Source of the DNA: Bdellovibrionota bacterium
GTDB lineage: Bacteria > Bdellovibrionota > UBA2428
Length of the DNA: 64,000 bases
Direction of reading: 5' to 3'
NCBI GenBank assembly: GCA_964201665.1
Contig: CAXNEW010000003.1
Location: forward strand, 13,284-77,283
Shown: positions 1-64,000 of the stretch, in pieces
How positions within the stretch are numbered: the first letter of the stretch is position 1
How the letters are laid out: each line of letters opens with the position of its first letter
Translations under genes and position numbers: made by a program
Notes under the pieces: model-generated
What the model was told of the DNA's origin: nothing
Databases searched by the model: none
What the model saw: the letters and a program-made list of their open reading frames with translations, nothing else

Positions 1-134
1 GATCGTTTTCGGTGGGATCGAAGACTTTTTTGGGGGGCGCTCAGCACCTCAACTTTACTTATTTTGTTTTTTGTTAGCGTGACCTTTGGAAAATTTTTGC
101 CTGATTTTCATACTCCCGTGGAGCTTTTCTCAAG

Positions 135-1511
135 ATGAAGCCACGTGAAATGGATTCTCTTCTTTTTTTAGGTTTAAGCGTGGGTCATGGCGACTCGGCC
201 GAAACTCGCGAGTCAATTGCGTTGGGCGAAGATGGCGGTCGACTTATCTGGGACTCTCTAAAATGTTCTGAGACTGATCCCGTATCGATAGTTTATTTGC
301 AAACCTGTCACCGCGTTGAGCTTTATTCTTGGGGAATTCCCATTCAAAAAATTTACGAGGCTTGGGAAAGTCTTCTAGGGCGCCCCTCAGGCCTGCGCCT
401 GATGCAAAAGAAAATCGGCATCGAGGGGCTCACCCATTTTGTAAGAGTCGCCGCAAGTCTGGATTCTGAAGTTTTGGGTGAAACCCAAATCATGGGCCAA
501 ACTAAAGACGCCATCGAGCGTTCGCGAAGCCAGGGGACCCTGCGTGGTCCCTTAGATAAACTTTTGCAGCACGGAATTAAAGTTTCAAAACAAATACGAA
601 CCGAGGCGAAAATTGGGGAAGGAAATGTGAGTGTGGCCCACGTGGCTCTTGAAGGCCTTCGCGACACCTTTGATTCCTTTGAAGATAAAAAAATATTACT
701 CGTGGGAGTGGGCCGAATGGCCACTCAAAGCCTCGAGAAACTTCTGACCATGGGTGCTGAAAAAATCTATTGGACCAACCGTACTGAAGAAAATCTTTTG
801 AACCATCCTCGAGCTAGCGATGAGCGAATCCAAAGGATTCCCTTTCGCGAACGTCACCACTGGGCATGGGCCGCAGATATTATTGTCAGCGCCGTGAACA
901 CGCCCACTCCTATTTTTTCAGCAGCCGAGCTTGTGGCACTTGGAGCCCAAAGGGGAAGTATCCAGGAGGCCTGTAGGGGCCTCACTAGGGGAGACAAAAG
1001 AAATAATTTTGTAATCCCCAGTTTAAAGATTGTCATCGATTTGGGTTTGCCTCGAAATTTCGACCCCTTAGTTCATGGTCGATTCGGGTACCTGATCCGA
1101 AATGTTGATGAATTTCGAAATGAAGCCCGAGAAAATTTTAAAATTCGTTCAGAAGGAGCCCTTCGGGCCGAAGAAATCCTTCAAAGTGAAATTGAAAATT
1201 TCCGTTTAATATTAAGAAGATGGCATGCCTCTAAGGAGATGAGTGAGCTCTTTTCTTTGTTTAACTTTTTAGATTCAGAAGAAGGTCTAGAAGAAGTTTT
1301 ACTGGAAAAATCTTCAAAAATAGGCTACAAGCTTGGAACGGTTTACGGTCACTTAATGCACCGTTTAAAACGTGAAATTGAGGGTCTCAGCGAAGAAGAT
1401 GCCCAAGTAGTTCTAGAAACGTTGGTAAGGGCATGGAGGCAACCTGAAACATGGCTTCAAAAAAGGGGAGAGCTGAAAATCAGCGTGAGCCCCAAAGAAA
1501 GCAAGGCTTAG
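135..1511 (+). CDS. hemA: glutamyl-tRNA reductase
   Basis: 458-aa ORF. It has the catalytic-Cys motif 'TCHRVELY', 'LDSEVLGETQIMGQ' and the Rossmann segment 'LLVGVGRMA', and is colinear by eye with E. coli HemA. Confidence 0.9.
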   Translation: MKPREMDSLLFLGLSVGHGDSAETRESIALGEDGGRLIWDSLKCSETDPVSIVYLQTCHRVELYSWGIPIQKIYEAWESLLGRPSGLRLMQKKIGIEGLTHFVRVAASLDSEVLGETQIMGQTKDAIERSRSQGTLRGPLDKLLQHGIKVSKQIRTEAKIGEGNVSVAHVALEGLRDTFDSFEDKKILLVGVGRMATQSLEKLLTMGAEKIYWTNRTEENLLNHPRASDERIQRIPFRERHHWAWAADIIVSAVNTPTPIFSAAELVALGAQRGSIQEACRGLTRGDKRNNFVIPSLKIVIDLGLPRNFDPLVHGRFGYLIRNVDEFRNEARENFKIRSEGALRAEEILQSEIENFRLILRRWHASKEMSELFSLFNFLDSEEGLEEVLLEKSSKIGYKLGTVYGHLMHRLKREIEGLSEEDAQVVLETLVRAWRQPETWLQKRGELKISVSPKESKA

Positions 1512-2644
1512 ATAAAATGAAAACCACTCTTGGAACTTCAAAAAAGAAAACAGCAACTCCTGTAGCACCCGCTAAAAAAATCTTGGTAGCCGCAAAAAAA
1601 TTGCCTGTTAAAAAAGCGGAAGCTCCTGTGGCGAAAGTTGCAGAAAAGGCTAAGCGCCCGGGCATGGATTTTATCGGTACCTTTCCGTTTCGAAAGTCGG
1701 TTGACGACAAAAAAACCGAAGCTAAAAAATTACCAACGGGCCCTGTGTTTCCGGTTGGATCCTACAAAATTGTTCATTTTGATACGGCTCTTGCTCGAGC
1801 CTTTGCCCACGAGTTTCAAGAAGTTTTCATGGGCAGGTATTCTTCCGACAAACTGAATTTCGGATTCGTGCCCGTTACAAATATTGCCTCTGACTCTGCA
1901 ACAATTTCCTCTGAAATCGAACGTCTCAAAAATAAAGAAATCGATATTCTTCTTTTGAATATGAAAGATATTCCCTTGGAAATTCCGACTGAACTGACAC
2001 TCGTGTCGGCCTTAAGGCGAGAAGACCCTAGGGACGCGCTCATCACACGAGCCACCTATGGCGCCATTCAAGAACTCCCCACACAGGCGCGAATTGGATG
2101 TAATTCAAAACGTCGACTTATGCAGGTTCGGGCTTTGAGACCTGACTTAAAAATCACTACGACTTTCGGCCCCCTGAATGACAGGCTCAAAAGGCTTGAG
2201 GCCGGCGAAATTGATGCCCTGCTTGTGGCCTGGGCGACATTACGCCGTTTAAATCATTCCCCTCGTTTCTATGTGGCTCTGCAACCTGAGCAAATGGCTC
2301 CGGCGGCTTGCCAAGGCACCCTCGGTGTTATGGTTCGATCTGATGAAGCCGAATTGATTGCTAAACTTCGTTATATTGAAGATTCTGAAGCCTCGTGGAG
2401 TGCTCGATGTGAACGCGCCTTTTTGTCAAAAATTGGCCGAGGACGCGATCTTCCGGCTGGCGTTTTTGCCCACCGTAAAGGAACCCAAGATCCTTGGATT
2501 TTGGACGTCATTTTAGGTGACTCTGTGTCGGGCGAAGTTCTCAAGCACCGTGAAATTGGAACCAGCCGATGCAAGCCTGAGTCCTTGGCGGATAAGGCTT
2601 TTGTGGGGGTGCTATCCAAAGGCGCCCGCAAATTCTTCAGCTAA
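1451..2644 (+). CDS. porphobilinogen-deaminase (HemC)-family paralog, apparently degenerate, with a K/A/P-rich N-terminal tail
   Basis: HemC-like motifs 'NMKDIP', 'REDPRDAL', 'SKRR' and 'PAACQG' are present, but the cofactor Cys position reads 'GRGRDLPAG'. GGAGG lies 11 nt upstream of ATG 1451. An alternative start is ATG 1517, 5 nt after the hemA stop. Confidence 0.7.
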   Translation: MASKKGRAENQREPQRKQGLDKMKTTLGTSKKKTATPVAPAKKILVAAKKLPVKKAEAPVAKVAEKAKRPGMDFIGTFPFRKSVDDKKTEAKKLPTGPVFPVGSYKIVHFDTALARAFAHEFQEVFMGRYSSDKLNFGFVPVTNIASDSATISSEIERLKNKEIDILLLNMKDIPLEIPTELTLVSALRREDPRDALITRATYGAIQELPTQARIGCNSKRRLMQVRALRPDLKITTTFGPLNDRLKRLEAGEIDALLVAWATLRRLNHSPRFYVALQPEQMAPAACQGTLGVMVRSDEAELIAKLRYIEDSEASWSARCERAFLSKIGRGRDLPAGVFAHRKGTQDPWILDVILGDSVSGEVLKHREIGTSRCKPESLADKAFVGVLSKGARKFFS

Positions 2645-2970
2645 CTGGGTTGCCTAAGACGGTACACCGCGGGCTTTTCCAACGAGCGTCGCATCAACAC
2701 AATTTCTCCGATCCTCATTTAGCCTCTCGGCTAAACTCCGGTTCTCAAAATTGAGTTGCTGCGCCTCACGTTGAATAATCCCGCTCGAGGCTCGCGCTGC
2801 TAGGCCTCACTTTAAAAAATTTTGCTTCGCCGCTTGGATTTAATGAGACCGTTTTTGGGGTTTGTTTTTTTTTCGATTGGCGCGAAACTAGATGGCCATC
2901 GTCGATTTTTTGGCCCAATGCATTTTGGGAAGTTTTCGTCTAGAGGGACTTGAGAATAAACAAAAACTAA

Positions 2971-5187
2971 TTAGTGACCCCTTGGCGGTTGTTGGAGTTG
3001 TGGTTTGGGCCGTGTAATTTCTTCACGAAGTGGTTGCTTGTTTTTGGGACCTTCAAAATCATAACTAGAAACAATTCCAAATAAGTTTTTGCTTTCTGAA
3101 ATATTCCCAGACACCGAGTCATTCAATTTCAGGCATTCTTCTCCAAGACCTGAAAGTAATGCGAGACCTCCGAGAGCTGAGACATATTGGGGCGAGGCAC
3201 GAAAGTTTTGATTCTTTTTTAGGTACTGGGCTATGCCGTTGAAATATTTTTTTTCTTGGTCGATTTGGCTCAATAAAACCTCATTGATGCGCTCCCGCAG
3301 TGTTTTTAAAAATTCAACTTGTTCTGAGGAAAGTGCCGATGGTTGTTGAAGTAAAATCTCAATGGCTGATTGCGCATAAGGAACAGAGGCCGGAAAGTAA
3401 TAGGAGGCTATGCCCTCTTCTTTTGAATTGTGAAAGGAATTTCCACTTTGGCTAAAAAAAAGGAAATGATTGACCAGAATATTTAAATTTTTGGAGTAAG
3501 AGTTCAAAGCTAAAAGAAGATTTGCTTGGGCATCATCAGAGCCCGGGTGATTTAAAAAATTTGCTAAATTAGCTGGCACTGAGCGGGCAGCGGATTCGCT
3601 TTCCAAGAATGTGTAAACCCTTCGATCGTCCACTTTCCAATTGTAGGCAAAACGCGTGGGGTATTCTTTGAGATGATCTTCAAGTTCAGTTTTGGCCAGT
3701 TGAAATTGAGGATAGCTAAAAGCTCTAGGAGTTTTTTCACCCTTAGGATTGCCTGCGGCCACAAGCGATGTTGCCCAAGCGTAGGTGTTGGCTGCCGAAC
3801 CTGTGGCTCCCATGTTTCTTTCTAGCATGGGGGCCAAACTTGAAAAGGAACGATCCAACTGGTTCTCCATTTTTTTTTGTTGCTCAGGAGAAATTTTAAA
3901 TTCATCTTTTCGAGCCAAAAATTCCTTGAGGGTTTGGACTTTAAATTGCTCTATGTAAATTTTGTAAGCTGAAAAAGGCTCAAGGCGCACTCGGGTGTCT
4001 TTTTTTGTATTTCCTTTAAGTGTTTGTGAAAAAAAATCATGGGCCCAAACAGAAAGCTTTTGATTGATACAAACTTTGGAGGCCTTCAGCAGAAATAGGC
4101 CATTGAGCTGGTCCATGGCCGCCTCCCAAGAATCCTCGACCTCATCGTCCCTGGGCAATAGGTCCTGGGCTTTTGGAATTTTTTTATCAAGGATCGCTTG
4201 AGCGACTCCACACAGGGCCTCACACCTTAGTTGACTGTTCCATGTTCTAAGTCCTGTGAGGTCATAAATCTTTGGTAGATTGTCGTTGCTGTTTGCAAAG
4301 CCATTGAGAACGGCGTTTTCACTTTTTGGGTTTTTTCTTGCTTGTTCGACAATCCATAACAGGTGCTGCCGAGCAGCCGACGATTTTTCAGCAAGGGTAG
4401 ACAAGGCGCGACCGGCGGTTTCACCGATGGCAGGGTTTCTGTGCTCTAAAAGTTTTTTAATTAATTTCAAGAGTCGATCGGGCGAGGCATTGTTGGCCGA
4501 AAGCATTTCGAGAGATAAATAAATGTGGGGTTCTAAACTGTAATTATTTTCAGCAATCTCAAAAAGAGCACTTTGCACCTCGGGCTTTGAGCCAAATTCG
4601 GGGTCTTCCGCAAAATAAATAAACCTCTCACGGACTACGGGATCGGCCCGTTTGTTTTTTATAATTGAAACAAGGGGCGCAGGATCGAATTTATTGGAAT
4701 GGTAAATAATTCTTAGTCTGTTGGCCGCCTGCCGTCTGTCGGGAGGGGAAAGGGTGGGGTCGCTTACAAAGTTTAGTAATTTTTCTTTGACAAGCTCAAC
4801 CCCGTCCTTCCCCTTCGTGATGACATCGGTAAGGTTAAACAAAATTTTTCCATCGGGGCCTTTGAGGGCCGAGAGCAGTTTTTCTTGAGAAATGACCTGA
4901 CGTTTTTGGGGGTTAAGGGCGTACAGAATATGAATCGCAAATTCTTTTAAGTTTGGGTCCTTAAGCATTTCAAAAAGTCTTTGCCCCTCTGCGGGACTCA
5001 GTTCTGGAAATTTCTCCCAATCAGGAACGTCAAATTTGGTTCCTAGTTTTTGAGCTTCTTGATTCTTTTTTAAAGTCTCAACCAGAGAATCAATTCTAGT
5101 TGAAGCCTTCCTATCCTGAGCTTGAGCCTGGGATACGAGCCATAGAAAAACCACAAAAAACGATGCCAATTTTTGCTTGTTTCCCAT
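2971..5187 (-). CDS. secreted hypothetical protein (738 aa)
   Basis: Long uninterrupted ORF with an ATG start and an N-terminal signal peptide 'LASFFVVFLWLVSQAQAQ'. I recognise no family. Confidence 0.6.
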   Translation of the reverse strand: MGNKQKLASFFVVFLWLVSQAQAQDRKASTRIDSLVETLKKNQEAQKLGTKFDVPDWEKFPELSPAEGQRLFEMLKDPNLKEFAIHILYALNPQKRQVISQEKLLSALKGPDGKILFNLTDVITKGKDGVELVKEKLLNFVSDPTLSPPDRRQAANRLRIIYHSNKFDPAPLVSIIKNKRADPVVRERFIYFAEDPEFGSKPEVQSALFEIAENNYSLEPHIYLSLEMLSANNASPDRLLKLIKKLLEHRNPAIGETAGRALSTLAEKSSAARQHLLWIVEQARKNPKSENAVLNGFANSNDNLPKIYDLTGLRTWNSQLRCEALCGVAQAILDKKIPKAQDLLPRDDEVEDSWEAAMDQLNGLFLLKASKVCINQKLSVWAHDFFSQTLKGNTKKDTRVRLEPFSAYKIYIEQFKVQTLKEFLARKDEFKISPEQQKKMENQLDRSFSSLAPMLERNMGATGSAANTYAWATSLVAAGNPKGEKTPRAFSYPQFQLAKTELEDHLKEYPTRFAYNWKVDDRRVYTFLESESAARSVPANLANFLNHPGSDDAQANLLLALNSYSKNLNILVNHFLFFSQSGNSFHNSKEEGIASYYFPASVPYAQSAIEILLQQPSALSSEQVEFLKTLRERINEVLLSQIDQEKKYFNGIAQYLKKNQNFRASPQYVSALGGLALLSGLGEECLKLNDSVSGNISESKNLFGIVSSYDFEGPKNKQPLREEITRPKPQLQQPPRGH

Positions 5188-5269
5188 CGTAGGCTCATCG
5201 GCATTTTTGTAGGCGAGGTTTAGTTAGTTGTCCGGACTGTTTTTTCAATTTAGGTTTTTGCAAGAATCT

Positions 5270-5290
5270 TACGCAACACTTTGTTGCGTA
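5270..5290. promoter_or_regulatory. perfect 9-bp inverted repeat (tacgcaaca-ctt-tgttgcgta), a candidate operator in a divergent promoter region
   Basis: Read directly from the sequence. It lies ~40 bp upstream of the HTH gene start (GTG 5331), inside the 143-bp divergent intergenic region. Confidence 0.35.
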
Positions 5291-5330
5291 TATCCTTGAC
5301 TAGCGAAATCTAGCAATTAATAAGGGCCAG

Positions 5331-6170
5331 GTGAGCACTCCTAAAGAATTGGCAACTGTCTCTTTAGACTATCGTAGTTTCCTAAGCGATGAACTCACAC
5401 GCCGCCTGGGAGTTAATTCTCGATATTCGTTAAGGGCCTTTGCTCGCGATTTGGGCATGAACCCCGGGCGTCTATCACATATTCTTCGAGGTCATTACGG
5501 TTTATCCCAAGGTGCGGCTCAGACTGTGGCAAAAAAACTAAATCTTGGCCCACAAGAGGCGAAAACTTTTTGTGATCTTGTCGCCCTAAAGCATGGTCGG
5601 TCTCGGGCTGAAAAATCCGAAGCCAGTACAAGACTTAAAGAATCAAAGGCCCAATTTGACGCCTTATCTTTAGATTCCTTTATGCTGATTTCCGAGTGGT
5701 ACCATTTAGCCATTTTAGAATATTTATCTATCCCCAGTGCGAATGTTGATGCTTTTTCAATTTCAAAAAGTCTTAAGATAACACCACAACTTGTTGAGCA
5801 AGCCCTTGAGCGATTGATTCGCCTCAAAATGCTTAAAAAAAGTAAAACCGGTCGAAATTTTAAAACTCTGGGGTCGTTTTTTGTTGATCCTAAGGGCGTG
5901 CCATCAAGAGCGGTACAAAATTTCCACAAACAGATTATCGAACTTGGACTTGGGTCGCTTGTAATGGATTCGCCGGCCGAGCGCGATTTCGGCACTGTAC
6001 TTTTGGCCTTTGATTGTGAGCGCACGGCCGAGGCCCAGGCTGAACTTGAAAAATTTAGATTTAAGTTCAACAAAAAATTTGGAAGCTATAAAAAAAACAA
6101 CCTTGTTTTTGCTCTTTCAACACAGTTCTTCAAAGTTTCAGGAAAGGAACAAAGCCATGAACCAAAATAA
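5331..6170 (+). CDS. TIGR02147/DUF4423-like putative HTH regulator
   Basis: 279-aa ORF with a GTG start. The N-terminus 'DYRSFLSDELTRRLGVNSRYSLRAFARDLGMNPGRLSHILRG' matches my recollection of the Fibrobacter/Bdellovibrio paralogous family. The family assignment comes from memory only. Confidence 0.6.
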   Translation: MSTPKELATVSLDYRSFLSDELTRRLGVNSRYSLRAFARDLGMNPGRLSHILRGHYGLSQGAAQTVAKKLNLGPQEAKTFCDLVALKHGRSRAEKSEASTRLKESKAQFDALSLDSFMLISEWYHLAILEYLSIPSANVDAFSISKSLKITPQLVEQALERLIRLKMLKKSKTGRNFKTLGSFFVDPKGVPSRAVQNFHKQIIELGLGSLVMDSPAERDFGTVLLAFDCERTAEAQAELEKFRFKFNKKFGSYKKNNLVFALSTQFFKVSGKEQSHEPK

Positions 6171-7806
6171 ATCACTGAGAATAACTGCCCTTTGTTTGTC
6201 ATTTTTTATGCAAACCCCACAGAGTTTTTCTGCCATTTTGCCATCGATTGAATTTGAATCGATCTTCGGATTGGGGGATGGCGATGGTGGCGGACAGGTT
6301 GTTGGAAATGGGGGAGATCTTGTGGTTTGTTACATGGGCGACGGAACGCCTCAGGTCAAAACCGCAGAACTTTCTGATTTTTTTGAAGGCCGCGAGATTT
6401 ATCAGCATGTGCACCTCGAAAAACAACAAGACGATTTGTGGAAGTTAAAGTGGCCGCACATTGTAAAAATTGTCCTTGATGATCTTAGGATTCACGATCC
6501 GCAAAGGGCTGACTTTTACGAAAAACAAGTCCCCATTTTTGTGGATGCTGAGAACAGTCATACGGGTCGAAATCAGGACGTGGGGTTTTTGTCAGGTTTG
6601 GAACTGCCGGATGTGCCCGATTCCGGAGGGATTATCCTCCCCGCCAATTGCGTAATCAAGCAAGGCGCTATCTTTAAAACGCGGGAGTTTCCTGATGAAC
6701 CTATTTTTTTAATCAATAGAGATTATTGGAAACATTTGTCCGAAATGTCCAAGGCGGGTTTGGTTTTACATGAGTTAATATTCAAGGAGGCTAAAACTTT
6801 CGCAGCTGTTAACTCGAGAGCCGTACGGAATTTCAATTCTTTGCTTTTTACCCTATCCCTGGGTAAGCGCAGTTTTAGCGATTATTTAAAACGAATTGCT
6901 TTAACCACCATTAAAAAAGTTAAGTTTGGCCGCGATGAATTGCTCACAAATCTTCTAGGTAACTTTGACCTTTTGTTTTCTGTAAGCACCAATCCGACCC
7001 AAGCTGGCGACGCTTTCCTCAAACTCAACAAATATGAAGAAACGGATGAATTTGTTTTGGCCACTGACCAAAACCTTCGGCTGAAAAGGCCAGCCAATAA
7101 TCGTGTTCGAACAATTTTTGATAGCAGTTTCAGTTATCCAGAGGGGCTGAAGGAAATCGGAATTGATGCATTTTTGTTAAACAAAAAACTACTCCACGAG
7201 GGAGATTCGCGCCTAATTTTAAATAAAGTTTTTAAACGATATGATGATGCTGCCCTGGTTCGCAATAGCGATGGTCTAAAAGTGTCTTTTCAATCAGGCT
7301 TACTTCTTTTTGATAAAAGAGGTGAGCTGACTTCGGAGCTAGCAATTCCTTGCACTGAAAACGATCTCAAACTTTTAGAGACCACGAATGTCTCAGGCGA
7401 TCCCAGTACCTTTGGATATTTTACGGAATTTGCAAATGTAGGATTTACCTTTGCAGCGGATGATAACCTTCCCGAGTATCGAGAACTCAAATGCGGAAAC
7501 GACAAAGACCTTCTTTCGATGTCTTTAAACAAAGATTCGAGTTTAAGGCTTCAAAACAAAGGCCTTAGCAGAGATAACTCCAAGGAAAGTGGCGTGAGGC
7601 ATGAGAATTTTCTACTTACTGTCGTTGGTTTAGAAAAGATGAAGTGGACAATTTTTGGGCGCACATGGACCATCGAACCCTTAGAAAGAAAAAAGGTTAA
7701 AGTACTAAAAATTGGCGTTTCAATCGTGGTCGACCTGAAGAATCAACAGCTCTACTTTGGAGATTCTGAAACCGCTGGCAAATGGTTTAGTTTAACTTCT
7801 AAGTAA
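6157..7806 (+). CDS. secreted hypothetical protein (~550 aa)
   Basis: The internal ATG at 6157 gives the signal peptide 'MNQNKSLRITALCLSFFMQTPQSFSA'. It overlaps the upstream HTH gene by 14 nt. The longest ORF starts at 6010. Confidence 0.6.
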   Translation: MNQNKSLRITALCLSFFMQTPQSFSAILPSIEFESIFGLGDGDGGGQVVGNGGDLVVCYMGDGTPQVKTAELSDFFEGREIYQHVHLEKQQDDLWKLKWPHIVKIVLDDLRIHDPQRADFYEKQVPIFVDAENSHTGRNQDVGFLSGLELPDVPDSGGIILPANCVIKQGAIFKTREFPDEPIFLINRDYWKHLSEMSKAGLVLHELIFKEAKTFAAVNSRAVRNFNSLLFTLSLGKRSFSDYLKRIALTTIKKVKFGRDELLTNLLGNFDLLFSVSTNPTQAGDAFLKLNKYEETDEFVLATDQNLRLKRPANNRVRTIFDSSFSYPEGLKEIGIDAFLLNKKLLHEGDSRLILNKVFKRYDDAALVRNSDGLKVSFQSGLLLFDKRGELTSELAIPCTENDLKLLETTNVSGDPSTFGYFTEFANVGFTFAADDNLPEYRELKCGNDKDLLSMSLNKDSSLRLQNKGLSRDNSKESGVRHENFLLTVVGLEKMKWTIFGRTWTIEPLERKKVKVLKIGVSIVVDLKNQQLYFGDSETAGKWFSLTSK

Positions 7807-8904
7807 AAAGGGGTTCACGGACGACTCGATTAACAGCTGTCTGTGAAGGATCCTCGCTGCTGATTTTACCCAATCAGGATCGGAGTTGAGCGAGGGGACA
7901 AGTTTAAGCTTGCCTTTGCCGCCTGTAAATTTCTCAAAGTCCTCTCGCGCGCGAATTTGGATTTCTTCGAGTGTTTCTAAGCAATCGCTCACAAAACTAG
8001 GACACATTACGAGAACGTCCTTTTCGCCTTTGGCCGCAAGCTCCTCGATCACAAAATCGGTAAATGGTTTGAGCCAAGGGGTACGACCCAAACGGCTTTG
8101 GAAACTCACACTCCACCTGCCAGGGGCTAAACCCATTTTTTTGGCAATTCCTTCGGCCGTGGCAAAACATTGTGCGCGGTAACAGCGATTATAAACATTT
8201 TCTAGTTTGCTTGTTTTTTCCGACAACTCACAACAGCTGGCTTGCTGCAAACAATGTTCCTTAGCTTCACAAGAAACTCGGCCAAGATGTCTCTCGGGGA
8301 TACCATGAAAACTCATAAGAACGTAGGGATCAGCCGAGCTCATGTGCTTACCAAGAATATTTGCAAAACTAGAAATAAATTCAGGTTCTTTAAAAAACGG
8401 TTCGCTAAATTTAATTTCGATTTTCTCTGATGCCTTGGCATTTAAAGAGATTGCAATTTTTTTTACTTTGTCTTCAACGGAGGCCGAGGAGGCCCAAGCA
8501 AACTGTGGGTACATTTGAAAAATGAAGATTTCACGCACTCCCTGATCAATAAGTTTTTGCATTCCTGATTCAAGAGAGGGCTGCCCATACCGCATGCCGA
8601 CCTCGATTTTAAGATCTGGAATTTGGGCCCTTAGCTTATCTACAAATTCATGGGTGTGAAAGGCTAAGGGTGAGCCTTTATCAGTCCAAATTTGCTTATA
8701 TGCATGGGCTGATTTTTTTGGCCGCGTGTTGAGAATTATCCCTTTCACTAAAAGCGCTCGTAAGGGCCATGGGATATCAATCACAAAGGGATCCATTAGG
8801 AATTCGTCTAAATAGATTTTGACGTCCTTGGGATTTGGGCTTTGAGGGGTCCCCAGATTCACAACTAAAATTCCCTTTTTCAAGTTCTTAAACTCCTTTT
8901 TCAA
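7792..8904 (-). CDS. hemH: ferrochelatase
   Basis: The N-terminus 'GILVVNLGTPQSP' and overall colinearity match ferrochelatase. The start is TTG at 8904 (TTGA overlap with the hemY stop). TTG at 8883 is more likely because AAGGAG lies 9 nt upstream of it. Confidence 0.9.
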   Translation of the reverse strand: MKKEFKNLKKGILVVNLGTPQSPNPKDVKIYLDEFLMDPFVIDIPWPLRALLVKGIILNTRPKKSAHAYKQIWTDKGSPLAFHTHEFVDKLRAQIPDLKIEVGMRYGQPSLESGMQKLIDQGVREIFIFQMYPQFAWASSASVEDKVKKIAISLNAKASEKIEIKFSEPFFKEPEFISSFANILGKHMSSADPYVLMSFHGIPERHLGRVSCEAKEHCLQQASCCELSEKTSKLENVYNRCYRAQCFATAEGIAKKMGLAPGRWSVSFQSRLGRTPWLKPFTDFVIEELAAKGEKDVLVMCPSFVSDCLETLEEIQIRAREDFEKFTGGKGKLKLVPSLNSDPDWVKSAARILHRQLLIESSVNPFLLRS

Positions 8905-10322
8905 ATTTTAAACTTATTACTTGCGGCCACTTCAGTTGCAATCTTCCAGCAATCATCAAATATTTTTGAAAGGCTTAAATGACCTCTGAAATTTCCGACA
9001 ATTGTGAAGCCAAATTCTTTTTCGAGGCCTTCAAAACTTTGGCTAGCCAAAAATTTTTCAAGATGGATGTCGTAACAGGGTAGGGCCGTTGGCCAAACGA
9101 AAACCGAGGTTGCCGCGGGTTGCCTTAATCCAGGGTTTGATAAATCAAAAATTCGACTCCGATCCTCTAAAGCTGCTGCTATGAGTCTCGATTCAAGGTT
9201 TTTGCCTAGGGCTTTGGACGCAATTTCAAAATTAAGTGAAAATTTTTGTGTCTGGCCAAAAATATAGGTTTCATTTTTTCGCTCATATCGCGCTGGAAAA
9301 ATACAACTATTAAACAACACTCCCAAGCTATTGAAATTTTCAGAACGAGGAAACAAACACCCAAAACCTTGGTTTTGCTTTAGCAGACCCAAGGGAGGCT
9401 CGTTAAACTCCAATGTTAGGGCGGCAAGAGCCAGGGTTGAAAGGGGAGTTGTTTCAAGATTCTGAATGAAATTTTTCAGAGATTCCCTTTGTCTCGACGT
9501 GTAGGCAAATTCGGAGGCCTGGGCCTCCAAATCCTTTATAATCTCTAAAGTGTTTTTCAGATCCAGAGCCAGAAAGACCCGGCTTGGATTTTTCAATTTT
9601 TCGTCAAACCAAGTCCGGGATTCAAATTTTTTATGAGTTAGAATTTCGACCCGTCCCGAATTTTCTAGGAATCTCTTGAGGCTTTCGCACCAAAACTTCA
9701 TTCCCTTAAGTGGCGCTGCAGTGACCCTGCGGGTTTTTGATTTCTCCGTGTCACGTTGCTTTCTTCGATTCATCACGGATCCAACAACTAAGCTTGCGCT
9801 CAAATTTTCTGCCTTGGAGGCGTAAATTCCGCCAAGGCCTGGTTCAAGAAGAAAATCTACAAACTCCCTACCGAAAATATTTTCTCCCCACTCACGCATG
9901 GTCGAAAATTTGTTAGGCTTAAGGGATCTAAACACTAAGGCCCCCACAAGACCTATAAGGACTCGAAGTGTGCCCAAAAAACTAAGGGGCCAGCGCCTCA
10001 TTTTACCTCGAGAAAAAATAAACCGGGCCTTTGAACTTGTGGGATCTGCAAGGATAAGCGAAATTCCTAAATCGGCCGCTGCCTGTTCAATTAAGGGGCT
10101 AACTAAAAAACCATTAGCTGCGCTTTCTGAGAAATGGGATCCAGAGCCTTTTTCGGTTCCAAGTCCCATCAGGCCGCCAAGGTGAGATTGGGACTCAAAG
10201 ATTCTAATTTTGCAGTTGGGATTTTGTTTATACAATGAATACGCCAGCATGAGACCGGTAAAACCTGCACCCGCTATTACAAAATCGGGATCCTTCTTGG
10301 GTACTGGGCTGGCCAAACTCAA
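8901..10322 (-). CDS. hemY: FAD-dependent protoporphyrinogen/coproporphyrinogen oxidase (HemY type)
   Basis: Carries the dinucleotide-binding motif 'FVIAGAGFTGL', is 473 aa long, and sits between hemE and hemH. TTG start directly abuts the hemE stop. Confidence 0.75.
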   Translation of the reverse strand: MSLASPVPKKDPDFVIAGAGFTGLMLAYSLYKQNPNCKIRIFESQSHLGGLMGLGTEKGSGSHFSESAANGFLVSPLIEQAAADLGISLILADPTSSKARFIFSRGKMRRWPLSFLGTLRVLIGLVGALVFRSLKPNKFSTMREWGENIFGREFVDFLLEPGLGGIYASKAENLSASLVVGSVMNRRKQRDTEKSKTRRVTAAPLKGMKFWCESLKRFLENSGRVEILTHKKFESRTWFDEKLKNPSRVFLALDLKNTLEIIKDLEAQASEFAYTSRQRESLKNFIQNLETTPLSTLALAALTLEFNEPPLGLLKQNQGFGCLFPRSENFNSLGVLFNSCIFPARYERKNETYIFGQTQKFSLNFEIASKALGKNLESRLIAAALEDRSRIFDLSNPGLRQPAATSVFVWPTALPCYDIHLEKFLASQSFEGLEKEFGFTIVGNFRGHLSLSKIFDDCWKIATEVAASNKFKI

Positions 10323-11378
10323 TCACGCGCCCTTACCAAAGAACTCACGTACCGCCAGAACGAATTCACGAACGTGGGATTCGGGTGTTTTTGGCAAAAC
10401 TCCATGACCTAAACCGCAAATCCAATTTGCAGGAGCTTGTCCTAAACAACTTTCATAGATTTCTGAAATCCAACTTTTTAAGTATTGCCTAAATTCACCC
10501 GTTGGCAAAAACAAAAGGTTTTGATCAAAATTACCTTGCACAAAAAAAGGACTTTTCGTTTTTAAAAGTTGTGAAAGCGGATAACGATGATCAACACCCA
10601 TTCCTGCCCAGTTTGTATTTTGACCTGACATAAATCCCAGCCGATTAAAATATTGGGGATGGGCACCTCGGGCATAAAACCCAAGTTTTTTTGGAAAACT
10701 TCGAGCCAGTTCTTCTAAAAACGGGGCAATCTCTTTGTCGTAATTTATAAAATCGAGCTCGCCCACGGAACTTTCAAAAACCATCACGCAGTCAGCTCCT
10801 CCTTCAATTTGGAGGCGAATATTTTCTTTAATGAGTGGGAGGAGTCTTTCAAGAAAGGGGCTTAGCATTGCCATCTTTTGTTTGACCCCAACAAAGGAAC
10901 CTTCATGTCGCCCGCCCACAGCGTAAGAAAACAAGGTAAAGGGTCCGCCGACAAAACCCAAAAGTCCCTTATCAGGATGAAGTCTTTGCCGAGTAATCTG
11001 TAGAGCTTTTTTCTGAAATTCTAACTTGGGTAGGCAATCAAAAACAGGAGGAACATTTTTAATGTCCTCAAGCGAGTTTAACGACCTTTCAAACTGAGGC
11101 CCTTTGGCTTCGGAAAAATGAAGACCAAGTCCCCAGGCGTCCAAAGGAAAAAGAATATCACTAAACAAAATTGCAGCATCAAAATCAAAATCCTCAATGG
11201 GTCCCATGGCGACTTCAGCTGCGAGTTCGGGTTGCCGGCACAATTCAAGAAAACTATATTGAGCTCTGAGCTTTTGGTAGTGCTGATGGTATCTGCCAGC
11301 CTGGCGCATAAACCAAATCGGAGGAGCCTCACCCGGCATTTTTGCTTGATTTGAGAGAACCCTTTGAATCGAATTCAT
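10323..11378 (-). CDS. hemE: uroporphyrinogen decarboxylase
   Basis: Contains 'PIWFMRQAGRY' and 'ILFSDIL', which are typical HemE motifs. Its ATG forms an ATGA overlap with the upstream gene's stop. Confidence 0.92.
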   Translation of the reverse strand: MNSIQRVLSNQAKMPGEAPPIWFMRQAGRYHQHYQKLRAQYSFLELCRQPELAAEVAMGPIEDFDFDAAILFSDILFPLDAWGLGLHFSEAKGPQFERSLNSLEDIKNVPPVFDCLPKLEFQKKALQITRQRLHPDKGLLGFVGGPFTLFSYAVGGRHEGSFVGVKQKMAMLSPFLERLLPLIKENIRLQIEGGADCVMVFESSVGELDFINYDKEIAPFLEELARSFPKKLGFYARGAHPQYFNRLGFMSGQNTNWAGMGVDHRYPLSQLLKTKSPFFVQGNFDQNLLFLPTGEFRQYLKSWISEIYESCLGQAPANWICGLGHGVLPKTPESHVREFVLAVREFFGKGA

Positions 11379-13042
11379 AGAGGATTTCTAAGTTGCTTTG
11401 TAAGATCCGTCCACTGGGACTCACCTCCGGGTAAAAGCTCTAGTCGGTCTAAGGGAATCCGATCTTTTAGATATTCATAGGTTTTTCCAGCACCACAGAA
11501 ATGAAAATATTCTGATTTTGTAAAATCAAAACCGCTTTCTTGGGCAAACTTAAATTTCGTAGGGCTTTTCCAGAAAAAAATTTTTTTGCCTTGAAGTTGG
11601 GCAAAAATTTCTTCTCGGGGTTTAGATCGCAGTTGATAAACAGGAAGATTGAGGAAATTTAAATTCTGAGAATCACCATGACTTAAGTGAATTATTTTCT
11701 GAGCTCCCGTAAGCTTTAAGATCCCGTTCCAATCTTCAGATTGAATTCCCGAGGAACTGGAATGGCCCAATGGTCGAAGCCCCCTTTTTAAACACTCAAC
11801 AAAGGTTTTTTCACCGGGAGCCCAAACTAGCCCCAGTGTCATTTCTGCAAACAGCTCTTTAATTTGGGCGCATAGACCTAAGGTCGTTGGATGCGCTGGA
11901 ATCCAGAGAAGAGCTTCGGGCACAATTTTAAATTCCGTTTTGAATTTTCTATAGGATTCCAAAATTGACATTGAGTTGAGAGGAACTCTTTCAACAATGT
12001 CAGGCAAACTCTCCTTGAAGTTGTCGCCTCTAGGAGTGGGCCACATCTCATTTACCGAAGCTGATTTCACAATTTCTAAAATTCGAGAATTGGGTGAAAA
12101 CTCATACCGAATGGGGTTTTCCAAGAAATCCGGATGCTTTTTTTCAGAAACAAAAAAGAATCGCTTTGTGCCCGCCTTGATTTCCACAGTAATTCCTACC
12201 TTTTCGTGGCAACCTCCGCCTAAATCAGACAGGATTTTTCGTTCCGTTTGCACGCAATCAAAATCAGGGGAAGAATTAATTTTGGAAAGAAACCAAGTAA
12301 GATCTGATCTTCCACTAGCAATTTCTAGGGCTAGTGCCCCTTGGGCTGCCGCAGTAGGAAACCACTCCAGAGGTAAAATTCGCAAATCGAACCGACTAAG
12401 AAGATCGGCGATTTCAGTTTTGGGTCCGTCAAATGAATCAAGATTTGGAGTTGAATTGGAATCCACCCAACCTGGAGCACCTAAAATTCTATCAATCGCA
12501 GCCTTAGCCACAAAAATTCCCTGAATTTCAGAATCATTTGAAAATTTTTTCAATCGAGTCAGAATATTTCCGCGTACAGCTACGAATTCTATTTCCGGTG
12601 GTTCTGCTAAAAGTGGAAATAATTTATGGAAATTTTTATTTAAACAGAATTCTCTCCGCGGGGATGAGGTAAAAATTCTTAACTTCGGTATTGAATTATT
12701 AATCCGAAAATTTTTTTTGAGTAAAAGCAAATCACGTGGATCTGCTCTCTTAAGAGTGGCGACTATCTTTGTTTTCTCTTGAGCTTCAATCGGCAGGTCT
12801 TTCCAAGAATGGACAACAATATCGGTTTTGCCTTCGATGAGATCCTCTTTAAAGTCTGATGTGAAAACCCCTTTCTCGGGCATTTTCCAGAGTGGGTCAT
12901 TTTGATTTTGGTCGCCCAGGCTTTCTCTAAAACTAAATTCAAGCCGAGTTTGGGGCAATAGCCTTCGAATTTCTCGGGCAACTTCGTAGGCTTGAATGCG
13001 TGCGAGATCACTTTTTCTTGAGGAAATTCTAAGAACTTTCAT
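11375..13042 (-). CDS. hemC: porphobilinogen deaminase fused to a uroporphyrinogen-III-synthase-like C-terminal domain
   Basis: The N-terminal ~310 aa are HemC ('LRISSRKSDLARIQ', 'HSWKDLP', cofactor Cys in 'LGGGCHEKVG'). The C-terminal ~240 aa show a HemD-like pattern, which is an inference. ATG 13042 is preferred over TTG 13048. Confidence 0.8.
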   Translation of the reverse strand: MKVLRISSRKSDLARIQAYEVAREIRRLLPQTRLEFSFRESLGDQNQNDPLWKMPEKGVFTSDFKEDLIEGKTDIVVHSWKDLPIEAQEKTKIVATLKRADPRDLLLLKKNFRINNSIPKLRIFTSSPRREFCLNKNFHKLFPLLAEPPEIEFVAVRGNILTRLKKFSNDSEIQGIFVAKAAIDRILGAPGWVDSNSTPNLDSFDGPKTEIADLLSRFDLRILPLEWFPTAAAQGALALEIASGRSDLTWFLSKINSSPDFDCVQTERKILSDLGGGCHEKVGITVEIKAGTKRFFFVSEKKHPDFLENPIRYEFSPNSRILEIVKSASVNEMWPTPRGDNFKESLPDIVERVPLNSMSILESYRKFKTEFKIVPEALLWIPAHPTTLGLCAQIKELFAEMTLGLVWAPGEKTFVECLKRGLRPLGHSSSSGIQSEDWNGILKLTGAQKIIHLSHGDSQNLNFLNLPVYQLRSKPREEIFAQLQGKKIFFWKSPTKFKFAQESGFDFTKSEYFHFCGAGKTYEYLKDRIPLDRLELLPGGESQWTDLTKQLRNPL

Positions 13043-13051
13043 ACTCAAAAA

Positions 13052-15886
13052 CTAAAATCCAGTTACAGGTGGGACGCGCTCAGGCATACGTAGGATCATT
13101 TCCAGATTCAGGGATTTTCCGTCGGAATAAATTCTTTGATAATTCATAAAATTTCTAAGAATAGATTTCACATAATTTCGAGTCTCAAGAAAGGGAATTC
13201 TTTCGACAAAAGTGTCAGGATGATCCTTCGAATAGGAGTTAAGCCACTTAACTACCGGTGGAGACCCTGCATTGTAGGCCGCAATTGAAGTCACCCACGA
13301 GTTTTCAAACTGGCGCACAAGCCTGCCTAAGTGATGACTGCCAAGTTTGACGGCATTGGGTGGTTCAAACAGTAACTCCGTGCGAAAATTTTTCCAATCC
13401 ATAAGGCGAGCTTCTTGTTCAGCAACCGGAGGAATAATTTGCATCAGACCAATGGCGTTGGCCCAAGACTTGGCTTGTGAATCAAAGGCGGATTCTTGCC
13501 TAATGAGCGAGGCCGTTAGCCAGGGATCGAGCCCCTGTTTTTTAGACTCAGTTTGAATAATATCCCAGTATGGAAGGGGATAAAGATTCAAAAAATCACT
13601 TTCCTCTAAATCTTTGACATTGGCTTGTCTGGCGACTTCAGCTGCCCTTAATGCGCCAACCGGATCACCGAGAGCGCGTCTCATCCAGGAGACAGAACGG
13701 GAAAATTCTCGTCTTTTAGTCCAGGGGATGCGACTCGACAGAACTATTTGCCAAAGTGAACGATCTAAATCCCCAAACGCCGCTCGAGCGTCCTCAAATT
13801 TTCCTAAACTCCCCAAAACATAAACTCGAGCAAAGGCGCGATACACAGGATCTCGCGCGCGCCCATTAGACTGCACAAACAAGTCCCAGTTAGGCGTTTC
13901 CCACTTACGTGTTCCTGCGGGGACTCTCACATCGAGAGGAACCTTGAGCACTTGCCAATCATCAGGGGTTTCTTCAAATTCATTTTTAAGTCTTAAGCCC
14001 GCAATATTGCTGTAGTAAGAATAGGGGTCGGTGACATAGGCCTTTTTATAAAACTCGACGGCCTTTTTCTTTTCACCAAGGATTTGATGAATTCTTGCCG
14101 TCCAATAAAGCCATCGCGTTTTTTCTCCTGCATCTCTTTCTGAAATTTTTCTTAGAGGTTCTAGGTAAGAAAGCAGGAGACTCAGTTCGGCGGTATCGGT
14201 TGCGGGGCTCCGGGTAGACTGCTGAACATCGTCGATTTTTAAATAAACCTTTCTCCACAAAAGGTCTTCAGTCAGGTCCTGCGGGATTTTGGCTTGGAGG
14301 GCCTGGTCGGCAAGTTCAAGGGCCCCTTTAATTTCTTTAGACTGTTCTTTAATACGGGCCCGTATGACGAGAGCTTGGCCTTGAAAAAAATTTACTCCAT
14401 ATTTTTTATTTGCATCCAAAATTTTTACAATAATCTCTAAGGCTTTCTGAGGGTCATCGTAATTCCAATAAAGGCGTGAGAGTTCATGTAATCTGCTCAA
14501 ATACTTTTGGATTTCTGCCGTTGAGGGTTTGTTTTTTTTATCGCCTTCAGGGGGAAGGAGAAAATTTCTCATCGAAAAATAACTTTTTATGATTGAAGAG
14601 ATTTGACCCCGCTCATCAAGAAGCCTGAGAACACGAATATGATAAATAAGGGCTCCCCACAAATCATCATCACTCATATCGCGGGGATTTAGGAGTCGTA
14701 CCCGTTTCATAGTTCTTAACGCAGCCAAGGAATCGAGGGCTCGAACCTGGGCACGGGCGCGAGTGATGATTTCATCTAAATTAAGATCGCGAAGCATCGG
14801 CGCTTTGAACGCAGAGGCCAACCCTAGCTTTTGACTAAGGGCCCTAATTTTTTGGGGGTAGGGGTCATTCGGAAAAGCTATCCAAAGTTCGCGGAGTCTA
14901 CCCAGAACAGCATTGCGGTCTCGAACCCCAGCATCCCTTAAGAACTCAAAAAAAAGACTTTGGGACCATAAAAAGAAATCGTCTTCTGATCCATTGTTTT
15001 TAAAATCTGAGTTACGGTTTGCAATCAATCGCTCTAGGGTCCAGTTCAAAAGGGGCCAGTTTTTTATGGGAGCTGGAGTTGGAGTCTCAGGGTCCAACCC
15101 CGAGACGGCCAATGTGCTTGGAGGGGGGAAAAATTTTTCAATCCAAAGGGTCGTTTGAGTCAAAAGATTCATTGAAGTCGATTTTCGGTAGTCTCCTAAA
15201 AGGGAAGCATTGGCCTTGAGGTGATCAATAAGGTTTTCAAAACGAAAACTTTCGCCGTAAATTTCCATAAGAGCCCATGCAGCTTCAGTACCCAGGGGCT
15301 GGTCTTTGCGATTGCGACTCTCGATCAGAAGAGGCTCGAGCCAATTGCGGGCTTCAACGACGTAGGGTTCGGTTGTTTGCCAAAACTCTTTTTCAGCCTC
15401 TCGCCAAAAACCTTGCGGCTTGGAAAACAAAATTCCCTCCGAAAGTGGAAATTCACCGGGAGCTTGCTTTTGAAACAAATTTGCGGACAATAACTTGATT
15501 TCGTTTACAATAACCCCCGAAACGACCAAGGCAATTGCGGGGTTTTCTTTACGTCCGTACACCGATCTAAACTTGGAAATTTTTTCAATAAATTCGGCTT
15601 CAGGGCAGATTCTTTGAAACTGCGCCGGTTGTTCCCAATATTCAATGCCTAAATTGGCCTTATCCTGTAAACAAGATTCAAGTTGTTTGGGAATTGCTTT
15701 TTGAAACCGTGGAGGGTGCGTGGTGGGTTCTTTGTAGGATTCAATAGGATTGAGAACTTGGGCCCACACAGGTTTCGCAATCAGAAGGGCGCCACAGATT
15801 CCCGTGCAAAATAGCTTTAAGAAATCCCTCATTTGATTTCTTAGAGTAACACGATTTGGGCTGGACCCAGATAAACCCCGCATCAA
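13052..15886 (-). CDS. large soluble lytic murein transglycosylase (Slt70-like, SLT domain at the C-terminus)
   Basis: The C-terminus carries the catalytic motif 'IRQESAFDSQAKSWANAIGLMQIIP'. The long helical-repeat N-terminal region resembles the Slt70 architecture. ATG 15832 would give the signal peptide 'MRDFLKLFCTGICGALLIAKPVWAQ'. Confidence 0.8.
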   Translation of the reverse strand: MMRGLSGSSPNRVTLRNQMRDFLKLFCTGICGALLIAKPVWAQVLNPIESYKEPTTHPPRFQKAIPKQLESCLQDKANLGIEYWEQPAQFQRICPEAEFIEKISKFRSVYGRKENPAIALVVSGVIVNEIKLLSANLFQKQAPGEFPLSEGILFSKPQGFWREAEKEFWQTTEPYVVEARNWLEPLLIESRNRKDQPLGTEAAWALMEIYGESFRFENLIDHLKANASLLGDYRKSTSMNLLTQTTLWIEKFFPPPSTLAVSGLDPETPTPAPIKNWPLLNWTLERLIANRNSDFKNNGSEDDFFLWSQSLFFEFLRDAGVRDRNAVLGRLRELWIAFPNDPYPQKIRALSQKLGLASAFKAPMLRDLNLDEIITRARAQVRALDSLAALRTMKRVRLLNPRDMSDDDLWGALIYHIRVLRLLDERGQISSIIKSYFSMRNFLLPPEGDKKNKPSTAEIQKYLSRLHELSRLYWNYDDPQKALEIIVKILDANKKYGVNFFQGQALVIRARIKEQSKEIKGALELADQALQAKIPQDLTEDLLWRKVYLKIDDVQQSTRSPATDTAELSLLLSYLEPLRKISERDAGEKTRWLYWTARIHQILGEKKKAVEFYKKAYVTDPYSYYSNIAGLRLKNEFEETPDDWQVLKVPLDVRVPAGTRKWETPNWDLFVQSNGRARDPVYRAFARVYVLGSLGKFEDARAAFGDLDRSLWQIVLSSRIPWTKRREFSRSVSWMRRALGDPVGALRAAEVARQANVKDLEESDFLNLYPLPYWDIIQTESKKQGLDPWLTASLIRQESAFDSQAKSWANAIGLMQIIPPVAEQEARLMDWKNFRTELLFEPPNAVKLGSHHLGRLVRQFENSWVTSIAAYNAGSPPVVKWLNSYSKDHPDTFVERIPFLETRNYVKSILRNFMNYQRIYSDGKSLNLEMILRMPERVPPVTGF

Positions 15887-15939
15887 CCGCGGTTCCCATA
15901 AAAGTTTACATAATATAAATTATGGGCGCGAAATTTGCA

Positions 15940-16040
15940 GTCATCCCGAACGCAGTGAGGGATCTCCAACGTACTTGGCTGCCAAGAAACGAAGGGGATC
16001 CCTCACATAACGGGATGACGGGTGGTTTCGGGATGACGGG
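15940..16040. repeat. nested inverted-repeat (REP/MITE-like) element built from gtcatcccg...gtgagggatc hairpin units
   Basis: The left unit is 15940-15964. An inverted copy lies at 15996-16019, and an extra half-copy 'cgggatgacggg' is repeated at 16011-16022 and 16029-16040. The central palindrome is cttggc/gccaag. Confidence 0.7.
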
Positions 16041-16043
16041 TCC

Positions 16044-17294
16044 TTAAATTAGCAAACTCACGACTGCGGCCGTCAAAAAGCTTGCGAGATTTCCGGCTAA
16101 AACGGCTTTCAAACCCATTTGGGCAATTTCTGCTCTGCGTGTAGGGGCCATAGCGCCCGTACCGCCTATTTGTATGCCGATAGATGCGAAATTTGCAAAG
16201 CCGCAAAGGGCATAACTCGCCAAGGTTACGCCTCGGTCACTGAGCTGAGCTCCAAAATCTGCAAGGTGAATGTAAGCAACAAATTCATTAAGGACGACTT
16301 TTTCGGCCAAAATATTTCCAATTTGCCCACAATCAGCCCACGGAACCCCTATCAAAAATGCGATTGGCGAAAATACAAAACCCAAAATCCGAGAAAGGTC
16401 CATATTCTCCACACCAAACACAAATCCATTTAGCGAAGATACGACTGAATTTCCCAAAGCAATAAGAGCAATAAAGCAAATAAGCATAGCAGCTACGTTG
16501 AGACCTAATTTCAATCCCTCGCTAGCCCCTCTGGCAGCGGCGTCAATAATGTTTGCATCATTGGGTAATGGCAAATCTATAGAAGTTTCAGACTTTTTGC
16601 TTATCAAATCTTTCTGTGACTCTGGCACCATCAACTTTGCAATAACGAGGGCCGCCGGAGCGGCAAGTACGCTTGCTGTTAGGAGATGCCCCGCAATGTC
16701 AGGGATTCGGCCTTTAAGCAGGCCCACATAGGCAGCCAATACCCCACCCGCTACTGTAGCCATTCCGCCTGTCATGAGAGCAAAAATCTCTGACCGGCTC
16801 ATGGTAGGTAAATAAGGTTTAATGAGTAGCGGAGATTCAGTTTGGCCCAGAAAAATTTCAGCAGAGGCCGCCAAAGACTCGGGGCCGCTGACTCCCAATG
16901 TCCGACGCATAAGCCAAGCAAAGGCCTTTACGACTTTTTGAAGTAAACCCAAATGATAAGCGACAGCTGTTACTGAAGAGAAAAACAAAATAGTTGGAAT
17001 AACTTGGAAGGCAAAAATAAAACCCCAGGAATCCTTTGTTTCAGCAAGGGGCCCAAAGACAAATTTAGAGCCTTCCTGGGTAAATGCCATAAATCGATCA
17101 ATGAGCTGAGTGAAGGCTTCAAACACAAATCGAAGAGGGGCCCCTACCCCGAGTTTGGGAATCCCTAAAATGAGCAAGGCTAAGGCAAACTGCAAAAGTA
17201 ATCCTGTCAGAATTGTGCGCCACACGACACGTTTTTTATTTTCAGAAACTAAAAACGCTATCGATAGAAAAATACCTATACCTAAAATTCCCAC
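16044..17294 (-). CDS. NupC-family concentrative nucleoside transporter
   Basis: 416-aa polytopic membrane protein. The C-terminal 'CGFANFASIGIQIGG' is typical of NupC/CNT. GTG start. Confidence 0.85.
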   Translation of the reverse strand: MGILGIGIFLSIAFLVSENKKRVVWRTILTGLLLQFALALLILGIPKLGVGAPLRFVFEAFTQLIDRFMAFTQEGSKFVFGPLAETKDSWGFIFAFQVIPTILFFSSVTAVAYHLGLLQKVVKAFAWLMRRTLGVSGPESLAASAEIFLGQTESPLLIKPYLPTMSRSEIFALMTGGMATVAGGVLAAYVGLLKGRIPDIAGHLLTASVLAAPAALVIAKLMVPESQKDLISKKSETSIDLPLPNDANIIDAAARGASEGLKLGLNVAAMLICFIALIALGNSVVSSLNGFVFGVENMDLSRILGFVFSPIAFLIGVPWADCGQIGNILAEKVVLNEFVAYIHLADFGAQLSDRGVTLASYALCGFANFASIGIQIGGTGAMAPTRRAEIAQMGLKAVLAGNLASFLTAAVVSLLI

Positions 17295-17306
17295 AAAAAA
17301 CCCTTT

Positions 17307-18692
17307 CTATGCACCGTTAAAAAATGAAACGAAATAATAAACTAAAAACAGAGGCGCAAAATATCGAATCCAAAATCTCCAGAGCTGAAACAATCTATCA
17401 AGAATTAACCCTCGTCCTAAAATTTGTACTTGCGACCTACGCGGCATTTTCCAACCCACCAAATAGCACAAAACCAATGAGCTTAACGGAAGGAGGAGAT
17501 CGGCTCCTGCCTGTCTCATATACTGCGCCAAGGTTGGCACCAGCGGAATAGTGAGCATGAGTGCACCAAATCCAAAGAGGTGTAATGAAGCTCGCAAACG
17601 AGACCAATGTAATTCATTGCCCAAGGTGAATATGGCAATATCAAGAATTGAAAGAGCCGAAGCCATCCCCGCAAAAAAAAGACCCATAAACAAAGAAATT
17701 GAAGCAAAAGAACCCCAGGGTTTGGTCGCCAAAACCTCAGGCACCTTGTCGAGAATTAGAGTTCGAGACTCCACTCGCACATCACCACTAAACATTCGAA
17801 TCAGCTCGACAGTTTCCACTTGTGACGCAAAGGCGGAGGCTACAACTAAACTCATTAGACTCGACAAAAAATCAGTCATTACAATGAGCCCAGCGATTCT
17901 CATGAATTTTCCTGATTGTTTCCAGAAATCCGTGGGCTCTTTTTTGTTAGTATTCAAAGGCGCCTGGGATGCATAAAAAACAAAATGATACATCACACCA
18001 AATCCCGCACTTAGGGTAAACAAACTAAATCCAAGTGTTTTGAAAATGGCGTCAAAATCAAGTCGAGCATTGTCCCAGTAGAAAATTCTCTCAAGTCCAA
18101 CAGTTCCAAAACTCTTTAAGATAATGTAGGCAGAAAAAACCCAGCAAAGAAAAGCGCCAACGACCAAAATTTTCAAAAGCCTCGCTAAAATTCGGGGAGG
18201 ATAAAGCGAACATAGAGTTGCAACGGCCAAAGCAAAAAAGGCTCTAAAATAGGAACTCGAATATGAAAACTCCAATAAAGTTCTTTCGTTTACAGGTTTA
18301 AAAAAAGCTCGCGAAATTTCCCCTGCAGCGAGACCCAATAGCCTGCCCATATCCATAAGATAGGGCGGCAAAATCATAAGCACTGCAAGATACGAAAAAA
18401 CCGGAACTGCCCAACTCACCCGTGACCCGGAAGGGACTAAGACTTGATAGGATTGCCAATAGGGGCGCATGAGCCAACGGGACCAAAGAAATTCCCCAAC
18501 CAAAAGAGTCCCGCCCAAAATAAAAAGACCCATCAAATGAAGCAAGATTACCGGCACACCGCCAGAGGAAATAACGAGTCCCGGAATGGCTAGAAAATTT
18601 CCGAGTCCAACTGCCGATCCGACACCCAACCAGAATAAATCAGAACTTTTGTAGAGGCTCCAAGGGGTCGGTTTTTTCCAACGCAGTCCCAT
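17307..18692 (-). CDS. sodium-dependent (SNF/NSS-like) transporter
   Basis: 461-aa polytopic protein. 'GSAVGLGNF' resembles the NSS TM1 motif. The family call is tentative. Confidence 0.6.
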   Translation of the reverse strand: MGLRWKKPTPWSLYKSSDLFWLGVGSAVGLGNFLAIPGLVISSGGVPVILLHLMGLFILGGTLLVGEFLWSRWLMRPYWQSYQVLVPSGSRVSWAVPVFSYLAVLMILPPYLMDMGRLLGLAAGEISRAFFKPVNERTLLEFSYSSSYFRAFFALAVATLCSLYPPRILARLLKILVVGAFLCWVFSAYIILKSFGTVGLERIFYWDNARLDFDAIFKTLGFSLFTLSAGFGVMYHFVFYASQAPLNTNKKEPTDFWKQSGKFMRIAGLIVMTDFLSSLMSLVVASAFASQVETVELIRMFSGDVRVESRTLILDKVPEVLATKPWGSFASISLFMGLFFAGMASALSILDIAIFTLGNELHWSRLRASLHLFGFGALMLTIPLVPTLAQYMRQAGADLLLPLSSLVLCYLVGWKMPRRSQVQILGRGLILDRLFQLWRFWIRYFAPLFLVYYFVSFFNGA

Positions 18693-18698
18693 TCACAC

Positions 18699-20093
18699 TC
18701 AACTTGCATTTTTGAAATGCAATTTTATGGGACAACCCGAAAATCCAAACTCTTTTCGCAAGGTATTACTGATAAATCTTCGATAAGAAAAATGAACATC
18801 TCGACTTGGTAAATTTGAAAACAAAACAAATTCCGGCGGAGAACTTGAAACCTGACTCAAATAATAGAATTTTGCAGGCCGCCCTCGAGAACCAATCGGA
18901 TGAGAATGAATTCGAATTTTTTTCTCAAAAATTTCATTGAGTTTCGAAGTTTGAACTCGGTGAGCTCGGTCTGAAAGAACTTTCTGAAGTGATTTAACAA
19001 TGTCCTTTACGCCCTTACCGGTAAGTCCTGAGGCCTTCACTCGTGGACACCACTTCACAAACTCCAGTTTCAAATCCTGAGTTCGTTGTAAATGCATCCA
19101 TTTGTCGGAAGCGTCCGACTGGGTCATTAAATCCCATTTATTAAAAACAAGAACCACGCTGAGTCCAAAATCTAAGGCCATTCCGGCAATCGAGGCATCA
19201 AGATCAGTAATTCCAGCGTTGGAATCCAAAACAACTAAGGCCACATCCGCAAAGCGAGCTTCTTCTTTAAGTTTTTCTCGGGCAACCCATTCAACGTCAC
19301 GCTCAAGTCGACCCGGTTGCCTTAAACCCGCAGTGTCCACGAGTTTCCAATCAATTCCTTTTGCGTGACTCAAAAAACTGGATTCAATGGGGTCGCGGGT
19401 GGTGCCTGGAACGGACGAAACAACGTGCCGCTCTTCACCTAAAATCTGATTTAGCAAAGTTGATTTGCCCACGTTAGGTCGGCCTAAAACTAAAATACGC
19501 GGAGCTTTTACTTTTTCTGTTTCTGACGTCTCTTCGTCTTGGGTTTTAGTTGAATTCCCTAAAAAGATTTCAGCTAAACTGTCGCGAAGTTCCATAACTC
19601 CGATGTCATGCTCAGCGGAAACACTGAAATTCTTATCCAGTCCTAATGCGAAATAAGATTGGGCATCATGCTTTTTAGAATCAACTTTATTTGCAACAAG
19701 CCAAACAGGTGTCTCAAGTTTGCCAAGATTTCTGCGTAGCCATTGTGCGATTTCTAATTCCTGGTTTCCAATTTCTCGGGTGCCATCAACCACAAACAAA
19801 ACAATGTCCGCAGTTTTAAGAGCCACAGCAGCAGCCCTTTCGATTTCTTTACCCAAGGGATGACTTAGGGCTTCAGCGCCTACTCCACCTGTATCAATAA
19901 ATTTCATTTTTCCAAGATCAGGCGACTCCGCCACACATTCATGTCGATCAACAGTTACACCCGGCCGATCACACACAATGGCAGTGCGAGTTCGAGTGAG
20001 ACGATTGAACATCGCAGATTTACCTACATTTGTAGGGCCCACCAACACGATGGTTGGAAATTCTGATTTAGGCGTTAGAGTTTTGGACGCCAT
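18699..20093 (-). CDS. der: ribosome-associated GTPase Der/EngA
   Basis: Two tandem GTPase domains with P-loops 'GPTNVGKS' and 'GRPNVGKS', followed by a KH-like C-terminus. Confidence 0.92.
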   Translation of the reverse strand: MASKTLTPKSEFPTIVLVGPTNVGKSAMFNRLTRTRTAIVCDRPGVTVDRHECVAESPDLGKMKFIDTGGVGAEALSHPLGKEIERAAAVALKTADIVLFVVDGTREIGNQELEIAQWLRRNLGKLETPVWLVANKVDSKKHDAQSYFALGLDKNFSVSAEHDIGVMELRDSLAEIFLGNSTKTQDEETSETEKVKAPRILVLGRPNVGKSTLLNQILGEERHVVSSVPGTTRDPIESSFLSHAKGIDWKLVDTAGLRQPGRLERDVEWVAREKLKEEARFADVALVVLDSNAGITDLDASIAGMALDFGLSVVLVFNKWDLMTQSDASDKWMHLQRTQDLKLEFVKWCPRVKASGLTGKGVKDIVKSLQKVLSDRAHRVQTSKLNEIFEKKIRIHSHPIGSRGRPAKFYYLSQVSSSPPEFVLFSNLPSRDVHFSYRRFISNTLRKEFGFSGCPIKLHFKNAS

Positions 20094-21084
20094 AACCCAA
20101 TTCTGCCAGGCTTGAGGGCCGGCTCTCCCAATTTTCTACAACTTTAACCATAAGGCGCAAAATTAAATCATCGCCCGTAATTTCTTTGTATCGCTCGCGT
20201 GTTGCAATGCCGATATCTCGTATTTTTGTTCCCTTAGCTCCAACCAATATGGGTTTCAGACTTTCTTTTGCCACCCACAAAGTTGCGTCTACTTCGGGCA
20301 TTTTTCGATGCCCTTGGGGATCCAAAAATTTAATAACTGTGGAATCAGCCTGATAAGGCACTTCTTGCCGACACTGTCTAAACACAGCTTCACGAATTAA
20401 ATTCTGAACCAACTGCTTTTCATTGAGGTCAGTCCAACGCCCCTCATCATAAAAGGGCTCGCCCCAAGGTAAGGACTTCTCAATAATTTCGAGAAGTGGC
20501 TGAAGGTTGCTATCATTTTCTTTTAGGCCTTGAATGGCTGACACAGGAACAATTTCTTCAAAACAAGTTAGAATTTCGTGGGTGCGCGCAATCAAAGGAA
20601 GCATGTCATTTTTTGAAATTTTATCGACCTTGTTGAGAACCAAAATCCATTTTTGATTCGGATTTTTCTTATCTAGGCGATCTTTGAGCCAACCTGCGAT
20701 CTTGTCTGATCCGGGACGTTTGAGTTCAAGATCGCGCAAATCGTTGTGAAAGGTTTTTACATCGGCAAGCCAAACAACAGTATCGACCTCAGAGAGCGCT
20801 TCTTCAATTGATGTGAACATCGATCGATCAAGTAGCCCTTTTTTAAAATTGAGCCCCGGAGTGTCCACTAAAACAATTTGCCCCGACCATTCTTTCTTTT
20901 TGTTGTGCTGTTGAAGAATACCGCGAATATTGGTTCGAGTGGTTTGTGGGCGATCCGATGTTGCGCTCACTGCAATTTCAAGAAGTGAATTCAGCAAGGT
21001 TGACTTTCCTGCGTTAGGTCGCCCCAAAATGGCGACCCGTCCGCTACGAAAGGGATTCGATCGATGGGGGGTAGTCTTTGTCAT
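20068..21084 (-). CDS. era: GTPase Era
   Basis: Contains 'VAILGRPNAGKSTLLN', 'DTPG', 'NKVD' and a C-terminal KH domain. The start is chosen at ATG 21084 ('MTKTTPH'). The longest ORF starts at 21171. Confidence 0.92.
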   Translation of the reverse strand: MTKTTPHRSNPFRSGRVAILGRPNAGKSTLLNSLLEIAVSATSDRPQTTRTNIRGILQQHNKKKEWSGQIVLVDTPGLNFKKGLLDRSMFTSIEEALSEVDTVVWLADVKTFHNDLRDLELKRPGSDKIAGWLKDRLDKKNPNQKWILVLNKVDKISKNDMLPLIARTHEILTCFEEIVPVSAIQGLKENDSNLQPLLEIIEKSLPWGEPFYDEGRWTDLNEKQLVQNLIREAVFRQCRQEVPYQADSTVIKFLDPQGHRKMPEVDATLWVAKESLKPILVGAKGTKIRDIGIATRERYKEITGDDLILRLMVKVVENWESRPSSLAELGYGVQNSNA

Positions 21085-21871
21085 TTTTGCTTCCTTTTTT
21101 CTTTGGACTTTCGAGTGCTTGTTTTGGAATTCCCAGTGAGTACATGTGTTCTTCAAGAACTCCGATTGCACTATCCATTTCTAACAATTTCTGTGCCGCC
21201 AATTGGGTGGCTTCTTTTTTTGTGCTCGCCTGGGCTCTTGAAACTTCTATCCCACGAATAAAAAGTCCCATAGTAAACGTTTTCTGATGATCTGGCCCCA
21301 GAGTTTCTAAGCACGAGTAAGACGGAGTACCAAAACCCAATGACTGACAAAATTCCTGAAGGCGGCTTTTATAGTCCGTTGTAATCAAATTCCAACTTCG
21401 CGAGGCCCATTCCTGGGCATCTGTAAGAAACAAGGCAAGAACTCTCGATACAATGCATTTAGAAGCCTCAAGACCCCCGTCAATGTAAATTGCAGCAAGT
21501 ATGGCCTCCAATGTATCGGCCAGAAGCGAATCTCTTTCTCGGCCACCACTTGATTCCTCGCCCCTACCCAACCTTACATATTTGCCAATTCCTAATTCGC
21601 GCGCTGCACGCGCTAAAGAAGTTTCAGAAACGAGTTGAGATCTTAAGCGGGATAAATGACCTTCATTTGTAGCCGGGGCAAATCCCATGACTAGTTCGGT
21701 AACACAAAGATCAAGCACAGCATCGCCTAAAAACTCCAAGCGCTCGTTGTGAGGCGAATCGTTATATTCGTGGTGGTGGGATCTATGAGTCAGGGCCTCG
21801 GTAATGGTTTCAGTTTTTTTGAACTCATAACCGAGGGCCCGCTCAAGCTCCCGCAGTGGGGTGTCTTTCAT
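21044..21871 (-). CDS. rnc: ribonuclease III
   Basis: Carries the signature 'NERLEFLGDAVL' and a C-terminal dsRBD. The classic rnc-era order is present. Confidence 0.92.
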   Translation of the reverse strand: MKDTPLRELERALGYEFKKTETITEALTHRSHHHEYNDSPHNERLEFLGDAVLDLCVTELVMGFAPATNEGHLSRLRSQLVSETSLARAARELGIGKYVRLGRGEESSGGRERDSLLADTLEAILAAIYIDGGLEASKCIVSRVLALFLTDAQEWASRSWNLITTDYKSRLQEFCQSLGFGTPSYSCLETLGPDHQKTFTMGLFIRGIEVSRAQASTKKEATQLAAQKLLEMDSAIGVLEEHMYSLGIPKQALESPKKKGSKNDKDYPPSIESLS

Positions 21872-21947
21872 GAAGCGGGCCCGATAATGCCCAATCTAGG
21901 GTCGACTAATCAACTTTTATTTTCTAGTTATTTTTGAGTTCTCAAAA

Positions 21948-24875
21948 TCACCGTGCCGCCGAAGGGACTGACGAGCCAGAAACTCCATTAATTCGATGGT
22001 TTGGAAACAAAGGCTCACCCCCGTATTGGTAAATGTAATTTCTCATAGCCTCAATCTGCTTTTTGGCATCATCCCCGAAATATCCGGGAACGGCGATGCG
22101 GGCACTCTTGGGATCTTCTTCGTCCATCAAAGGCCAAAGTGTAGGCATTCGAGTCCCGGGCATGATGGCTTGTGGATTTTCAAGCCACTGCAAAACCCAC
22201 GGGTCTTTAAGTCGGGCTTTGACATTGGCAAAATGTGGAGCCGCTGCAGAAACATCCTCGCCAGGTTTTCGAACAGCATGGCAACTTAAACAGGCCAGAT
22301 CCTTAAACATACCTTCGACTTGCACGAGCTCCGAAGACGTCAGCATTCGAGCAGGCTCCAATACGTAGGGATAAGGACTTTTATCAAAGGCCGCAAAGTA
22401 TGCGGTGTAGGCCATACTTTCAGCATCCGTCATATAAAACTGAGGCATGCGAATCTTTAGCCAAGGACGAATCATCACATTCGGATTTAGCAAAAAGGCG
22501 TGTAGCCACTCGGTTCGTGTTTTGAGTCCCTGGGTATTTAAATTTGGCGGCCCGTTTGTCACATCTTCCGAGAAATGCGCCAGAACATCGCCACCGCGAT
22601 TTTCAACGAAGTGACATGACGAGCAATTGTGCCGATTCAACATCCGATGACCCGCAATAATTTTTTCATAACGGCCATCAATTTTGTGAACGGCTTCGTC
22701 ATCAACGTTTTTATTTTCATAACCAACAACTATGGCAGTAATGGCCTCAGCCTGTTTATGGTTAAAATTAAACTGTGGCATGCGGGTTTTGCCTTCGAAA
22801 TCACGTTTTTTACCAACATCCCAAATTCTTGGAGTTCGAATTTTTGTATAAACCCATTCTGAACGAGTGTGCTGGGCATGAACGTTTTCAAACGCAAATT
22901 TCGAAAGATCCTTTGATCCCTCATAGGTCAACTCTGCTCCTATTTTTGGCGCATTTTCAAAGCCATCTATGGCGTGGCAGGCATAGCAGCCATAATGGCC
23001 AATGAGCTTTTCCCCTAAAAATAATTTTTTATCTTCAAGCGACATCGAGGCAAGTTTTAGGCCAGCCGCTTTCTGGGTCATCACAGCCATCAAATACGTT
23101 TTCACGATTTGATCTCTCATTTCGTCTTTGGGCTCGGGCGGAGTCGCCGAATCAAACTCTACATTTCTTTTAGTTAGCAAATAGGCCGCAATATCAAGGG
23201 CCTCAGTTTCAGTTAATTTCAAACTGGGCATTCCGGAATTATCCCAATAATGCTTGGGATTATAGACCCACGAAACCAGCCAATCCTGAGTGACTTTAGA
23301 ACCCATTTGGTTGAGCTCGGGCCCAACCATCGGAATTCGTTCGTCCTTGTACCCCATAACGGTAGGGTCTTTGGGATTCACCCTTGGGAAGTCAGCAATC
23401 GCATGACAAGCCAAACAACCCACTGAGCCTACGAGTTCTTTTCCGCGAGCCACATTTCCAACGGCGCCCGAAGCCAATTTTAATGGCTGATAGGGAACTG
23501 ATTTTTTAAACAAATAATGAGATATTGATTCGACTTCTACAGCCCCGCGCTCAAGCGACTCAGGATCAGAATTATTATGATTTTTCCAAAACCGCGGCAT
23601 GAGCGATGAGGGCCTATAACTTTGAGGATCCCAAATAAATTTTCTGACCCAATCTTGATCAAGCTTTGAGGCCAAAGTTTTTAAAGTAGGCCCTGTTTTC
23701 TTTTCAAAACTTAGTTTTTCAAAATGGCCTGCAAACTTATGACAGTTATAACAGCCATAACGCTCAATCATTCTCATACCTGCGTTAAATGTGGGAGCAT
23801 CCCTCAATGTAACTTCTTGAGCATGACACTGTATACATTTGCCCTCAGTCATCGCAGTTGGAATCATCGGGGTAGGAATGTGTTTGGGTGGGTTAAAATT
23901 ATATTTATCTTCCCACTCAGCCCACTGAGCCGGATCTTTCGGCACATGTCCTGCCAATGAAAAATCTGCACTCTGCGGAATGCCCGAATGGCAAACCGTG
24001 CAACCAACCTTTTGAACAGGATGCGGCGATTCTTCTGAAAGCATAAGATTGAGTTTGGGATGACTTGTAAAAGGCTGTGGTAAATCTTCAAATCCAGCTT
24101 TGTCGGCATTTGCATGGCAGGTCATACAACGGTCAACACGCGGAACCTTATTGAAAAAATAGTCATCTTTAAGATGCGGTAAAATAATTTGATTAATCTT
24201 AAGAGTAGGCGAAACAAAATCTACAAGAGGCGCATTCCTCAACAAATTCCCTAAACTTTGTTCGTTTTTAGCAATAATTTTTTCGAGTCGGTTTTTTTCT
24301 GAAACCAGCGCAGCTAAATCTTTCTCGGTCGTTGTTTTCTCTAAAAGATAGCCTCGCTTTTCTTGCAAAGCATTGTCTCGATCGGCTTCAGCAAGGGTTA
24401 CTTGGTCTTTGAGTTTTAGAACCTCGCGTTCAAGGTTCATCCAATCGTTTTTAATTTTTGCAGCATTGGCCGACCTCTTAGCTAAGGCGACATCCACTAA
24501 AAACAAATCGGCATCTAATTTTGCTTTTAGATTTTGGTAGGTCTGCGTGATTTTAAAAACTTTATCTTGTTTGCCTTTAATTTTGGCGTCTAAACCCTCT
24601 AGAGATTGGGCCTTGGAGGTATCGAAATCGGCAATTTTCTTTTTGAGTCCCTCGAGTTTAGATCGATCCAAAGCAACAAGGGCCTCACTTAATTTTCTTT
24701 CACCTAGGGCAACATTGAGCCTTTGCCACTGACGTTGGTAACGCTTCCACTCTCTATCAAAATCCTGAAGAACGCCCCAAACCACCGCTACAAAAAGCAG
24801 GATTGAGCCGATGGCGAACCATTTTGAAAGGTCTCGTGATTTATAAACGGTTTCGTTTGGATTCGTTTGCGCCAT
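21948..24875 (-). CDS. membrane-anchored octahaem c-type cytochrome with an N-terminal coiled coil
   Basis: Eight CXXCH motifs are present (CMTCH, CTVCH, CIQCH, CYNCH, CLACH, CYACH, CSSCH, CLSCH). One N-terminal TM helix is followed by a ~200-aa heptad-like K/E/L-rich region. Confidence 0.8.
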   Translation of the reverse strand: MAQTNPNETVYKSRDLSKWFAIGSILLFVAVVWGVLQDFDREWKRYQRQWQRLNVALGERKLSEALVALDRSKLEGLKKKIADFDTSKAQSLEGLDAKIKGKQDKVFKITQTYQNLKAKLDADLFLVDVALAKRSANAAKIKNDWMNLEREVLKLKDQVTLAEADRDNALQEKRGYLLEKTTTEKDLAALVSEKNRLEKIIAKNEQSLGNLLRNAPLVDFVSPTLKINQIILPHLKDDYFFNKVPRVDRCMTCHANADKAGFEDLPQPFTSHPKLNLMLSEESPHPVQKVGCTVCHSGIPQSADFSLAGHVPKDPAQWAEWEDKYNFNPPKHIPTPMIPTAMTEGKCIQCHAQEVTLRDAPTFNAGMRMIERYGCYNCHKFAGHFEKLSFEKKTGPTLKTLASKLDQDWVRKFIWDPQSYRPSSLMPRFWKNHNNSDPESLERGAVEVESISHYLFKKSVPYQPLKLASGAVGNVARGKELVGSVGCLACHAIADFPRVNPKDPTVMGYKDERIPMVGPELNQMGSKVTQDWLVSWVYNPKHYWDNSGMPSLKLTETEALDIAAYLLTKRNVEFDSATPPEPKDEMRDQIVKTYLMAVMTQKAAGLKLASMSLEDKKLFLGEKLIGHYGCYACHAIDGFENAPKIGAELTYEGSKDLSKFAFENVHAQHTRSEWVYTKIRTPRIWDVGKKRDFEGKTRMPQFNFNHKQAEAITAIVVGYENKNVDDEAVHKIDGRYEKIIAGHRMLNRHNCSSCHFVENRGGDVLAHFSEDVTNGPPNLNTQGLKTRTEWLHAFLLNPNVMIRPWLKIRMPQFYMTDAESMAYTAYFAAFDKSPYPYVLEPARMLTSSELVQVEGMFKDLACLSCHAVRKPGEDVSAAAPHFANVKARLKDPWVLQWLENPQAIMPGTRMPTLWPLMDEEDPKSARIAVPGYFGDDAKKQIEAMRNYIYQYGGEPLFPNHRINGVSGSSVPSAAR

Positions 24876-24881
24876 GTGTCC

Positions 24882-25964
24882 TCAAATGTTGAACAAATAT
24901 TCTGGAATAGCGACTATATATTTTAAGTTTAGTGTCCACCTCAGATACATCTTTATTGGCAGGGCCAACATAATCAAAAGGTGGGACATGATGACATTGT
25001 AGCGAAGAAAGCCATACTTTTCGTAATACTTGCTCAAGACAGTGGCTCCCAAAAGCGGCGGCAACGCAAAAAGATAAACAAAAACTATACCCAAACCAAA
25101 AATTTCCCGAATCAAAATATTGCTGGGCAATCCAACATTAAAGAATTTCACCCAAATAATATCTGCAAGATTGACGTTAGTGAGGGCTTCAACTTTGTGT
25201 TTGTCCCAATACTCGAAAGGACCAAAAAAGTTCCATCCCGGTCCCCTCATAAAGGTCCCCAAAAAAATCAAGGCAATCCAAAGAACTATAAATCCGAACC
25301 CAAAAATCCAAATCACGTTAAATCGTTCTTTAATTGTGTAGTATCCATTTCCCTTGGGGTTAACATCAACATAGGGCATCGCGATGAGTCCCGACAGAAT
25401 TAGAGAGGGAAGCACAACTCCTGCTATCCACGGGTCAAAGTACACGAGCATTTCTTGCAATCCCAAAAAATACCAGGGTGCCTTGGCAACTGCCGGAGTC
25501 ACTCCGGCATTGGCAGGTTCCTCAAGGGGGGCTTTCAGCAAAATTGCCCAAGCAACCAAAAAAGCCGTAAAAAGAACCATACAAATAAGTTCCGAGTAAA
25601 CAAGGTCAGGCCATGTATAAACTTTTTTGTCAGATTCAACTTTTTCTAAATTGGGCTTACCCTCAGCCATGAGCTGATCGTTCAGGTAGCCGCGCCTAAA
25701 ACTAAGCCAAAGAAAAAAACCAACTCCGTAACTCATAAGCCAAATCGGAACGTTGTCGGGCTTGGTGGCTTCTTTTGCAAAGTTAGGATCCGTTAATCCA
25801 AAAAGTAATCCTGCTATGGAAAGCCAAAGAACCGGCTTCATGACTCGTGGCTGAGACCAAAGGGGATAATATTTCATAATCCACCACCATCCCACCAAAA
25901 CTATGGTGAAATAAATTGTCGGATTACTCAGGAAATTGACGATATCTTTTATGAGTTGAACCAT
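24882..25964 (-). CDS. cytochrome b C-terminal-half / subunit IV-like membrane subunit (extended)
   Basis: 360-aa polytopic protein. 'KAPWYFLGLQEML' corresponds to the PEWY-region motif of the cytochrome b C-terminal half. Confidence 0.75.
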   Translation of the reverse strand: MVQLIKDIVNFLSNPTIYFTIVLVGWWWIMKYYPLWSQPRVMKPVLWLSIAGLLFGLTDPNFAKEATKPDNVPIWLMSYGVGFFLWLSFRRGYLNDQLMAEGKPNLEKVESDKKVYTWPDLVYSELICMVLFTAFLVAWAILLKAPLEEPANAGVTPAVAKAPWYFLGLQEMLVYFDPWIAGVVLPSLILSGLIAMPYVDVNPKGNGYYTIKERFNVIWIFGFGFIVLWIALIFLGTFMRGPGWNFFGPFEYWDKHKVEALTNVNLADIIWVKFFNVGLPSNILIREIFGLGIVFVYLFALPPLLGATVLSKYYEKYGFLRYNVIMSHLLIMLALPIKMYLRWTLNLKYIVAIPEYLFNI

Positions 25965-25987
25965 CCCTGAAAATTAAAGGCCCTTTA

Positions 25988-26779
25988 TTACAAGGGGCCT
26001 GAAATTCCTCCATCCTTTCTAACTCTCCAAAAATGAATCGCAATTAACAAAGTCACAACAAAAGGAATCGCGATACAGTGAAGAACATAAAACCTAAGTA
26101 AAGTGGCCTCGCCGATGAATCGACCCGCCAACAATCCAAATTTAGCGTCGTTACCTGAATGTACCAGATTTACATCGCCAATTTTTAGTAACATGGTACC
26201 GGGTCCTTCAACTCCGGCAAAAGGTGTCGCAGCACCCATGTTGGCTCCTACAGTGATGGCCCAAATTGCAAGCTGATCCCAGGGAAGCAAATACCCCGTA
26301 AATGAAAGCAACATTGTTAAAACGAGCAGAATAACTCCAATGCCCCAGTTAAATTCGCGAGGGGGCTTATAGGATCCTGTCATGAAAACTCGAAACATGT
26401 GCAACCAAACTGTGATCACCATAGCGTGGGCACCCCAGCGATGAATTTCCCGCAAAACGCCTAGCGGAACATGTTCTCGAAGGGCGATGATATCGTTGTA
26501 GGCAAATTCCAAGGTTGGGCGGTAGTAGAACATCAACAAAATGCCCGTGACCGTTTCAATTAAAAAAAGAAAGAAGGTCAGGCCGCCCATACACCACGTA
26601 AAAGACATGCGAACGCCGGACTTGCGAGTTTTTACGGGATGTAAATGAAGAAAAACATTTGAAAGAACCGCTAGCGATTGGTCGCGTGGATTATCGGGCA
26701 GCCCATGCCTAAAGATGGATTTCCAAATTTGAGTCTCACGCAACTTATCCCACAAACTCTTTAACGGATTATCGGCCAC
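25988..26779 (-). CDS. cytochrome b (b6-like N-terminal half)
   Basis: Four-helix b6-type sequence with 'IHRWGAHAMV', 'FTGYLLPWDQLAIWA' and conserved His pairs. GTG start. Confidence 0.85.
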   Translation of the reverse strand: MADNPLKSLWDKLRETQIWKSIFRHGLPDNPRDQSLAVLSNVFLHLHPVKTRKSGVRMSFTWCMGGLTFFLFLIETVTGILLMFYYRPTLEFAYNDIIALREHVPLGVLREIHRWGAHAMVITVWLHMFRVFMTGSYKPPREFNWGIGVILLVLTMLLSFTGYLLPWDQLAIWAITVGANMGAATPFAGVEGPGTMLLKIGDVNLVHSGNDAKFGLLAGRFIGEATLLRFYVLHCIAIPFVVTLLIAIHFWRVRKDGGISGPL

Positions 26780-26805
26780 TATTTTCGCCCTTCTATTTCA
26801 ACCAA

Positions 26806-27330
26806 CTAAATTTTAATTACAAAGTCAGGGTCATCCCACTGATTGGCATATCTAATTGCACGCGACTTATCGACGCGTATATTTCCGGATTCATCGAGCT
26901 TAATAGCGAACCGCTCGAGGGGTCTGGGTGCAGGACCTTCAAAATGCAAACCCGTCATTCTGTAACCTGAACCATGACACGGACATTTAAATTTATTTTC
27001 AGAGGGCAGCCAATTTGGAGTGCATCCGAGATGTGTACAAACCGTTGAAAGGGCGAAAATTCCGTCGGGACCTTTTACAATCCAGGTCGACCATGAATCC
27101 TTAAATCTTTCATCAACGCCCAATCCAAACTCCGTCGGTGAACCCGCTCGAAAATTACTGAGTTTTTCAAAGAGTACGTTCGGAAACAGAAATCGCCCGA
27201 GCAGAGTCAAAATAGCTCCAGAGGCGACCGAGAAGGTGATCCAGCCTATCCAAAACCATGAGAAAAATTCCCGTCGGGTGTACTGTTCGTCCGTTGGGGT
27301 CAAAGAGGAACCTGTAGGTGTTTGTGCCAT
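26806..27330 (-). CDS. Rieske 2Fe-2S protein
   Basis: Carries the cluster boxes 'CTHLGC' and 'CPCHGS' plus an N-terminal TM anchor. Confidence 0.88.
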   Translation of the reverse strand: MAQTPTGSSLTPTDEQYTRREFFSWFWIGWITFSVASGAILTLLGRFLFPNVLFEKLSNFRAGSPTEFGLGVDERFKDSWSTWIVKGPDGIFALSTVCTHLGCTPNWLPSENKFKCPCHGSGYRMTGLHFEGPAPRPLERFAIKLDESGNIRVDKSRAIRYANQWDDPDFVIKI

Positions 27331-27437
27331 GGGGCCTTGAATTCTCCTAAACTCCTAAAATTTATCTCGAATCCTTATGTCTCAGCAAATGCAATTTGAA
27401 AGTTTCTGAAGTCAAAGGGCTAAACTTTTGCTTTGCG

Positions 27438-28355
27438 TTATTTTTGGTGTTCTAAAATCTTTTTAAATTCTGATCGAATTCGAAGGTTTGGATGCTTTTG
27501 ACCCAGATTTTCGATTTGAGGCCGAAGTGCCTCTGTGAGCCTCGAATTATTTTTTAGAACTCCAATCAGAGAAATTGAAAAATCAAAATCTTCAACTTTA
27601 TATTTCCGAGGCGATGTATTCATGGATTCTTCAAAGAAGCTCTCGATGAAATTCAAAACAAGCGGAGTCGAGGAATCTCGTTGAATCATCGACAAAACCG
27701 CAGACCTTCGAACAATCTCAAATGAATCGCCATAAAGTGAATTCAACCAGGACTCAACCTGTGTAGAATCTTTCAAAAACTGAGCCCCCAAGACGGTTGC
27801 CAAAGTTGCCCTAATTTCCGGGAGCGGGTGATTTTGAAAATGAGAAAGCGATTCCAAACAGGTCGCAGTTAAAAAGTAGCCCCGACCTAAACTTTTTCCG
27901 AGTCCTGCGAGTACAAGGGCAAACTCTTCTCCTCCTCCAGATTGAGTTTCAAGTGCTGAGCAAATTACCGGCTGCACTTTTTCGGGCTGGACTGAATCTC
28001 CAAGCATCAGCAAAAGGGCGGCTGAAAACGGAAATTTTACAACACCCATTTGGGTGAGACGACTCAGAACAATTCCAGTTTCTGCTACGCCCAGGGGGTT
28101 TGTTTGCGAATATTTTTGGGACCATTCAAGAGCGGCTCCACGGGCAAGCTCTGGATTAGAAGACTTTACAATCTCTAAGAGTTTTTGGGGATCGCCTCGA
28201 GCTCCTGTGAATCCAGAAAAAAAACCAACCCAAACTCCCATCAAGGTTAAAATGACAAATAAAATGATACCTAAACTCAAAAGCGATTTTGCTGTTGATT
28301 TGGGCTCAGGATTTACTCTGAATTCAGGAACTGAGTTTTTGGGTGTTTCGGTCAA
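27438..28355 (-). CDS. membrane-anchored HEAT-repeat-like protein
   Basis: One N-terminal TM helix ('LLSLGIILFVILTLMGVWVGFF'), then helical repeats with HEAT/PBS-lyase-like segments ('HPLPEIRATLATVLG', 'DSFEIVRRSAVLSM'). TTG start lies 17 nt after the nuoI stop. Confidence 0.55.
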   Translation of the reverse strand: MTETPKNSVPEFRVNPEPKSTAKSLLSLGIILFVILTLMGVWVGFFSGFTGARGDPQKLLEIVKSSNPELARGAALEWSQKYSQTNPLGVAETGIVLSRLTQMGVVKFPFSAALLLMLGDSVQPEKVQPVICSALETQSGGGEEFALVLAGLGKSLGRGYFLTATCLESLSHFQNHPLPEIRATLATVLGAQFLKDSTQVESWLNSLYGDSFEIVRRSAVLSMIQRDSSTPLVLNFIESFFEESMNTSPRKYKVEDFDFSISLIGVLKNNSRLTEALRPQIENLGQKHPNLRIRSEFKKILEHQK

Positions 28356-28372
28356 AAAAATTCAGCCCTTCC

Positions 28373-28942
28373 TTAACCTTTCGGTAAAGGATTTTCATCT
28401 TTAAAATTCAGATAGTCGTACATGAGATGATCTCTATCGAATTTAGAATATTCATATTCGGGCGTGTGAACCAAGCACTCTGTTGGACAAACTTCTGTGC
28501 ACAAACCGCAAAAACAACACAAGGCCTCGTCAATATCAAAACGCAGCAACTTAAGTTTAAGAGGTTTTGAACCAAAGTGGGCTGGGGTTTTGGCATCGGG
28601 ATTTTCTTCGGGCAATTTTTTTCGACTCTCAATCGTAATACATTCAACCGGACATATAACTGCGCACTGGTTGCAAGAGATGCAGCCATCTTGGTCCATA
28701 AAAAGGCGGTTCCTTGAAATTAAGGGGATATCATCTTTAACTTCAGGGTAATTGATTGTGACATCGCCCCTGCCATAATTATATCCACTTCGAATTTTTT
28801 TCATTCCGTTGGCTTTTAAAAAAGTTCGGAAGGTAATTCCCATTCCCTTGGAAACGGTTCGAATGGCGTCAAAAATATTTTGAAAATATTGTTTAACAGT
28901 TGTTTCTTCGTTTAAGGGATTCAGATTCGGAAAAGTGCTCAT
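28373..28942 (-). CDS. nuoI: NADH-quinone oxidoreductase subunit I-like 2x[4Fe-4S] ferredoxin
   Basis: 'TINYPEVK' is followed by 'CISCNQCAVICP' and 'CCFCGLCTEVCP'. The start overlaps the nuoD stop by 4 nt. Confidence 0.8.
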   Translation of the reverse strand: MSTFPNLNPLNEETTVKQYFQNIFDAIRTVSKGMGITFRTFLKANGMKKIRSGYNYGRGDVTINYPEVKDDIPLISRNRLFMDQDGCISCNQCAVICPVECITIESRKKLPEENPDAKTPAHFGSKPLKLKLLRFDIDEALCCFCGLCTEVCPTECLVHTPEYEYSKFDRDHLMYDYLNFKDENPLPKG

Positions 28943-30075
28943 CGGTCAATTTCTCCCAATACAATGTCTAGACTTCCCAAAAGGGCCACAATGTCACCAA
29001 TCATCATTCCACTACACAATTCATCCATTGTTGAAACTGCAATAAAACAGGGCGACTTTGCCTTAATGCGATAAGGTTTTTTAGTTCCGTCAGCCACAAT
29101 GTGATAGCCCAACTCACCACGCGGACATTCCGTAGCTAAATAGATTTCACCTTCGGGTTTTACGGCTTTTGCCACTTTGCCCATGAAATCACCCTCAGGT
29201 AATTGTTTAACGGCCTGTTCTAAAATTTTTACAGACTCAAACATTTCTTTAATGCGAACATAGTAACGGTTCCAGCAATCACCGACGACTCCTCGTTCTG
29301 CCAGACCAACGCAAACGTTAAAATCATATTTTTCATAACCAGAATAGGGTCGGTCTTTGCGTAAATCCCAAGCCATCCCACTGCCGCGTAAATTGGGTCC
29401 GCTCAAGCCGTAACTCACAGCTAAATCCAGGGGAATAATCCCCACGTTGGCCGTACGTTTTACGAAAATAATATTGCCCGAAAGAAGTTCGTCGATTTCT
29501 TCAAGTTGAGGTACAAAATATTTACAGAATTCTAAAATTTTATCTTGTAAGCCTCGCGACAAATCACGAACGACACCACCAGGACGAACATAATTATAAA
29601 GTAAACGGGCTCCACAGAGTTCTTCAAAAATTCTCAAAACATGTTCGCGATCGCGAAAGGCGTACAAGAAGGGAGTAAAACCTCCGATATCCAACGAGTA
29701 GGTACCCAGCGCCAACAAATGCGAAGCTATTCGATTGAGCTCCGAAACAATTACGCGAATAGCTTGCGCTCGGTCAGGGACTTCAACGTCAGCAAGCTTT
29801 TCGATCGCCAGACACATTCCCACTTCCATGTTCATGGCTGCGAGATAGTCCATTCGATCGGCAAAGGGTATTGACTGCAGATACTCGCGATTTTCAGTGT
29901 GTTTTTCAAAACAGCGATGCAGATATCCAATATCAGGATAAGCCGCTTTAATGATTTCCCCGTCACTGATAATTTCGACTCTCAAAACACCGTGAGTTGA
30001 GGGGTGCTGAGGCCCCATATTAATTACGAGTTCTTCGGTTCTAAGTTCGGGTGAATGATTTTCAGTTATAGCCAC
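28939..30075 (-). CDS. nuoD: NADH-quinone oxidoreductase subunit D
   Basis: Contains 'NMGPQHPSTHGVLR' and the C-terminal 'DIVLGEIDR'. It is 378 aa long and lacks the [NiFe]-hydrogenase Cys motifs. Confidence 0.92.
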   Translation of the reverse strand: MAITENHSPELRTEELVINMGPQHPSTHGVLRVEIISDGEIIKAAYPDIGYLHRCFEKHTENREYLQSIPFADRMDYLAAMNMEVGMCLAIEKLADVEVPDRAQAIRVIVSELNRIASHLLALGTYSLDIGGFTPFLYAFRDREHVLRIFEELCGARLLYNYVRPGGVVRDLSRGLQDKILEFCKYFVPQLEEIDELLSGNIIFVKRTANVGIIPLDLAVSYGLSGPNLRGSGMAWDLRKDRPYSGYEKYDFNVCVGLAERGVVGDCWNRYYVRIKEMFESVKILEQAVKQLPEGDFMGKVAKAVKPEGEIYLATECPRGELGYHIVADGTKKPYRIKAKSPCFIAVSTMDELCSGMMIGDIVALLGSLDIVLGEIDR

Positions 30076-30094
30076 GTAAAATAATCCTTAGTCC

Positions 30095-30736
30095 TTAAAG
30101 AGGAACTTTCATTCCATTGTATTCTTCTGGAAAAACATAATCCTTGCGCAAGGGATGCCCCACCCAATCAGGGGGTAGCAATATGCGAGCCATGTTGGGA
30201 TGCCCTTCAAACTCAACGCCCATCATGTCGAAAACTTCACGCTCATACCAATTTGCGGCTCGATAAATTCCACTTGCAGTTGCAAGTCTTGGAGATTTTT
30301 TTGAAACATAGGCCTTAAGAATAATTTGATGCCGGTGAACAAAGGACCAAAGTGCATAAACCACCGCAATGTGGCCCTTGGGCCCCTTAACGGATGGAGC
30401 GGGTGCCGATTCTGTCCCCTCGCCTGCCGAAGAATTAGGGGAGTTTTCATTGGGCAAATCAACACACGAAATCACCTGCAACAGGGCACACAAAAATTTA
30501 GAGTCATCTCTCAAAAATCGCAAAATTTCAGAAATCTTTGAGGGATCAACCGCAATGAAAGGATCACCCTTATGACTCTTTTCGACTTCAGCCACCGAGG
30601 TGGGTCCGAACTGGCTTTTGAGGGCTTGGGCCACAGTATCGACATCTTTGGGTAAACCTGTGCCGATAATTTTCGAAATCGAGGGAACGGGTTCGGGCAG
30701 GTAGGTAAGTCTAATTTCAGGGTTTTGTGAGCTCAT
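30095..30736 (-). CDS. nuoC: NADH-quinone oxidoreductase subunit C
   Basis: 'ANWYEREVFDMMGVEFEGHP' is the typical NuoC/30-kDa subunit signature. Confidence 0.85.
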   Translation of the reverse strand: MSSQNPEIRLTYLPEPVPSISKIIGTGLPKDVDTVAQALKSQFGPTSVAEVEKSHKGDPFIAVDPSKISEILRFLRDDSKFLCALLQVISCVDLPNENSPNSSAGEGTESAPAPSVKGPKGHIAVVYALWSFVHRHQIILKAYVSKKSPRLATASGIYRAANWYEREVFDMMGVEFEGHPNMARILLPPDWVGHPLRKDYVFPEEYNGMKVPL

Positions 30737-30845
30737 CAGAACCCAACTTTAAATTCAAAGGCTTAATCTCACAAGGGAAGGTCAAATTTCTCTTGAATTA
30801 AAGTCTAAAACCCAACTACGAGTGAGCACTTAGACTTTCCAAAAT

Positions 30846-31613
30846 ATGAGATTCCTCCCAAAGTCCTTTTCAAGTTTAAGCCAAGTTCTCTGGGAAACGC
30901 GAAAAGCGACTGCTGCACTCGGTAAACTTGAATCTCCCACTGACGAGCTAAGCCATAAGGCTTATGAAGCCGCGCTTCATAAAATTGGCGTGGACTGGTC
31001 TGAAAATCTTTTCAAAATTTTGGGCCTTGAAATGAATGTCTCTGGGGCACAGGTTTCAAAGGAGCCAACTCTCTTTGTGGCCAATCATGTCGGATATGTT
31101 GATATTCCTCTGATGGTCCATGCAACCTCAGGCGCCTTTGTGGCAAAAAAAGAAGTTAAATCTTTTCCTTTTTTTGGAGCGGGTGCCGAAAAGTACGGCA
31201 CCGTTTTTGTTGATCGCGCTAGCCCCGAGGCTCGTAGAAAAGTTGCGAGCCTGATTGGCGAGTTCATAAAAACTCGAAAAAAAAATGTCATATTGTTTCC
31301 TGAAGGCACCTCAAGCCCTTGGGGCGTTGAGTGGAAACGCGGGGCCTTTGCCATTGCAAAGCAGGCCAATATTCCGGTCCAACCCCTTCGCATCGCCTAC
31401 AGCCCGCAAGAAAAAGTGGCCTATTGGGGCGACCATTTTTTACCCGTACACCTCTTGGGTCTTTTGAAGCATGGAAGCTTTAAAGCAGATGTAGAAATTT
31501 TTGAGCCCCAAATGATTTCAGATGTCGAAAAAGACACGGCCTTGATTCAGGAAAAAATTCAAAACTCTCTAAAAGAAAAACTTTCCTCTTGGGGCGAATG
31601 GCGTGCCCCATGA
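30846..31613 (+). CDS. plsC: 1-acyl-sn-glycerol-3-phosphate acyltransferase
   Basis: Acyltransferase motifs 'NHVGYVD' (HX4D) and 'FPEGTSS' are present. Confidence 0.85.
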   Translation: MRFLPKSFSSLSQVLWETRKATAALGKLESPTDELSHKAYEAALHKIGVDWSENLFKILGLEMNVSGAQVSKEPTLFVANHVGYVDIPLMVHATSGAFVAKKEVKSFPFFGAGAEKYGTVFVDRASPEARRKVASLIGEFIKTRKKNVILFPEGTSSPWGVEWKRGAFAIAKQANIPVQPLRIAYSPQEKVAYWGDHFLPVHLLGLLKHGSFKADVEIFEPQMISDVEKDTALIQEKIQNSLKEKLSSWGEWRAP

Positions 31614-32257
31614 CGCCAACTGTGGTGACACCTAAAATTCCGACCCTGGATATTGACTCCGAAACTCAAAAACTTTTGCCAGGAAGGTTGCAGTTACTGG
31701 CCCCTACCCCGCCCGAATGGGCCGAGATTGCTGCGAAGAATTTTTCGCACTTTTTAAAAGATCACGCTGCGTGTGAGAGAAAGGCATCGGCCTCGGCACT
31801 TTCCTTTGTTGTTAAATATAAAGACAAAACGGAACTCGTTGAGGCCATGATTGCTTTAGCTCGAGAAGAGCTCGAACACTTTGAACAGGTTTGTAAATTG
31901 CTTCACTCTTTGGGTTTAGAACAAGGCGCTGACGAAAAAGATTCCTATGTGAACGATTTACTTAAGGGCTTGAAAACCGAACCTCAGGAAAGGTTTTTAG
32001 ATCGCTTGGTCATTTCTGCAATCATGGAAGCCCGAGGTTGTGAAAGATTTGGGCTGATGGCCCAAAAGCTAACAGACCCTAAACTTGCACTCTTTTACGA
32101 TCGGTTGAGCCGTGCCGAAGCCAAACACCAACTTCTTTTCATTCAACTTGCCGAAAAGTATTTTCCCAGCCTTCTGGTCAAAAAAAGACTTGATGAACTT
32201 CTGCAACTGGAAGCCCGTTGTATGCTTCAAAAACCCCTGGCCGCTAAACTTTACTAG
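31610..32257 (+). CDS. miaE: tRNA-(ms2io6A)-hydroxylase (MiaE-like di-iron protein)
   Basis: 'DHAACERKASASALSF' and 'REELEHFEQV' fit ferritin-like di-iron motifs as I recall them for MiaE. ATG 31610 forms an ATGA overlap with the plsC stop. Confidence 0.72.
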   Translation: MTPTVVTPKIPTLDIDSETQKLLPGRLQLLAPTPPEWAEIAAKNFSHFLKDHAACERKASASALSFVVKYKDKTELVEAMIALAREELEHFEQVCKLLHSLGLEQGADEKDSYVNDLLKGLKTEPQERFLDRLVISAIMEARGCERFGLMAQKLTDPKLALFYDRLSRAEAKHQLLFIQLAEKYFPSLLVKKRLDELLQLEARCMLQKPLAAKLY

Positions 32258-32264
32258 ATTTTTC

Positions 32265-33662
32265 ATGACCACCAAGGACCGCCTTTTTCAAAACTACCTG
32301 CGCGGCCATTCCGACTTACCTCGGGATTTTGAATTTTCAAACTGTCCTCGGTTTTCAGATATCGTCGTGGTTCCGGCTCGAAACGAAGGAAACTTTTTTT
32401 TTAAACGCACCCTTCCCTCCCTCAAAAAGGCGAGTGAAAAAAGATTTGAACAATCCGGTCTTCCTGTTTTTATTTGTATAGTCGCCAATGGACGAGTCTC
32501 TGATTCTAACGAAGAAATTTTACTTCAAGAATCATTTCTAGAAAAATTTTCAAAACCCGTGAAAACCCAAATGTTCAATTGGGTCGAAACATCAGAGAGT
32601 TTTAGAATTGGGCTTTTTAATTTTATTTCGCCCCCCTTTAGGTTTGAACCCAAGCAGGGAGTCGGTCTGGCTCGAAAAATCGGATGCGACTTGGCCGTAA
32701 GTTTATTTGATAGAGGATTATTAAATTCGACTGTAGTTTTTACAACAGACTCTGATGCAGAAGTGCCTGAAAGCTATTTTTGTTGGGATCGAGAAATACT
32801 TAGCCCTGGCGGAATTGCGGTGTTGCCCTTCAAGCATGTCCCCGACGACTCCCAAATAGCTCCGCCTGAATTCGCTGCTCTTTTTGACAGTTACTTAGAG
32901 AACTACAGGTTGGGACTTCTTTTTGCAGCTTCACCGTTTGCATTTACAGCGCTTGGGAGCGCACTGTGCATAAACCTTAAGACTTATGTTCAGGTTCGCG
33001 GAATGCCCAAACTTTTGGCCGGGGAAGATTTTTATATTTGCCAAAAAATAGCCAAATTTTCGCAAGTTTTTCACCCTCGGGGTGACCCTATTTTGCTTCA
33101 GGCTCGATTCTCTGACCGTGTCCCCTTTGGAACGGGGCCTCGAATGGTCTCATGGAAAAATTTCTTAGATGAAAAAGGCCTGGAAAAAAACAAAGCAACC
33201 AATTTCAATGAGATTTGTTTTGAAAATCCCGCTTGTTTTGCTGAACTCAAAAAGGTGAGACTTTTGTTGCGCGATTTAAGAAAAAATTTTTACAGATCCT
33301 GCGACTTTCCCATCCCCTTACACCCGAGAACGCTCGAGTTTCTATCGACCGAAAAAATTCTAGAGAGGTTAAAAGGTGGCCTACAAAACAAAACGAACGC
33401 TGGGGTTTTTGAAAAACTCGAAAGAGAAATTTTTGATGGACTTACTGAGATTCGTCTCATTAATTTTTTAGGCCAGGTCGAAGAATTTAAAGCTCTCCCG
33501 TATGCTTCGGCCCTAGGGTTGTTTTCAGAAATGAAAAAAAATTACTGTGAAGCCGACGACATGGTGTTGATCCACAAGCGAATGGTTTCGGCTTCTTCGG
33601 CCGGAATGAGCGAGCCCGTGGGAGGCATCCTCCCCACTCCAGCCCCCCCAATAATGCGCTGA
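32265..33662 (+). CDS. glycosyltransferase family 2-like protein
   Basis: 'IVVVPARNEG' and the DxD-like 'TDSDAEV' are present. ATG 32265 lies 8 nt after the miaE stop. The last ~40 codons overlap the convergent cytochrome c gene. Confidence 0.55.
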   Translation: MTTKDRLFQNYLRGHSDLPRDFEFSNCPRFSDIVVVPARNEGNFFFKRTLPSLKKASEKRFEQSGLPVFICIVANGRVSDSNEEILLQESFLEKFSKPVKTQMFNWVETSESFRIGLFNFISPPFRFEPKQGVGLARKIGCDLAVSLFDRGLLNSTVVFTTDSDAEVPESYFCWDREILSPGGIAVLPFKHVPDDSQIAPPEFAALFDSYLENYRLGLLFAASPFAFTALGSALCINLKTYVQVRGMPKLLAGEDFYICQKIAKFSQVFHPRGDPILLQARFSDRVPFGTGPRMVSWKNFLDEKGLEKNKATNFNEICFENPACFAELKKVRLLLRDLRKNFYRSCDFPIPLHPRTLEFLSTEKILERLKGGLQNKTNAGVFEKLEREIFDGLTEIRLINFLGQVEEFKALPYASALGLFSEMKKNYCEADDMVLIHKRMVSASSAGMSEPVGGILPTPAPPIMR

Positions 33663-33931
33663 TAAAAATCGGAACCCGTGCCATTTCCTGGAACAATTTC
33701 CTCGCCCAAGGCGGCAATCCATTCCTCTTGAGTAACAAGTGGAGCCCAAGCTGCATGGCATTGCAGACATCCATTTGATGAAAGAACAATTTTGTAGGGC
33801 TCGCCCCCCAGATAGGCCTCGTCAGCTGACAAAGAGTTATTAGTTGAAACCAAACAGGCAGAAAAAAGAAGTGGAATTCCTATAGAAACAAAAACCAAAA
33901 AAATAGCCCGGCGAAAGTTTAGCGCCTTCAT
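33542..33931 (-). CDS. monohaem c-type cytochrome lipoprotein
   Basis: Signal peptide with lipobox 'LLFSAC', haem motif 'CLQCH', distal 'GRMPP' Met-ligand region and a C-terminal helix 'EEAETIRLWI'. Confidence 0.75.
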   Translation of the reverse strand: MKALNFRRAIFLVFVSIGIPLLFSACLVSTNNSLSADEAYLGGEPYKIVLSSNGCLQCHAAWAPLVTQEEWIAALGEEIVPGNGTGSDFYQRIIGGAGVGRMPPTGSLIPAEEAETIRLWINTMSSASQ

Positions 33932-34091
33932 AGAGCTCTTATTGTAAGGCCACTTTGGATTTTAGGCTGGGCAAAATACAATAAAAAGCCCTCATCCAAG
34001 GACCGCCCTATTCAAAAACTTGACTGCAGCCCCCCAAATGACCAGTTTGGGGCGGTCATTTTGTTTCATGAAGCTAAATGTTTAGAAAAGA

Positions 34092-34168
34092 GCGCCCGTA
34101 GCTCAGCTGGATAGAGCATCTGATTTCTAATCAGATGGTCGCAGGTTCGAGTCCTGCCGGGCGCGCCA
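34092..34168 (+). tRNA. tRNA-Arg (anticodon TCT)
   Basis: The cloverleaf was read by hand. The acceptor is gcgcccg/cgggcgc, the D arm is gctc..gagc, and the anticodon stem tctga/tcaga carries the loop ttTCTaa. The T arm is gcagg-ttcgagt-cctgc, and the 3' CCA is encoded. Confidence 0.95.
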
Positions 34169-34190
34169 AATTTTCGCATTCGCGAAAATT
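34169..34190 (+). other. perfect 9-bp stem hairpin (aattttcgc-attc-gcgaaaatt) abutting the tRNA 3' end
   Basis: Read directly from the sequence. No T-run follows, so this is a processing or termination structure at best. Confidence 0.4.
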
Positions 34191-34548
34191 AGAAAATAGA
34201 AATAATTGAAATTAGAAAATGGTAAGAAAAAGGACCGGAACCCATGCGAAAATTTCCCCTACTTTCCATTGTCTAATTTCCCCTGGTTCCCCCGAGTAGA
34301 GTCGCTGGGTATGCAAAATCTTTATTCCGATTAAATTCTCAAATGCAAACACGCCCTAGTTTACTGCAAATTGAACAAGGTAGTTTCATGAAAGAACTCA
34401 GGCCAAGCCTCATTCATGTAGGAGTAAATTCTATAAAAAACAAGGTCAGCATCGGCGGCCAAAGTTCCATTTGAAATCGAAACAAAACAAAACAAGGCTA
34501 TTGCTGAGCGAGCAATGACAAAGGACGCGAAGTACCGGAGGTGAAAAA

Positions 34549-34965
34549 ATGACTCAGTTTCGTAAATGGGTGTTTCTTGGATCAACTTTATTTTTTGTGA
34601 TAGTTGCGACTACCTTTGCGTCCCTAGGGAAAATCAAAGGCGAGACCTTAGCTTTGATTGAAGTTGAAAAACGTTTTGGATCGGAGAATTTCGAGGAGAG
34701 CGCATTTCGAACCGGACAAATTGAGAAAAGAGCCTCAATGGCGGCATCCCTTATTAAAAACAAAAAAAAGTACATTGGATTGGAGAGCTGGCGCATTCGT
34801 GATCTGCTTGGCACGTATTCTGGCCATTATTTTTCAGAAAAATATGCTACATTTTTCATTTATCGAGGGAAGAACCGATCCGACGACTCTTGGCAACTTC
34901 TATTCATTATCGATAAACAGTCAAAAGTCGCTGATATTGTCGTTCATAAGAATTGTTGCTACTAG
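34549..34965 (+). CDS. exported/membrane-anchored hypothetical protein (138 aa)
   Basis: Strong SD GGAGGTG lies 6 nt upstream of the ATG. The N-terminal hydrophobic segment is 'WVFLGSTLFFVIVATTFASLG'. Confidence 0.6.
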   Translation: MTQFRKWVFLGSTLFFVIVATTFASLGKIKGETLALIEVEKRFGSENFEESAFRTGQIEKRASMAASLIKNKKKYIGLESWRIRDLLGTYSGHYFSEKYATFFIYRGKNRSDDSWQLLFIIDKQSKVADIVVHKNCCY

Positions 34966-35055
34966 ACGCCCTTCGACCCGTTCCGGTCACGGCAATGAAT
35001 GAACTTGCGCAAAAGGTGACCTTCCGAGATTATGTACTCCGATTAAAACAGACCA

Positions 35056-35943
35056 TTAGTTGACGGGACTCGCAACTATAAATCCTATTAGGCTCCATTG
35101 AGAATCGCTCTCTTCTTGTTTGCGACAGTACACATTCGCACCGAGCTTTTGAAGTTTTTTGAAATAGTAGAATTGCTTTTTTTCAAACTGGAATTCCCTA
35201 TTCCAAGGACATCGATTTTGAAAAAGAAAAATGCCGTCTTTTTCTAAATCAAATCGCCAAATGCCTTCGTCGACAAGAGGTATCGTTCGATTCTCTAAGT
35301 TTTGAGGACCTTTGAATATGTGGACCGAATCTTGTCCGTTTTGTGAAAAGCCAATCTTAAAACTGTATGCGGATTTTTCATTCGAATCTAAAAGATTTCC
35401 CCGAAAATCCAAACCGTTTACAGCTTCAAAGAAGGCGCTCATTTCACGTTTGTCGCTCGTGATAACGGCGTCACCCGCAGAGGGAGCAAGGTGTTGTTTC
35501 AAATACTGTAGAATGCCTGGAACATCTTCTTCGACAACACCAAAATCGTTTTCGCGAAAATGCCCCGTTCCCACCGTTGGAAAAAGTATTTTATAATTTT
35601 CGACCTTCTCTTGTGTGAGCACTGCTTGTTCGGAATGTTTGGGTTTTAGGCCAATAAATTGAATCGTTGATCGCTGACTTAAATCTCCATCAGCCATGAG
35701 GCTGTTTGAAAGCGTTGTGGACGAGCGGGAAGTTATAACTTTGCTATCGTTCTCATTTGCAGAGCTGTCGTTAACAGGAAGCGATTTTATAGAGCTCGGC
35801 GAAGACTCTGATTCGTTAGGATTTGTTGAGTGGATGGTCGGGATTTCCTCTTGGAGAACTTCCTCACTCCCCATATTTTTAATGAGGTGGGAACTTGCGA
35901 ATATTACGCCAATAAATCCAAGGCCAATCAGGAATTTTTTCAT
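35056..35943 (-). CDS. secreted hypothetical protein (295 aa)
   Basis: ATG 35943 gives 'MKKFLIGLGFIGVIFASS' and avoids an overlap with the helicase 3' end. A Ser/Asn-rich linker is followed by a globular region. Confidence 0.6.
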   Translation of the reverse strand: MKKFLIGLGFIGVIFASSHLIKNMGSEEVLQEEIPTIHSTNPNESESSPSSIKSLPVNDSSANENDSKVITSRSSTTLSNSLMADGDLSQRSTIQFIGLKPKHSEQAVLTQEKVENYKILFPTVGTGHFRENDFGVVEEDVPGILQYLKQHLAPSAGDAVITSDKREMSAFFEAVNGLDFRGNLLDSNEKSAYSFKIGFSQNGQDSVHIFKGPQNLENRTIPLVDEGIWRFDLEKDGIFLFQNRCPWNREFQFEKKQFYYFKKLQKLGANVYCRKQEESDSQWSLIGFIVASPVN

Positions 35944-35959
35944 CCTCGTTTTTAAACGA

Positions 35960-37513
35960 CTATCTACGAGGCTTATGCGATTCAGACCTACCGCCGCTAC
36001 TCCGGCCGAAATCGCGGCCTCCGCCTGGGCGACCACCTCTTCGTTCTCGACTAAATGGGCGACCGCGACTCTGGCCGCCTCCATCACGACCCCGGTTCAT
36101 GGGCGCGCGTTCCACGGGTACCGCAAAAGTTTTACGAGTGGGGGTTTGCAAAAGATCAGGCATTAGCATGGCAATAAATCGGCTAGCGATTTCTTGTTTA
36201 GTCAAAGACTCAAGAGAATCAAGCCAGGGCTTATCCATAAGTTCAGTCAGACGGCCTAGCTCTTTAGTGAGCTCAAACTTAGGTAAAAGAGCAGACACTC
36301 TTTTCATTCCAACTTCTTTACTTGAAGGAATTTTTCCCTCTTTCATTCGGCTCTTCGTCATAAATTCTATGCGCTCAACAAGCCGCCGATTTGCCGGTGT
36401 CACAAGACTCATAGCCACACCTGATTTTCCGCTTCGAGCCGTTCGGCCAATGCGATGGACATAGCTATCAAGCTCGCGGGGAATGGAATAATTGACCACG
36501 TGAGTGAGGTCTTTAACATCGAGCCCTCGCGCGGCAACATCCGTGCAAACAAGCATCTGCACACGTTTATCGCGAAAGGATTGCATCGTGCGCTCACGGT
36601 CAGCCTGTTCTTTGTCGCCATGCAAACAATCCACTTTATATCCGCGAGATTGCAAATATTGAGTCAAATCTGCAACAAGAGATTTTGTCTGACAAAAAAT
36701 GACCCCGTAAAAATTCTCAGCGTGATCAATCAGCTTACATAATATTTCAGGCTTATTGGCTTCTTGAGTGACGTAGTAAAATTGCTCAACTGTATTCGAA
36801 AGCATTTCAGTACGATTGATTTGTACTTGTTTTGGATTCTTAAGATAGGTGTCGGCTACTCGGCGAACTTCTTTACTCATAGTCGCAGAGAAGAGCCAAA
36901 TATTGCTTTTCTCACGCGGAACTGTTTTTAAAATTTCTTCGAGCTCATCTTTGAAGCCCATAGAAATCATTTCGTCGGCTTCATCCAAAATAACAACGTT
37001 AACATTTTCAAGTTTAAGAGTTCCACGCGAGAGGTGATCAATCACTCGACCAGGCGTACCTACCACGACATTGGCGCTGTCTCGGAGTCCACGAATTTGA
37101 TCTCCGTAACTCGCTCCGCCGTAAATGGGTAAAGATCGAATGCCTAAAAATTTACCGAGTAAATTAATCTGCTGAGAAACCTGAACTGCTAATTCGCGAG
37201 TAGGGCAAAGCACCAAAGCCTGAACCCCTTTTATTTGGGTGTTCAGACGAGACAACATTGGGATTGAAAAGGCGGCAGTTTTGCCGGTGCCCGTTGCTGC
37301 TTGCCCGATAAAATCGGTCGGATCGCCAAGTAAAATGGGTAAAGTTTCCACCTGCACGGGGCTTGGAGTTTCATATCCAAGGGCGTCTATAGCTTTTTGA
37401 AGGGGTTCAATGAGGTTGAGTTCTTTAAAAGTAATCACGCCCCCCTCATAGCCCAAAAACGCACCGTGTCGAAGGAAAAAATCACGAAGGCCAATTTTAG
37501 GAGTGCCCGCCAA
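35960..37513 (-). CDS. DEAD-box ATP-dependent RNA helicase with an RGG-rich C-terminal tail
   Basis: Motifs 'AATGTGKTAAF', 'DEAD', 'SAT' and 'HRIGRTARSG' are all present. The start is uncertain: TTG 37513 is the longest option and there is no upstream ATG. Confidence 0.92.
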   Translation of the reverse strand: MAGTPKIGLRDFFLRHGAFLGYEGGVITFKELNLIEPLQKAIDALGYETPSPVQVETLPILLGDPTDFIGQAATGTGKTAAFSIPMLSRLNTQIKGVQALVLCPTRELAVQVSQQINLLGKFLGIRSLPIYGGASYGDQIRGLRDSANVVVGTPGRVIDHLSRGTLKLENVNVVILDEADEMISMGFKDELEEILKTVPREKSNIWLFSATMSKEVRRVADTYLKNPKQVQINRTEMLSNTVEQFYYVTQEANKPEILCKLIDHAENFYGVIFCQTKSLVADLTQYLQSRGYKVDCLHGDKEQADRERTMQSFRDKRVQMLVCTDVAARGLDVKDLTHVVNYSIPRELDSYVHRIGRTARSGKSGVAMSLVTPANRRLVERIEFMTKSRMKEGKIPSSKEVGMKRVSALLPKFELTKELGRLTELMDKPWLDSLESLTKQEIASRFIAMLMPDLLQTPTRKTFAVPVERAPMNRGRDGGGQSRGRPFSRERRGGRPGGGRDFGRSSGGRSESHKPRR

Positions 37514-37599
37514 GCTATTGATATTTCTAGAATGTAGGCGTTTTCCAAACTCTTAGTGGCTGCCGCGAAATGCCCATACTTTCATTTCGCAGCGACTCG

Positions 37600-38409
37600 C
37601 TAGGTGGGCTTGGGAAATTTTAGGCCTACATCATCATCCGCACGATCATTCGTAAGGCGCTCAACGAAATCCGCGGCCTCATTGTTATTTAGCCACGTTA
37701 AAAAAATATCAGCGAAATAATGAAGAACTGCTTGCTCGGAATGTTTATCCCAACGAACACCCTTTTCAAATTGGGTTCCCATGAGATTTCCAATTCCGTG
37801 GCCGCCCTCGGGTGGAGACTTAGACTCAGGCGAAGAGTTTACAGCAACATGCTCATCCATGAGTCTTCCCGTTCGCAACCCGTGTTTGGATTGCCACTCA
37901 AAAACTAAATCAGCTGCAACTGCAAAAATTTTTAGTAGGTCACGTTCAATTCCCATCCAAACAAAGACGGCAGTTTGGTTTTGCCCCACATAAGCTAGAA
38001 CATTATTTGATTCCGGAACCCAGGATTTTAATTCCTCATTTTTAGAAAGATCATCTCGCAGTGACAGCGTTGCAGCTAAAAATTTGGGCTTTAAAAACTC
38101 TCTTAAGGCCGAAATAAAATTTCGATTGGGTTCAATAAACTCACAACTGGCTCGAAGTGAGCGCATATTTTTGACTTCAATTTTTACCGGAAATGATCGG
38201 TCTCGAATCATTATTGATAGATCAATGATGTCACCCGATGTGAAAGCTTCGCCGTTTTCTAGAAGCAAAGCGATTCCACCTTGCGAAATATTCAGGGGGT
38301 GAATTTTTTTTGGACCCCAATGGACCTCAATGTGGGCAAGAGGGGTGATCGATGAAAAATCTTCAACAATCGAATAACGGTAATTTTCCGATCGTGGATT
38401 CTGCACCAT
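37600..38409 (-). CDS. PilZ-domain-like protein with an uncharacterised C-terminal domain
   Basis: N-terminal 'PRSENYR' plus 'NISQGGIALL' resemble the PilZ RxxxR / (D/N)xSxxG c-di-GMP motifs. The first motif has non-canonical spacing. Confidence 0.5.
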   Translation of the reverse strand: MVQNPRSENYRYSIVEDFSSITPLAHIEVHWGPKKIHPLNISQGGIALLLENGEAFTSGDIIDLSIMIRDRSFPVKIEVKNMRSLRASCEFIEPNRNFISALREFLKPKFLAATLSLRDDLSKNEELKSWVPESNNVLAYVGQNQTAVFVWMGIERDLLKIFAVAADLVFEWQSKHGLRTGRLMDEHVAVNSSPESKSPPEGGHGIGNLMGTQFEKGVRWDKHSEQAVLHYFADIFLTWLNNNEAADFVERLTNDRADDDVGLKFPKPT

Positions 38410-38432
38410 CGCAGATTTAACTGTAGCACATC

Positions 38433-38473
38433 AAAAAAAAAACAGGGGACCAACTCCGGCAGAGTTGGTCCCC
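38433..38473 (-). terminator. rho-independent terminator
   Basis: The minus-strand RNA reads ggggaccaacuc-ugccg-gaguuggucccc, a perfect 12-bp stem, followed by u-g-u10. Confidence 0.8.
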
Positions 38474-38583
38474 TTCTACGAAAAAAGGAGCAGAGTTTCA
38501 GAGATGCTCGAGTCTTAAAGTGGGGTTCAAGCTGAGGAGAACTTGGGTGGGTATGACTCGAAACTTTGTTGTCGTACTCGAAA

Positions 38584-38856
38584 CTATGCAGCCTTTCTAT
38601 CAACCTTAGTTTTCAAAAACTGAGCAAGTTTTTGCGCGTAATCGATGGGTTTTTTACCATCTCCGCGAATGATGCCTTCCATGTAGAGATCATAATGTTC
38701 CATGCAAAATCCGAACTTATCCGTCTTCTTTTTGCACTCTTCAAATTTACAATTATCAGGGGCGGTTCCACCTTTTGGGGCTCCTGAAGAAGCTTCCTTG
38801 GGCGCTTTGGGGCTTGGAGCTGGGGCACCGGGTTTTTTTTCTTTTGTGTCTGACAT
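38584..38856 (-). CDS. small protein (90 aa) with a disordered K/P/A-rich N-terminus and a putative CCCH zinc-binding motif
   Basis: GGGAGG lies 11 nt upstream of the ATG. The motif 'CKFEECKKKTDKFGFCMEH' has the pattern C-x4-C-x9-C-x2-H. Confidence 0.6.
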   Translation of the reverse strand: MSDTKEKKPGAPAPSPKAPKEASSGAPKGGTAPDNCKFEECKKKTDKFGFCMEHYDLYMEGIIRGDGKKPIDYAQKLAQFLKTKVDRKAA

Positions 38857-39043
38857 GGCCTAAATGACCTCCCTATTACTGCTCCGCACTTATTGCGTCG
38901 CATAATAATACTATCGGCGGCGCATTAAAAAACTTAAGCGATGCATCAAATTTATTTTGCATTGCGAAATTTCTGGGCAAAGTCAACAACTTGGCTAGGT
39001 TAGATAGGGGCTCTTTTGCCTGAGTACCGGTATAATGATCAGT

Positions 39044-41149
39044 ATGGCGACATTCCAAATCGAAGAATTCATGAAAAACCAAAAAAAGGTCCTCGATGAT
39101 TTCCGCAAGACCAATTGGTCGGGAAGCTTCCAAGAATACCTATCGATTGTTACCGAAAACCCCGAAGTTTGTCGCAATGCCTTTCAACGGCTTTATGACA
39201 TGATTCTTTCTTATGGAACCGAAGAGAGCGTCGACTTTAAAAAGAAAATAATTCACTACAATTTTTTTGATGACCCTATCGAGAACGGCAAAGACGGTGT
39301 TTTCGGTTTGGAAATTCCGCTTATGAAACTTGTAAATATTTTTCATTCTGCGGCCAAAGGGTACGGCGCTGAAAAAAGAGTCATCTTGCTTCACGGCCCT
39401 GTAGGCTCTTCAAAATCTACAATTGTAAGAATGCTAAAAAAAGGTCTTGAAGCCTATACCCGAACAGACTTCGGTCGCCTTTTTACATTCTCATGGATCA
39501 ATCCAAAAAATAAAGACATCGCAGTTTTTCGCCAATTCAAGGAACTTGGAATTGAAGAAATGAATGATCCCATGAACGAGGATCCTCTGAGATTGGTTCC
39601 CGAAATTTTACGACCCAAGTTTGTCGATGAAATCATGAAAGGGCGAAAATCAGAATACAAAATTAATATTCAGGGAGATTTGAATCCTGCCAGTCGCTAC
39701 ATGTTTAACGAACTCATGCGCCACTATGGCGGCGATTGGACACAGGTTCTTGAGCACGTGAAGGTACGTAGACTTACTTTTTCAGAAAAAGACCGCATTG
39801 GCATTGGGACCTTCCAACCTCGAGACGAAAAAAACCAAGATGCCACCGAGCTCACTGGCGATATCAATTATCGACGTATCGCAATTTTTGGCTCTGATTC
39901 TGATCCCAGAGCCTTCAATTTTGATGGTGAATTCAATATTGCCAATCGCGGACTTGTTGAATTTGTCGAGATGCTCAAACTCGATGTTGCCTTTTTGTAT
40001 GATCTTTTAGGGGCCTCCCAAGAACATAAAATTAAGCCTAAGAAATTTGCTCAAACCGATATCGATGAAGTGATTATCGGTCACACCAACGAACCTGAAT
40101 ACAAAAAACTTCAGAATAATGAATTCATGGAAGCCCTCAGGGATCGCACTGTAAAAGTAGATATTCCCTATATCACCCGATGGAAACAAGAATCCCGAAT
40201 TTATAAAAAAGCTTTTTCTAGAGAGAATGTCAGAGGGGTTCATGTTGCCCCCCACACTCTTGAAATGGCCGCGATGTGGGCTGTTCTCACACGTCTAGAA
40301 AATCCGAAAAAGGCAAACCTTTCAGTTCTTCAAAAACTCAAACTTTATGACGGAAAAATGCTGCCAGGGTTTACCGAGGACAATGTCAAAGAACTGAGAA
40401 AAGAAGCTATCCGCGAAGGAATGGATGGAATTTCTCCGCGCTATATTCAAGATAAAATTTCAAATGCCCTGGTGCACGAGGGCGAGCCCATTGGATCGCT
40501 CAATCCCTTTATGGTGTTGAATGAACTCGAAAGCGGCCTCAAAGGGCACTCGCTCATTAACAATGAAGAAAAGAAAAAATACTATCGCGAACTCTTGCAA
40601 GTGGTTCGTCAAGAATACGAAGACATTGTGAAAAACGAAGTTCAGAGAGCCATTTCTGCCGATGAAGACGCAATCGCAAGACTTTGCGCCAACTATATCG
40701 ATAACATCAAAGCCTATACCCAAAAAGAAAAGGTCAAAAACAGGTATACGGGGCAGTACGAGGAACCCGATGAACGCCTCATGCGGAGTATTGAAGATAA
40801 AATTCAAATCTCTGAAGTTCAAAAAGATGATTTTCGTAGACTCATTATGAACTCCATTGGAGCCATGGCTGTTGAAGGCAAAAGCTTCGATTACAAATCA
40901 AACGAACGTCTTTACAAAGCTCTGGAGCTTAAACTTTTTGAAGATCAAAAAGATTTCATTAAACTCACCACGCGCGTTTCAAATGTTGCAGACAAAGCAA
41001 CCCAAGAAAAAATTGATATTGTAAAAAGCCGTCTCATTAAAAACTTTGGCTACGACGATCAATCAGCGACCGATATCTTGGAGTTTGTGACATCGATCTT
41101 TGCTCGAGGAGACACGAAAAACCAAAAAGAGGGTCCGGCTAAGCCCTAG
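39044..41149 (+). CDS. prkA: PrkA/YeaG-family AAA serine protein kinase
   Basis: Colinear by eye with B. subtilis PrkA. It has the Walker A '[11 protein letters not shown]', '[13 protein letters not shown]' and '[10 protein letters not shown]'. The start is ATG 39044 or 39071. Confidence 0.9.
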
Positions 41150-41210
41150 TGTCATTTAGGTCTGTTGCTTTTTTTCAGTTTTTTTGTAGAATTTATTTAA
41201 AGGGGAAAAA

Positions 41211-41741
41211 ATGAATTTGATTTATATTTTTGTGGTCTATCTAGGCTTTAACTTCGGTTTTGAAACCTGGTCCCAAGAAAGTCAAAATGTCCCTCCCGGA
41301 ATTCAGTTATTACCCAAAAGCACGGGAGACGGTCATTCTAAACCAGAAACTCTGAAATACGAGAATGATAAGCACAGTAATCGCGGTGAAGCCTTTGTGA
41401 ACCCACTCGACCCCAGAAACAATCCAAAAGGACTTTTTTTAACTCCAGAAGAAAAATTGGGAAAAATCCTTAAAGACTTAGATGCTTGCACTCCTAGTGT
41501 AATGCACAAAAAACTAAACGATGAGATAAACTCCTACGCTAATTCCTATCCCTCCGAAAAAGCGGCATTGCCACAATATAAAACGCTCGAATCCGATAGA
41601 GTAAACAAAATGGCACAGGATGATCTTTTAAAGTTTAGAAACAGTTTAAACCAAGAGCTCCAAAAGAGATCAGAAGATCCCAAAAACCTCCAGAATCAGG
41701 ATTACTATTTAAAATTTAAAAACCTAGTTCAAACAAAATAG
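41211..41741 (+). CDS. secreted hypothetical protein (176 aa)
   Basis: An SD-like AAAGGGGA lies upstream. The N-terminus 'MNLIYIFVVYLGFNFGFETWSQ' resembles a signal peptide. Confidence 0.55.
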   Translation: MNLIYIFVVYLGFNFGFETWSQESQNVPPGIQLLPKSTGDGHSKPETLKYENDKHSNRGEAFVNPLDPRNNPKGLFLTPEEKLGKILKDLDACTPSVMHKKLNDEINSYANSYPSEKAALPQYKTLESDRVNKMAQDDLLKFRNSLNQELQKRSEDPKNLQNQDYYLKFKNLVQTK

Positions 41742-41742
41742 G

Positions 41743-43170
41743 TCAAGAATTTTTAGCGGTAAAAATTTCTTTCCACCTCGCTGAAAGCTCATCGAGTTTT
41801 TCGTTGCCCGGAAAATGTCTGCGGCCTTGATGAATCATGTCTGAGGCTTCTTTTAATAGACCTAGTTCTAAAGCTACACGAACAAGGGATGTGATAGTCA
41901 CGAGGCCTATTTTTTTGCCTGAAAGAATTTGTTCACTTGTGGGTGATAGTAAACTCCAAACTGCATCGGCCTTGCCCAAAAGTAATCCGGTCTCCACAAA
42001 AAAGGAGGTCGCTTCGGAATTATTCAAATCGAGTTCCAAAACATTTAAACAAACATCAAATATTGCTTGGTGTTGCCCCGGATTTAAATTTTCGACTTTT
42101 GAATCTTCGCTTTGACTCCACCTTGAGAGGTGTCCACTGACAGGAGGCAAAATATCTTTCTTGAAAGGGTAAAAATCTCGATCTGTTTTTGGATAGAGTC
42201 TGGGAATTTCTCGAGAAAAAATTTCAATGCCCTCGATCCCGGGGAGCGTTTCCGAAATTTTTGAAAAAAATTGTGCAATTAAAAACCGAAGTGACATTCG
42301 ATTGCGCTCAATAAAGACATCCGACATGGCCTTAAGAATTTTTGCAATCACAACACGGGCCTGAGATCGGTCCGCAATTGCTAAATATTTTTGAAGGGTT
42401 TCAAAAAGAAGAATCATATTAGGGGCATTAGTTTCAGTCTTAAACAAAGAAAGCGAGAATATGGCCGCCTCTGGCAGCGAACCTATTTTTTCGTGGGCCG
42501 ACATGAGTAAAGATTTTGTTAAAACTGATTGAGGATACTCCCCATCAAGTTCTTTTAATTTTTTAATCCCCGCTAAAACAGATTCTTTTGAAGACTGGCT
42601 AACAAGAGCTCGCGCAAGCAAAATGCGCATGCTTAAATTTTTACCGTCAAGTTCTAAAAATTTTTCTATTTTTTGAACAGCTTCTTCATACTTCTGAGCC
42701 TCCACCAGCGCCCTTAAAGAATGTCTCATTGTTAGTGAAGCCGGTGGACTGGCAATCCATTTAAAAAAACTATCAAAATGAGTGCGAATTTCTTGACCGC
42801 CTAAGGGACGCGCTAGCACTAAGTCCGCTCCAACCTCGCTATAAATTAAACTTTGCGCTGGATTTCGACCCTCGGCCATAAGCACAGCTAGCAAAGTGTT
42901 TTCTGTGATAACCCCCATTTCACGAAATTCTTCTATAATTTCGAGGGTCGAAGGTGTTGGTTTTGCAGCCTGCTGAACAGCGCTTAAGGGAGAAAATCTC
43001 AGTTCTAGCCTTTCATCTACGATAACACTTGGGGCCGGTTCGGGAGATTTTTTTAAAAAATCGAGTGCCTCATCAAAGGTTTGTAAAATGTGAAAGTTTT
43101 CAGGGTTTTTAATTAAAGAACGAATCAAAAAGCGTTCTTCTTTGTTTCCTACCAAAAGAACGCTTTTCAT
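41743..43170 (-). CDS. receiver-like (degenerate) domain fused to TPR-like helical repeats
   Basis: The N-terminal ~120 aa show a CheY-like pattern ('VLLVGNKEE', 'VIVDERL', 'ADLVLARP'). The remainder looks like helical repeats. Confidence 0.55.
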   Translation of the reverse strand: MKSVLLVGNKEERFLIRSLIKNPENFHILQTFDEALDFLKKSPEPAPSVIVDERLELRFSPLSAVQQAAKPTPSTLEIIEEFREMGVITENTLLAVLMAEGRNPAQSLIYSEVGADLVLARPLGGQEIRTHFDSFFKWIASPPASLTMRHSLRALVEAQKYEEAVQKIEKFLELDGKNLSMRILLARALVSQSSKESVLAGIKKLKELDGEYPQSVLTKSLLMSAHEKIGSLPEAAIFSLSLFKTETNAPNMILLFETLQKYLAIADRSQARVVIAKILKAMSDVFIERNRMSLRFLIAQFFSKISETLPGIEGIEIFSREIPRLYPKTDRDFYPFKKDILPPVSGHLSRWSQSEDSKVENLNPGQHQAIFDVCLNVLELDLNNSEATSFFVETGLLLGKADAVWSLLSPTSEQILSGKKIGLVTITSLVRVALELGLLKEASDMIHQGRRHFPGNEKLDELSARWKEIFTAKNS

Positions 43171-43208
43171 AACTTTATTTCACTATGTCTAACCCGACTA
43201 AAAACAAA

Positions 43209-44561
43209 TCAGACCGAGGGTTCGTCTAGATAATAATCAAGCCCTGTGTGGGTAATTTCTAAGTCGCCTTTTAGAGTGCGAAGTGTGTTTTTGAGCTTCA
43301 TTGATTGAATAAACAAATCATGTTCAGCGTATAAACCTTCGCCCGTTTGGGGAGCCTTAAAGTAAAAACTCAACCACTCCTGGATTCCCTTAAATCCAAC
43401 TCTTTGGGCAAGATCCATAAACAATGCCAAATCAAGAACAATAGGTGCTACCAAGATCGAATCTCGGCACAAGAAATTCAACTTAATTTGCATGGGGTAG
43501 CCCATCCAACCGAAAATATCGATATTGTCCCAACCCTCTTTATTGTCTCCACGGGGCGGATAGTAGGAGATGTTAATTTTATGAAAATAATTGCCATACA
43601 AATCAGGGTGAAGTGGCGGCTGCAAAATGGATTCTAAAACTCCAAGTTTGCTTTCTTCTTTTGTTTTAAAATTTGCAGGATCATCCAAAACCTGACCATC
43701 TCGATTTCCTAAAATATTGGTGGAATACCAGCCAGAAATTCCAAGCATTCGAGCTTTTAAACCTGGAGCCAAAACTGTCTTCATAAGAGTCTGGCCGGTT
43801 TTAAAGTCTTTTCCACAAATTGGAACCCCTGCCCGATTTGCGTAAGAAACAAAGGCGGGAATATCTACAGTCAAATTGGGAGCCCCGTTTGCATAGGGCA
43901 CTCCCTCTAATAGAGCCGCGTAGGCATAAACCTGGGACGGTGCAATTTCTTCTGAATTATCTTTGAGTCCTTGTTCAAAGGCTTCCATCGTTGAATGAAC
44001 TTTAGAAGGCTTGCAAAAGGCTTCAGTCGAACCGCACCAAACCATTACGAGACGATCACAATTTTTTTCAGTCTTAAAACGACGGATATCTTCGCGAACC
44101 TGTCCTGCGAGTTCCCAAAGGTTGCCGGACTTCAAATTGGGTCCTTGAATATTTTTGATGTACTTTGACGAGAAAACCGCGCTCATGGGCTTAATGTTTC
44201 TGAGTTCGTCCTTAAGGGGTTCAATATGGTCCCGAGTAAGAACATCGGCCTTTAAACAAACTTCGTACATGTCATCAGGAAAAATATCCCAACCACCAAA
44301 CTCAAGATTTTCGAGTGCCGCCAGCGAAACATAATCTTTAATGAGAGGGCTATTGTGCTCAGTTCTTTTTCCGATCCGGATGGTTCCCATCTGGGTAAGC
44401 GACCCCACAGGCTTTGCCAGTTTTTTGCGGGCCGCGAGAGTCCCCGCGATAAAGGTTGAGGCCACTGCTCCCATACCCGGGAGCAGAATCCCTAGTTTTC
44501 CAGTTGCGGGTTCAATTTCAAATTTTCGTCCGGACGTAGAAGAATCACGAGTCGCCACCAT
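43209..44561 (-). CDS. myo-inositol-1-phosphate synthase
   Basis: Contains 'GILLPGMGAVASTFIAG' and 'CRDSILVAPIVLDLALF'. At 450 aa it fits the bacterial/archaeal type MIPS. Confidence 0.85.
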   Translation of the reverse strand: MVATRDSSTSGRKFEIEPATGKLGILLPGMGAVASTFIAGTLAARKKLAKPVGSLTQMGTIRIGKRTEHNSPLIKDYVSLAALENLEFGGWDIFPDDMYEVCLKADVLTRDHIEPLKDELRNIKPMSAVFSSKYIKNIQGPNLKSGNLWELAGQVREDIRRFKTEKNCDRLVMVWCGSTEAFCKPSKVHSTMEAFEQGLKDNSEEIAPSQVYAYAALLEGVPYANGAPNLTVDIPAFVSYANRAGVPICGKDFKTGQTLMKTVLAPGLKARMLGISGWYSTNILGNRDGQVLDDPANFKTKEESKLGVLESILQPPLHPDLYGNYFHKINISYYPPRGDNKEGWDNIDIFGWMGYPMQIKLNFLCRDSILVAPIVLDLALFMDLAQRVGFKGIQEWLSFYFKAPQTGEGLYAEHDLFIQSMKLKNTLRTLKGDLEITHTGLDYYLDEPSV

Positions 44562-44568
44562 ATTTAAA

Positions 44569-44976
44569 TTAAATCTCCCGGGTTATCCCCACCAAATCGC
44601 CAAGGTCTTTTTTTATTTCTTTCAAAAACTCTCTTTCGAGACTTTTCTCCATTCCACTTGATTCAACTAAGTATCCGCTTGAAGGTTCAGACCCCATTTC
44701 TGACAAATCGGCCGAAGCTTTTTGCTGAATATTTTTTGAAGCTGAAAAAAACTTTTGCTCTTTGAAAAATTTTTTTGCACCCGAGATTGAATAGCCTTCT
44801 GTATACAAAAGGTATTTAATTTTCAGGAAGGACTCGATATCCTCGTCACTATAAAGCCGCTGACCACGGGTCGTCTTAGGAGGTTTTAAAAAAGGAAACT
44901 GATTTTCCCAAAACCGCAATACATGAGGCAACACGCCGATTTTTTCAGCAGCTTCCTTGATACGAGAGAAAGCCAT
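44569..44976 (-). CDS. MerR-family transcriptional regulator
   Basis: The N-terminal HTH is 'IKEAAEKIGVLPHVLRFWENQF...RTTRGQRLYS'. Confidence 0.8.
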   Translation of the reverse strand: MAFSRIKEAAEKIGVLPHVLRFWENQFPFLKPPKTTRGQRLYSDEDIESFLKIKYLLYTEGYSISGAKKFFKEQKFFSASKNIQQKASADLSEMGSEPSSGYLVESSGMEKSLEREFLKEIKKDLGDLVGITREI

Positions 44977-45010
44977 ATAGAATCATGGTAACCGCCAAAC
45001 ACAAAACCGT

Positions 45011-47635
45011 CTACCGAAGCTCGGCTTGGTGACGCGACTTGGCAGCTTCAATCATGTCTTTGAGTGCGCTCGAGATTTCTTCTTCTTTAAGGGTGGCCTC
45101 TGTCGACTGAAACTGAGCTCTAAAGGCCAAGGACACCCATTGCCCTTCAGTTTTACTTTCTTCATTCTCAAATCGATCAATGCACTGCAAAGACACAAGA
45201 TATTTTCCTCCAACTTTTCGCAGTGTCCGATCCAAGTCAGAGGCGCGGGTTTGACGAGGAATTTTTAGTGCTAAATCTCGTTCCACAACTGGAAACCGAA
45301 TTTGCGGAAGGGCTTTTCCTTTGGGTTGTAAAATTTTTGCATTACCTAGATTCAATTCCTTAATTTGACTTAAAATAGCGGCGCCAATTCGTAACTCGCC
45401 TAAAACACAACCTAAATGGGACCCGGTTGGAAGATTTAAAATTTGGCCCGCATAAAAGGGGTGGAGTTCTCCTAAAAAACCTATGACTTGTTGAACTCCC
45501 GCCGGACCTTGCCCCGCCAAATAAATCAATGCACTTTTCCCAGGATGCAAAAGCCTCAAAGGAATCCACGGAGCCATAGCCGGAACAACACGGGCGAGCT
45601 CTGGATTTTGAAAAACATCGTTAAGAGACTGAATTTGTGCTCCCGACGTTCGGGGATCCAATGTTTGAAGTTCAAACAACACATCCGTCAACAGCGACTT
45701 CCCGTCAAAGAAATCTACATGAACATTTTTTTCTTTTGAAGATTTATCAGTGGACCAATGAAGGGGTTTACGTTCACCAAAAAGCCCCCAACCCACGTGC
45801 AGAAATTCATCCACTCCGGTGTCACGATTTTCCACACTAAAATTGGGATTCTGACAAAAAACTGAACCTAAATCAAAAACCCCACCTCGCATTTGCCCGA
45901 GCGCGAGATGATTTTTAATGCTTGAAATAATTCCAAAACAAAGACTTGGCCTGAGAGTTGCCCAGTCAGCCGACAAAGGATTTTCAAGGTCAACAAATTG
46001 ATTTCTAAAGTCAGAATCAAAAAACTCAATTTCTTTTTCACCCAAAAAGGCATAGGGCATGATTTCGGTAAGGCCTCTGGCCAAAATAGCTTCTCTTAAA
46101 ATTCGACCCTTGCGGTAAAGGGAACGAGTTAGGGAGCGCGTTGCCTCTACTTGAGCAGGATAACGAGGGGGAATTCTGGAATAACCCAAAAGTCTTGCGC
46201 CTTCTTCAATAAGGTCCACCTCTCGATTTAAATCAAAGCGATGGGCAGGCACAACAACTCGAACGAGATTTGGTGATTTTACCTGACTTGAAATCCCCAC
46301 GGACTGAAAAGATCTGGAAATTTCATCGGCCTGAGCCTCAATTCCGCTAATATCCCGAAAAACTCGCAAATCTAAATTGATTTCATGTTCTAACCCGAGT
46401 TTGTTTGATTTGTCTGACAAAACATCGACAAAGGCGCCGCGCCGTCTGGCACCGCAAACTTGTTTAAACAATAAGGCTGCTCTACCTAAAATCTTAAAAC
46501 GAATGGAGGGATCTACTCCGCGCTCAAACCGATACGATGAATCCGAGCTGATTTTATGTCTCTTTGCTGTCGCCCGAATAAACTCAGGATCAAACAGTGC
46601 ACACTCTAAAATAACCCGAGTGGTTTTATCACCCACGGCCGAGTCCTCACCGCCCATGACTCCCGCAAGAGCTAGCACACGCTCGCTATCAGCAATGACC
46701 AGATCATCAACGGAAAGTTTTCTTTCAACCCCATCAAGTGTTTTAAGCTTTTCACCCAACTTGGCATTTCGAACAAGAATCCGCCCCTGAACTCTATCGG
46801 CATCGAAAGCATGTAGGGGATGCCCCAGTTCCATCAAAATAAAATTTGTAATATCAACGATGGCATTGTGGGTTCGAATTCCCAATAAATTCAATTTTGA
46901 CGTAATAAAATTTGGACTGGGCTTTTGATTAAAGCCCTCAAAAAGCTGCGCTAGATACATTTTGCAAGCCTTTGGATTTTGGACTTCAACATTGACGAGT
47001 GGAATTTCAGAATTATTTTCTGAGGTCCCAATATTTTCAATCTCTGGAAATTCTGGTGTCATTTTGAGTAAGCGACCTATCTCACGGGCCATTCCAAAAT
47101 GAGACAGACAATCTCCGCGATCAGGGGTCAGTTCAACTTCCCAAATCTGATCATCAAGCCCCAGGGTACTTACAAACGAAGTTCCGACTTGGGCCGAATC
47201 AGGTAATTCTAAAATTCCGTCGGACTCTTCACTTAGGCCCAATTCTTTTCCAGAACACAACATTCCGCGAGAAACTACGCCTCTGATTTCAGATTCTTTA
47301 ATAGCAAAATTCCCGGGCAATACAGATCCAACGGGGGCTAAGGCAACTTTGATTCCAGCACGGGCATTGGGCGCCCCACACACGATCTGGAGAGGTTCTT
47401 CCTTTGGATTCTTCTCGACTTTACAAACCCGCAGGCGATCAGCCTTAGGGTGCTGAACGGCCTCTAAAATTTTTGCAACACAGACTTTCTCGAGTCCCTC
47501 AGTGGGATTTCGAATGCCTCCTATTTCTATTCCTGAAAGTGGAAGGTCCCTCTTAAAATCACCGGATTTTTGTAAAAGAAATTGAGGATCAAGTTGCGGA
47601 AAAAACTCAGCCAACCCTTTGAGTGAAATTTTCAC
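45011..47635 (-). CDS. pheT: phenylalanine--tRNA ligase beta subunit
   Basis: N-terminal tRNA-binding domain ('HPKADRLRVCKV') plus B3/4 and B5 regions. It follows pheS. GTG start. Confidence 0.92.
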   Translation of the reverse strand: MKISLKGLAEFFPQLDPQFLLQKSGDFKRDLPLSGIEIGGIRNPTEGLEKVCVAKILEAVQHPKADRLRVCKVEKNPKEEPLQIVCGAPNARAGIKVALAPVGSVLPGNFAIKESEIRGVVSRGMLCSGKELGLSEESDGILELPDSAQVGTSFVSTLGLDDQIWEVELTPDRGDCLSHFGMAREIGRLLKMTPEFPEIENIGTSENNSEIPLVNVEVQNPKACKMYLAQLFEGFNQKPSPNFITSKLNLLGIRTHNAIVDITNFILMELGHPLHAFDADRVQGRILVRNAKLGEKLKTLDGVERKLSVDDLVIADSERVLALAGVMGGEDSAVGDKTTRVILECALFDPEFIRATAKRHKISSDSSYRFERGVDPSIRFKILGRAALLFKQVCGARRRGAFVDVLSDKSNKLGLEHEINLDLRVFRDISGIEAQADEISRSFQSVGISSQVKSPNLVRVVVPAHRFDLNREVDLIEEGARLLGYSRIPPRYPAQVEATRSLTRSLYRKGRILREAILARGLTEIMPYAFLGEKEIEFFDSDFRNQFVDLENPLSADWATLRPSLCFGIISSIKNHLALGQMRGGVFDLGSVFCQNPNFSVENRDTGVDEFLHVGWGLFGERKPLHWSTDKSSKEKNVHVDFFDGKSLLTDVLFELQTLDPRTSGAQIQSLNDVFQNPELARVVPAMAPWIPLRLLHPGKSALIYLAGQGPAGVQQVIGFLGELHPFYAGQILNLPTGSHLGCVLGELRIGAAILSQIKELNLGNAKILQPKGKALPQIRFPVVERDLALKIPRQTRASDLDRTLRKVGGKYLVSLQCIDRFENEESKTEGQWVSLAFRAQFQSTEATLKEEEISSALKDMIEAAKSRHQAELR

Positions 47636-47666
47636 TTTTTAAAATCTCCTTTGATATTCTTGAGAA

Positions 47667-48779
47667 TCAAATATTTCGATTTCGCCATTTCGAAAACTGC
47701 GAAATAAAACGCGAATCTGACTCGAAAAAACTACGCAAATCAGAAACGCCAAATTTAATCATTGCCATTCGCTCGATGCCCATCCCAAAGGCGAAGCCCC
47801 TAAACTTTTCAGAATCCCATCCCACGGCTTTAAAAACTTCGGGGTCAACCATTCCGCTGCCGCCAATTTCTATCCACCCTGAACCTTTACAGGTGCTGCA
47901 TCCCTTTGCTGCACAAAAAGGGCACTCGCAATCAATTTCAGCGGAGGGCTCGGTAAACGGAAAAAACGAGGGTCTCAATCGAATTTTCAAATCCGAACCA
48001 AAAAATTCCGATACCAGGCGAGTCAAAATTCCAATCAAGTCTCCCATATGAATTTTCTCATCCACGAGTAGACCTTCAATTTGATGAAACATGGGCGAAT
48101 GGGTTGCATCGTAATCGGAACGATAAACTCGACCCGGACAAATCATTCGAATCGGAGGTTTAGAATTTAGGAGAGTCCTAATTTGTACCGGCGAAGTGTG
48201 AGTTCGTAAAACTATTTTTTCGCCACGACCCTTAATGTAAAAGGTATCTTGAAGGGCTCTTGAGGGATGGTTTGGCGGAATATTGAGGGCATCAAAATTA
48301 TAAAACTCGTGCTCAACCTCTGGACCCACTTCCACTAAAAATCCACATCGTTCCAAAATGGCCACAAGTTGGTCTTGCACGAGGCTCATGGGATTTGCCT
48401 GGGCACCCACAAATGTAGGAATCCAGTCGCGCCGCTCAGGCAAACTCACATCAATTTTTTCAGATTGAATTTGGGATTCAAATTGTTGGATTTTAAGTTT
48501 TTGTGTTTGCACATCAACAAACTGTAGGAGTTCGTTTCTGAGGCTCTGAAGTGCAGAACCCACCCGAGGTTTAGCCTCTGAATCTAACCCGCCCATGAGT
48601 TTCATCATTTCGGTTAGGATTCCCTTTTTTCCGACCCACTCGATTCGAAGGGCTTCAATTTGCTCGATATTTTCAAAAGTAGATTTGAGTTTTTCTCTAA
48701 GCTGAAGGCTCAGGGACTCAATCTTTTTAAGGAGTTCTTCAACGCTCGAGGATTTTTTTTGTCCAGTCTCAGTTGCCAC
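47667..48779 (-). CDS. pheS: phenylalanine--tRNA ligase alpha subunit
   Basis: Class II motifs 'HPSRALQDTFY', 'RTHTSPVQ' and 'GFAFGMGIERMAM' are present. Confidence 0.93.
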   Translation of the reverse strand: MATETGQKKSSSVEELLKKIESLSLQLREKLKSTFENIEQIEALRIEWVGKKGILTEMMKLMGGLDSEAKPRVGSALQSLRNELLQFVDVQTQKLKIQQFESQIQSEKIDVSLPERRDWIPTFVGAQANPMSLVQDQLVAILERCGFLVEVGPEVEHEFYNFDALNIPPNHPSRALQDTFYIKGRGEKIVLRTHTSPVQIRTLLNSKPPIRMICPGRVYRSDYDATHSPMFHQIEGLLVDEKIHMGDLIGILTRLVSEFFGSDLKIRLRPSFFPFTEPSAEIDCECPFCAAKGCSTCKGSGWIEIGGSGMVDPEVFKAVGWDSEKFRGFAFGMGIERMAMIKFGVSDLRSFFESDSRFISQFSKWRNRNI

Positions 48780-48844
48780 AACCGGAGTCTAATATTGTTT
48801 CAGAAACCGGCCAATAACTTATATCAGCGACTGTAAAATAGAAT

Positions 48845-49192
48845 CTAGTTTCGGACTTGGGTTACTATGGACTCAAAAGCCTTTGGATCGTGCAAGGCAA
48901 TATCTGCCAAAACTTTTCGATCGAGTCCAACACCATGCTTGCGAATTCCATTCATGAAAATTGAATAGGACAAGTCATGATTTCGTACAGCCGCATTGAT
49001 TCGCTGAATCCAAAGCGATCTAAAATCTCGTTTTTTGGTTTTTCGATCACGAAAACCATATTTTAACGCCCGGGTTAAAACCTCATAGGCTTTTGAAAAA
49101 GATCGGCTACCCGAATTTCGGAAGCCTGACGTCATTTTCAAAACTTTTTTGTGACGTCTACGAGTTTTAGTTCCACCTTTTACGCGTGCCAT
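48845..49192 (-). CDS. rplT: 50S ribosomal protein L20
   Basis: 'MARVKGGTKTRRRHKKVLK...' is a canonical L20 N-terminus. Confidence 0.95.
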   Translation of the reverse strand: MARVKGGTKTRRRHKKVLKMTSGFRNSGSRSFSKAYEVLTRALKYGFRDRKTKKRDFRSLWIQRINAAVRNHDLSYSIFMNGIRKHGVGLDRKVLADIALHDPKAFESIVTQVRN

Positions 49193-49249
49193 AATTTCCT
49201 TTAAACTGACTTTCTAAAAAATTTCTAACTAGACTTTATAAATTCCAAA

Positions 49250-49450
49250 TCACCCGTAAGGGAGCAATCGAACCATACGATGCTCCATAGTTGGATGAAT
49301 AAACGCTGGACCCTGTATACGTCGAAGTCGACGACGGCCTTTTCCGGCCAAAAGGTGACGACCACCTGATTTACGAATTTTAAATTTTCCTGAAGCCGTT
49401 TTTTTAATACGTTTTTTTGCTCCGGAATGTGATTTTGCTTTGATTGCCAT
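49250..49450 (-). CDS. rpmI: 50S ribosomal protein L35
   Basis: ATG 49450 gives a 66-aa product, 'MAIKAKSHSGAKKRIKKTASGKFK...', with AAGGAG upstream. The longest ORF (49492) adds 14 unlikely residues. Confidence 0.9.
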   Translation of the reverse strand: MAIKAKSHSGAKKRIKKTASGKFKIRKSGGRHLLAGKGRRRLRRIQGPAFIHPTMEHRMVRLLPYG

Positions 49451-49539
49451 GAGTTGTAAAAGCTCCTTACTGAAGACCCGGGACTCTGCCATGGACTTTA
49501 GGTTGTGACAACCTGAAATTTGGCAAACTTTTTGGGAAA

Positions 49540-50193
49540 TTATGAGTTCGAGGATGCCCCCGACTGTGTGCCAGCAGCTGCCGCTGCGGCTTCGGCTGCG
49601 GCAGCCTTTTGGGCCATTTTACGGGCAATTGATGGGGGTTTTACCAAACTTGCTACTAACGAGCCCACAACTGGCTTTTTTGAGCTCCCAAGAGGGGCAA
49701 AAATGCAAAACATCCGTCGTCCTTCAAACCGGGGTTGGGTCTCAAGCTGCGCCATATCCCCTAGTTTTTCGACGAATTCAACCAAAGTGTCCCAACCTTG
49801 GTCCAGATGCTCGAGCTCTCGCCCCCTATAGACCACAGTAATTTTGGCCTTATTGGCATCATCCAAAAAGCCCAAAACAGACTTGGCCTTGTGTTCTAAA
49901 TCATGAACATCAGTTTTAGGCCGAATTTGAATTTCTTTGAGCTCCACCACCACCTGTTTTTTCTTGGCGGCTTGGGCTTTTTTCTTTTCCTGGTATTTGT
50001 ACTTACCATAGTCCATGATTTTGCAGACCGGTGGATCAGCAGTCCCCGCGACCTCCACCAAATCAAGACTCAGGCTTTCTGCAAGTTGAACGGCCTGACG
50101 GGTATCCAAAATTCCAAGCTGTTCGCCATCTTTTCCAATGACTCGAACATAGGATGCTCGGATTCGACGATTAATGTTTAGTTCTTTACTCAT
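49540..50193 (-). CDS. infC: translation initiation factor IF-3 with a ~45-aa Ala-rich C-terminal extension
   Basis: 'INRRIRASYVRVIGKDGEQLG' and 'FEGRRMFCIFAP' match the IF3 core. An extra tail follows: '...KMAQKAAAAEAAAAAAGTQSGASSNS'. Confidence 0.92.
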   Translation of the reverse strand: MSKELNINRRIRASYVRVIGKDGEQLGILDTRQAVQLAESLSLDLVEVAGTADPPVCKIMDYGKYKYQEKKKAQAAKKKQVVVELKEIQIRPKTDVHDLEHKAKSVLGFLDDANKAKITVVYRGRELEHLDQGWDTLVEFVEKLGDMAQLETQPRFEGRRMFCIFAPLGSSKKPVVGSLVASLVKPPSIARKMAQKAAAAEAAAAAAGTQSGASSNS

Positions 50194-50236
50194 AGATTTT
50201 CCTTAAATTTATAGCCAAATACAAAAACTTCATATT

Positions 50237-52165
50237 TTAAAATTGGGGCTCAGCAAGGCTCGCGAATTCAGCCAAAAATGTTTCGACAGAAACACCTTGT
50301 TTTTGCTCATTACCCTTCAATCGCAAACTCAACGTTCGAGATTGGGCCTCGCGACCCCCTAAAATAATAAAGTAGGGAGGCTTCTGTGCCTGAAATTGTT
50401 TGATTTTTGCAGCGAGTTTTTCGGAGGAGTCGTCCATCCGAACACGAAATCCTTTTAACTTCATGAGTTCGTGGATTTCTCGGGCGAAATTTGCAGCATC
50501 GTCAGACACCGTTAATACAACTGCCTGCAAGGGTGCAAGCCATAAAGGAAAATGGCCCGCAAAGTGTTCAATTAAAATACCCAGGAATCGCTCTAGACTG
50601 CCAGCAATTGCCTTATGAATCATAACCGGGGTGTGGGATTTGTTATCGGATCCCGAAAACTCGAGGCCAAACCTGCCCGGCATCGAAAAATCGAGCTGAA
50701 TGGTTCCGCACTGATGGCTTCTCTCAAGAGAATCTTTAAGATGAAAATCAATTTTGGGACCATAAAAGGCACCGTCGCCTGGATTCACTCTGTAAGAATG
50801 CCCACCTTTTTCAAGAGCATTCTTTAAGGATTGCTCGGCTTTTTGCCAAGTTTCATCGGAACCAATACTTTTCTCAGGCCGGGTAGAAAGCTCCATGCGG
50901 TACTCAAATCCAAAAACTTTATAAAATTTTCGAATCATTTCGAGAACGTTTGCAATTTCGCCCTCAACTTGATCTTCAGTGCAATAAACATGGGCGTCGT
51001 CTTGAACAAAAGTTCTTACCCTAAAAAGCCCCTGCGTAACTCCACTGCGCTCGTGGCGGTGGACCCGTCCAAACTCAGCCAGTCGCATCGGAAGTTCTCT
51101 GTAAGAATGGTGTCCCGCTTTGTAAATCAAACAATGGCCCGGACAATTCATGGGTTTAACGGCAAAGTCGCGCTCGTCGACTTTGGTGAAATACATATTC
51201 TCTCGGTAGTTGTCGTAGTGACCTGAATTTTTCCAAAGCTCCTGTGACAAAAGAAGTGGCGAAATGACTTCCTCAAAGCCATGGGCTTTGTTCAAAGATC
51301 TCAAAAACTCAACCAACCTTAAATAAAGAAAGGCTCCATTGGGATGAAAAAAGGGCGAAGCGGGTGCCTCGGGATGAAATGAAAATAGGTCCTGGTCGAC
51401 TCCGATACGACGGTGATCGCGTTTTTTGGCTTCTTCAAGTCTTGCAAGGTAAGCCTTTAAACTTGGCGGCGACTCAAAGGCCGTGCCATAAATTCGCCCT
51501 AGCATTTCATTTTTTTCATTTCCACGCCAATAGGCCCCTGCAACACTCATAAGTTTGAAAGCTGAAATCCAGCCTGTATGGGGCACGTGGGGACCTCGAC
51601 AAAGATCCACAAATTCTTGCCCATGCCAGTAAACACTTACTGTTTGGACAGAATTCTGAGCAACAAGGTCGCGAATAATTTCACATTTATAATGCTCGCC
51701 CTGGGATTCAAAAAATTTGAGGGCCTTTGGAACTTCCCACTCCTCGCGTTTCACAGGCAATTTTTTTGCAATGATGGCCTTCATCCGCTCTTCAATTGCA
51801 GGAAGTTCTTCTTCTTTAAAACCACCTTTTTTTGAGAAATCATAAAAAAATCCCTGCTCGATAACTGGACCAATTGTGACTTGGACCTCAGGATAAATTT
51901 CTTTAACCGCTTGAGCCAAAATATGTGCCGTTGAATGGCGGATAATGTCTAAGGCTTCGGGATCGCGAGGGGTAATAACCTTGAGGGCGGCAGAATTTTC
52001 AGGAATTTCTTTATGTAAATCCCAGATTTCATCGCCGACTTTAAAACCGAGAATGTCCGCCGGAATTTTGATTATTTTTTTCTCAGCAATTTCTTTGAGA
52101 ATTTCAGACCCGGGCCGACCCGCTTTAAGGGTGGCCGATTTTTCGCCAGATAAAATTTCAACCAT
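50237..52165 (-). CDS. thrS: threonine--tRNA ligase
   Basis: Colinear with E. coli ThrS ('RHSTAHILAQA', 'CRGPHVP', 'FRVRTFVQDDAHVYC'). ATG 52165 ('MVEILSG') is preferred over TTG 52192. Confidence 0.93.
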   Translation of the reverse strand: MVEILSGEKSATLKAGRPGSEILKEIAEKKIIKIPADILGFKVGDEIWDLHKEIPENSAALKVITPRDPEALDIIRHSTAHILAQAVKEIYPEVQVTIGPVIEQGFFYDFSKKGGFKEEELPAIEERMKAIIAKKLPVKREEWEVPKALKFFESQGEHYKCEIIRDLVAQNSVQTVSVYWHGQEFVDLCRGPHVPHTGWISAFKLMSVAGAYWRGNEKNEMLGRIYGTAFESPPSLKAYLARLEEAKKRDHRRIGVDQDLFSFHPEAPASPFFHPNGAFLYLRLVEFLRSLNKAHGFEEVISPLLLSQELWKNSGHYDNYRENMYFTKVDERDFAVKPMNCPGHCLIYKAGHHSYRELPMRLAEFGRVHRHERSGVTQGLFRVRTFVQDDAHVYCTEDQVEGEIANVLEMIRKFYKVFGFEYRMELSTRPEKSIGSDETWQKAEQSLKNALEKGGHSYRVNPGDGAFYGPKIDFHLKDSLERSHQCGTIQLDFSMPGRFGLEFSGSDNKSHTPVMIHKAIAGSLERFLGILIEHFAGHFPLWLAPLQAVVLTVSDDAANFAREIHELMKLKGFRVRMDDSSEKLAAKIKQFQAQKPPYFIILGGREAQSRTLSLRLKGNEQKQGVSVETFLAEFASLAEPQF

Positions 52166-52252
52166 CAACCCATTGGTTGTAGCAGGACTCAAAGGCCGGT
52201 GAAAGTACCTCGAACCAATTCAGGCTAAAGTTTAAAACTTTGTGCTTGGCAC

Positions 52253-54277
52253 CTAAGGACTCACCTGTGGATTATTTCCAACAACCGGACTCATACCCGT
52301 GCCCACACCCGCTTCGGCCTGCCGCTGCCCTAGCCTACGGAGAGCATCCACAGGCGTAAGTTCACCAGACTCCGATGGAGCATCTAGGTAGGTATAACCA
52401 TTGAGACCATCTTCGTAATAGCGAAGCAGAAGTCTTGACTCTTCTAAGGAAATTGCTTTTTTAGCCAGAGCTTTTTCGACAGCATTGCGAACATTTCTCA
52501 CCAGACTTGGGCGATCATATTGCACATAGCTCAAGACCTCGTTCACAGTGTCGCCTTCAACTACGTGATCAATCACGTAGCCCGAAGAACTCAAACTTAC
52601 GTGCACAGCATCGGTGTCTCCAAAGAGATTATGAAAATCTCCCAAAATTTCTTGATAGGCCCCTACTAAAAATGCGCCAATATAATAGGGCTCACCGGGT
52701 TTCAGATGATGAAGCTCTAGAGCCTCTTTAACGTCTTTAACATCAATGAACCGTTCAATTTTTCCGTCAGAATCGCAGGTAAGGTCAAGGAGGGTGGCCC
52801 TGCGCGTAGGTTCTTCAGACAATCTATGAATGGGCATTATTGGAAACATTTGTTTCACGGCCCAGGTATCAGGTACCGACTGGAAAACACTAAAATTACA
52901 ATAATAGGAATCGTACATGAGCTTTCGAAGCTCTTCGATTTCTTCGATCTGACGAGGCAAAGTTTTGGAAACCTCGAGAGCTTTTGTGCAAAAAGCCCAA
53001 AACAGAGATTCCATCATGCCCCTTTGTTTGAGACTCATATAGCCCAAATTAAAAAGAGACATCCCGTCGTCTTTAAGTTTTGAGGCATCCAAAATGGCTT
53101 CGGTGATGTTTTTTCCAGATAGGCTTTTATAGAGTTTATAAAACTCTTGAATGATTTCGTGATCTTCGCGTTCAATATTTTCTGGGAGTTGTGATTTTTT
53201 AATATAATTTGAACCCAAGACATCAAAAACAAGCACACTATGGTGGGCGACAAGAGCTCGACCCGCCTCGGTAACAATATTTGGGTGTTGGATTCCTTTT
53301 TCATCACAAACAGTTTTTATTTGGGCCACAACATGGTCGGCGTATTCTTGTACAGAATAGTTTACAGAATTGTCCCAATTTGTTTGAGACCCATCATAGT
53401 CAACGCCCAAACCCCCACCGACGTCCAGATATTTCAAGCCCGCGCCAAGAGCCGCAAGTTCAACGTAAATGCGGCAAGCCTCATTTAAGGAATCTTTTAT
53501 GGCCCTTAGAGATGTGATTTGGCTGCCGATGTGAAAGTGCATGAGCTCTAAGCACGAAAGACTTGCTTCTTTTTCAAGAATCTCAATTCCCCGAATCATT
53601 TCTTCGACAGTAAGACCAAATTTTGACTTAGCCCCGGAACTCTCAACCCATTTGCCCGCGCCCTTGTTTTCAAGTTTTGCTCTGAAACCTATTCGAGGTC
53701 GGATATTTAAATTTTTGGCAGCCTTAAGAACAATTTCGATTTCAGCAAAACGATCAATGACAATGACTGGATTTCGACCCAATTTTTGAGCAAGCAATGC
53801 GGTCTCAACATACTCGGTATCTTTGAATCCGTTACAAATAATGAGCGCTTCGGGATCATCAATGACAGCAAGAGCCACAAGCAATTCAGGCTTGGAGCCA
53901 GCCTCTAAACCCAAGTGCGATTTTTCTCCGTGCTTTACAATTTCTTCAACCAGGTGTCGCTGTTGGTTAACCTTGATGGGATAAACGCCGCGGTATTTTC
54001 CTTGATAGGCTTGGCTCTCAAAGGCAGTTGTGAAAGCGCCGGCCAAGACTTGAATGCGGTGATTTACGATATCAGGAAATCGCACGAGCAAGGGGCAACG
54101 CAAACCACGTTCTTGTAGGTCATCGAGTAAAACTTTTAAATCAATGGGCGGCAAATCCGATTGGGAGCCATGAGGATTTACTTCAACATGGCCCTTTTCG
54201 TTTACACGAAAATATCCAGCCCCCCAGGACTCAACAGCATACAATGCAGAACTTTTCTTTGGACTCCAAACTTCCAT
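52253..54277 (-). CDS. speA: biosynthetic arginine decarboxylase
   Basis: 674 aa. 'YGVESWGAGYF'-type N-terminus ('YAVESWGAGYFRV'), a PLP-fold region 'YPIKVNQQ' and 'HFHIGSQ'. Confidence 0.92.
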   Translation of the reverse strand: MEVWSPKKSSALYAVESWGAGYFRVNEKGHVEVNPHGSQSDLPPIDLKVLLDDLQERGLRCPLLVRFPDIVNHRIQVLAGAFTTAFESQAYQGKYRGVYPIKVNQQRHLVEEIVKHGEKSHLGLEAGSKPELLVALAVIDDPEALIICNGFKDTEYVETALLAQKLGRNPVIVIDRFAEIEIVLKAAKNLNIRPRIGFRAKLENKGAGKWVESSGAKSKFGLTVEEMIRGIEILEKEASLSCLELMHFHIGSQITSLRAIKDSLNEACRIYVELAALGAGLKYLDVGGGLGVDYDGSQTNWDNSVNYSVQEYADHVVAQIKTVCDEKGIQHPNIVTEAGRALVAHHSVLVFDVLGSNYIKKSQLPENIEREDHEIIQEFYKLYKSLSGKNITEAILDASKLKDDGMSLFNLGYMSLKQRGMMESLFWAFCTKALEVSKTLPRQIEEIEELRKLMYDSYYCNFSVFQSVPDTWAVKQMFPIMPIHRLSEEPTRRATLLDLTCDSDGKIERFIDVKDVKEALELHHLKPGEPYYIGAFLVGAYQEILGDFHNLFGDTDAVHVSLSSSGYVIDHVVEGDTVNEVLSYVQYDRPSLVRNVRNAVEKALAKKAISLEESRLLLRYYEDGLNGYTYLDAPSESGELTPVDALRRLGQRQAEAGVGTGMSPVVGNNPQVSP

Positions 54278-54417
54278 ATTAGACCCCTTTTTAAAATTTT
54301 CTTAAAATTTTCTTTGCGTAACCCCAGACCCTAGGGCCTTATAACATTTTTAGTTTTTTTACTGAAGGGTTTTTTCAAAATGTGTTGGCCATTGGTATTT
54401 TTTTTTATCGAGCAAAC

Positions 54418-54894
54418 TTAGTCTCGTTTTGAATGAACCACGGCCTCAACATCGAGAGCCGAAAAACTAAAGGGTACCAGTTGGCCTAAGGTGTAATGGG
54501 CAAAAACACCTTGCTGGCTTCCGACCCAAATATTTAAGTCAGGCTGGCAAAAATCTAGAAGTGCCTGACGACAAGCCCCGCAGGGGGTGGCGCCTGAGGG
54601 ATTATCTACAACGACAACAACATCGGTGAATTTTCGATGGCCCTGTGAAAGAGCTGAAAAAAGAGCTGACCTCTCAGCGCAAACACTCAGACTGTTCACA
54701 ACAATTTCGATATTGGCCCCTTGAATGGCAATCAACTGCGAGCCCAACGCGGCCCCAACCCGATAACCCGAGTATTCAGCCACAGCATTTTTTTGGGCCA
54801 GACAAGCGAGCTCCCACATTTTCTGCAAATAGGGCTTGAGCTTGAGAGGTTTTTTTACGGGTTCAATTTTCGTTGATTTTGTTTTTGCGGACAC
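54418..54894 (-). CDS. cdd: cytidine deaminase
   Basis: The zinc motifs 'CAERSALF' and 'PCGACRQAL' are present. The longest ORF starts at GTG 54894. ATG 54819 would give a typical ~133-aa Cdd. Confidence 0.85.
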   Translation of the reverse strand: MSAKTKSTKIEPVKKPLKLKPYLQKMWELACLAQKNAVAEYSGYRVGAALGSQLIAIQGANIEIVVNSLSVCAERSALFSALSQGHRKFTDVVVVVDNPSGATPCGACRQALLDFCQPDLNIWVGSQQGVFAHYTLGQLVPFSFSALDVEAVVHSKRD

Positions 54895-55043
54895 AATTGA
54901 GATTTGGGCTAAACCAGGATCGATCCTCTTTCAAATTTTGGACATTTTTTTTGTGTCCGACCGCACGGGTTTAACTGCGATTACCTATTTTTTTTAAAAA
55001 ACGGAAAAAATAAGAATACAAAAATATTCATGGTTACTCACAC

Positions 55044-55082
55044 GAAAATCGAGGGATCACCCTTTTCGGAGCAATCCCTCGA
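55044..55082 (-). terminator. probable rho-independent terminator of the small lipoprotein gene
   Basis: A 9-bp stem tcgagggat/atccctcga (55049-55057 / 55074-55082) is followed by UUUU on the minus-strand RNA. The loop is 16 nt. Confidence 0.5.
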
Positions 55083-55095
55083 CCTTAACATCGCG

Positions 55096-55254
55096 TTAGA
55101 AAACCTTTCTTGAATCTGCACCGCGTAGGCGCTCAACTCCCGCACCGTCTTCAGATGCAGTGGTTCTTTCAACCGATGAGCTGTTTGAGCTGCATGCGGT
55201 TTGAAGAACAAGAACTCCAACTAGAGCTAGGATTCCAAATAGACGTGACTTCAT
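55096..55254 (-). CDS. small lipoprotein (52 aa), shorter than any ORF listed in the supplied track
   Basis: My own translation is MKSRLFGILALVGVLVLQTACSSNSSSVERTTASEDGAGVERLRGADSRKVF*. The strong SD AAGGGGGAG lies ~6 nt upstream of the ATG. It has a signal peptide with a lipobox-like 'LQTAC', and a terminator hairpin lies downstream. Confidence 0.6.
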   Translation of the reverse strand: MKSRLFGILALVGVLVLQTACSSNSSSVERTTASEDGAGVERLRGADSRKVF

Positions 55255-55493
55255 ATGGTGACTCCCCCTTTTACTTTGGTTATTTTTAGACCCTTCACTT
55301 ATTATGACCCTTCCCCTTGTAAAAAAGGTTAATTCTTGGAGAAAGTTCAGGATCCAGTTTAAATACCATTACTTACATGCAGCCCTGGAACCTATCTCTT
55401 ATCGGTATTTAGAGGCTAAAACTTGAGGAATATTTTTGGAAGTCTACCTGGACCTTTTTGATTTTGCTTAACAAAACATTCACAATTCGCGGG

Positions 55494-56390
55494 TCAGGCG
55501 CTTTTTTTTTGTGGCAAAATTATTTGTGTAAAATGCACCACTACAGCTACTACGCCACCCCCTAAAAAACCCACACCCAAATCGAAGCCAGAAGCAACCC
55601 AAGTACCCTGCCCTTCAATGAAATGATGCAGGATAGAAATATTGTGAGTGAGAATTCCTCCGCCGACTAAGAACATAGCGAGCGTGCCTGCCACGCCCAA
55701 AAACTTCATCAGTTGAGGGGCAAAACCTAGGATAAATTTTCCTATGAATTTTTTCGAAGAGTTTTGATGTTTTGCGACTAAGTGAAAACCCAAGTCGTCG
55801 AGTTTCACGATGCCGGCAACGAGACCATAGACTCCGATTGTCATAATCGCCGAAATAGAAAACAAAACACTAACTTGTTTTAGAAATACTGTTTCAGTCA
55901 GGGTACCCAGAGTGATGACAATGATTTCAGCGGATAAAATAAAATCGGTTCGAATTGCGCCTTTGATTTTTGCTTTTTCAACATCCCGCATGGGAATAGC
56001 CTGAGCGATTTCTTGGATCGTCTTTGTTTTAGGTTTGGCCCCTTTACGAAAAAGGTAAACAAGTTTTTCGAAAACTTTTTCAAATCCCTCAAAGCAAAGA
56101 AAAAGTCCACCCAGAATTAAAAGCCAGGTTATGAGTTTTGGGGCGAAAAAACTAATCAGGAGAGCAGCAGGAACCAAAATAGCTTTATTAACCGCAGATC
56201 CCTTGGCAACGGCCCAGACAATATGGAGCTCTCTGTCGGCAGAAACACCCGCAACTTGTTGGGCATTTAAGGCGAGATCATCACCCAAAACACCAGCTGT
56301 TTTTTTTGTAGCAATTTTTGTAAGAACCGCTACATCGTCAAGGGCCGAGGCTATATCATCAAGCAAAGTCAGTAGCGTTGTTCCAGCCAT
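55494..56390 (-). CDS. yedI: DUF808 inner-membrane protein (YedI-like)
   Basis: 'LLTLLDDIA..LDD', 'KKTAGVLGDDLALNAQQV' and 'IKGAIRTDFILSAEI' match E. coli YedI closely, as I recall it. Confidence 0.8.
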   Translation of the reverse strand: MAGTTLLTLLDDIASALDDVAVLTKIATKKTAGVLGDDLALNAQQVAGVSADRELHIVWAVAKGSAVNKAILVPAALLISFFAPKLITWLLILGGLFLCFEGFEKVFEKLVYLFRKGAKPKTKTIQEIAQAIPMRDVEKAKIKGAIRTDFILSAEIIVITLGTLTETVFLKQVSVLFSISAIMTIGVYGLVAGIVKLDDLGFHLVAKHQNSSKKFIGKFILGFAPQLMKFLGVAGTLAMFLVGGGILTHNISILHHFIEGQGTWVASGFDLGVGFLGGGVVAVVVHFTQIILPQKKSA

Positions 56391-56477
56391 TGCTCAGTTG
56401 TACCGAAAGATTATCCAAATGGGAATTTGGAATGGCTTGCTATAAAAAGAAACTTGAAAATTGTGCCTGACCCAGAC

Positions 56478-56828
56478 TTAATCTTTTTTGGACTCTTCTT
56501 TGGAATCATCAGTGCCGAGGGCCTTAGAAACTTCGCCGGGTATTTTTTTTGCGGCGTTTTCGACTTTTTTTGCGGCGGGCTTGAGATCTTCTTCTACAAA
56601 CTCTTCAACGTTTTCTTGGGCTTTTTTAAGATTTTTTTTAACGACTTTTCCGGCCTTCTTTGCGGTTTCTTCGACTCCGTCCAAAACCTCGGTCACGCCT
56701 TCTTCAAGGTCTGTGCGATTTTTTTTAGCATTTGTTTTTTCTCCATCTGAGTTTTGCGAAAAGCTTAAATTCACAAATCCTAGACCAAGCCCTAAACAGA
56801 GAAACGTTAAAACAATGTAATTTTTCAT
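56478..56828 (-). CDS. secreted K/E-rich low-complexity protein (116 aa)
   Basis: Signal peptide 'MKNYIVLTFLCLGLGLGFVNLSFSQ', then charged repeats ('AKKAGKVVKKNLKKAQ', 'AAKKVENAAKK'). Confidence 0.55.
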   Translation of the reverse strand: MKNYIVLTFLCLGLGLGFVNLSFSQNSDGEKTNAKKNRTDLEEGVTEVLDGVEETAKKAGKVVKKNLKKAQENVEEFVEEDLKPAAKKVENAAKKIPGEVSKALGTDDSKEESKKD

Positions 56829-56838
56829 ACAGCTATTT

Positions 56839-57675
56839 TTACACCTTTTTTTTGGGGAACCAAGGAATAAAAATTGAAACTCGCCTTTGATAGTCTTTGT
56901 ATTTTTCGCCTCTTGATTTGAGTGAGGAACTTTCGGCGTAGGGAATTCCAGTAAATTTTAGAATCAAAAATGTTAAAAGGACCCCGGGCACTATCGTGAA
57001 AAACTTAAAAATTCCTGGCTGATTCCAAATTAAACTAAGGCCCGCCCCACCCCAAAAGAGCCAGGTCAGACATTCAAAAAAATAATTGGGATGCCGAGAA
57101 TAGGCCCAAAGACCCTGTTGGCAAACTTCTCCTCTAAGGTTTGAAAGTTTAGATTTTGCCTTGAATTTTTCAAGTTGACGATCCGAAACAAAAACTCCCG
57201 CTAAACTCAAAGCCGACCCGACCAAAAAAATCCACGCAAAGGGATTTCCTTGGACTTGAAACCCCTGGGCCTTAAGCACCTGGGCATTTAGCATCAGAGG
57301 ACTAGCAATTCCCAGTGAAAGAATCCCCGCAATAAAAGCCTGCGCCAAAAAGAACACAAAAAATTTCGAGGCTGTCCAATTTTTTTTAAGCTCCACATAC
57401 CGAGGGTCCTCGCTTGGAAAATGAGCCCTAAGGCGTCGACCCAAATGCCAGGTCAAACGGAGAGACCAAAAAATTCCGAGCCCCATGAGGACCCAAAGCT
57501 CAACTGGAACAGGGGCTCGCAGATTTTCTGCACCCAAAAAAATCCAAATCAACCCGATCGAGGTCGCCCAGAGGCCATCAACCAGGCTCCAAAAACGAAT
57601 TCTTTGGGCCCAAAAAAAGCCTCCGATAAAAATAGCACTCAGAATCAGAATACATGTGAGAATTTGAAAACCCAT
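56839..57675 (-). CDS. DUF1295 / steroid-5-alpha-reductase-like membrane protein
   Basis: Polytopic protein. The C-terminal 'YSRHPNYFFECLTWLFW' is typical of the DUF1295/ICMT-like fold. Confidence 0.7.
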   Translation of the reverse strand: MGFQILTCILILSAIFIGGFFWAQRIRFWSLVDGLWATSIGLIWIFLGAENLRAPVPVELWVLMGLGIFWSLRLTWHLGRRLRAHFPSEDPRYVELKKNWTASKFFVFFLAQAFIAGILSLGIASPLMLNAQVLKAQGFQVQGNPFAWIFLVGSALSLAGVFVSDRQLEKFKAKSKLSNLRGEVCQQGLWAYSRHPNYFFECLTWLFWGGAGLSLIWNQPGIFKFFTIVPGVLLTFLILKFTGIPYAESSSLKSRGEKYKDYQRRVSIFIPWFPKKKV

Positions 57676-57699
57676 AAAGACTCATAGCCCCCACCAAAA

Positions 57700-58245
57700 A
57701 TGTCGTTTAAGATCTGCATCTATCATATGTTAAATTTTAAACTCATAAAGTGGGGTATTTTCATGTCGTTCTTACAATTTTTTGGAATTCAAAAATCGCT
57801 CGGTGCTGAACTTAAGATCGGCGACCCGGCTCCGGTAGTTTCGGGTGTGAGAGAAACCGGAGAAAAAGTGAATTTGAGCGATTTTACCCAAAAGGGAAAA
57901 GTTTTGGTTTATTTCTACCCAAAAGCCGACACTCCAGGCTGTACGGCCCAAGCCTGTAGCCTGCGCGATTCCTATGCTGCCTTGCTTGAAAAGGGAATTA
58001 CAATTTTTGGCGTGAGCACCGACAATGTCGAAACACAAAAAAAATTCAAAGAAAAATATCGTCTGCCCTTTGCCCTTGTTGCTGACACCGATAAAAAGTG
58101 GACCGAAGGTTTTGGCGTTCCAACGACCTTTGGCTTTACGGCTAGGCAGGCCTTTCTTGTTGATGGTGGAAAAATAGTTTGGCTTGATCGCTCAGCCTCG
58201 ACCAAAGAGCAGGCCGCAGACGTCTTAAAGTTTGTTGGAAAGTAA
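57700..58245 (+). CDS. bcp: peroxiredoxin Bcp, possibly exported
   Basis: Carries 'YFYPKADTPGCTAQAC'. The N-terminal ~35 aa are hydrophobic, so a signal peptide or a later start is possible. Confidence 0.88.
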   Translation: MSFKICIYHMLNFKLIKWGIFMSFLQFFGIQKSLGAELKIGDPAPVVSGVRETGEKVNLSDFTQKGKVLVYFYPKADTPGCTAQACSLRDSYAALLEKGITIFGVSTDNVETQKKFKEKYRLPFALVADTDKKWTEGFGVPTTFGFTARQAFLVDGGKIVWLDRSASTKEQAADVLKFVGK

Positions 58246-58448
58246 TCCAAATCTGTTGACATTTTTTGTCACACACCTGCATCAACTTTAGGCGCCTACC
58301 TTTCAACCTTAACTTGAACCCTGCAATTGAGTCCGCGTTAAGTTCTTGATATTAAAGACATTTATTTAGTTGCAGAAATCAAGAGTTTTGGCACTGAGAT
58401 TGCAGGTCTATTAATAACTCGATTTGCAATAACAAGAAAACTCTTCAT

Positions 58449-59048
58449 ATGAAAAGATTTAAACTCAAAATTTTTTTTCTCTTTTTGATTTCACTAGGAG
58501 TTTTTATTTTGTGGAAACAGAACTTCGTTACAAAAAATTCAGTTATTCCTCAAGCTCCGATTAATCGAGTTTCTAACACAAATACCCAGAAAGCTTTGCC
58601 TGCCAAAAGCTCTCTGGCAAGCCAGGCTTTTAACCATGAGAATTTGGAGAAGGATGAAGAGAAATCACAAAATTTGTTTTTAGCTAAAAAACTTGAAGAT
58701 TTTGATGCCCCCGAAGCTGCTGTTTACCGTGACGAAGTCGAAGCTGATCCTCATACAACACCAAACTCGCTTTTGTCCTTTGCACGCGATCTTACACCTC
58801 ATGTTGAAAGGGCTCTCACAGTGGAGTCCTACGCTCCTTCTGTGATGGATTTTTTAGAAAAATGCGCCTTGGGCAATGGCCCTAGCGGTGAAGGCACTCC
58901 CTCGGCGGCAAAAGCCAGTTGCTTGGTCAATGCCAGCCGTTTACAGAGGGCACATCCCGAAGTTTTTTCTGAGCGATTTGAGGCTTTAAAATTAAATGTT
59001 TCAGCCCATGTATTGAAATTGGCTCGCGGAATTGGTCTCAAGGAATAG
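58449..59048 (+). CDS. membrane-anchored hypothetical protein (199 aa)
   Basis: N-terminal TM 'IFFLFLISLGVFILW'. The stop lies 2 nt before the next ATG, whose AAGGAA SD sits inside this gene's 3' end. Confidence 0.5.
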   Translation: MKRFKLKIFFLFLISLGVFILWKQNFVTKNSVIPQAPINRVSNTNTQKALPAKSSLASQAFNHENLEKDEEKSQNLFLAKKLEDFDAPEAAVYRDEVEADPHTTPNSLLSFARDLTPHVERALTVESYAPSVMDFLEKCALGNGPSGEGTPSAAKASCLVNASRLQRAHPEVFSERFEALKLNVSAHVLKLARGIGLKE

Positions 59049-59050
59049 AA

Positions 59051-60676
59051 ATGAATAAATTCCATTACAAACATTTTTTATTTATTTTGTTTTTCGCGAT
59101 CTCAGCTTGCGGGCCGACCTATCGCTACGATGCGGCCTCGGGGCTTTGTAGAAACAAAAACGGTGACGTGGGTTACAACAAGGATTCCATCGAAGAATGC
59201 GGGCTCGTATCAGGCGAAAAAAATGATTATCGAGACTTTAAAGCCTCCAAAGGTGAAAATCTCAGCGGCCTTCGCATAGAAAATACCGACCTTAGAAATT
59301 CTAATTTTTCGGGAACCAATTTGACAGGAGCCCTTTTTATTTCTGACAAAAAAAAACAAACGAGTTTGAGCAAGGCATTGTTTAAGAACGCAAATCTTTC
59401 AGGAGTTGAGTTTGATATTCATTATTCAGACATGGCTGGCCAAACAAATCTGTCAGGAGCAACGATTAACGAACACACGGTTTTTCCGGGACTTTATTTT
59501 GATTTTCATGGGCCAAATTCAGCCCAAGATTATGGAATTAGTGTCCTTGGGAATGGGGTAAATTTTTCATTTTCAAACTCCGATGCCACCCCAGAACTCA
59601 AAAGTATTCTCTCAAATTCTATGCAAGCCTCTCACAAGGCCCTTGCCTATACCGATTTTGCAAGACTACGTGGAGGACTTTATTCTACAACAGGTGATTC
59701 TGAAATCTTTGGTGGTCCAGCCTCTCAGGATGCCTTTCAGTTTGTGAATTCAAGAGTTGGCTACTGGACCTCTTCTTACGAAGCCCCTGGGGTCATAGCC
59801 TTTAATGTTACAACAGGTCTTTTTTTAAGGACACTCAAAGACGATTTCAAGAAAGATGCAGATCGGGTTTTTAGTAACTTAAATCAAAGTGGAAGTGCAC
59901 TGCCCCATCTTAGCCTGCCGCCGGCTCGGGGAATTGATTTAGACTCTTGGCAGAATCAAGCCGTGCTCACGAGTTCAGGCCAAACTCCAAGCTTTAGAAT
60001 TAATGGCAGCACTTTCACTCTAGACTCACACTCTGACGGAGGAGTCGGTGCCTTTTCAAATTCTTACATGAACATGGAAATTCCCCAGTTAAAAAGGCTT
60101 TCGACTTTGGTGCATGAATCCCGTCATAGCGAATGTCGAATTCCAGTACGACTTGCACAGACTTATGAAAATTTAGTGGAAAGGCTTTCCCTGGTTGATG
60201 CTGAGGTAAATCAAATTCGTTTAAATAAAACCCAAGGCAAACTTTCGGACCTTGAGATGAATCAATTGATTGAAGCTAAATTTGCTGGAGAAAAGGGTTT
60301 GTTTGATGAAATCAAAGTTTTTGCCAATCTTGTGTTTAAAGATAAAAAACCTGACGGATCCCCTTCATATGACATGGTCGACTGTGGATTTGACCACATC
60401 GATTGCCCCTTAAATCATCCCACTATCGGGCTCCAGGGTTTGGAGGGGGCCTGTGATGACAACCCCGTTGGCGCCTATGGAGTTGGCTATAAATTTTTAG
60501 TTTCGGTCGCAGAAGATTGCCCCAGCTGCAAGGCCGTCGAACGCGAACAGGCGAGAATAAAGGCTGCTGATTCTCTAGATCGTTATGTCGGAGATGATTT
60601 TCCTGAGCTGATTCGCGAGCGCGACCCAGGGCCCCAACAAATGGGATTTCCTAAAATCAACTTGGATGGGATTTAG
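59051..60676 (+). CDS. lipoprotein with pentapeptide repeats and a C-terminal HExxH region
   Basis: Lipobox 'FFAISAC'. Pentapeptide repeats are 'LSGLRIENTDLRNSNFSGTNLTGALF' and 'FKNANLSGVEF'. 'VHESRH' starts at nt 60113. Confidence 0.65.
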   Translation: MNKFHYKHFLFILFFAISACGPTYRYDAASGLCRNKNGDVGYNKDSIEECGLVSGEKNDYRDFKASKGENLSGLRIENTDLRNSNFSGTNLTGALFISDKKKQTSLSKALFKNANLSGVEFDIHYSDMAGQTNLSGATINEHTVFPGLYFDFHGPNSAQDYGISVLGNGVNFSFSNSDATPELKSILSNSMQASHKALAYTDFARLRGGLYSTTGDSEIFGGPASQDAFQFVNSRVGYWTSSYEAPGVIAFNVTTGLFLRTLKDDFKKDADRVFSNLNQSGSALPHLSLPPARGIDLDSWQNQAVLTSSGQTPSFRINGSTFTLDSHSDGGVGAFSNSYMNMEIPQLKRLSTLVHESRHSECRIPVRLAQTYENLVERLSLVDAEVNQIRLNKTQGKLSDLEMNQLIEAKFAGEKGLFDEIKVFANLVFKDKKPDGSPSYDMVDCGFDHIDCPLNHPTIGLQGLEGACDDNPVGAYGVGYKFLVSVAEDCPSCKAVEREQARIKAADSLDRYVGDDFPELIRERDPGPQQMGFPKINLDGI

Positions 60677-60706
60677 CAAACTGCTGAAAAAGGAGTGACT
60701 GCGGCA

Positions 60707-62263
60707 CTAGGATTCGGACAAATCCAGGTAGTGAGTTCCTACTGAACGACGATTTCTAAGGGCGGCATACAGAGTTAGCGTTGCCACTAGAACTCCATTC
60801 CGAAGCCCTAAAAGCTCGTCAGAAATTTCTGCTTTTTTGTAGAAACTTTCAATTTCAGTTCTTAGTTCAACAAGAATTTTTTCTGCTCTTCTGAGCCTTC
60901 GCTCTGTTCTCACGAGTCCCATATAATTCCAAAGTGTTTGGCGCAAAAGTTGCCAGTCCTGGGTCAGAAGCGCAGGATCTTGCTTTTGACTTTCTGATTC
61001 CCAGCTACGCGGAATAAAATCAAAATGGGTTCCCATATTTTTCGACTCCATTGCAGAATGAATGCCCGCCGATTCTCCCCACACAAGGGCCTCCAGAAGG
61101 GAGGTTGAAGCAAGGCGGTTGGCTCCGTGCACGCCCGTACAGGCCACCTCTCCGCAGGCATAAAGACCTGGCAAATTGGTTTTCCCCTCAAGATCAGTCC
61201 AAACTCCGCCCAGAGTGTAGTGGGCCGCCGGTACAACGGGAATCAATTGTTTTTTCGGGTCCAAACTCTGTTCGCTTAAAAGCTTGCATACAGCAGGAAA
61301 TCGATTTTCCAAATTTTCAATTGGGGTTAAATCCAGCCACACATGAGAAAGATCGGACTTCATAATTTCAGAGTGAATTGCTCGTGAAACCCTATCCCGT
61401 GGAGCTAATTCATCAACAAAGGGTTCATGCTTGGAGTTAAGAAGCTTAGCTCCCTCTCCTCTTAAAGCTTCGGTCAAAAGTTTGCGAGGTTTGTTTGGCA
61501 GAAACAAAGCCGTCGGATGAAACTGCACATACTCTAAACCCAAAGTTCGAGCTCCGGCTCGATGGGCCAGGGCAATACCATCTCCGCGACTGGTTGAAGG
61601 TCCCGTTGAATGTAGAAACAAACTCGAAAATCCTCCGGTCGCTAGGATTGTCGTTTTTGAAACAACGGATCCAACTTCATTGTGAGCGCGCGAAAAACAG
61701 TAGGCTCCGCAAACTCGAGATGCCGAAAAAACTTTAGCCTGCCTTTCGTCATTTCTATTGGAAAGCAAAAGTTCGACTGCCACTGCATCAATGAAAGTTA
61801 TTTTGTTTTTAACACGTTCAGAATTTAGGAGGCCCCCGAGTCCAGCCATAATAGCAGAACCGGTGGAATCTTTGCAGTGAAGAATACGGTGGCTTTGATG
61901 AGCAGCTTCTAAATTTAAATCAAGCTCGGATTCTCTGCCTCCAACGCGGTCAAAGGGAATCTTGGCATTTTCTAGAAGCCATTTCCGAACAGCCAAAGGC
62001 CCATTTTTCAAAATCATTTCTACGGCGGGTTGAAAATTTTCTTTGCAACCGGCCTCTAACAAATCTTCACGAAGTTTGTCGGGATCACCCTCTCCTTGAT
62101 AGACAATTCCTCCCTGTGCCCAATCAGAGGCCGTAGACGGAAGTCCAACGAGGGCCACCTTGCCTGCGCCAGCCTCAATGGCCGAAAGGGCAGCAATTCG
62201 ACCGGCCAAACCTTGTCCCAGAATTAAAACATCAAAAATCTGGGTGGGAAAAATCGAATTCAC
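60707..62263 (-). CDS. nadB: L-aspartate oxidase
   Basis: FAD motif 'DVLILGQGLAGR', plus 'HPTAL' and 'GLYACGEVACTGVHGANRLASTSLLE'. GTG start. Confidence 0.92.
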   Translation of the reverse strand: MNSIFPTQIFDVLILGQGLAGRIAALSAIEAGAGKVALVGLPSTASDWAQGGIVYQGEGDPDKLREDLLEAGCKENFQPAVEMILKNGPLAVRKWLLENAKIPFDRVGGRESELDLNLEAAHQSHRILHCKDSTGSAIMAGLGGLLNSERVKNKITFIDAVAVELLLSNRNDERQAKVFSASRVCGAYCFSRAHNEVGSVVSKTTILATGGFSSLFLHSTGPSTSRGDGIALAHRAGARTLGLEYVQFHPTALFLPNKPRKLLTEALRGEGAKLLNSKHEPFVDELAPRDRVSRAIHSEIMKSDLSHVWLDLTPIENLENRFPAVCKLLSEQSLDPKKQLIPVVPAAHYTLGGVWTDLEGKTNLPGLYACGEVACTGVHGANRLASTSLLEALVWGESAGIHSAMESKNMGTHFDFIPRSWESESQKQDPALLTQDWQLLRQTLWNYMGLVRTERRLRRAEKILVELRTEIESFYKKAEISDELLGLRNGVLVATLTLYAALRNRRSVGTHYLDLSES

Positions 62264-62269
62264 AGATTT

Positions 62270-63175
62270 TCAAATCCAATCAAGCGACATGTCTATGGCT
62301 CGAACACTATGGGTGAGGGCGCCAACACTCAGCCTGGAAATACCTGGACACACAAACTGAGAAATATTCTCTAGATTCAACGAACCCGACACTTCCAAAA
62401 AAACTCCGGTGGGATTGAGTTCCCGACCTGCGAGTTCCACTTTTTCGGGTGTGAAATTGTCTAAAAGTAAATGCCGAGCACCGGCCTCGGAAGCCATGCG
62501 GGCTTCCTCAATATTTTCAACCTCGAATTGAGCCTCGGGATGATAAGAAACAACAAATTTGACAAGGTCAGAAAATTTTTGATTTTGCCCCAATAAAATA
62601 AATTTATGGTTTTCTTTAAACAGCACGCGTTCTTCGAGATTTTTTCGATGCTCAAAACCACCACCTGCTAGAACGGCCTTAACTTGTAAATCTCTCAAAA
62701 GCGGCAAGGTTTTGCGGGTGTGATAAATCTTTGGCATTTTTTCTTCGCTCAATCCCAACTCATCTTTCCAACGCTTCTTCACTTTTTTCACAAAAAGGGA
62801 TGTTACACTGGCTGTACCACAGAGAGCCTGAAGCAAATTAATAAGGGATCTTTCGACTTGAAGTATTTTTTGCCACGGACCCCGACCGTTCACGATAACA
62901 CTTCCAGGAGTAAAAATTTCTCCCTCTCTCCAACGTGTACTCATGTCCAGACCGGAAACTTTCGAAATGGCCGATATCCACTCGATACCTGAAAAAACGC
63001 CTTCTGCTTTTGCTGACACAATAAAACTTTGATTGAACTCATTTTTTTGGTTCTTTAACTTTAAAAATAAATCCAGCTGTTCAGTTGTTTTATCTAAGCT
63101 AGCTCGGTCTTCTCGAAGGGCCCATTCGGCAAGCTGAATGGCCGACAGGTGCTCAAAACTCTCATTGGCACTCAT
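62270..63175 (-). CDS. nadC: nicotinate-nucleotide pyrophosphorylase (quinolinate phosphoribosyltransferase)
   Basis: Contains 'HTRKTLPLLRDLQVKAVLAGGGFEHR', 'LLLDNF' and 'LEVSGSLNLENI...LSVGALTHS'. Confidence 0.88.
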   Translation of the reverse strand: MSANESFEHLSAIQLAEWALREDRASLDKTTEQLDLFLKLKNQKNEFNQSFIVSAKAEGVFSGIEWISAISKVSGLDMSTRWREGEIFTPGSVIVNGRGPWQKILQVERSLINLLQALCGTASVTSLFVKKVKKRWKDELGLSEEKMPKIYHTRKTLPLLRDLQVKAVLAGGGFEHRKNLEERVLFKENHKFILLGQNQKFSDLVKFVVSYHPEAQFEVENIEEARMASEAGARHLLLDNFTPEKVELAGRELNPTGVFLEVSGSLNLENISQFVCPGISRLSVGALTHSVRAIDMSLDWI

Positions 63176-63178
63176 AAT

Positions 63179-64000
63179 CTAATTCATTCCTTGTAATTTC
63201 AACATTTGTTCAAGGGCTAGGCGCGCTGGATTTTTTATTTCAGGGGGCATTGGAACCGCTTCCAGATTTTGATCACCCTCACGGATTGAAATCAGGGTTC
63301 GTTCGAGTTTTTGCAAATTCACTTTATACATTGTGGGACACAGGGAACGAAACAATGCCTCAACTCGAATTTGGGGATTTTCGCGTCTGAGCCTATCCAC
63401 TAAATTGATTTCAGTTCCCACAAAAACCTGGGTCTTGGCGGGCAACTTGGAAATATAGTTTACTAAAAATTCTGTACTGCCGACGGCATCTGCCCGTGAG
63501 ACCACTTCCTCTGTACATTCAGGATGAACAGCAATTTTTGCATTCGGAAAGTGCTCGCGAATAAAATTAACGTCCCTAAGGGTGAATTTCATATGAACCG
63601 GGCAATGCCCATTCCAAAGTAGCAATCGGACTCCATTCAGACTGTCGATGCCTCCATCGGGCTTTGAGGGGTACCAAATTTTCATTTCTGAATCTTTGAG
63701 TCCCATCGCTTTACCTGTATTCCGACCCAGGTGTTCATCAGGAAAAAACAAAACTAAATCTGATTTTGCCCAAGCCCACTCCATAGTTTTAGCCGCATTA
63801 CTCGAGGTACAGACCACCCCACCATGCCTTCCAGTGAAGGCTTTTAATGGGGCATGGGAATTCATGTAGGTAACTGGGCTCATCGATCGCCCGGCAAAAT
63901 CAGCCCTCGAAGTTAAAGTTTTCCAGGCATACTCAACAGAATCCATTGGAGCCATGTCGGCCATAGGACAACCCGCTTCAGGCTCAGGATGATATACTCG
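63179..64000 (-). CDS. nadA: quinolinate synthase (5' end beyond the window)
   Basis: The frame stays open to the window edge (…RVYHPEPEAGCPMADMA…). The Fe-S Cys context 'AGCPMADM' and 'HPEC' are present. Confidence 0.9.
   Translation of the reverse strand, partial: RVYHPEPEAGCPMADMAPMDSVEYAWKTLTSRADFAGRSMSPVTYMNSHAPLKAFTGRHGGVVCTSSNAAKTMEWAWAKSDLVLFFPDEHLGRNTGKAMGLKDSEMKIWYPSKPDGGIDSLNGVRLLLWNGHCPVHMKFTLRDVNFIREHFPNAKIAVHPECTEEVVSRADAVGSTEFLVNYISKLPAKTQVFVGTEINLVDRLRRENPQIRVEALFRSLCPTMYKVNLQKLERTLISIREGDQNLEAVPMPPEIKNPARLALEQMLKLQGMN

What the first reader, a model, noticed from the sequence alone, without database searches (positions are those of the whole stretch)
1451..2644. Catalytically degenerate HemC paralog with a polycationic K/A/P-rich tail beside hemA
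Seen: residues ~100-397 follow the HemC fold ('NMKDIP', 'REDPRDAL', 'SKRR', 'PAACQG'). The dipyrromethane-attachment Cys of E. coli ('EGGCQVPIG') aligns by eye to Arg ('GRGRDLPAG'). The N-terminal cofactor/substrate-binding segment ('RIATRQSPLALWQ') aligns to 'KIVHFDTALARAF', so Arg and Gln are lost. The first ~70 residues resemble histone H1 ('KKKTATPVAPAKKILVAAKKLPVKKAEAPVAKVAEKAKRP'). An intact HemC with the Cys retained ('LGGGCHEKVG') sits in the hemC/D fusion at 11375-13042. Inference: this is a pseudoenzyme kept next to hemA. It could sense PBG or tetrapyrroles, or modulate HemA, with a tail that binds nucleic acid or membrane.
Basis: partly seen in the sequence, partly recalled or inferred. 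Interest (0 to 1): 0.6.

Follow-up and report, generated by a model that had tools for sequence, protein, structure and literature searches.

The report
Cysteine-less HemC paralog behind hemA
One family of predatory-type bacteria (Bdellovibrionota) keeps, directly behind the first haem-pathway gene, a very strongly conserved copy of the enzyme HemC that has lost the cysteine and several residues needed for HemC chemistry. It has gained a new invariant surface and a positively charged floppy tail, so it most likely works as a non-catalytic helper or sensor of early haem synthesis, a role not yet described.

Summary
ORF 1451-2644 (+) encodes a 397-aa protein with the full three-domain HemC fold (AF2 pLDDT >90 for residues 100-397; TM 0.94 to V. 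cholerae HemC). The cofactor cysteine (E. coli C242) is Arg332. R149, Q19 and R11 are also lost, and the N-terminal ~70 residues are a K/A/P/S/T-rich tail.

It is not a one-off. It defines a tight family (67 clusters) found in all 20 sampled genomes of one GTDB family of Bdellovibrionota and in none of 381 other genomes of the phylum. It always follows hemA, overlapping it or within about 40 nt. It co-occurs with an intact hemC/D fusion, whose C-terminal half models as uroporphyrinogen-III synthase.

The haem pathway is complete without it. No member has Cys at position 242, and the catalytic Asp is not conserved (50 of 67). The cofactor-type carboxylate binders (K83, S129, R131, R132, R155, R176, Q198) are mostly kept.

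Constraint is inverted relative to real HemC: domain 3 is the most conserved part (76% versus 43% pairwise identity), with two invariant blocks. The gene evolves more slowly than hemA, hemCD, hemE and hemH in the same genomes.

Best reading: a selected, non-HMBS, pyrrole-binding accessory or regulatory protein of early haem synthesis. Its mechanism is unproven.

The parts
135..1511 (+). hemA (glutamyl-tRNA reductase), 458 aa. Its 3' end overlaps the paralog's start by 61 nt.
   Evidence: PF05201 E 1.2e-23, PF01488 E 1.3e-14, TIGR01035 E 4e-51. The TCHR catalytic motif is conserved across f1.
1451..2644 (+). HemC-like paralog ('HemCL'), 397 aa: the whole ORF of the finding.
   Evidence: GGAGG lies 11 nt upstream of the ATG at 1451. 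An alternative ATG at 1517 lies 5 nt after the hemA stop.
1451..1666 (+). Polycationic K/A/P/S/T-rich tail (residues 1-72), predicted to be disordered.
   Evidence: pLDDT 47-65. It holds 17 K, 4 R and 5 D/E. Family tails have a median length of 57 aa, 21% K and a median net charge of +14, and their sequence is not conserved.
1667..1750 (+). Conserved N-terminal linear motif DFIGTFPFRK...KK..KK...GPVF (residues 73-100), specific to this family.
   Evidence: F74, I75, G76, F78, P79, R81, K87, K88, P98 and V99 are at least 90% conserved. K92, K93, G97 and F100 are invariant in 32 members. pLDDT is 64-78.
1760..2365 (+). HemC domains 1 and 2 with the pyrrole-carboxylate cleft. Kept: K172 (=K83), D173 (=D84), S219 (=S129), R221 and R222 (=R131, R132), R245 (=R155), R266 (=R176), Q288 (=Q198). 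Lost: F239 (=R149).
2309..2311 (+). Cys287, a family-specific cysteine at the position of E. coli Gly197 ('PAACQG').
   Evidence: Cys in 61 of 67 members. Gly in 13 of 14 canonical HemCs sampled.
2444..2446 (+). Arg332, at the position of the dipyrromethane-attachment Cys242 of E. coli HemC.
   Evidence: HMMER alignments to PDB chains. No member of 67 has Cys here; the residues are R, G, W, P, S and others.
2366..2641 (+). Domain 3 (residues 306-397), the most conserved part of the family.
   Evidence: Mean pairwise identity is 0.76 here, against 0.38 for domain 1 and 0.60 for domain 2. Canonical HemC gives 0.43, 0.56 and 0.61. In 1.84 billion representative proteins, domain 3 alone finds only this family, one canonical HemC fragment at E 2.8e-5 and three spurious beta-repeat proteins.
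2471..2500 (+). Invariant block HRKGTQDPWI (residues 341-350), the beta-hairpin turn of domain 3.
2549..2599 (+). Invariant block REIGTSRCKPESLADKA (residues 367-383, including Cys374), the loop and start of the following helix of domain 3.
11375..13048 (-). hemC/D fusion: a catalytically intact HemC (with the Cys in LGGGCHEKVG) plus a divergent HemD-like C-terminal half (about 11378-12148).
   Evidence: PF01379 E 3.2e-46, TIGR00212 at 174 bits, above cut-off. The C-terminal model (pLDDT 83) hits uroporphyrinogen-III synthases 3re1, 1jr2, 4es6 and 3d8t first.
7792..11378 (-). hemH, hemY and hemE: the rest of the convergent haem operon that accompanies the hemA-paralog pair in all relatives.
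   Evidence: Conserved synteny in 19 loci.

Best explanation
Shown:
- The gene encodes a HemC-derived protein that is under strong purifying selection and is very unlikely to be a hydroxymethylbilane synthase.
- It occupies the slot directly behind hemA. In other Bdellovibrionota families that slot holds the functional hemC (hemA-hemC-hemD or hemA-hemCD).
- It descends from a standalone-type HemC, not from the resident fusion.
- It is tightly packed against hemA, so the two genes are probably co-transcribed and translationally coupled.
- The true HMBS and uroporphyrinogen-III synthase are supplied by the hemC/D fusion. With HemL, HemB, HemE, HemF, HemY and HemH, the protoporphyrin-dependent pathway is complete without the paralog.

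Inferred mechanism:
- The protein keeps the HemC cleft residues that, in real HemC, hold the acetate and propionate groups of the resident dipyrromethane (K83, S129, R131, R132, R155, R176, Q198).
- It has lost the covalent anchor (C242) and the residues for incoming substrate and chain elongation (R149, Q19, and R11 in this genome).
- It therefore probably still binds a pyrrole or tetrapyrrole (PBG, hydroxymethylbilane, uroporphyrinogen or haem) statically rather than polymerising it. The new cleft Cys287 may act as a ligand or attachment point.
- The output would go through a new, invariant, highly polar surface at the pole of domain 3 far from the cleft (HRKGTQDPWI, REIGTSRCKPESLADKA and EDSEASW), together with the N-terminal FIGxFPxR motif.
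- The variable polycationic tail would act as an electrostatic tether to a polyanion (RNA, DNA or membrane).
- The most likely role is a non-catalytic accessory or feedback factor of the first haem-pathway steps, made together with GluTR. This is analogous in position to HemX of Firmicutes and in logic to the plant GluTR-binding protein.
For: - Fold: AF2 pLDDT is 85.9 overall and above 90 for residues 100-397. Foldseek finds HemC structures first (5h6o TMt 0.94, rmsd 1.8).
- Loss of defining residues. TIGR00212 scores below its cut-off and PF03900 is absent.
- Distribution: the paralog scores 577-623 bits in 20 of 20 genomes of family f1. The other 381 genomes of the phylum score 153 bits or less.
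- Synteny: hemA is followed by the paralog in all 18 of 19 loci that have upstream sequence. hemCD is present in all 14 loci that extend far enough downstream.
- Spacing: the annotated or first possible paralog start overlaps hemA or lies within about 40 nt of its stop, often 2-10 nt.
- Other families place the functional hemC behind hemA.
- Tree: the paralog clade has 100% support, a long stem (1.35) and short internal branches. It nests with standalone and canonical HemC (96% support), apart from the fusions.
- Selection: the paralog has the lowest mean p-distance (0.41) of five haem genes in the same 12 genomes. Domain 3 is 76% identical.
- Pathway completeness: hemL in 20 of 20, hemB in 17 of 20 and HemF in 16 of 20 genomes, with ChdC in none. 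The fusion's C-terminal half has the HemD fold.
- Roles of the HemC residues follow established E. coli and human HMBS structure-function work, recalled from my own knowledge.
- Precedents for GluTR accessory factors: S. aureus HemX (PMC5801465) and the plant GBP (PMC6597238), both found.
Against:
- Ligand binding is inferred only from retained residues. One subclade (P0064-P0067) has lost K83, D84, R132 and R155 yet keeps the domain-3 invariants, so cleft binding may not be the family's core function.
- f1 HemA has no unusually invariant patch (9% invariant columns). The invariant domain-3 pole may therefore bind something other than HemA, or be a new catalytic site.
- Distance-matrix correlations do not single out HemA as the partner.
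- The placement of the invariant blocks at the distal pole rests on HemC topology recalled from known structures.
Confidence: 0.5

Rival explanations
1. It has a new enzymatic activity. The invariant polar pole of domain 3 (Cys374, His341, His366 and several Arg, Lys, Asp, Glu, Ser and Thr) would be a new active site. It would act on a pathway metabolite (for example glutamate-1-semialdehyde, ALA, PBG or HMB) or on Glu-tRNA. The old cleft would serve only as a binding module.
For: There are seventeen contiguous invariant residues plus a second ten-residue invariant block. Invariance is higher than in the true enzymes of the cluster. This domain is not found in any other architecture among 1.84 billion representatives. 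HemA has no matching invariant patch.
Against: There is no similarity to any known catalytic motif or family. The pathway has no missing step. HemC domain 3 has no precedent as a catalytic module.
Confidence: 0.15
2. It is an active HMBS isoenzyme with a relocated anchor. Cys287, at the floor of the cleft next to Q198, would replace C242 as the attachment site of the dipyrromethane cofactor, or the enzyme would work with a non-covalent primer.
For: A family-specific Cys is present in 61 of 67 members, adjacent to the cofactor-contacting Q198 and G199. K83, R131, R132 and R155 are kept, and D84 is kept in this genome.
Against: Cys287 is S, T or G in 6 members. D84 is E, N or Q in 17 of 67; E. 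coli D84E is nearly inactive and D84A/N are inactive (my recollection of published mutagenesis). R149 and Q19 are lost and R11 is lost in about half. Domain 1 is relaxed (38% identity). An intact HemC is present in 18 of 20 genomes of the family.
Confidence: 0.07
3. It is a prozyme-like partner of the active paralog. The dead HemC would bind and activate or stabilise the HemC/D fusion, as in trypanosomatid AdoMetDC and DHS prozymes.
For: A dead and an active paralog co-occur in the same gene cluster in every genome with enough sequence. The dead-paralog activator paradigm is documented (PMC5201418, PMC3663545).
Against: HMBS is a monomer in all solved structures (my knowledge). Related fusions in sister families (f7, f9, f13, f14) function without any paralog. 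The gene is coupled to hemA, not to hemCD.
Confidence: 0.07
4. It is a tail-driven nucleic-acid factor. The protein would mainly be an RNA- or DNA-associated protein, for example capturing tRNA(Glu) or Glu-tRNA for GluTR, or sitting on the nucleoid or ribosome. The HemC body would be an adaptor.
For: The polycationic tail has a median net charge of +14 and conserved composition. In this genome, similar tails sit on ribosomal proteins S20 and L17. GluTR's substrate is a tRNA.
Against: Eight of the 60 cluster representatives with the motif have almost no tail as annotated. The same kind of tail also sits on a peroxiredoxin and a PilZ protein, so it may be a generic lineage trait. No nucleic-acid-binding fold is present.
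Confidence: 0.1
5. It is a decaying relic of the ancestral hemC with no function.
For: Catalytic residues are lost and a functional replacement is present.
Against: The frame is intact in all 20 f1 genomes across 10 genera. It is the slowest-evolving gene of the cluster, with invariant blocks and short internal branches.
Confidence: 0.02

Closest known systems
Hydroxymethylbilane synthase / porphobilinogen deaminase (HemC; EC 2.5.1.61; PF01379 + PF03900; TIGR00212; PDB 1pda, 1ah5, 5h6o, 4mlq, 3ecr)
   Same: It has the same three-domain fold (TM 0.89-0.94). It is about 28-30% identical to gammaproteobacterial HemC. It keeps K83, D84 (in this genome), S129, R131, R132, R155, R176, Q198, G199, E231 and R232. 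It lies directly behind hemA, as hemC does in many bacteria.
   Different: It has no Cys242 and has lost R149, Q19 and R11. Ser81 is Asn. A new Cys sits at position 197. PF03900 is not recognised and TIGR00212 scores below cut-off. Domain 3 is rebuilt into an invariant polar surface. It has a 30-residue conserved N-terminal motif and a polycationic tail. It co-exists with a true HemC.
HemX of Firmicutes (hemAXCDBL operon; modulates GluTR abundance, PMC5801465)
   Same: It is the gene immediately downstream of hemA, it is not a pathway enzyme, and it acts on GluTR level. This is a positional and logical analogue.
   Different: HemX is an integral membrane protein with no homology to HemC. The functional link of the paralog to GluTR is only inferred.
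Plant GluTR-binding protein GBP (haem-binding feedback factor for GluTR, PMC6597238)
   Same: It shares the concept of a tetrapyrrole-binding accessory protein that couples end-product level to GluTR.
   Different: The fold and lineage are unrelated. Neither haem binding nor GluTR binding has been tested here.
Dead-paralog regulators ('prozymes') of trypanosomatid AdoMetDC and deoxyhypusine synthase (PMC5201418, PMC3663545)
   Same: It is a catalytically degenerate paralog retained beside an active one and under selection.
   Different: Those act by heterodimerising with the active paralog. Here the gene is coupled to hemA, and the active paralog works without it in sister families.
Lys/Ala/Pro-rich histone-H1-like tails of bacterial proteins (for example on nucleoid and ribosomal proteins)
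   Same: The composition is similar (K 21%, A 19%, P 9%, S+T 23%, almost no acidic or aromatic residues), the tail is predicted to be disordered, and its length varies.
   Different: It is attached to a metabolic-enzyme scaffold. There is no sequence homology, only compositional likeness.

Membership tests
Hydroxymethylbilane synthase (HemC, EC 2.5.1.61) | Three-domain HemC fold (two periplasmic-binding-protein-like domains plus an alpha/beta domain 3) | tested here: met
   The AF2 model has pLDDT above 90 for residues 100-397. Foldseek to 5h6o gives TMt 0.94 and rmsd 1.8 over 292 columns.
Hydroxymethylbilane synthase (HemC, EC 2.5.1.61) | Cysteine on the domain-3 loop that carries the dipyrromethane cofactor (E. 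coli C242) | tested here: not met
   The position is Arg332 in the window protein. None of 67 family members has Cys there.
Hydroxymethylbilane synthase (HemC, EC 2.5.1.61) | Catalytic Asp (E. coli D84) | tested here: inconclusive
   Asp173 is present in this protein. In the family the position is D in 50, E in 12, N in 4 and Q in 1.
Hydroxymethylbilane synthase (HemC, EC 2.5.1.61) | Substrate-binding and elongation residues R11, S13, Q19 and R149 | tested here: not met
   R149 corresponds to Phe239 and is variable in the family. Q19 is hydrophobic. R11 is lost here and in about half of the family.
Hydroxymethylbilane synthase (HemC, EC 2.5.1.61) | Cofactor carboxylate binders K83, S129, R131, R132, R155 and Q198 | tested here: met
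   K172, S219, R221, R222, R245 and Q288 are present. Family counts out of 67 are 60, 60, 66, 55, 63 and 67.
Hydroxymethylbilane synthase (HemC, EC 2.5.1.61) | Score above the curated equivalog cut-off (TIGR00212, 164 bits), and PF03900 C-terminal domain present | tested here: not met
   TIGR00212 scores 156.3 bits. PF01379 matches only profile positions 61-205. There is no PF03900 hit.
Hydroxymethylbilane synthase (HemC, EC 2.5.1.61) | PBG deaminase activity | not testable with these tools
   This needs an enzyme assay or complementation of a hemC mutant.
Pseudoenzyme / dead-paralog regulators | A catalytically degenerate paralog under purifying selection that co-exists with an active paralog | tested here: met
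Pseudoenzyme / dead-paralog regulators | Physical or functional interaction with a partner enzyme | not testable with these tools
   Only gene adjacency and likely translational coupling to hemA could be shown.
Known GluTR regulators (HemX, GBP, FLU) | Sequence or fold homology to one of these families | tested here: not met
   Only HemC families match in Pfam, NCBIfam and PDB.

The most novel reading that the evidence does not exclude
The HemC scaffold has been turned into a tetrapyrrole- or haem-sensing adaptor made stoichiometrically with GluTR. The old cleft, with the new Cys287 as ligand, would read pathway intermediates or haem. The new invariant domain-3 pole and the polycationic tail would hold tRNA(Glu)/Glu-tRNA or a ribosome-proximal site. 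This would gate how much Glu-tRNA is diverted from translation into haem synthesis. It would be a previously unknown kind of control point for the C5 pathway.
Probability: 0.1. Interest if true: 0.8.

Novelty: new variant of a known kind. Interest (0 to 1): 0.55.

Why it matters
HemC is regarded as a single-function housekeeping enzyme, and I found no report of a conserved non-catalytic HemC paralog in four literature searches.

Here a whole bacterial family keeps such a copy under stronger constraint than its real haem enzymes. It sits in the hemC slot behind hemA, with a rebuilt invariant surface. If it binds pyrroles or haem and acts on GluTR, it would be a new bacterial solution to feedback control of the rate-limiting step of tetrapyrrole synthesis. 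It would also be a clean example of enzyme-to-regulator neofunctionalisation after a redundant gene was acquired.

Practically, these genes are currently named 'hydroxymethylbilane synthase' in public records. That name is probably wrong.

Two things limit the impact. The family is narrow and so far known only from metagenome-assembled genomes, and the function is still inferred.

Tried and rejected
1. The paralog supplies a missing uroporphyrinogen-III synthase. Pfam HEM4 finds nothing in 20 of 20 f1 genomes. A profile of the fusion's C-terminal half finds nothing in the PDB by sequence, and hhalign against true HemD gives only 1.4% probability. However, the AF2 model of that half hits four uroporphyrinogen-III synthases first, and fusions of f16 and f25 carry a true HEM4. 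Rejected.

2. The paralog fills a missing late step. HemF is present in 16 of 20 genomes, ChdC in none, and hemE, hemY and hemH lie in the cluster. The pathway is complete. Rejected.

3. f1 HemA co-evolves with the paralog. The GlutR_dimer domain is weak or undetected in f1 but also in most other families. f1 HemA has no special invariant patch. Mirror-tree correlations are uniformly 0.75-0.91. No signal.

4. The three conserved cysteines (287, 320, 374) form a metal site. Cys320 also occurs in V. cholerae HemC. By HemC topology the three sit in different parts of the protein. Considered unlikely, but not testable without coordinates.

5. Domain 3 occurs in other architectures. A search of 1.84 billion representatives found only this family, one canonical HemC fragment and spurious beta-repeat proteins.

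6. A word-based search with the fusion's C-terminal half found only itself.

Full report
OBSERVATION

The ORF at 1451-2644 (+) is real and encodes 397 aa. It overlaps the 3' end of hemA (135-1511) by 61 nt. A GGAGG lies 11 nt upstream of the ATG at 1451, and a second ATG at 1517 follows the hemA stop by 5 nt. The N-terminus 'MASKK' recurs in relatives ('MA[STAV]KK'), which favours 1451 as the start.

Pfam finds only PF01379, over residues 157-302 and profile positions 61-205 (E 3.9e-38). The C-terminal HemC domain PF03900 is not detected. The NCBIfam equivalog TIGR00212 scores 156.3 bits, under its 164-bit cut-off.

HMMER alignments to the E. coli and V. cholerae HemC chains of the PDB place 'EGGCQVPIG' opposite 'GRGRDLPAG', so the cofactor Cys242 is Arg332 here. 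The hemC/D fusion at 11375-13048 (-) keeps every catalytic residue, including the Cys.

FOLD

An AlphaFold2 model built on a 114-sequence alignment has pLDDT above 90 for residues 100-397 and below 65 for residues 1-70. Foldseek against the PDB returns only HemC structures at the top (5h6o TMt 0.94, rmsd 1.8 over 292 columns; E. coli 1pda 0.91). The sequence profile misses the first 60 profile positions, but all three HemC domains are present in the model.

A FAMILY, NOT A ONE-OFF

A search of 5.8 billion proteins found 67 clusters at E below 1e-79 (44-64% identity). There is then a gap to canonical HemC at about 1e-36.

In a scan of 401 Bdellovibrionota genomes, the paralog (577-623 bits) occurs in all 20 sampled genomes of one GTDB family (f1, 10 genera). 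The best match in every other genome scores 153 bits or less. Eighteen of the 20 f1 genomes also show the second, fusion-type HemC.

Nineteen further genome loci, all MAGs labelled Bacteriovoracaceae or Bdellovibrionota, show the same arrangement. hemA is followed by the paralog on one strand. hemH, hemY, hemE, hemCD and a lytic transglycosylase gene (slt) lie on the other strand, transcribed from slt towards hemH and so converging on the paralog.

The hemA stop and the paralog's possible start either overlap or lie within about 40 nt, often 2-10 nt apart (for example TAAagaATG and TAAaaATG). No terminator-like site lies between them in the window. This argues for co-transcription and translational coupling.

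WHAT CHANGED IN THE SEQUENCE

Across the 67 members:
- Position 242 is never Cys; it is R, G, W, P, S and others.
- R149 is variable and Q19 is hydrophobic.
- R11 is kept in about half of the members, but not in this genome.
- S81 is Asn in 54.
- The catalytic D84 is D in 50, E in 12, N in 4 and Q in 1.

The residues that hold the carboxylates of the resident dipyrromethane in real HemC are largely kept. This assignment comes from the published E. coli and human HMBS structures and mutagenesis, recalled from my own knowledge. The counts out of 67 are K83 60, S129 60, R131 66, R132 55, R155 63, R176 65, and Q198 and G199 67 each.

A family-specific Cys replaces Gly197, next to Q198 on the floor of the cleft, in 61 of 67 members. 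One divergent subclade (P0064-P0067) has also lost K83, D84, R132 and R155.

WHERE THE CONSTRAINT LIES

Mean pairwise identity per domain is inverted relative to canonical HemC:

| Domain | Paralog | Canonical HemC |
|---|---|---|
| 1 | 0.38 | 0.56 |
| 2 | 0.60 | 0.61 |
| 3 | 0.76 | 0.43 |

Two blocks of domain 3 are invariant: HRKGTQDPWI (341-350) and REIGTSRCKPESLADKA (367-383). D311, E313, S315, W316, R319 and C320 on the first helix of domain 3 are also invariant. These blocks are kept even in the subclade with the degenerate cleft.

By HemC topology (my knowledge of the E. coli structure), the hairpin turn, the loop before the penultimate helix and the start of the first helix all lie at the pole of domain 3 away from the active-site cleft.

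A 30-residue N-terminal motif (FIGxFPxR...KK..KK...GPVF) is also nearly invariant.

Searched alone against 1.84 billion representative proteins, domain 3 finds only this family, one canonical HemC fragment at E 2.8e-5, and spurious repeat proteins.

In the same 12 genomes the paralog is the slowest-evolving of five haem genes. Its mean p-distance is 0.41, against 0.45 for hemE, 0.54 for hemH, 0.58 for hemCD and 0.60 for hemA. It is therefore neither a relic nor an ordinary HemC.

ORIGIN

In a maximum-likelihood tree of 86 HemC domains, the paralogs form one clade (100% support) on a long stem (1.35 substitutions per site) with short internal branches. The clade nests among standalone and canonical HemCs (96% support). 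The f1 fusion HemCs group with the fusions of sister family f7 (100% support).

In other families of the phylum, hemA is followed directly by the functional gene. The order is hemA-hemC-hemD in f4, f5, f10 and f11, and hemA-hemCD in f7, f9, f13, f14 and f16.

The paralog is thus the occupant of the ancestral 'hemC slot'. Once a hemC/D fusion was present, it apparently became free to change.

IS ANYTHING MISSING THAT IT COULD REPLACE?

No. In f1, hemL is present in 20 of 20 genomes, hemB in 17 of 20 and HemF in 16 of 20. ChdC is present in none. hemE, hemY and hemH are in the cluster.

Pfam HEM4 finds no HemD in any f1 genome, and sequence profiles of the fusion's C-terminal half fail to reach HemD. 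However, its AF2 model (pLDDT 83) hits uroporphyrinogen-III synthases first (3re1, 1jr2, 4es6 and 3d8t; probability 1.00; E 3e-5 to 2e-4; 215-245 columns). Fusions in f16 and f25 carry a Pfam-recognisable HEM4. The protoporphyrin-dependent pathway is complete without the paralog.

THE TAIL

Among the 42 members with tails of at least 30 aa, mean composition is K 21%, A 19%, S+T 23%, P 9% and D+E 3%, and aromatic residues are about 1%. The median net charge is +14 (range +5 to +53). Over the 60 members that have the motif, the median tail length is 57 aa (range 1-198). The sequence itself is not conserved.

In this 68%-complete genome only 8 of 1809 ORFs of at least 120 aa have such a window. 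They include ribosomal proteins S20 and L17, an AhpC/TSA peroxiredoxin and a PilZ protein. The tail is therefore a rare, lineage-typical polycationic appendage. It is plausibly an electrostatic tether to RNA, DNA or membrane, but it is not specific to this protein.

MECHANISM

Best reading, confidence about 0.5. The protein is a selected, non-HMBS derivative of HemC. It probably still binds a pyrrole or tetrapyrrole in the old cleft, because the cofactor-type binders are kept while the anchor and elongation residues are lost. It probably acts through the new domain-3 pole and the N-terminal motif as an accessory or feedback factor of the first haem steps, and it is made together with GluTR.

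What is shown: the fold, the residue losses, the conservation pattern, the distribution, the synteny, the origin and the pathway completeness. What is inferred: ligand binding, the partner and the role of the tail.

Two results caution against a simple 'binds HemA' model. f1 HemA has no matching invariant patch, and one subclade has a degenerate cleft.

The rivals are listed in their own section with refutation tests: a new catalytic site at the domain-3 pole, an active HMBS with a relocated Cys, a prozyme-like partner of the fusion, a tail-driven RNA or DNA factor, and a relic.

COMPARISON AND NOVELTY

By fold and descent it belongs to the HemC superfamily. It fails the defining tests of HMBS: the cofactor Cys, the substrate and elongation residues, the equivalog cut-off and PF03900.

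Functionally the nearest concepts are HemX (the gene after hemA that controls GluTR level, PMC5801465), the plant GluTR-binding protein (PMC6597238) and dead-paralog 'prozymes' (PMC5201418). None is homologous to it.

Four full-text searches found no description of a HemC pseudoenzyme. An earlier AI note from this scan, on another genome (e1-895045), reached a similar reading. It is a lead, not independent evidence. I reproduced its main claims here on this window and added these points:
- the restriction to one family of the phylum;
- the origin from a standalone HemC in the hemA slot;
- the HemD fold of the fusion tail;
- pathway completeness;
- the rate comparison;
- the Cys at position 197;
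- the absence of a matching HemA patch.

VERDICT

This is a new variant of a known kind. Interest is moderate to high for tetrapyrrole specialists, limited by the narrow uncultured lineage and the unproven function.

Noticed in passing
window 11378-12148 (-), C-terminal half of the hemC/D fusion; also L003-L021 and L030-L039: The C-terminal ~200-250 residues of the hemC/D fusions of families f1, f7, f9, f13 and f14 escape Pfam HEM4 and sequence profiles. The f1 (window) version models as uroporphyrinogen-III synthase, and the others share its motifs. This looks like a very divergent, shortened HemD lineage that annotation pipelines probably miss.
   Followed up: partly
window 2971-7806: Three genes lie between the paralog and hemH. 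They are a 738-aa protein with an N-terminal hydrophobic segment (possibly a signal peptide) and weak HEAT-repeat hits, an HTH/DUF4423 protein, and a 598-aa protein with no clear family match. In most related loci hemH follows the paralog directly, so this looks like an insertion specific to this genome.
   Followed up: partly
window 2645-2970: A 326-bp ORF-free spacer lies between the convergent paralog and the 738-aa gene. Another first-stage note flags it as a possible structured RNA or repeat (e1-2876567). I did not examine it.
   Followed up: no
genome G000: C6 (-) S20, C83 (+) L17, C31 (-) AhpC/TSA peroxiredoxin, C5 (+) PilZ protein: Lys-rich tails like the paralog's occur on only 8 of 1809 ORFs of at least 120 aa. 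They include two ribosomal proteins, a Bcp-type peroxiredoxin (about 70-residue N-terminal tail) and a PilZ protein.
   Followed up: partly
L049-L053 (G009, G033, G187, G294, G081): In families f7, f9 and f14, the GlutR_N-containing frame directly upstream of hemCD is only about 300-330 aa and matches weakly (E 1e-5 to 1e-11). This suggests a truncated or very divergent GluTR without the usual dimerisation domain. BLAST with f1 HemA at E<=1e-8 finds none of them.
   Followed up: no
L009-L012, L015, L016, L018, L021: hemA-paralog junction: In eight loci hemA and the paralog are in the same reading frame. In six of them (L010-L012, L015, L018, L021) they are separated only by a TAA stop, one codon and the ATG. 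This is most simply tight translational coupling. Stop-codon read-through to a HemA-paralog fusion was not examined.
   Followed up: no
window 135-1511 (+), hemA: HemA of this genome scores below the TIGR01035 cut-off (174 versus 209.55 bits) and has no detectable GlutR_dimer domain. Only 8 of 20 f1 genomes give a weak PF00745 hit.
   Followed up: partly

What the first reader, a model, noticed from the sequence alone, without database searches (positions are those of the whole stretch)
21948..30736. Orphan nuoC-nuoD-nuoI Q-module packed head-to-tail with a HEAT-repeat membrane protein and a Rieske/split-cytochrome b/octahaem c complex
Seen in the sequence: eight co-oriented minus-strand genes with junctions of 19, -4 (overlap), 17, 107, 26, 23 and 6 nt. 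Upstream of nuoC is a divergent plsC, so nuoA and nuoB are absent here. nuoI follows nuoD directly with no nuoE/F/G/H between them, and no nuoJ-N follow. NuoD has complex-I-type ends ('GPQHPSTHGVLR', 'DIVLGEIDR') rather than [NiFe]-hydrogenase Cys motifs. NuoI keeps both 4Fe-4S motifs. Established knowledge: canonical loci are nuoA-N or the 11-gene nuoABCDHIJKLMN, and NuoB (cluster N2) and NuoH complete the quinone site with NuoD. Inference: one possibility is a split nuo regulon whose Q-module core is co-expressed with the quinol:cytochrome c reductase. The other is a stand-alone NuoCDI module functionally tied to the bc-type complex through the HEAT protein. I recall no described system with this composition, but I cannot search.
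Basis: partly seen in the sequence, partly recalled or inferred. Interest (0 to 1): 0.75.

Follow-up and report, generated by a model that had tools for sequence, protein, structure and literature searches.

The report
Split complex I genes beside bc operon
Three genes for the quinone-reducing part of respiratory complex I sit directly in front of a five-gene cytochrome bc-type operon in a predatory-bacterium relative (Bdellovibrionota); this is most likely one piece of a complex I whose genes are known to be scattered in this phylum, parked next to another respiratory operon, not a new hybrid enzyme.

Summary
Eight co-oriented minus-strand genes (nuoC, nuoD, nuoI, a HEAT-repeat membrane protein, Rieske, split cytochrome b, an 8-haem cytochrome c) lie at the stated coordinates with the stated junctions, and no other nuo gene occurs in the 64-kb window.

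The unit is two modules, not one. The HEAT gene belongs to the bc module: HEAT-Rieske-cyt b-cyt b'-octahaem c occurs without any nuo gene in an Acidobacteria MAG and in one further, unidentified 5.8-Mb genome. In two relatives, foreign genes are inserted between nuoI and HEAT, and never between HEAT and Rieske.

The nuoCDI set belongs to a Bdellovibrionota-wide clade of stand-alone nuoBCDI clusters. These derive from the 11-gene (NuoEFG-less) type of complex I. Published work reports a matching nuoAHJKLMN membrane-arm cluster in all Bdellovibrionota studied, and names Bdellovibrio as the example of a "split" nuo operon.

NuoD keeps the quinone-site His and Tyr and 98% of the residues invariant in canonical NuoD.

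The best reading is therefore a split nuo regulon whose nuoCDI part lies next to the bc operon in one clade. The nuoB of this clade was not located, and co-transcription was not tested. Interest is modest.

The parts
30095..30736 (-). nuoC (30-kDa subunit, 213 aa), with a low-complexity insertion; fast-evolving (35-55% identity within the clade)
   Evidence: Pfam PF00329 at E 4e-38. NCBIfam NuoC families hit but below their cutoffs. Conserved position in L001-L010 and L060.
28939..30075 (-). nuoD (49-kDa subunit, 378 aa), complex-I type. His28 and Tyr77 correspond to T. thermophilus Nqo4 His38 and Tyr87.
   Evidence: Pfam PF00346 at E 3e-92. NCBIfam NF004739 scores 460.6 bits against a cutoff of 360. 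PDB alignment to 2fug_4/4hea at E 7e-101. In its clade, 98.3% of the 73 columns invariant in canonical NuoD are retained.
28373..28942 (-). nuoI-like 2x[4Fe-4S] subunit (189 aa); overlaps nuoD by 4 nt
   Evidence: Fer4 families. Motifs CISCNQCAVICP and CCFCGLCTEVCP. The best NCBIfam hits are NuoI families, below cutoff. 36% identity to the canonical NuoI of L012.
27438..28355 (-). HEAT-repeat protein (305 aa) with one N-terminal transmembrane helix. It is the first gene of the bc-type module and evolves very fast.
   Evidence: HEAT_2 at E 1.2e-5. Hydropathy shows one N-terminal TM helix. All-helical AlphaFold model, mean pLDDT 65. Profile of orthologues against the HEAT protein of the L061 bc operon: probability 97.4%, E 1.4e-11. 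Same position in L061 and L062, which have no nuo genes there.
27331..27437 (-). 107-nt spacer between the HEAT and Rieske genes. A spacer of similar length (about 50-115 nt) occurs in Bdellovibrionota relatives, against 17 nt in L061.
   Evidence: No terminator-like or promoter-like site called. Folding z-score 0.21. Sequence poorly conserved.
26806..27330 (-). Rieske [2Fe-2S] subunit (174 aa) with a twin-arginine signal and a TM anchor
   Evidence: PF00355. CTHLGC, CPCHGS and RREFF motifs. The best NCBIfam hits are b6f-type PetC families, below cutoff.
25988..26779 (-). Cytochrome b6-like N-terminal half (263 aa). His113/His127 and His234/His249 are the haem ligand pairs. Cys63 sits at the position where b6-type proteins bind haem ci.
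   Evidence: PF00033 at 1e-40. His and Cys positions read from the sequence. NCBIfam ExtP 256.7 bits (cutoff 290) and cytochrome b6 178 bits. 90-93% identity within the clade.
24882..25964 (-). Cytochrome b C-terminal / subunit IV-like membrane protein (360 aa), longer than the canonical subunit IV. The Qo-motif position reads APWY.
   Evidence: PF00032 at 8.5e-6. Five or more hydrophobic segments and no PEWY match. Weak NCBIfam hits to ExtQ and b6f subunit IV.
21948..24875 (-). Membrane-anchored octahaem cytochrome c (975 aa): an N-terminal TM helix, about 200 residues of predicted coiled coil, then 8 CxxCH motifs
   Evidence: Eight CxxCH at residues 250, 292, 347, 375, 487, 630, 751 and 862. 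Cytochrom_C and FixO domains. The family spans Bdellovibrionota (48-69% identity) and Acidobacteria-type genomes (34-37%).

Best explanation
The locus is two respiratory modules lying head-to-tail.

Module A (nuoC-nuoD-nuoI) is the peripheral-arm (Q-module) gene set of an 11-subunit-type, NuoEFG-less complex I. In Bdellovibrionota the genes of this enzyme are partitioned into a peripheral-arm cluster (ancestrally nuoBCDI) and a separate membrane-arm cluster (nuoAHJKLMN). In the window's clade nuoB has moved elsewhere and nuoCDI has come to lie next to divergent plsC, immediately upstream of Module B. The products would assemble with NuoB and NuoH/A/J-N encoded elsewhere into an ordinary quinone-reducing, proton-pumping complex I-like enzyme. 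Its electron donor is unknown, as for other 11-subunit forms.

Module B (HEAT protein, Rieske, b6-like cytochrome b, long subunit IV-like protein, membrane-anchored octahaem cytochrome c) is a self-contained quinol:cytochrome c oxidoreductase operon of the b6c type, also found in Acidobacteria-type genomes. Its HEAT-repeat first gene is an accessory subunit or assembly factor of that complex. It is not a bridge to NuoCDI.

The juxtaposition probably allows read-through co-expression of two consecutive steps of the respiratory chain in this clade. That step is inferred, not shown.
For: Shown by tools:
- Module B without nuo genes occurs in L061 and L062, with a HEAT_2 protein of 298-305 aa as first gene. 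It is homologous to the window's HEAT family (hhalign probability 97.4%, E 1.4e-11, 261 columns).
- The nuoI|HEAT boundary is broken by an inserted Trypsin_2 gene in L060 and by a 502-aa ORF in L007. HEAT-Rieske adjacency is kept in all 11 loci.
- Four-gene nuoB-C-D-I clusters with unrelated flanks and no membrane-subunit genes within 10 kb occur in L011, L013, L016, L017, L019, L021, L024, L047, L048, L050-52, L054 and L055.
- In an NJ tree the window-clade NuoD and all stand-alone NuoD form one clade. It is sister to canonical 11-gene-type NuoD (59% identity to L012) and remote from the 14-gene-type NuoD of L050.
- NuoD keeps the quinone-site His and Tyr. Its clade keeps 98.3% of the 73 columns invariant in canonical NuoD, so it is under complex-I constraints that imply NuoB and NuoH partners.

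From the literature:
- A nuoAHJKLMN cluster is present at the same site in all predatory and non-predatory Bdellovibrionota studied (PMC13147790, Discussion).
- The Bdellovibrio nuo operon is cited as the example of a 'split' operon (PMC4758237, Methods).

Also: no terminator-like hairpin was found between the modules.
Against: - The existence of the partner genes in this particular clade therefore rests on literature about other Bdellovibrionota and on sequence constraint.
- nuoB is absent from the 64-kb window and from all 10-kb flanks of the clade.
- The nuoCDI/bc adjacency is conserved across a fairly deep clade (NuoD 70-79% identity; octahaem c down to 48%). That is longer than expected for neutral gene order and could reflect selection for co-expression or a functional link.
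- NuoC and NuoI score below the NCBIfam equivalog cutoffs.
Confidence: 0.75

Rival explanations
1. NuoCDI, the HEAT protein and the Rieske/cyt b/octahaem c complex form one physical or functional super-module. This would be a membrane-arm-less NuoCDI oxidoreductase docked on the bc complex through the membrane-anchored HEAT protein, or a dedicated complex I-complex III supercomplex encoded as one operon.
For: The eight genes are tightly packed and co-oriented. The adjacency is conserved in at least 10 genomes of the clade, down to 48% octahaem c identity. No terminator-like site lies between the modules. nuoB is missing locally, so the module is atypical.
Against: The HEAT gene travels with the bc genes in genomes with no adjacent nuo genes. 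Sister lineages have nuoBCDI alone, with no bc or HEAT gene nearby. Unrelated genes are inserted between nuoI and HEAT in L060 and L007. NuoD keeps the full set of canonical complex-I residues, including the quinone-site His and Tyr, which need NuoB and NuoH. A matching membrane-arm cluster is reported for the phylum (PMC13147790).
Confidence: 0.1
2. The stand-alone Q-module genes are an alternative, exchangeable peripheral arm. It would dock on the membrane arm of the second, 14-gene complex I present in some of these bacteria, rather than on its own nuoAHJKLMN arm.
For: In L050-L052 a stand-alone nuoBCDI lies 8 kb from a canonical nuoB-C-D-E... operon. Peredibacter is reported to carry both a full nuoA-N operon and nuoAHJKLMN (PMC13147790).
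Against: The two NuoD paralogues in L050 are very divergent: 55% against 41% identity to the L012 reference, on distant tree branches. The reported nuoAHJKLMN cluster lacks exactly B, C, D and I, so the two partial sets complement each other perfectly. The paper gives only 37.5-41.5% identity between the two nuo sets of Peredibacter.
Confidence: 0.07
3. nuoCDI in this clade is a decaying remnant, left non-functional after the loss of nuoB.
For: nuoB is absent locally. NuoC and NuoI are divergent and below NCBIfam cutoffs. The L005 nuoI region aligns in two overlapping pieces, which may be a frameshift or an assembly error.
Against: The reading frames are intact in the window and in at least 9 relatives. 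NuoD is 70-79% identical across the clade and retains 98.3% of canonical invariant residues. All eight cluster-binding cysteines of NuoI are kept.
Confidence: 0.05

Closest known systems
Split nuo gene organisation of Bdellovibrio and other Bdellovibrionota (nuoAHJKLMN cluster; PMC13147790, PMC4758237)
   Same: Same phylum and the same principle. The published membrane-arm cluster lacks exactly the subunits (B, C, D, I) that the stand-alone clusters found here encode.
   Different: The papers read here describe the membrane-arm cluster and the 14-gene operon, not the complementary nuoBCDI cluster. In the window's clade nuoB is additionally detached, and nuoCDI abuts a bc-type operon.
Cyanobacterial/plastid NDH-1 (ndhC-K-J, ndhA-I-G-E, solitary ndhH, ndhB, ndhD, ndhF)
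   Same: An 11-core-subunit, NuoEFG-less complex I whose genes are scattered over several loci yet assemble into one enzyme (established knowledge; also stated in PMC4758237).
   Different: The partition differs. Here the division is cleanly peripheral arm versus membrane arm. No oxygenic-photosynthesis-specific subunits are evident. The window NuoD is closer to NUO11 of the Ignavibacteria/Bacteroidota type (59% identity to L012) than to NdhH.
Canonical 11-gene nuoABCDHIJKLMN operons (NUO11; Chlorobi/Ignavibacteria/Bacteroidota type; Moparthi & Hagerhall 2011, PMC3144371)
   Same: The nearest sequence relatives of the window's NuoC/D/I (loci L012, L014, L018, L020). No N-module genes.
   Different: The genes are contiguous there, with nuoH between nuoD and nuoI. 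Here nuoI follows nuoD with a 4-nt overlap, and A, B, H and J-N are absent from the locus.
b6-type Rieske/cytochrome b complexes with split cytochrome b and multihaem cytochrome c (for example the Geobacter ExtO-P-Q-S / Cbc-type clusters and the b6c complexes of Firmicutes)
   Same: Rieske + four-helix b6-like cytochrome b with a Cys at the haem ci position + separate C-terminal subunit + c-type cytochrome. The best NCBIfam hits are ExtP/ExtQ and cytochrome b6.
   Different: Scores are below the ExtP/ExtQ cutoffs. The cytochrome c is a 950-1000-aa membrane-anchored octahaem protein with a long coiled coil. A TM-anchored HEAT-repeat protein is encoded as the first gene. The subunit IV-like protein is 360 aa.

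Membership tests
Respiratory complex I, Q-module (NUO11 type) | 49-kDa/NuoD subunit without [NiFe] cysteine ligands and with the quinone-site His and Tyr (T. thermophilus Nqo4 H38, Y87) | tested here: met
   In the alignment to 2fug_4, window His28 corresponds to H38 and Tyr77 to Y87, and no Cys motifs are present. NCBIfam NF004739 scores above its cutoff.
Respiratory complex I, Q-module (NUO11 type) | 30-kDa/NuoC and NuoI (two [4Fe-4S]) subunits encoded with NuoD | tested here: met
   PF00329 at E 4e-38. Two CxxCxxCxxxCP motifs. The best NCBIfam hits are NuoI families, though below their cutoffs.
Respiratory complex I, Q-module (NUO11 type) | NuoB/PSST subunit carrying cluster N2 | not testable with these tools
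   Absent from the 64-kb window and from the 10-kb flanks in all window-clade loci. Present in the sister stand-alone clusters, and solitary nuoB genes exist in Bdellovibrionota contigs. The rest of this genome could not be searched.
Respiratory complex I, Q-module (NUO11 type) | Membrane arm NuoA, H, J, K, L, M, N encoded in the same genome | not testable with these tools
   None in the window. The literature reports nuoAHJKLMN in all Bdellovibrionota studied (PMC13147790). I did not verify this by a scan of my own.
Group 4 membrane-bound [NiFe] hydrogenases (Ech/Mbh/Hyc) | Large-subunit N- and C-terminal cysteine pairs that ligate Ni-Fe; membrane subunits adjacent | tested here: not met
   No Cys motifs at either end. 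PDB hits to Mbh, Mbs and FHL are 50-65 orders of magnitude weaker than hits to complex I.
Rieske/cytochrome b (bc/b6f-type) quinol oxidoreductase | Rieske CxHxGC...CxCHxS motifs; cytochrome b with two His pairs on helices B and D; c-type cytochrome partner | tested here: met
   CTHLGC and CPCHGS; His113/127 and His234/249; eight CxxCH.
Rieske/cytochrome b (bc/b6f-type) quinol oxidoreductase | Qo-site PEWY/PDWY/PVWY motif in the C-terminal half | tested here: inconclusive
   No P[EDV]W[YF] match. The sequence at the expected place reads KAPWYFLGLQE. The motif variant was not evaluated against a curated alignment.
Geobacter selenite/tellurite-operon ExtP/ExtQ cytochrome b pair | NCBIfam equivalog score above cutoff | tested here: not met
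   ExtP scores 256.7 bits against a cutoff of 290. ExtQ scores 46.3 against 150.

The most novel reading that the evidence does not exclude
In this Bacteriovoracaceae-like clade the nuoB-less nuoCDI set has been captured into the bc operon because the two enzymes are built or work together. One possibility is an obligate complex I-complex III respirasome. Another is that the HEAT protein is a shared membrane-anchored assembly or docking factor. The conserved eight-gene unit would then encode a physically coupled quinone-reducing and quinol-oxidising machine.
Probability: 0.07. Interest if true: 0.7.

Novelty: new variant of a known kind. Interest (0 to 1): 0.3.

Why it matters
The finding shows that the "partial" nuoAHJKLMN cluster reported for Bdellovibrionota has a complementary peripheral-arm cluster, nuoBCDI (here nuoCDI). 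The phylum therefore probably makes a complete 11-subunit complex I from two or three loci. This matters for metabolic reconstruction of predatory bacteria and for automated pathway calls that score complex I as incomplete.

It also defines a conserved five-gene bc-type module (TM-anchored HEAT protein + Rieske + split b6-like cytochrome b + about 950-aa octahaem c) shared by Bdellovibrionota and Acidobacteria-type genomes. The HEAT component has no assigned role.

None of this overturns current understanding. The enzymes themselves look conventional.

Tried and rejected
- An exact-sequence look-up of the window NuoD found nothing. Look-ups of the Rieske and HEAT proteins returned only a 15.7-kb Logan contig. 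The 78-kb NCBI/ENA contig on record for these proteins was not returned, so the source genome could not be named.
- A word-indexed homology search with the HEAT protein returned only itself. An exhaustive HMMER search gave 3 full-length remote homologues. Pairwise BLAST to the L060 and L061 HEAT proteins was not significant, so a profile comparison was needed.
- I tried to link a NuoB to the window clade in three ways. Contexts of NuoB hits showed two solitary nuoB genes, neither assignable to the clade. NCBI accession neighbourhoods gave no match. Tetranucleotide similarity was dominated by GC content and uninformative.
- A search for a conserved promoter or terminator in the HEAT-Rieske spacer found no consensus site, no stable hairpin and poor conservation.
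- The paper PMC5600118 on bc-complex evolution does not mention Bdellovibrio, Acidobacteria, multihaem or HEAT. A text search for Rieske + HEAT repeat found no paper containing both terms.
- The AlphaFold single-sequence model of the HEAT protein had a mean pLDDT of 65. I judged it too weak for a fold search.
- I did not use the metagenome scan. It could not tie a nuoAHJKLMN cluster to this lineage.


Full report
**1. The observation**

ORF listing gives eight minus-strand ORFs:
- 30095-30736 (213 aa)
- 28939-30075 (378 aa)
- 28373-28942 (189 aa)
- 27438-28355 (305 aa)
- 26806-27330 (174 aa)
- 25988-26779 (263 aa)
- 24882-25964 (360 aa)
- 21948-24875 (975 aa)

Pfam assigns Complex1_30kDa, Complex1_49kDa, a two-cluster ferredoxin, HEAT_2 (just under threshold here, above it in the L006 orthologue), Rieske, Cytochrome_B, Cytochrom_B_C and a multi-domain cytochrome c.

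Motif counts give:
- eight CxxCH in the cytochrome c
- two CxxCxxCxxxCP in NuoI
- CTHLGC and CPCHGS plus an RREFF twin-arginine signal in the Rieske protein
- the His113/127 and His234/249 pairs in cytochrome b
- a Cys (63) at the position where b6-type proteins bind haem ci

NuoD aligns to T. thermophilus Nqo4 at E 7e-101. The quinone-site His38 and Tyr87 are conserved, as window His28 and Tyr77, and there are no [NiFe] cysteines. Mbh, Mbs and FHL large subunits score far worse.

The flanks are a divergent acyltransferase and miaE upstream, and rnc-era-der downstream. Pfam scans of the rest of the window and tblastn with NuoA, B, H, J, K, L, M and N from a canonical locus find no further nuo gene in the 64 kb.

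**2. Whose genome**

The only genome-collection scan places the NuoD among Bdellovibrionota/Bacteriovoracaceae MAGs, with a best identity of 79%. The source genome itself is not in the searchable set. The exact proteins were returned only from a Logan assembly, and the 78-kb NCBI/ENA contig on record for them was not returned.

**3. Synteny**

tblastn of the window proteins against the fetched loci shows that L001-L010 (NuoD 70-79% identical) keep the order plsC<-|nuoC-nuoD-nuoI-[HEAT]-Rieske-cyt bN-cyt bC-octahaem c-rnc-era. L060, a more distant relative with 48% octahaem c identity, has the same order.

A second set of Bdellovibrionota loci has a four-gene nuoB-nuoC-nuoD-nuoI cluster instead. 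These are L011, L013, L016, L017, L019, L021, L024, L047 (labelled Bacteriovorax stolpii), L048 (on a 2.48-Mb contig), L050-52, L054 and L055. Their flanks are unrelated to one another, and they have no bc genes and no membrane-subunit genes within 10 kb.

In L050-52 a canonical nuoB-C-D-E... operon lies 8 kb away, so the stand-alone set is a distinct paralogous Q-module.

An NJ tree of 53 NuoD sequences (no bootstrap) puts the window clade and all stand-alone NuoD in one clade. That clade is sister to canonical 11-gene-type NuoD (L012, L014, L018, L020, where nuoH lies between nuoD and nuoI). It is far from the 14-gene-type NuoD of L050.

**4. Where the missing subunits are**

Removing B, C, D and I from nuoABCDHIJKLMN leaves exactly the seven membrane subunits. 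The literature reports such a cluster. PMC13147790 (Peredibacter starrii HCB2-198, Discussion) states that a nuoAHJKLMN cluster is present in all predatory and non-predatory Bdellovibrionota studied, at the same chromosomal site. PMC4758237 (Methods) names Bdellovibrio as the example of a split nuo operon. I could not repeat this with my own scan, so it is literature evidence, not a tool result.

Independent support comes from sequence constraint. Of 73 alignment columns that are at least 95% invariant in 27 canonical NuoD sequences, the window clade keeps 98.3%. These include the residues that form the quinone site together with NuoB and NuoH.

The nuoB of this clade was not located. Solitary nuoB genes do occur in Bdellovibrionota-like contigs. 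L053 has one directly upstream of an Rrf2-suf operon, labelled Pseudobdellovibrionaceae. L057 has one next to an SRPBCC gene. So relocation of nuoB is plausible but unproven.

**5. Where the HEAT protein belongs**

The octahaem cytochrome family extends beyond Bdellovibrionota, at 34-37% identity. In two such genomes, L061 (a 5.8-Mb contig) and L062 (Acidobacteria MAG GCA_020850715.1), the operon is HEAT(298-305 aa)-Rieske-cyt bN-cyt bC-octahaem c, with no nuo gene upstream.

The HEAT proteins evolve very fast. Pairwise BLAST is not significant, and only three remote homologues appear in 1.8 billion representatives. All of them share length and one N-terminal TM helix. A profile of the Bdellovibrionota orthologues matches the L061 protein with 97.4% probability, E 1.4e-11, over 261 columns.

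In L060 a Trypsin_2 gene is inserted between nuoI and HEAT, and in L007 a 502-aa ORF is. HEAT-Rieske adjacency is never broken. The natural boundary is therefore nuoI|HEAT. The locus is [nuoCDI] + [HEAT-bc], not a NuoCDI-HEAT unit attached to bc.

**6. Transcription**

No terminator-like or sigma-70-like site is called in either inter-module spacer. The 107-nt spacer does not fold better than shuffles, and its sequence is poorly conserved although its length is roughly kept. Co-transcription is possible but untested, and an internal promoter cannot be excluded.

**7. Mechanism**

Shown:
- the identities of the subunits and their cofactor motifs
- the two-module structure
- the phyletic pattern

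Inferred:
- NuoC/D/I assemble with a separately encoded NuoB and NuoAHJKLMN into an 11-subunit complex I-like quinone reductase with an unknown electron donor.
- Module B oxidises the quinol. A Tat-exported Rieske protein, a three-haem b6-like cytochrome b and an octahaem cytochrome c pass electrons on to terminal oxidases.
- The HEAT protein is an accessory subunit or assembly factor of Module B. Weak NCBIfam similarity to CpcE/NblB-type HEAT lyases (L061 and L006 proteins) is only a lead.

**8. Comparison and novelty**

Split complex I gene sets are known from cyanobacterial ndh genes, and Bdellovibrio is cited in PMC4758237. The membrane-arm half in Bdellovibrionota is published. Two things I did not find described:
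- the complementary nuoBCDI cluster
- its nuoB-less version fused upstream of a bc-type operon in one clade

The five-gene HEAT-bc module also appears undescribed in the papers I could search, but that search was shallow.

This is a new gene-order variant of known enzymes. I rate interest at about 0.3. The residual exotic reading, a physically coupled NuoCDI-bc unit, gets about 7%.

Noticed in passing
window 135-2644 and 7792-13048: Haem-biosynthesis genes lie within 20 kb of the cytochrome operon: hemA-like (135-1511), a porphobilinogen-deaminase-like ORF (1451-2644), ferrochelatase (7792-8904), a hemY-like FAD oxidase (8901-10322), hemE (10323-11378), and a second, 557-aa porphobilinogen-deaminase ORF that may be a hemC/D fusion (11375-13048). 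The window therefore has two Porphobil_deam ORFs.
   Followed up: no
L053:10001-16832 (GCA_020635235.1 JACKAF010000004.1): A solitary nuoB of the stand-alone clade sits directly upstream of, and co-oriented with, Rrf2-sufB-sufC-sufD-sufS-nifU. An N2-cluster subunit gene is thus attached to the Fe-S assembly operon. The NCBI label is Pseudobdellovibrionaceae.
   Followed up: partly
L057:10001-11082 and L058: Another solitary nuoB (191 aa, with an N-terminal extension) abuts a Polyketide_cyc/SRPBCC-domain gene with no intergenic gap. No other nuo genes lie within 10 kb.
   Followed up: no
L050-L052:1-2408 and 10001-12631: The same contig carries a 14-gene-type nuoB-C-D-E... operon that starts at nuoB with no nuoA upstream. 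Eight kb away it carries a stand-alone nuoBCDI followed by a rhodanese gene.
   Followed up: partly
L026, L028, L030, L034, L044; L025, L029, L031-L033, L035, L038: Planctomycetota/Phycisphaerae loci show other unusual nuo orders. Some have nuoD with no other nuo gene detected nearby. Others have nuoI placed before nuoA-B-C-D.
   Followed up: no
window 24882-25964 (residues ~150-160): At the expected Qo-motif position the subunit IV-like protein reads KAPWYFLGLQE (APWY instead of PEWY/PDWY/PVWY). The protein is 360 aa, about twice the length of a canonical subunit IV.
   Followed up: no
window 21948-24875 (residues ~40-230): The octahaem cytochrome c has an N-terminal TM helix followed by about 200 residues of charged, heptad-like sequence before the first haem motif. 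This length and architecture are conserved in a family of about 930-1060 aa across phyla.
   Followed up: no
L005:11116-11635: The nuoI region of this window-clade MAG aligns to the window NuoI in two overlapping pieces at only 42-45% identity. This may be a frameshift, an assembly error or a divergent gene.
   Followed up: no
window 2971-5187, 6010-7806, 17307-18692, 32112-33662, 35056-36087: Five large ORFs (343-738 aa) have no Pfam match at E<=0.001. The 461-aa ORF at 17307-18692 is conserved downstream of der in the Logan contig.
   Followed up: no
window 20068-21171 vs 21044-21871: The longest era ORF (GTG start) overlaps rnc by 128 nt. A gene caller on the same sequence used a shorter 338-aa era, so the true start is probably downstream.
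   Followed up: no
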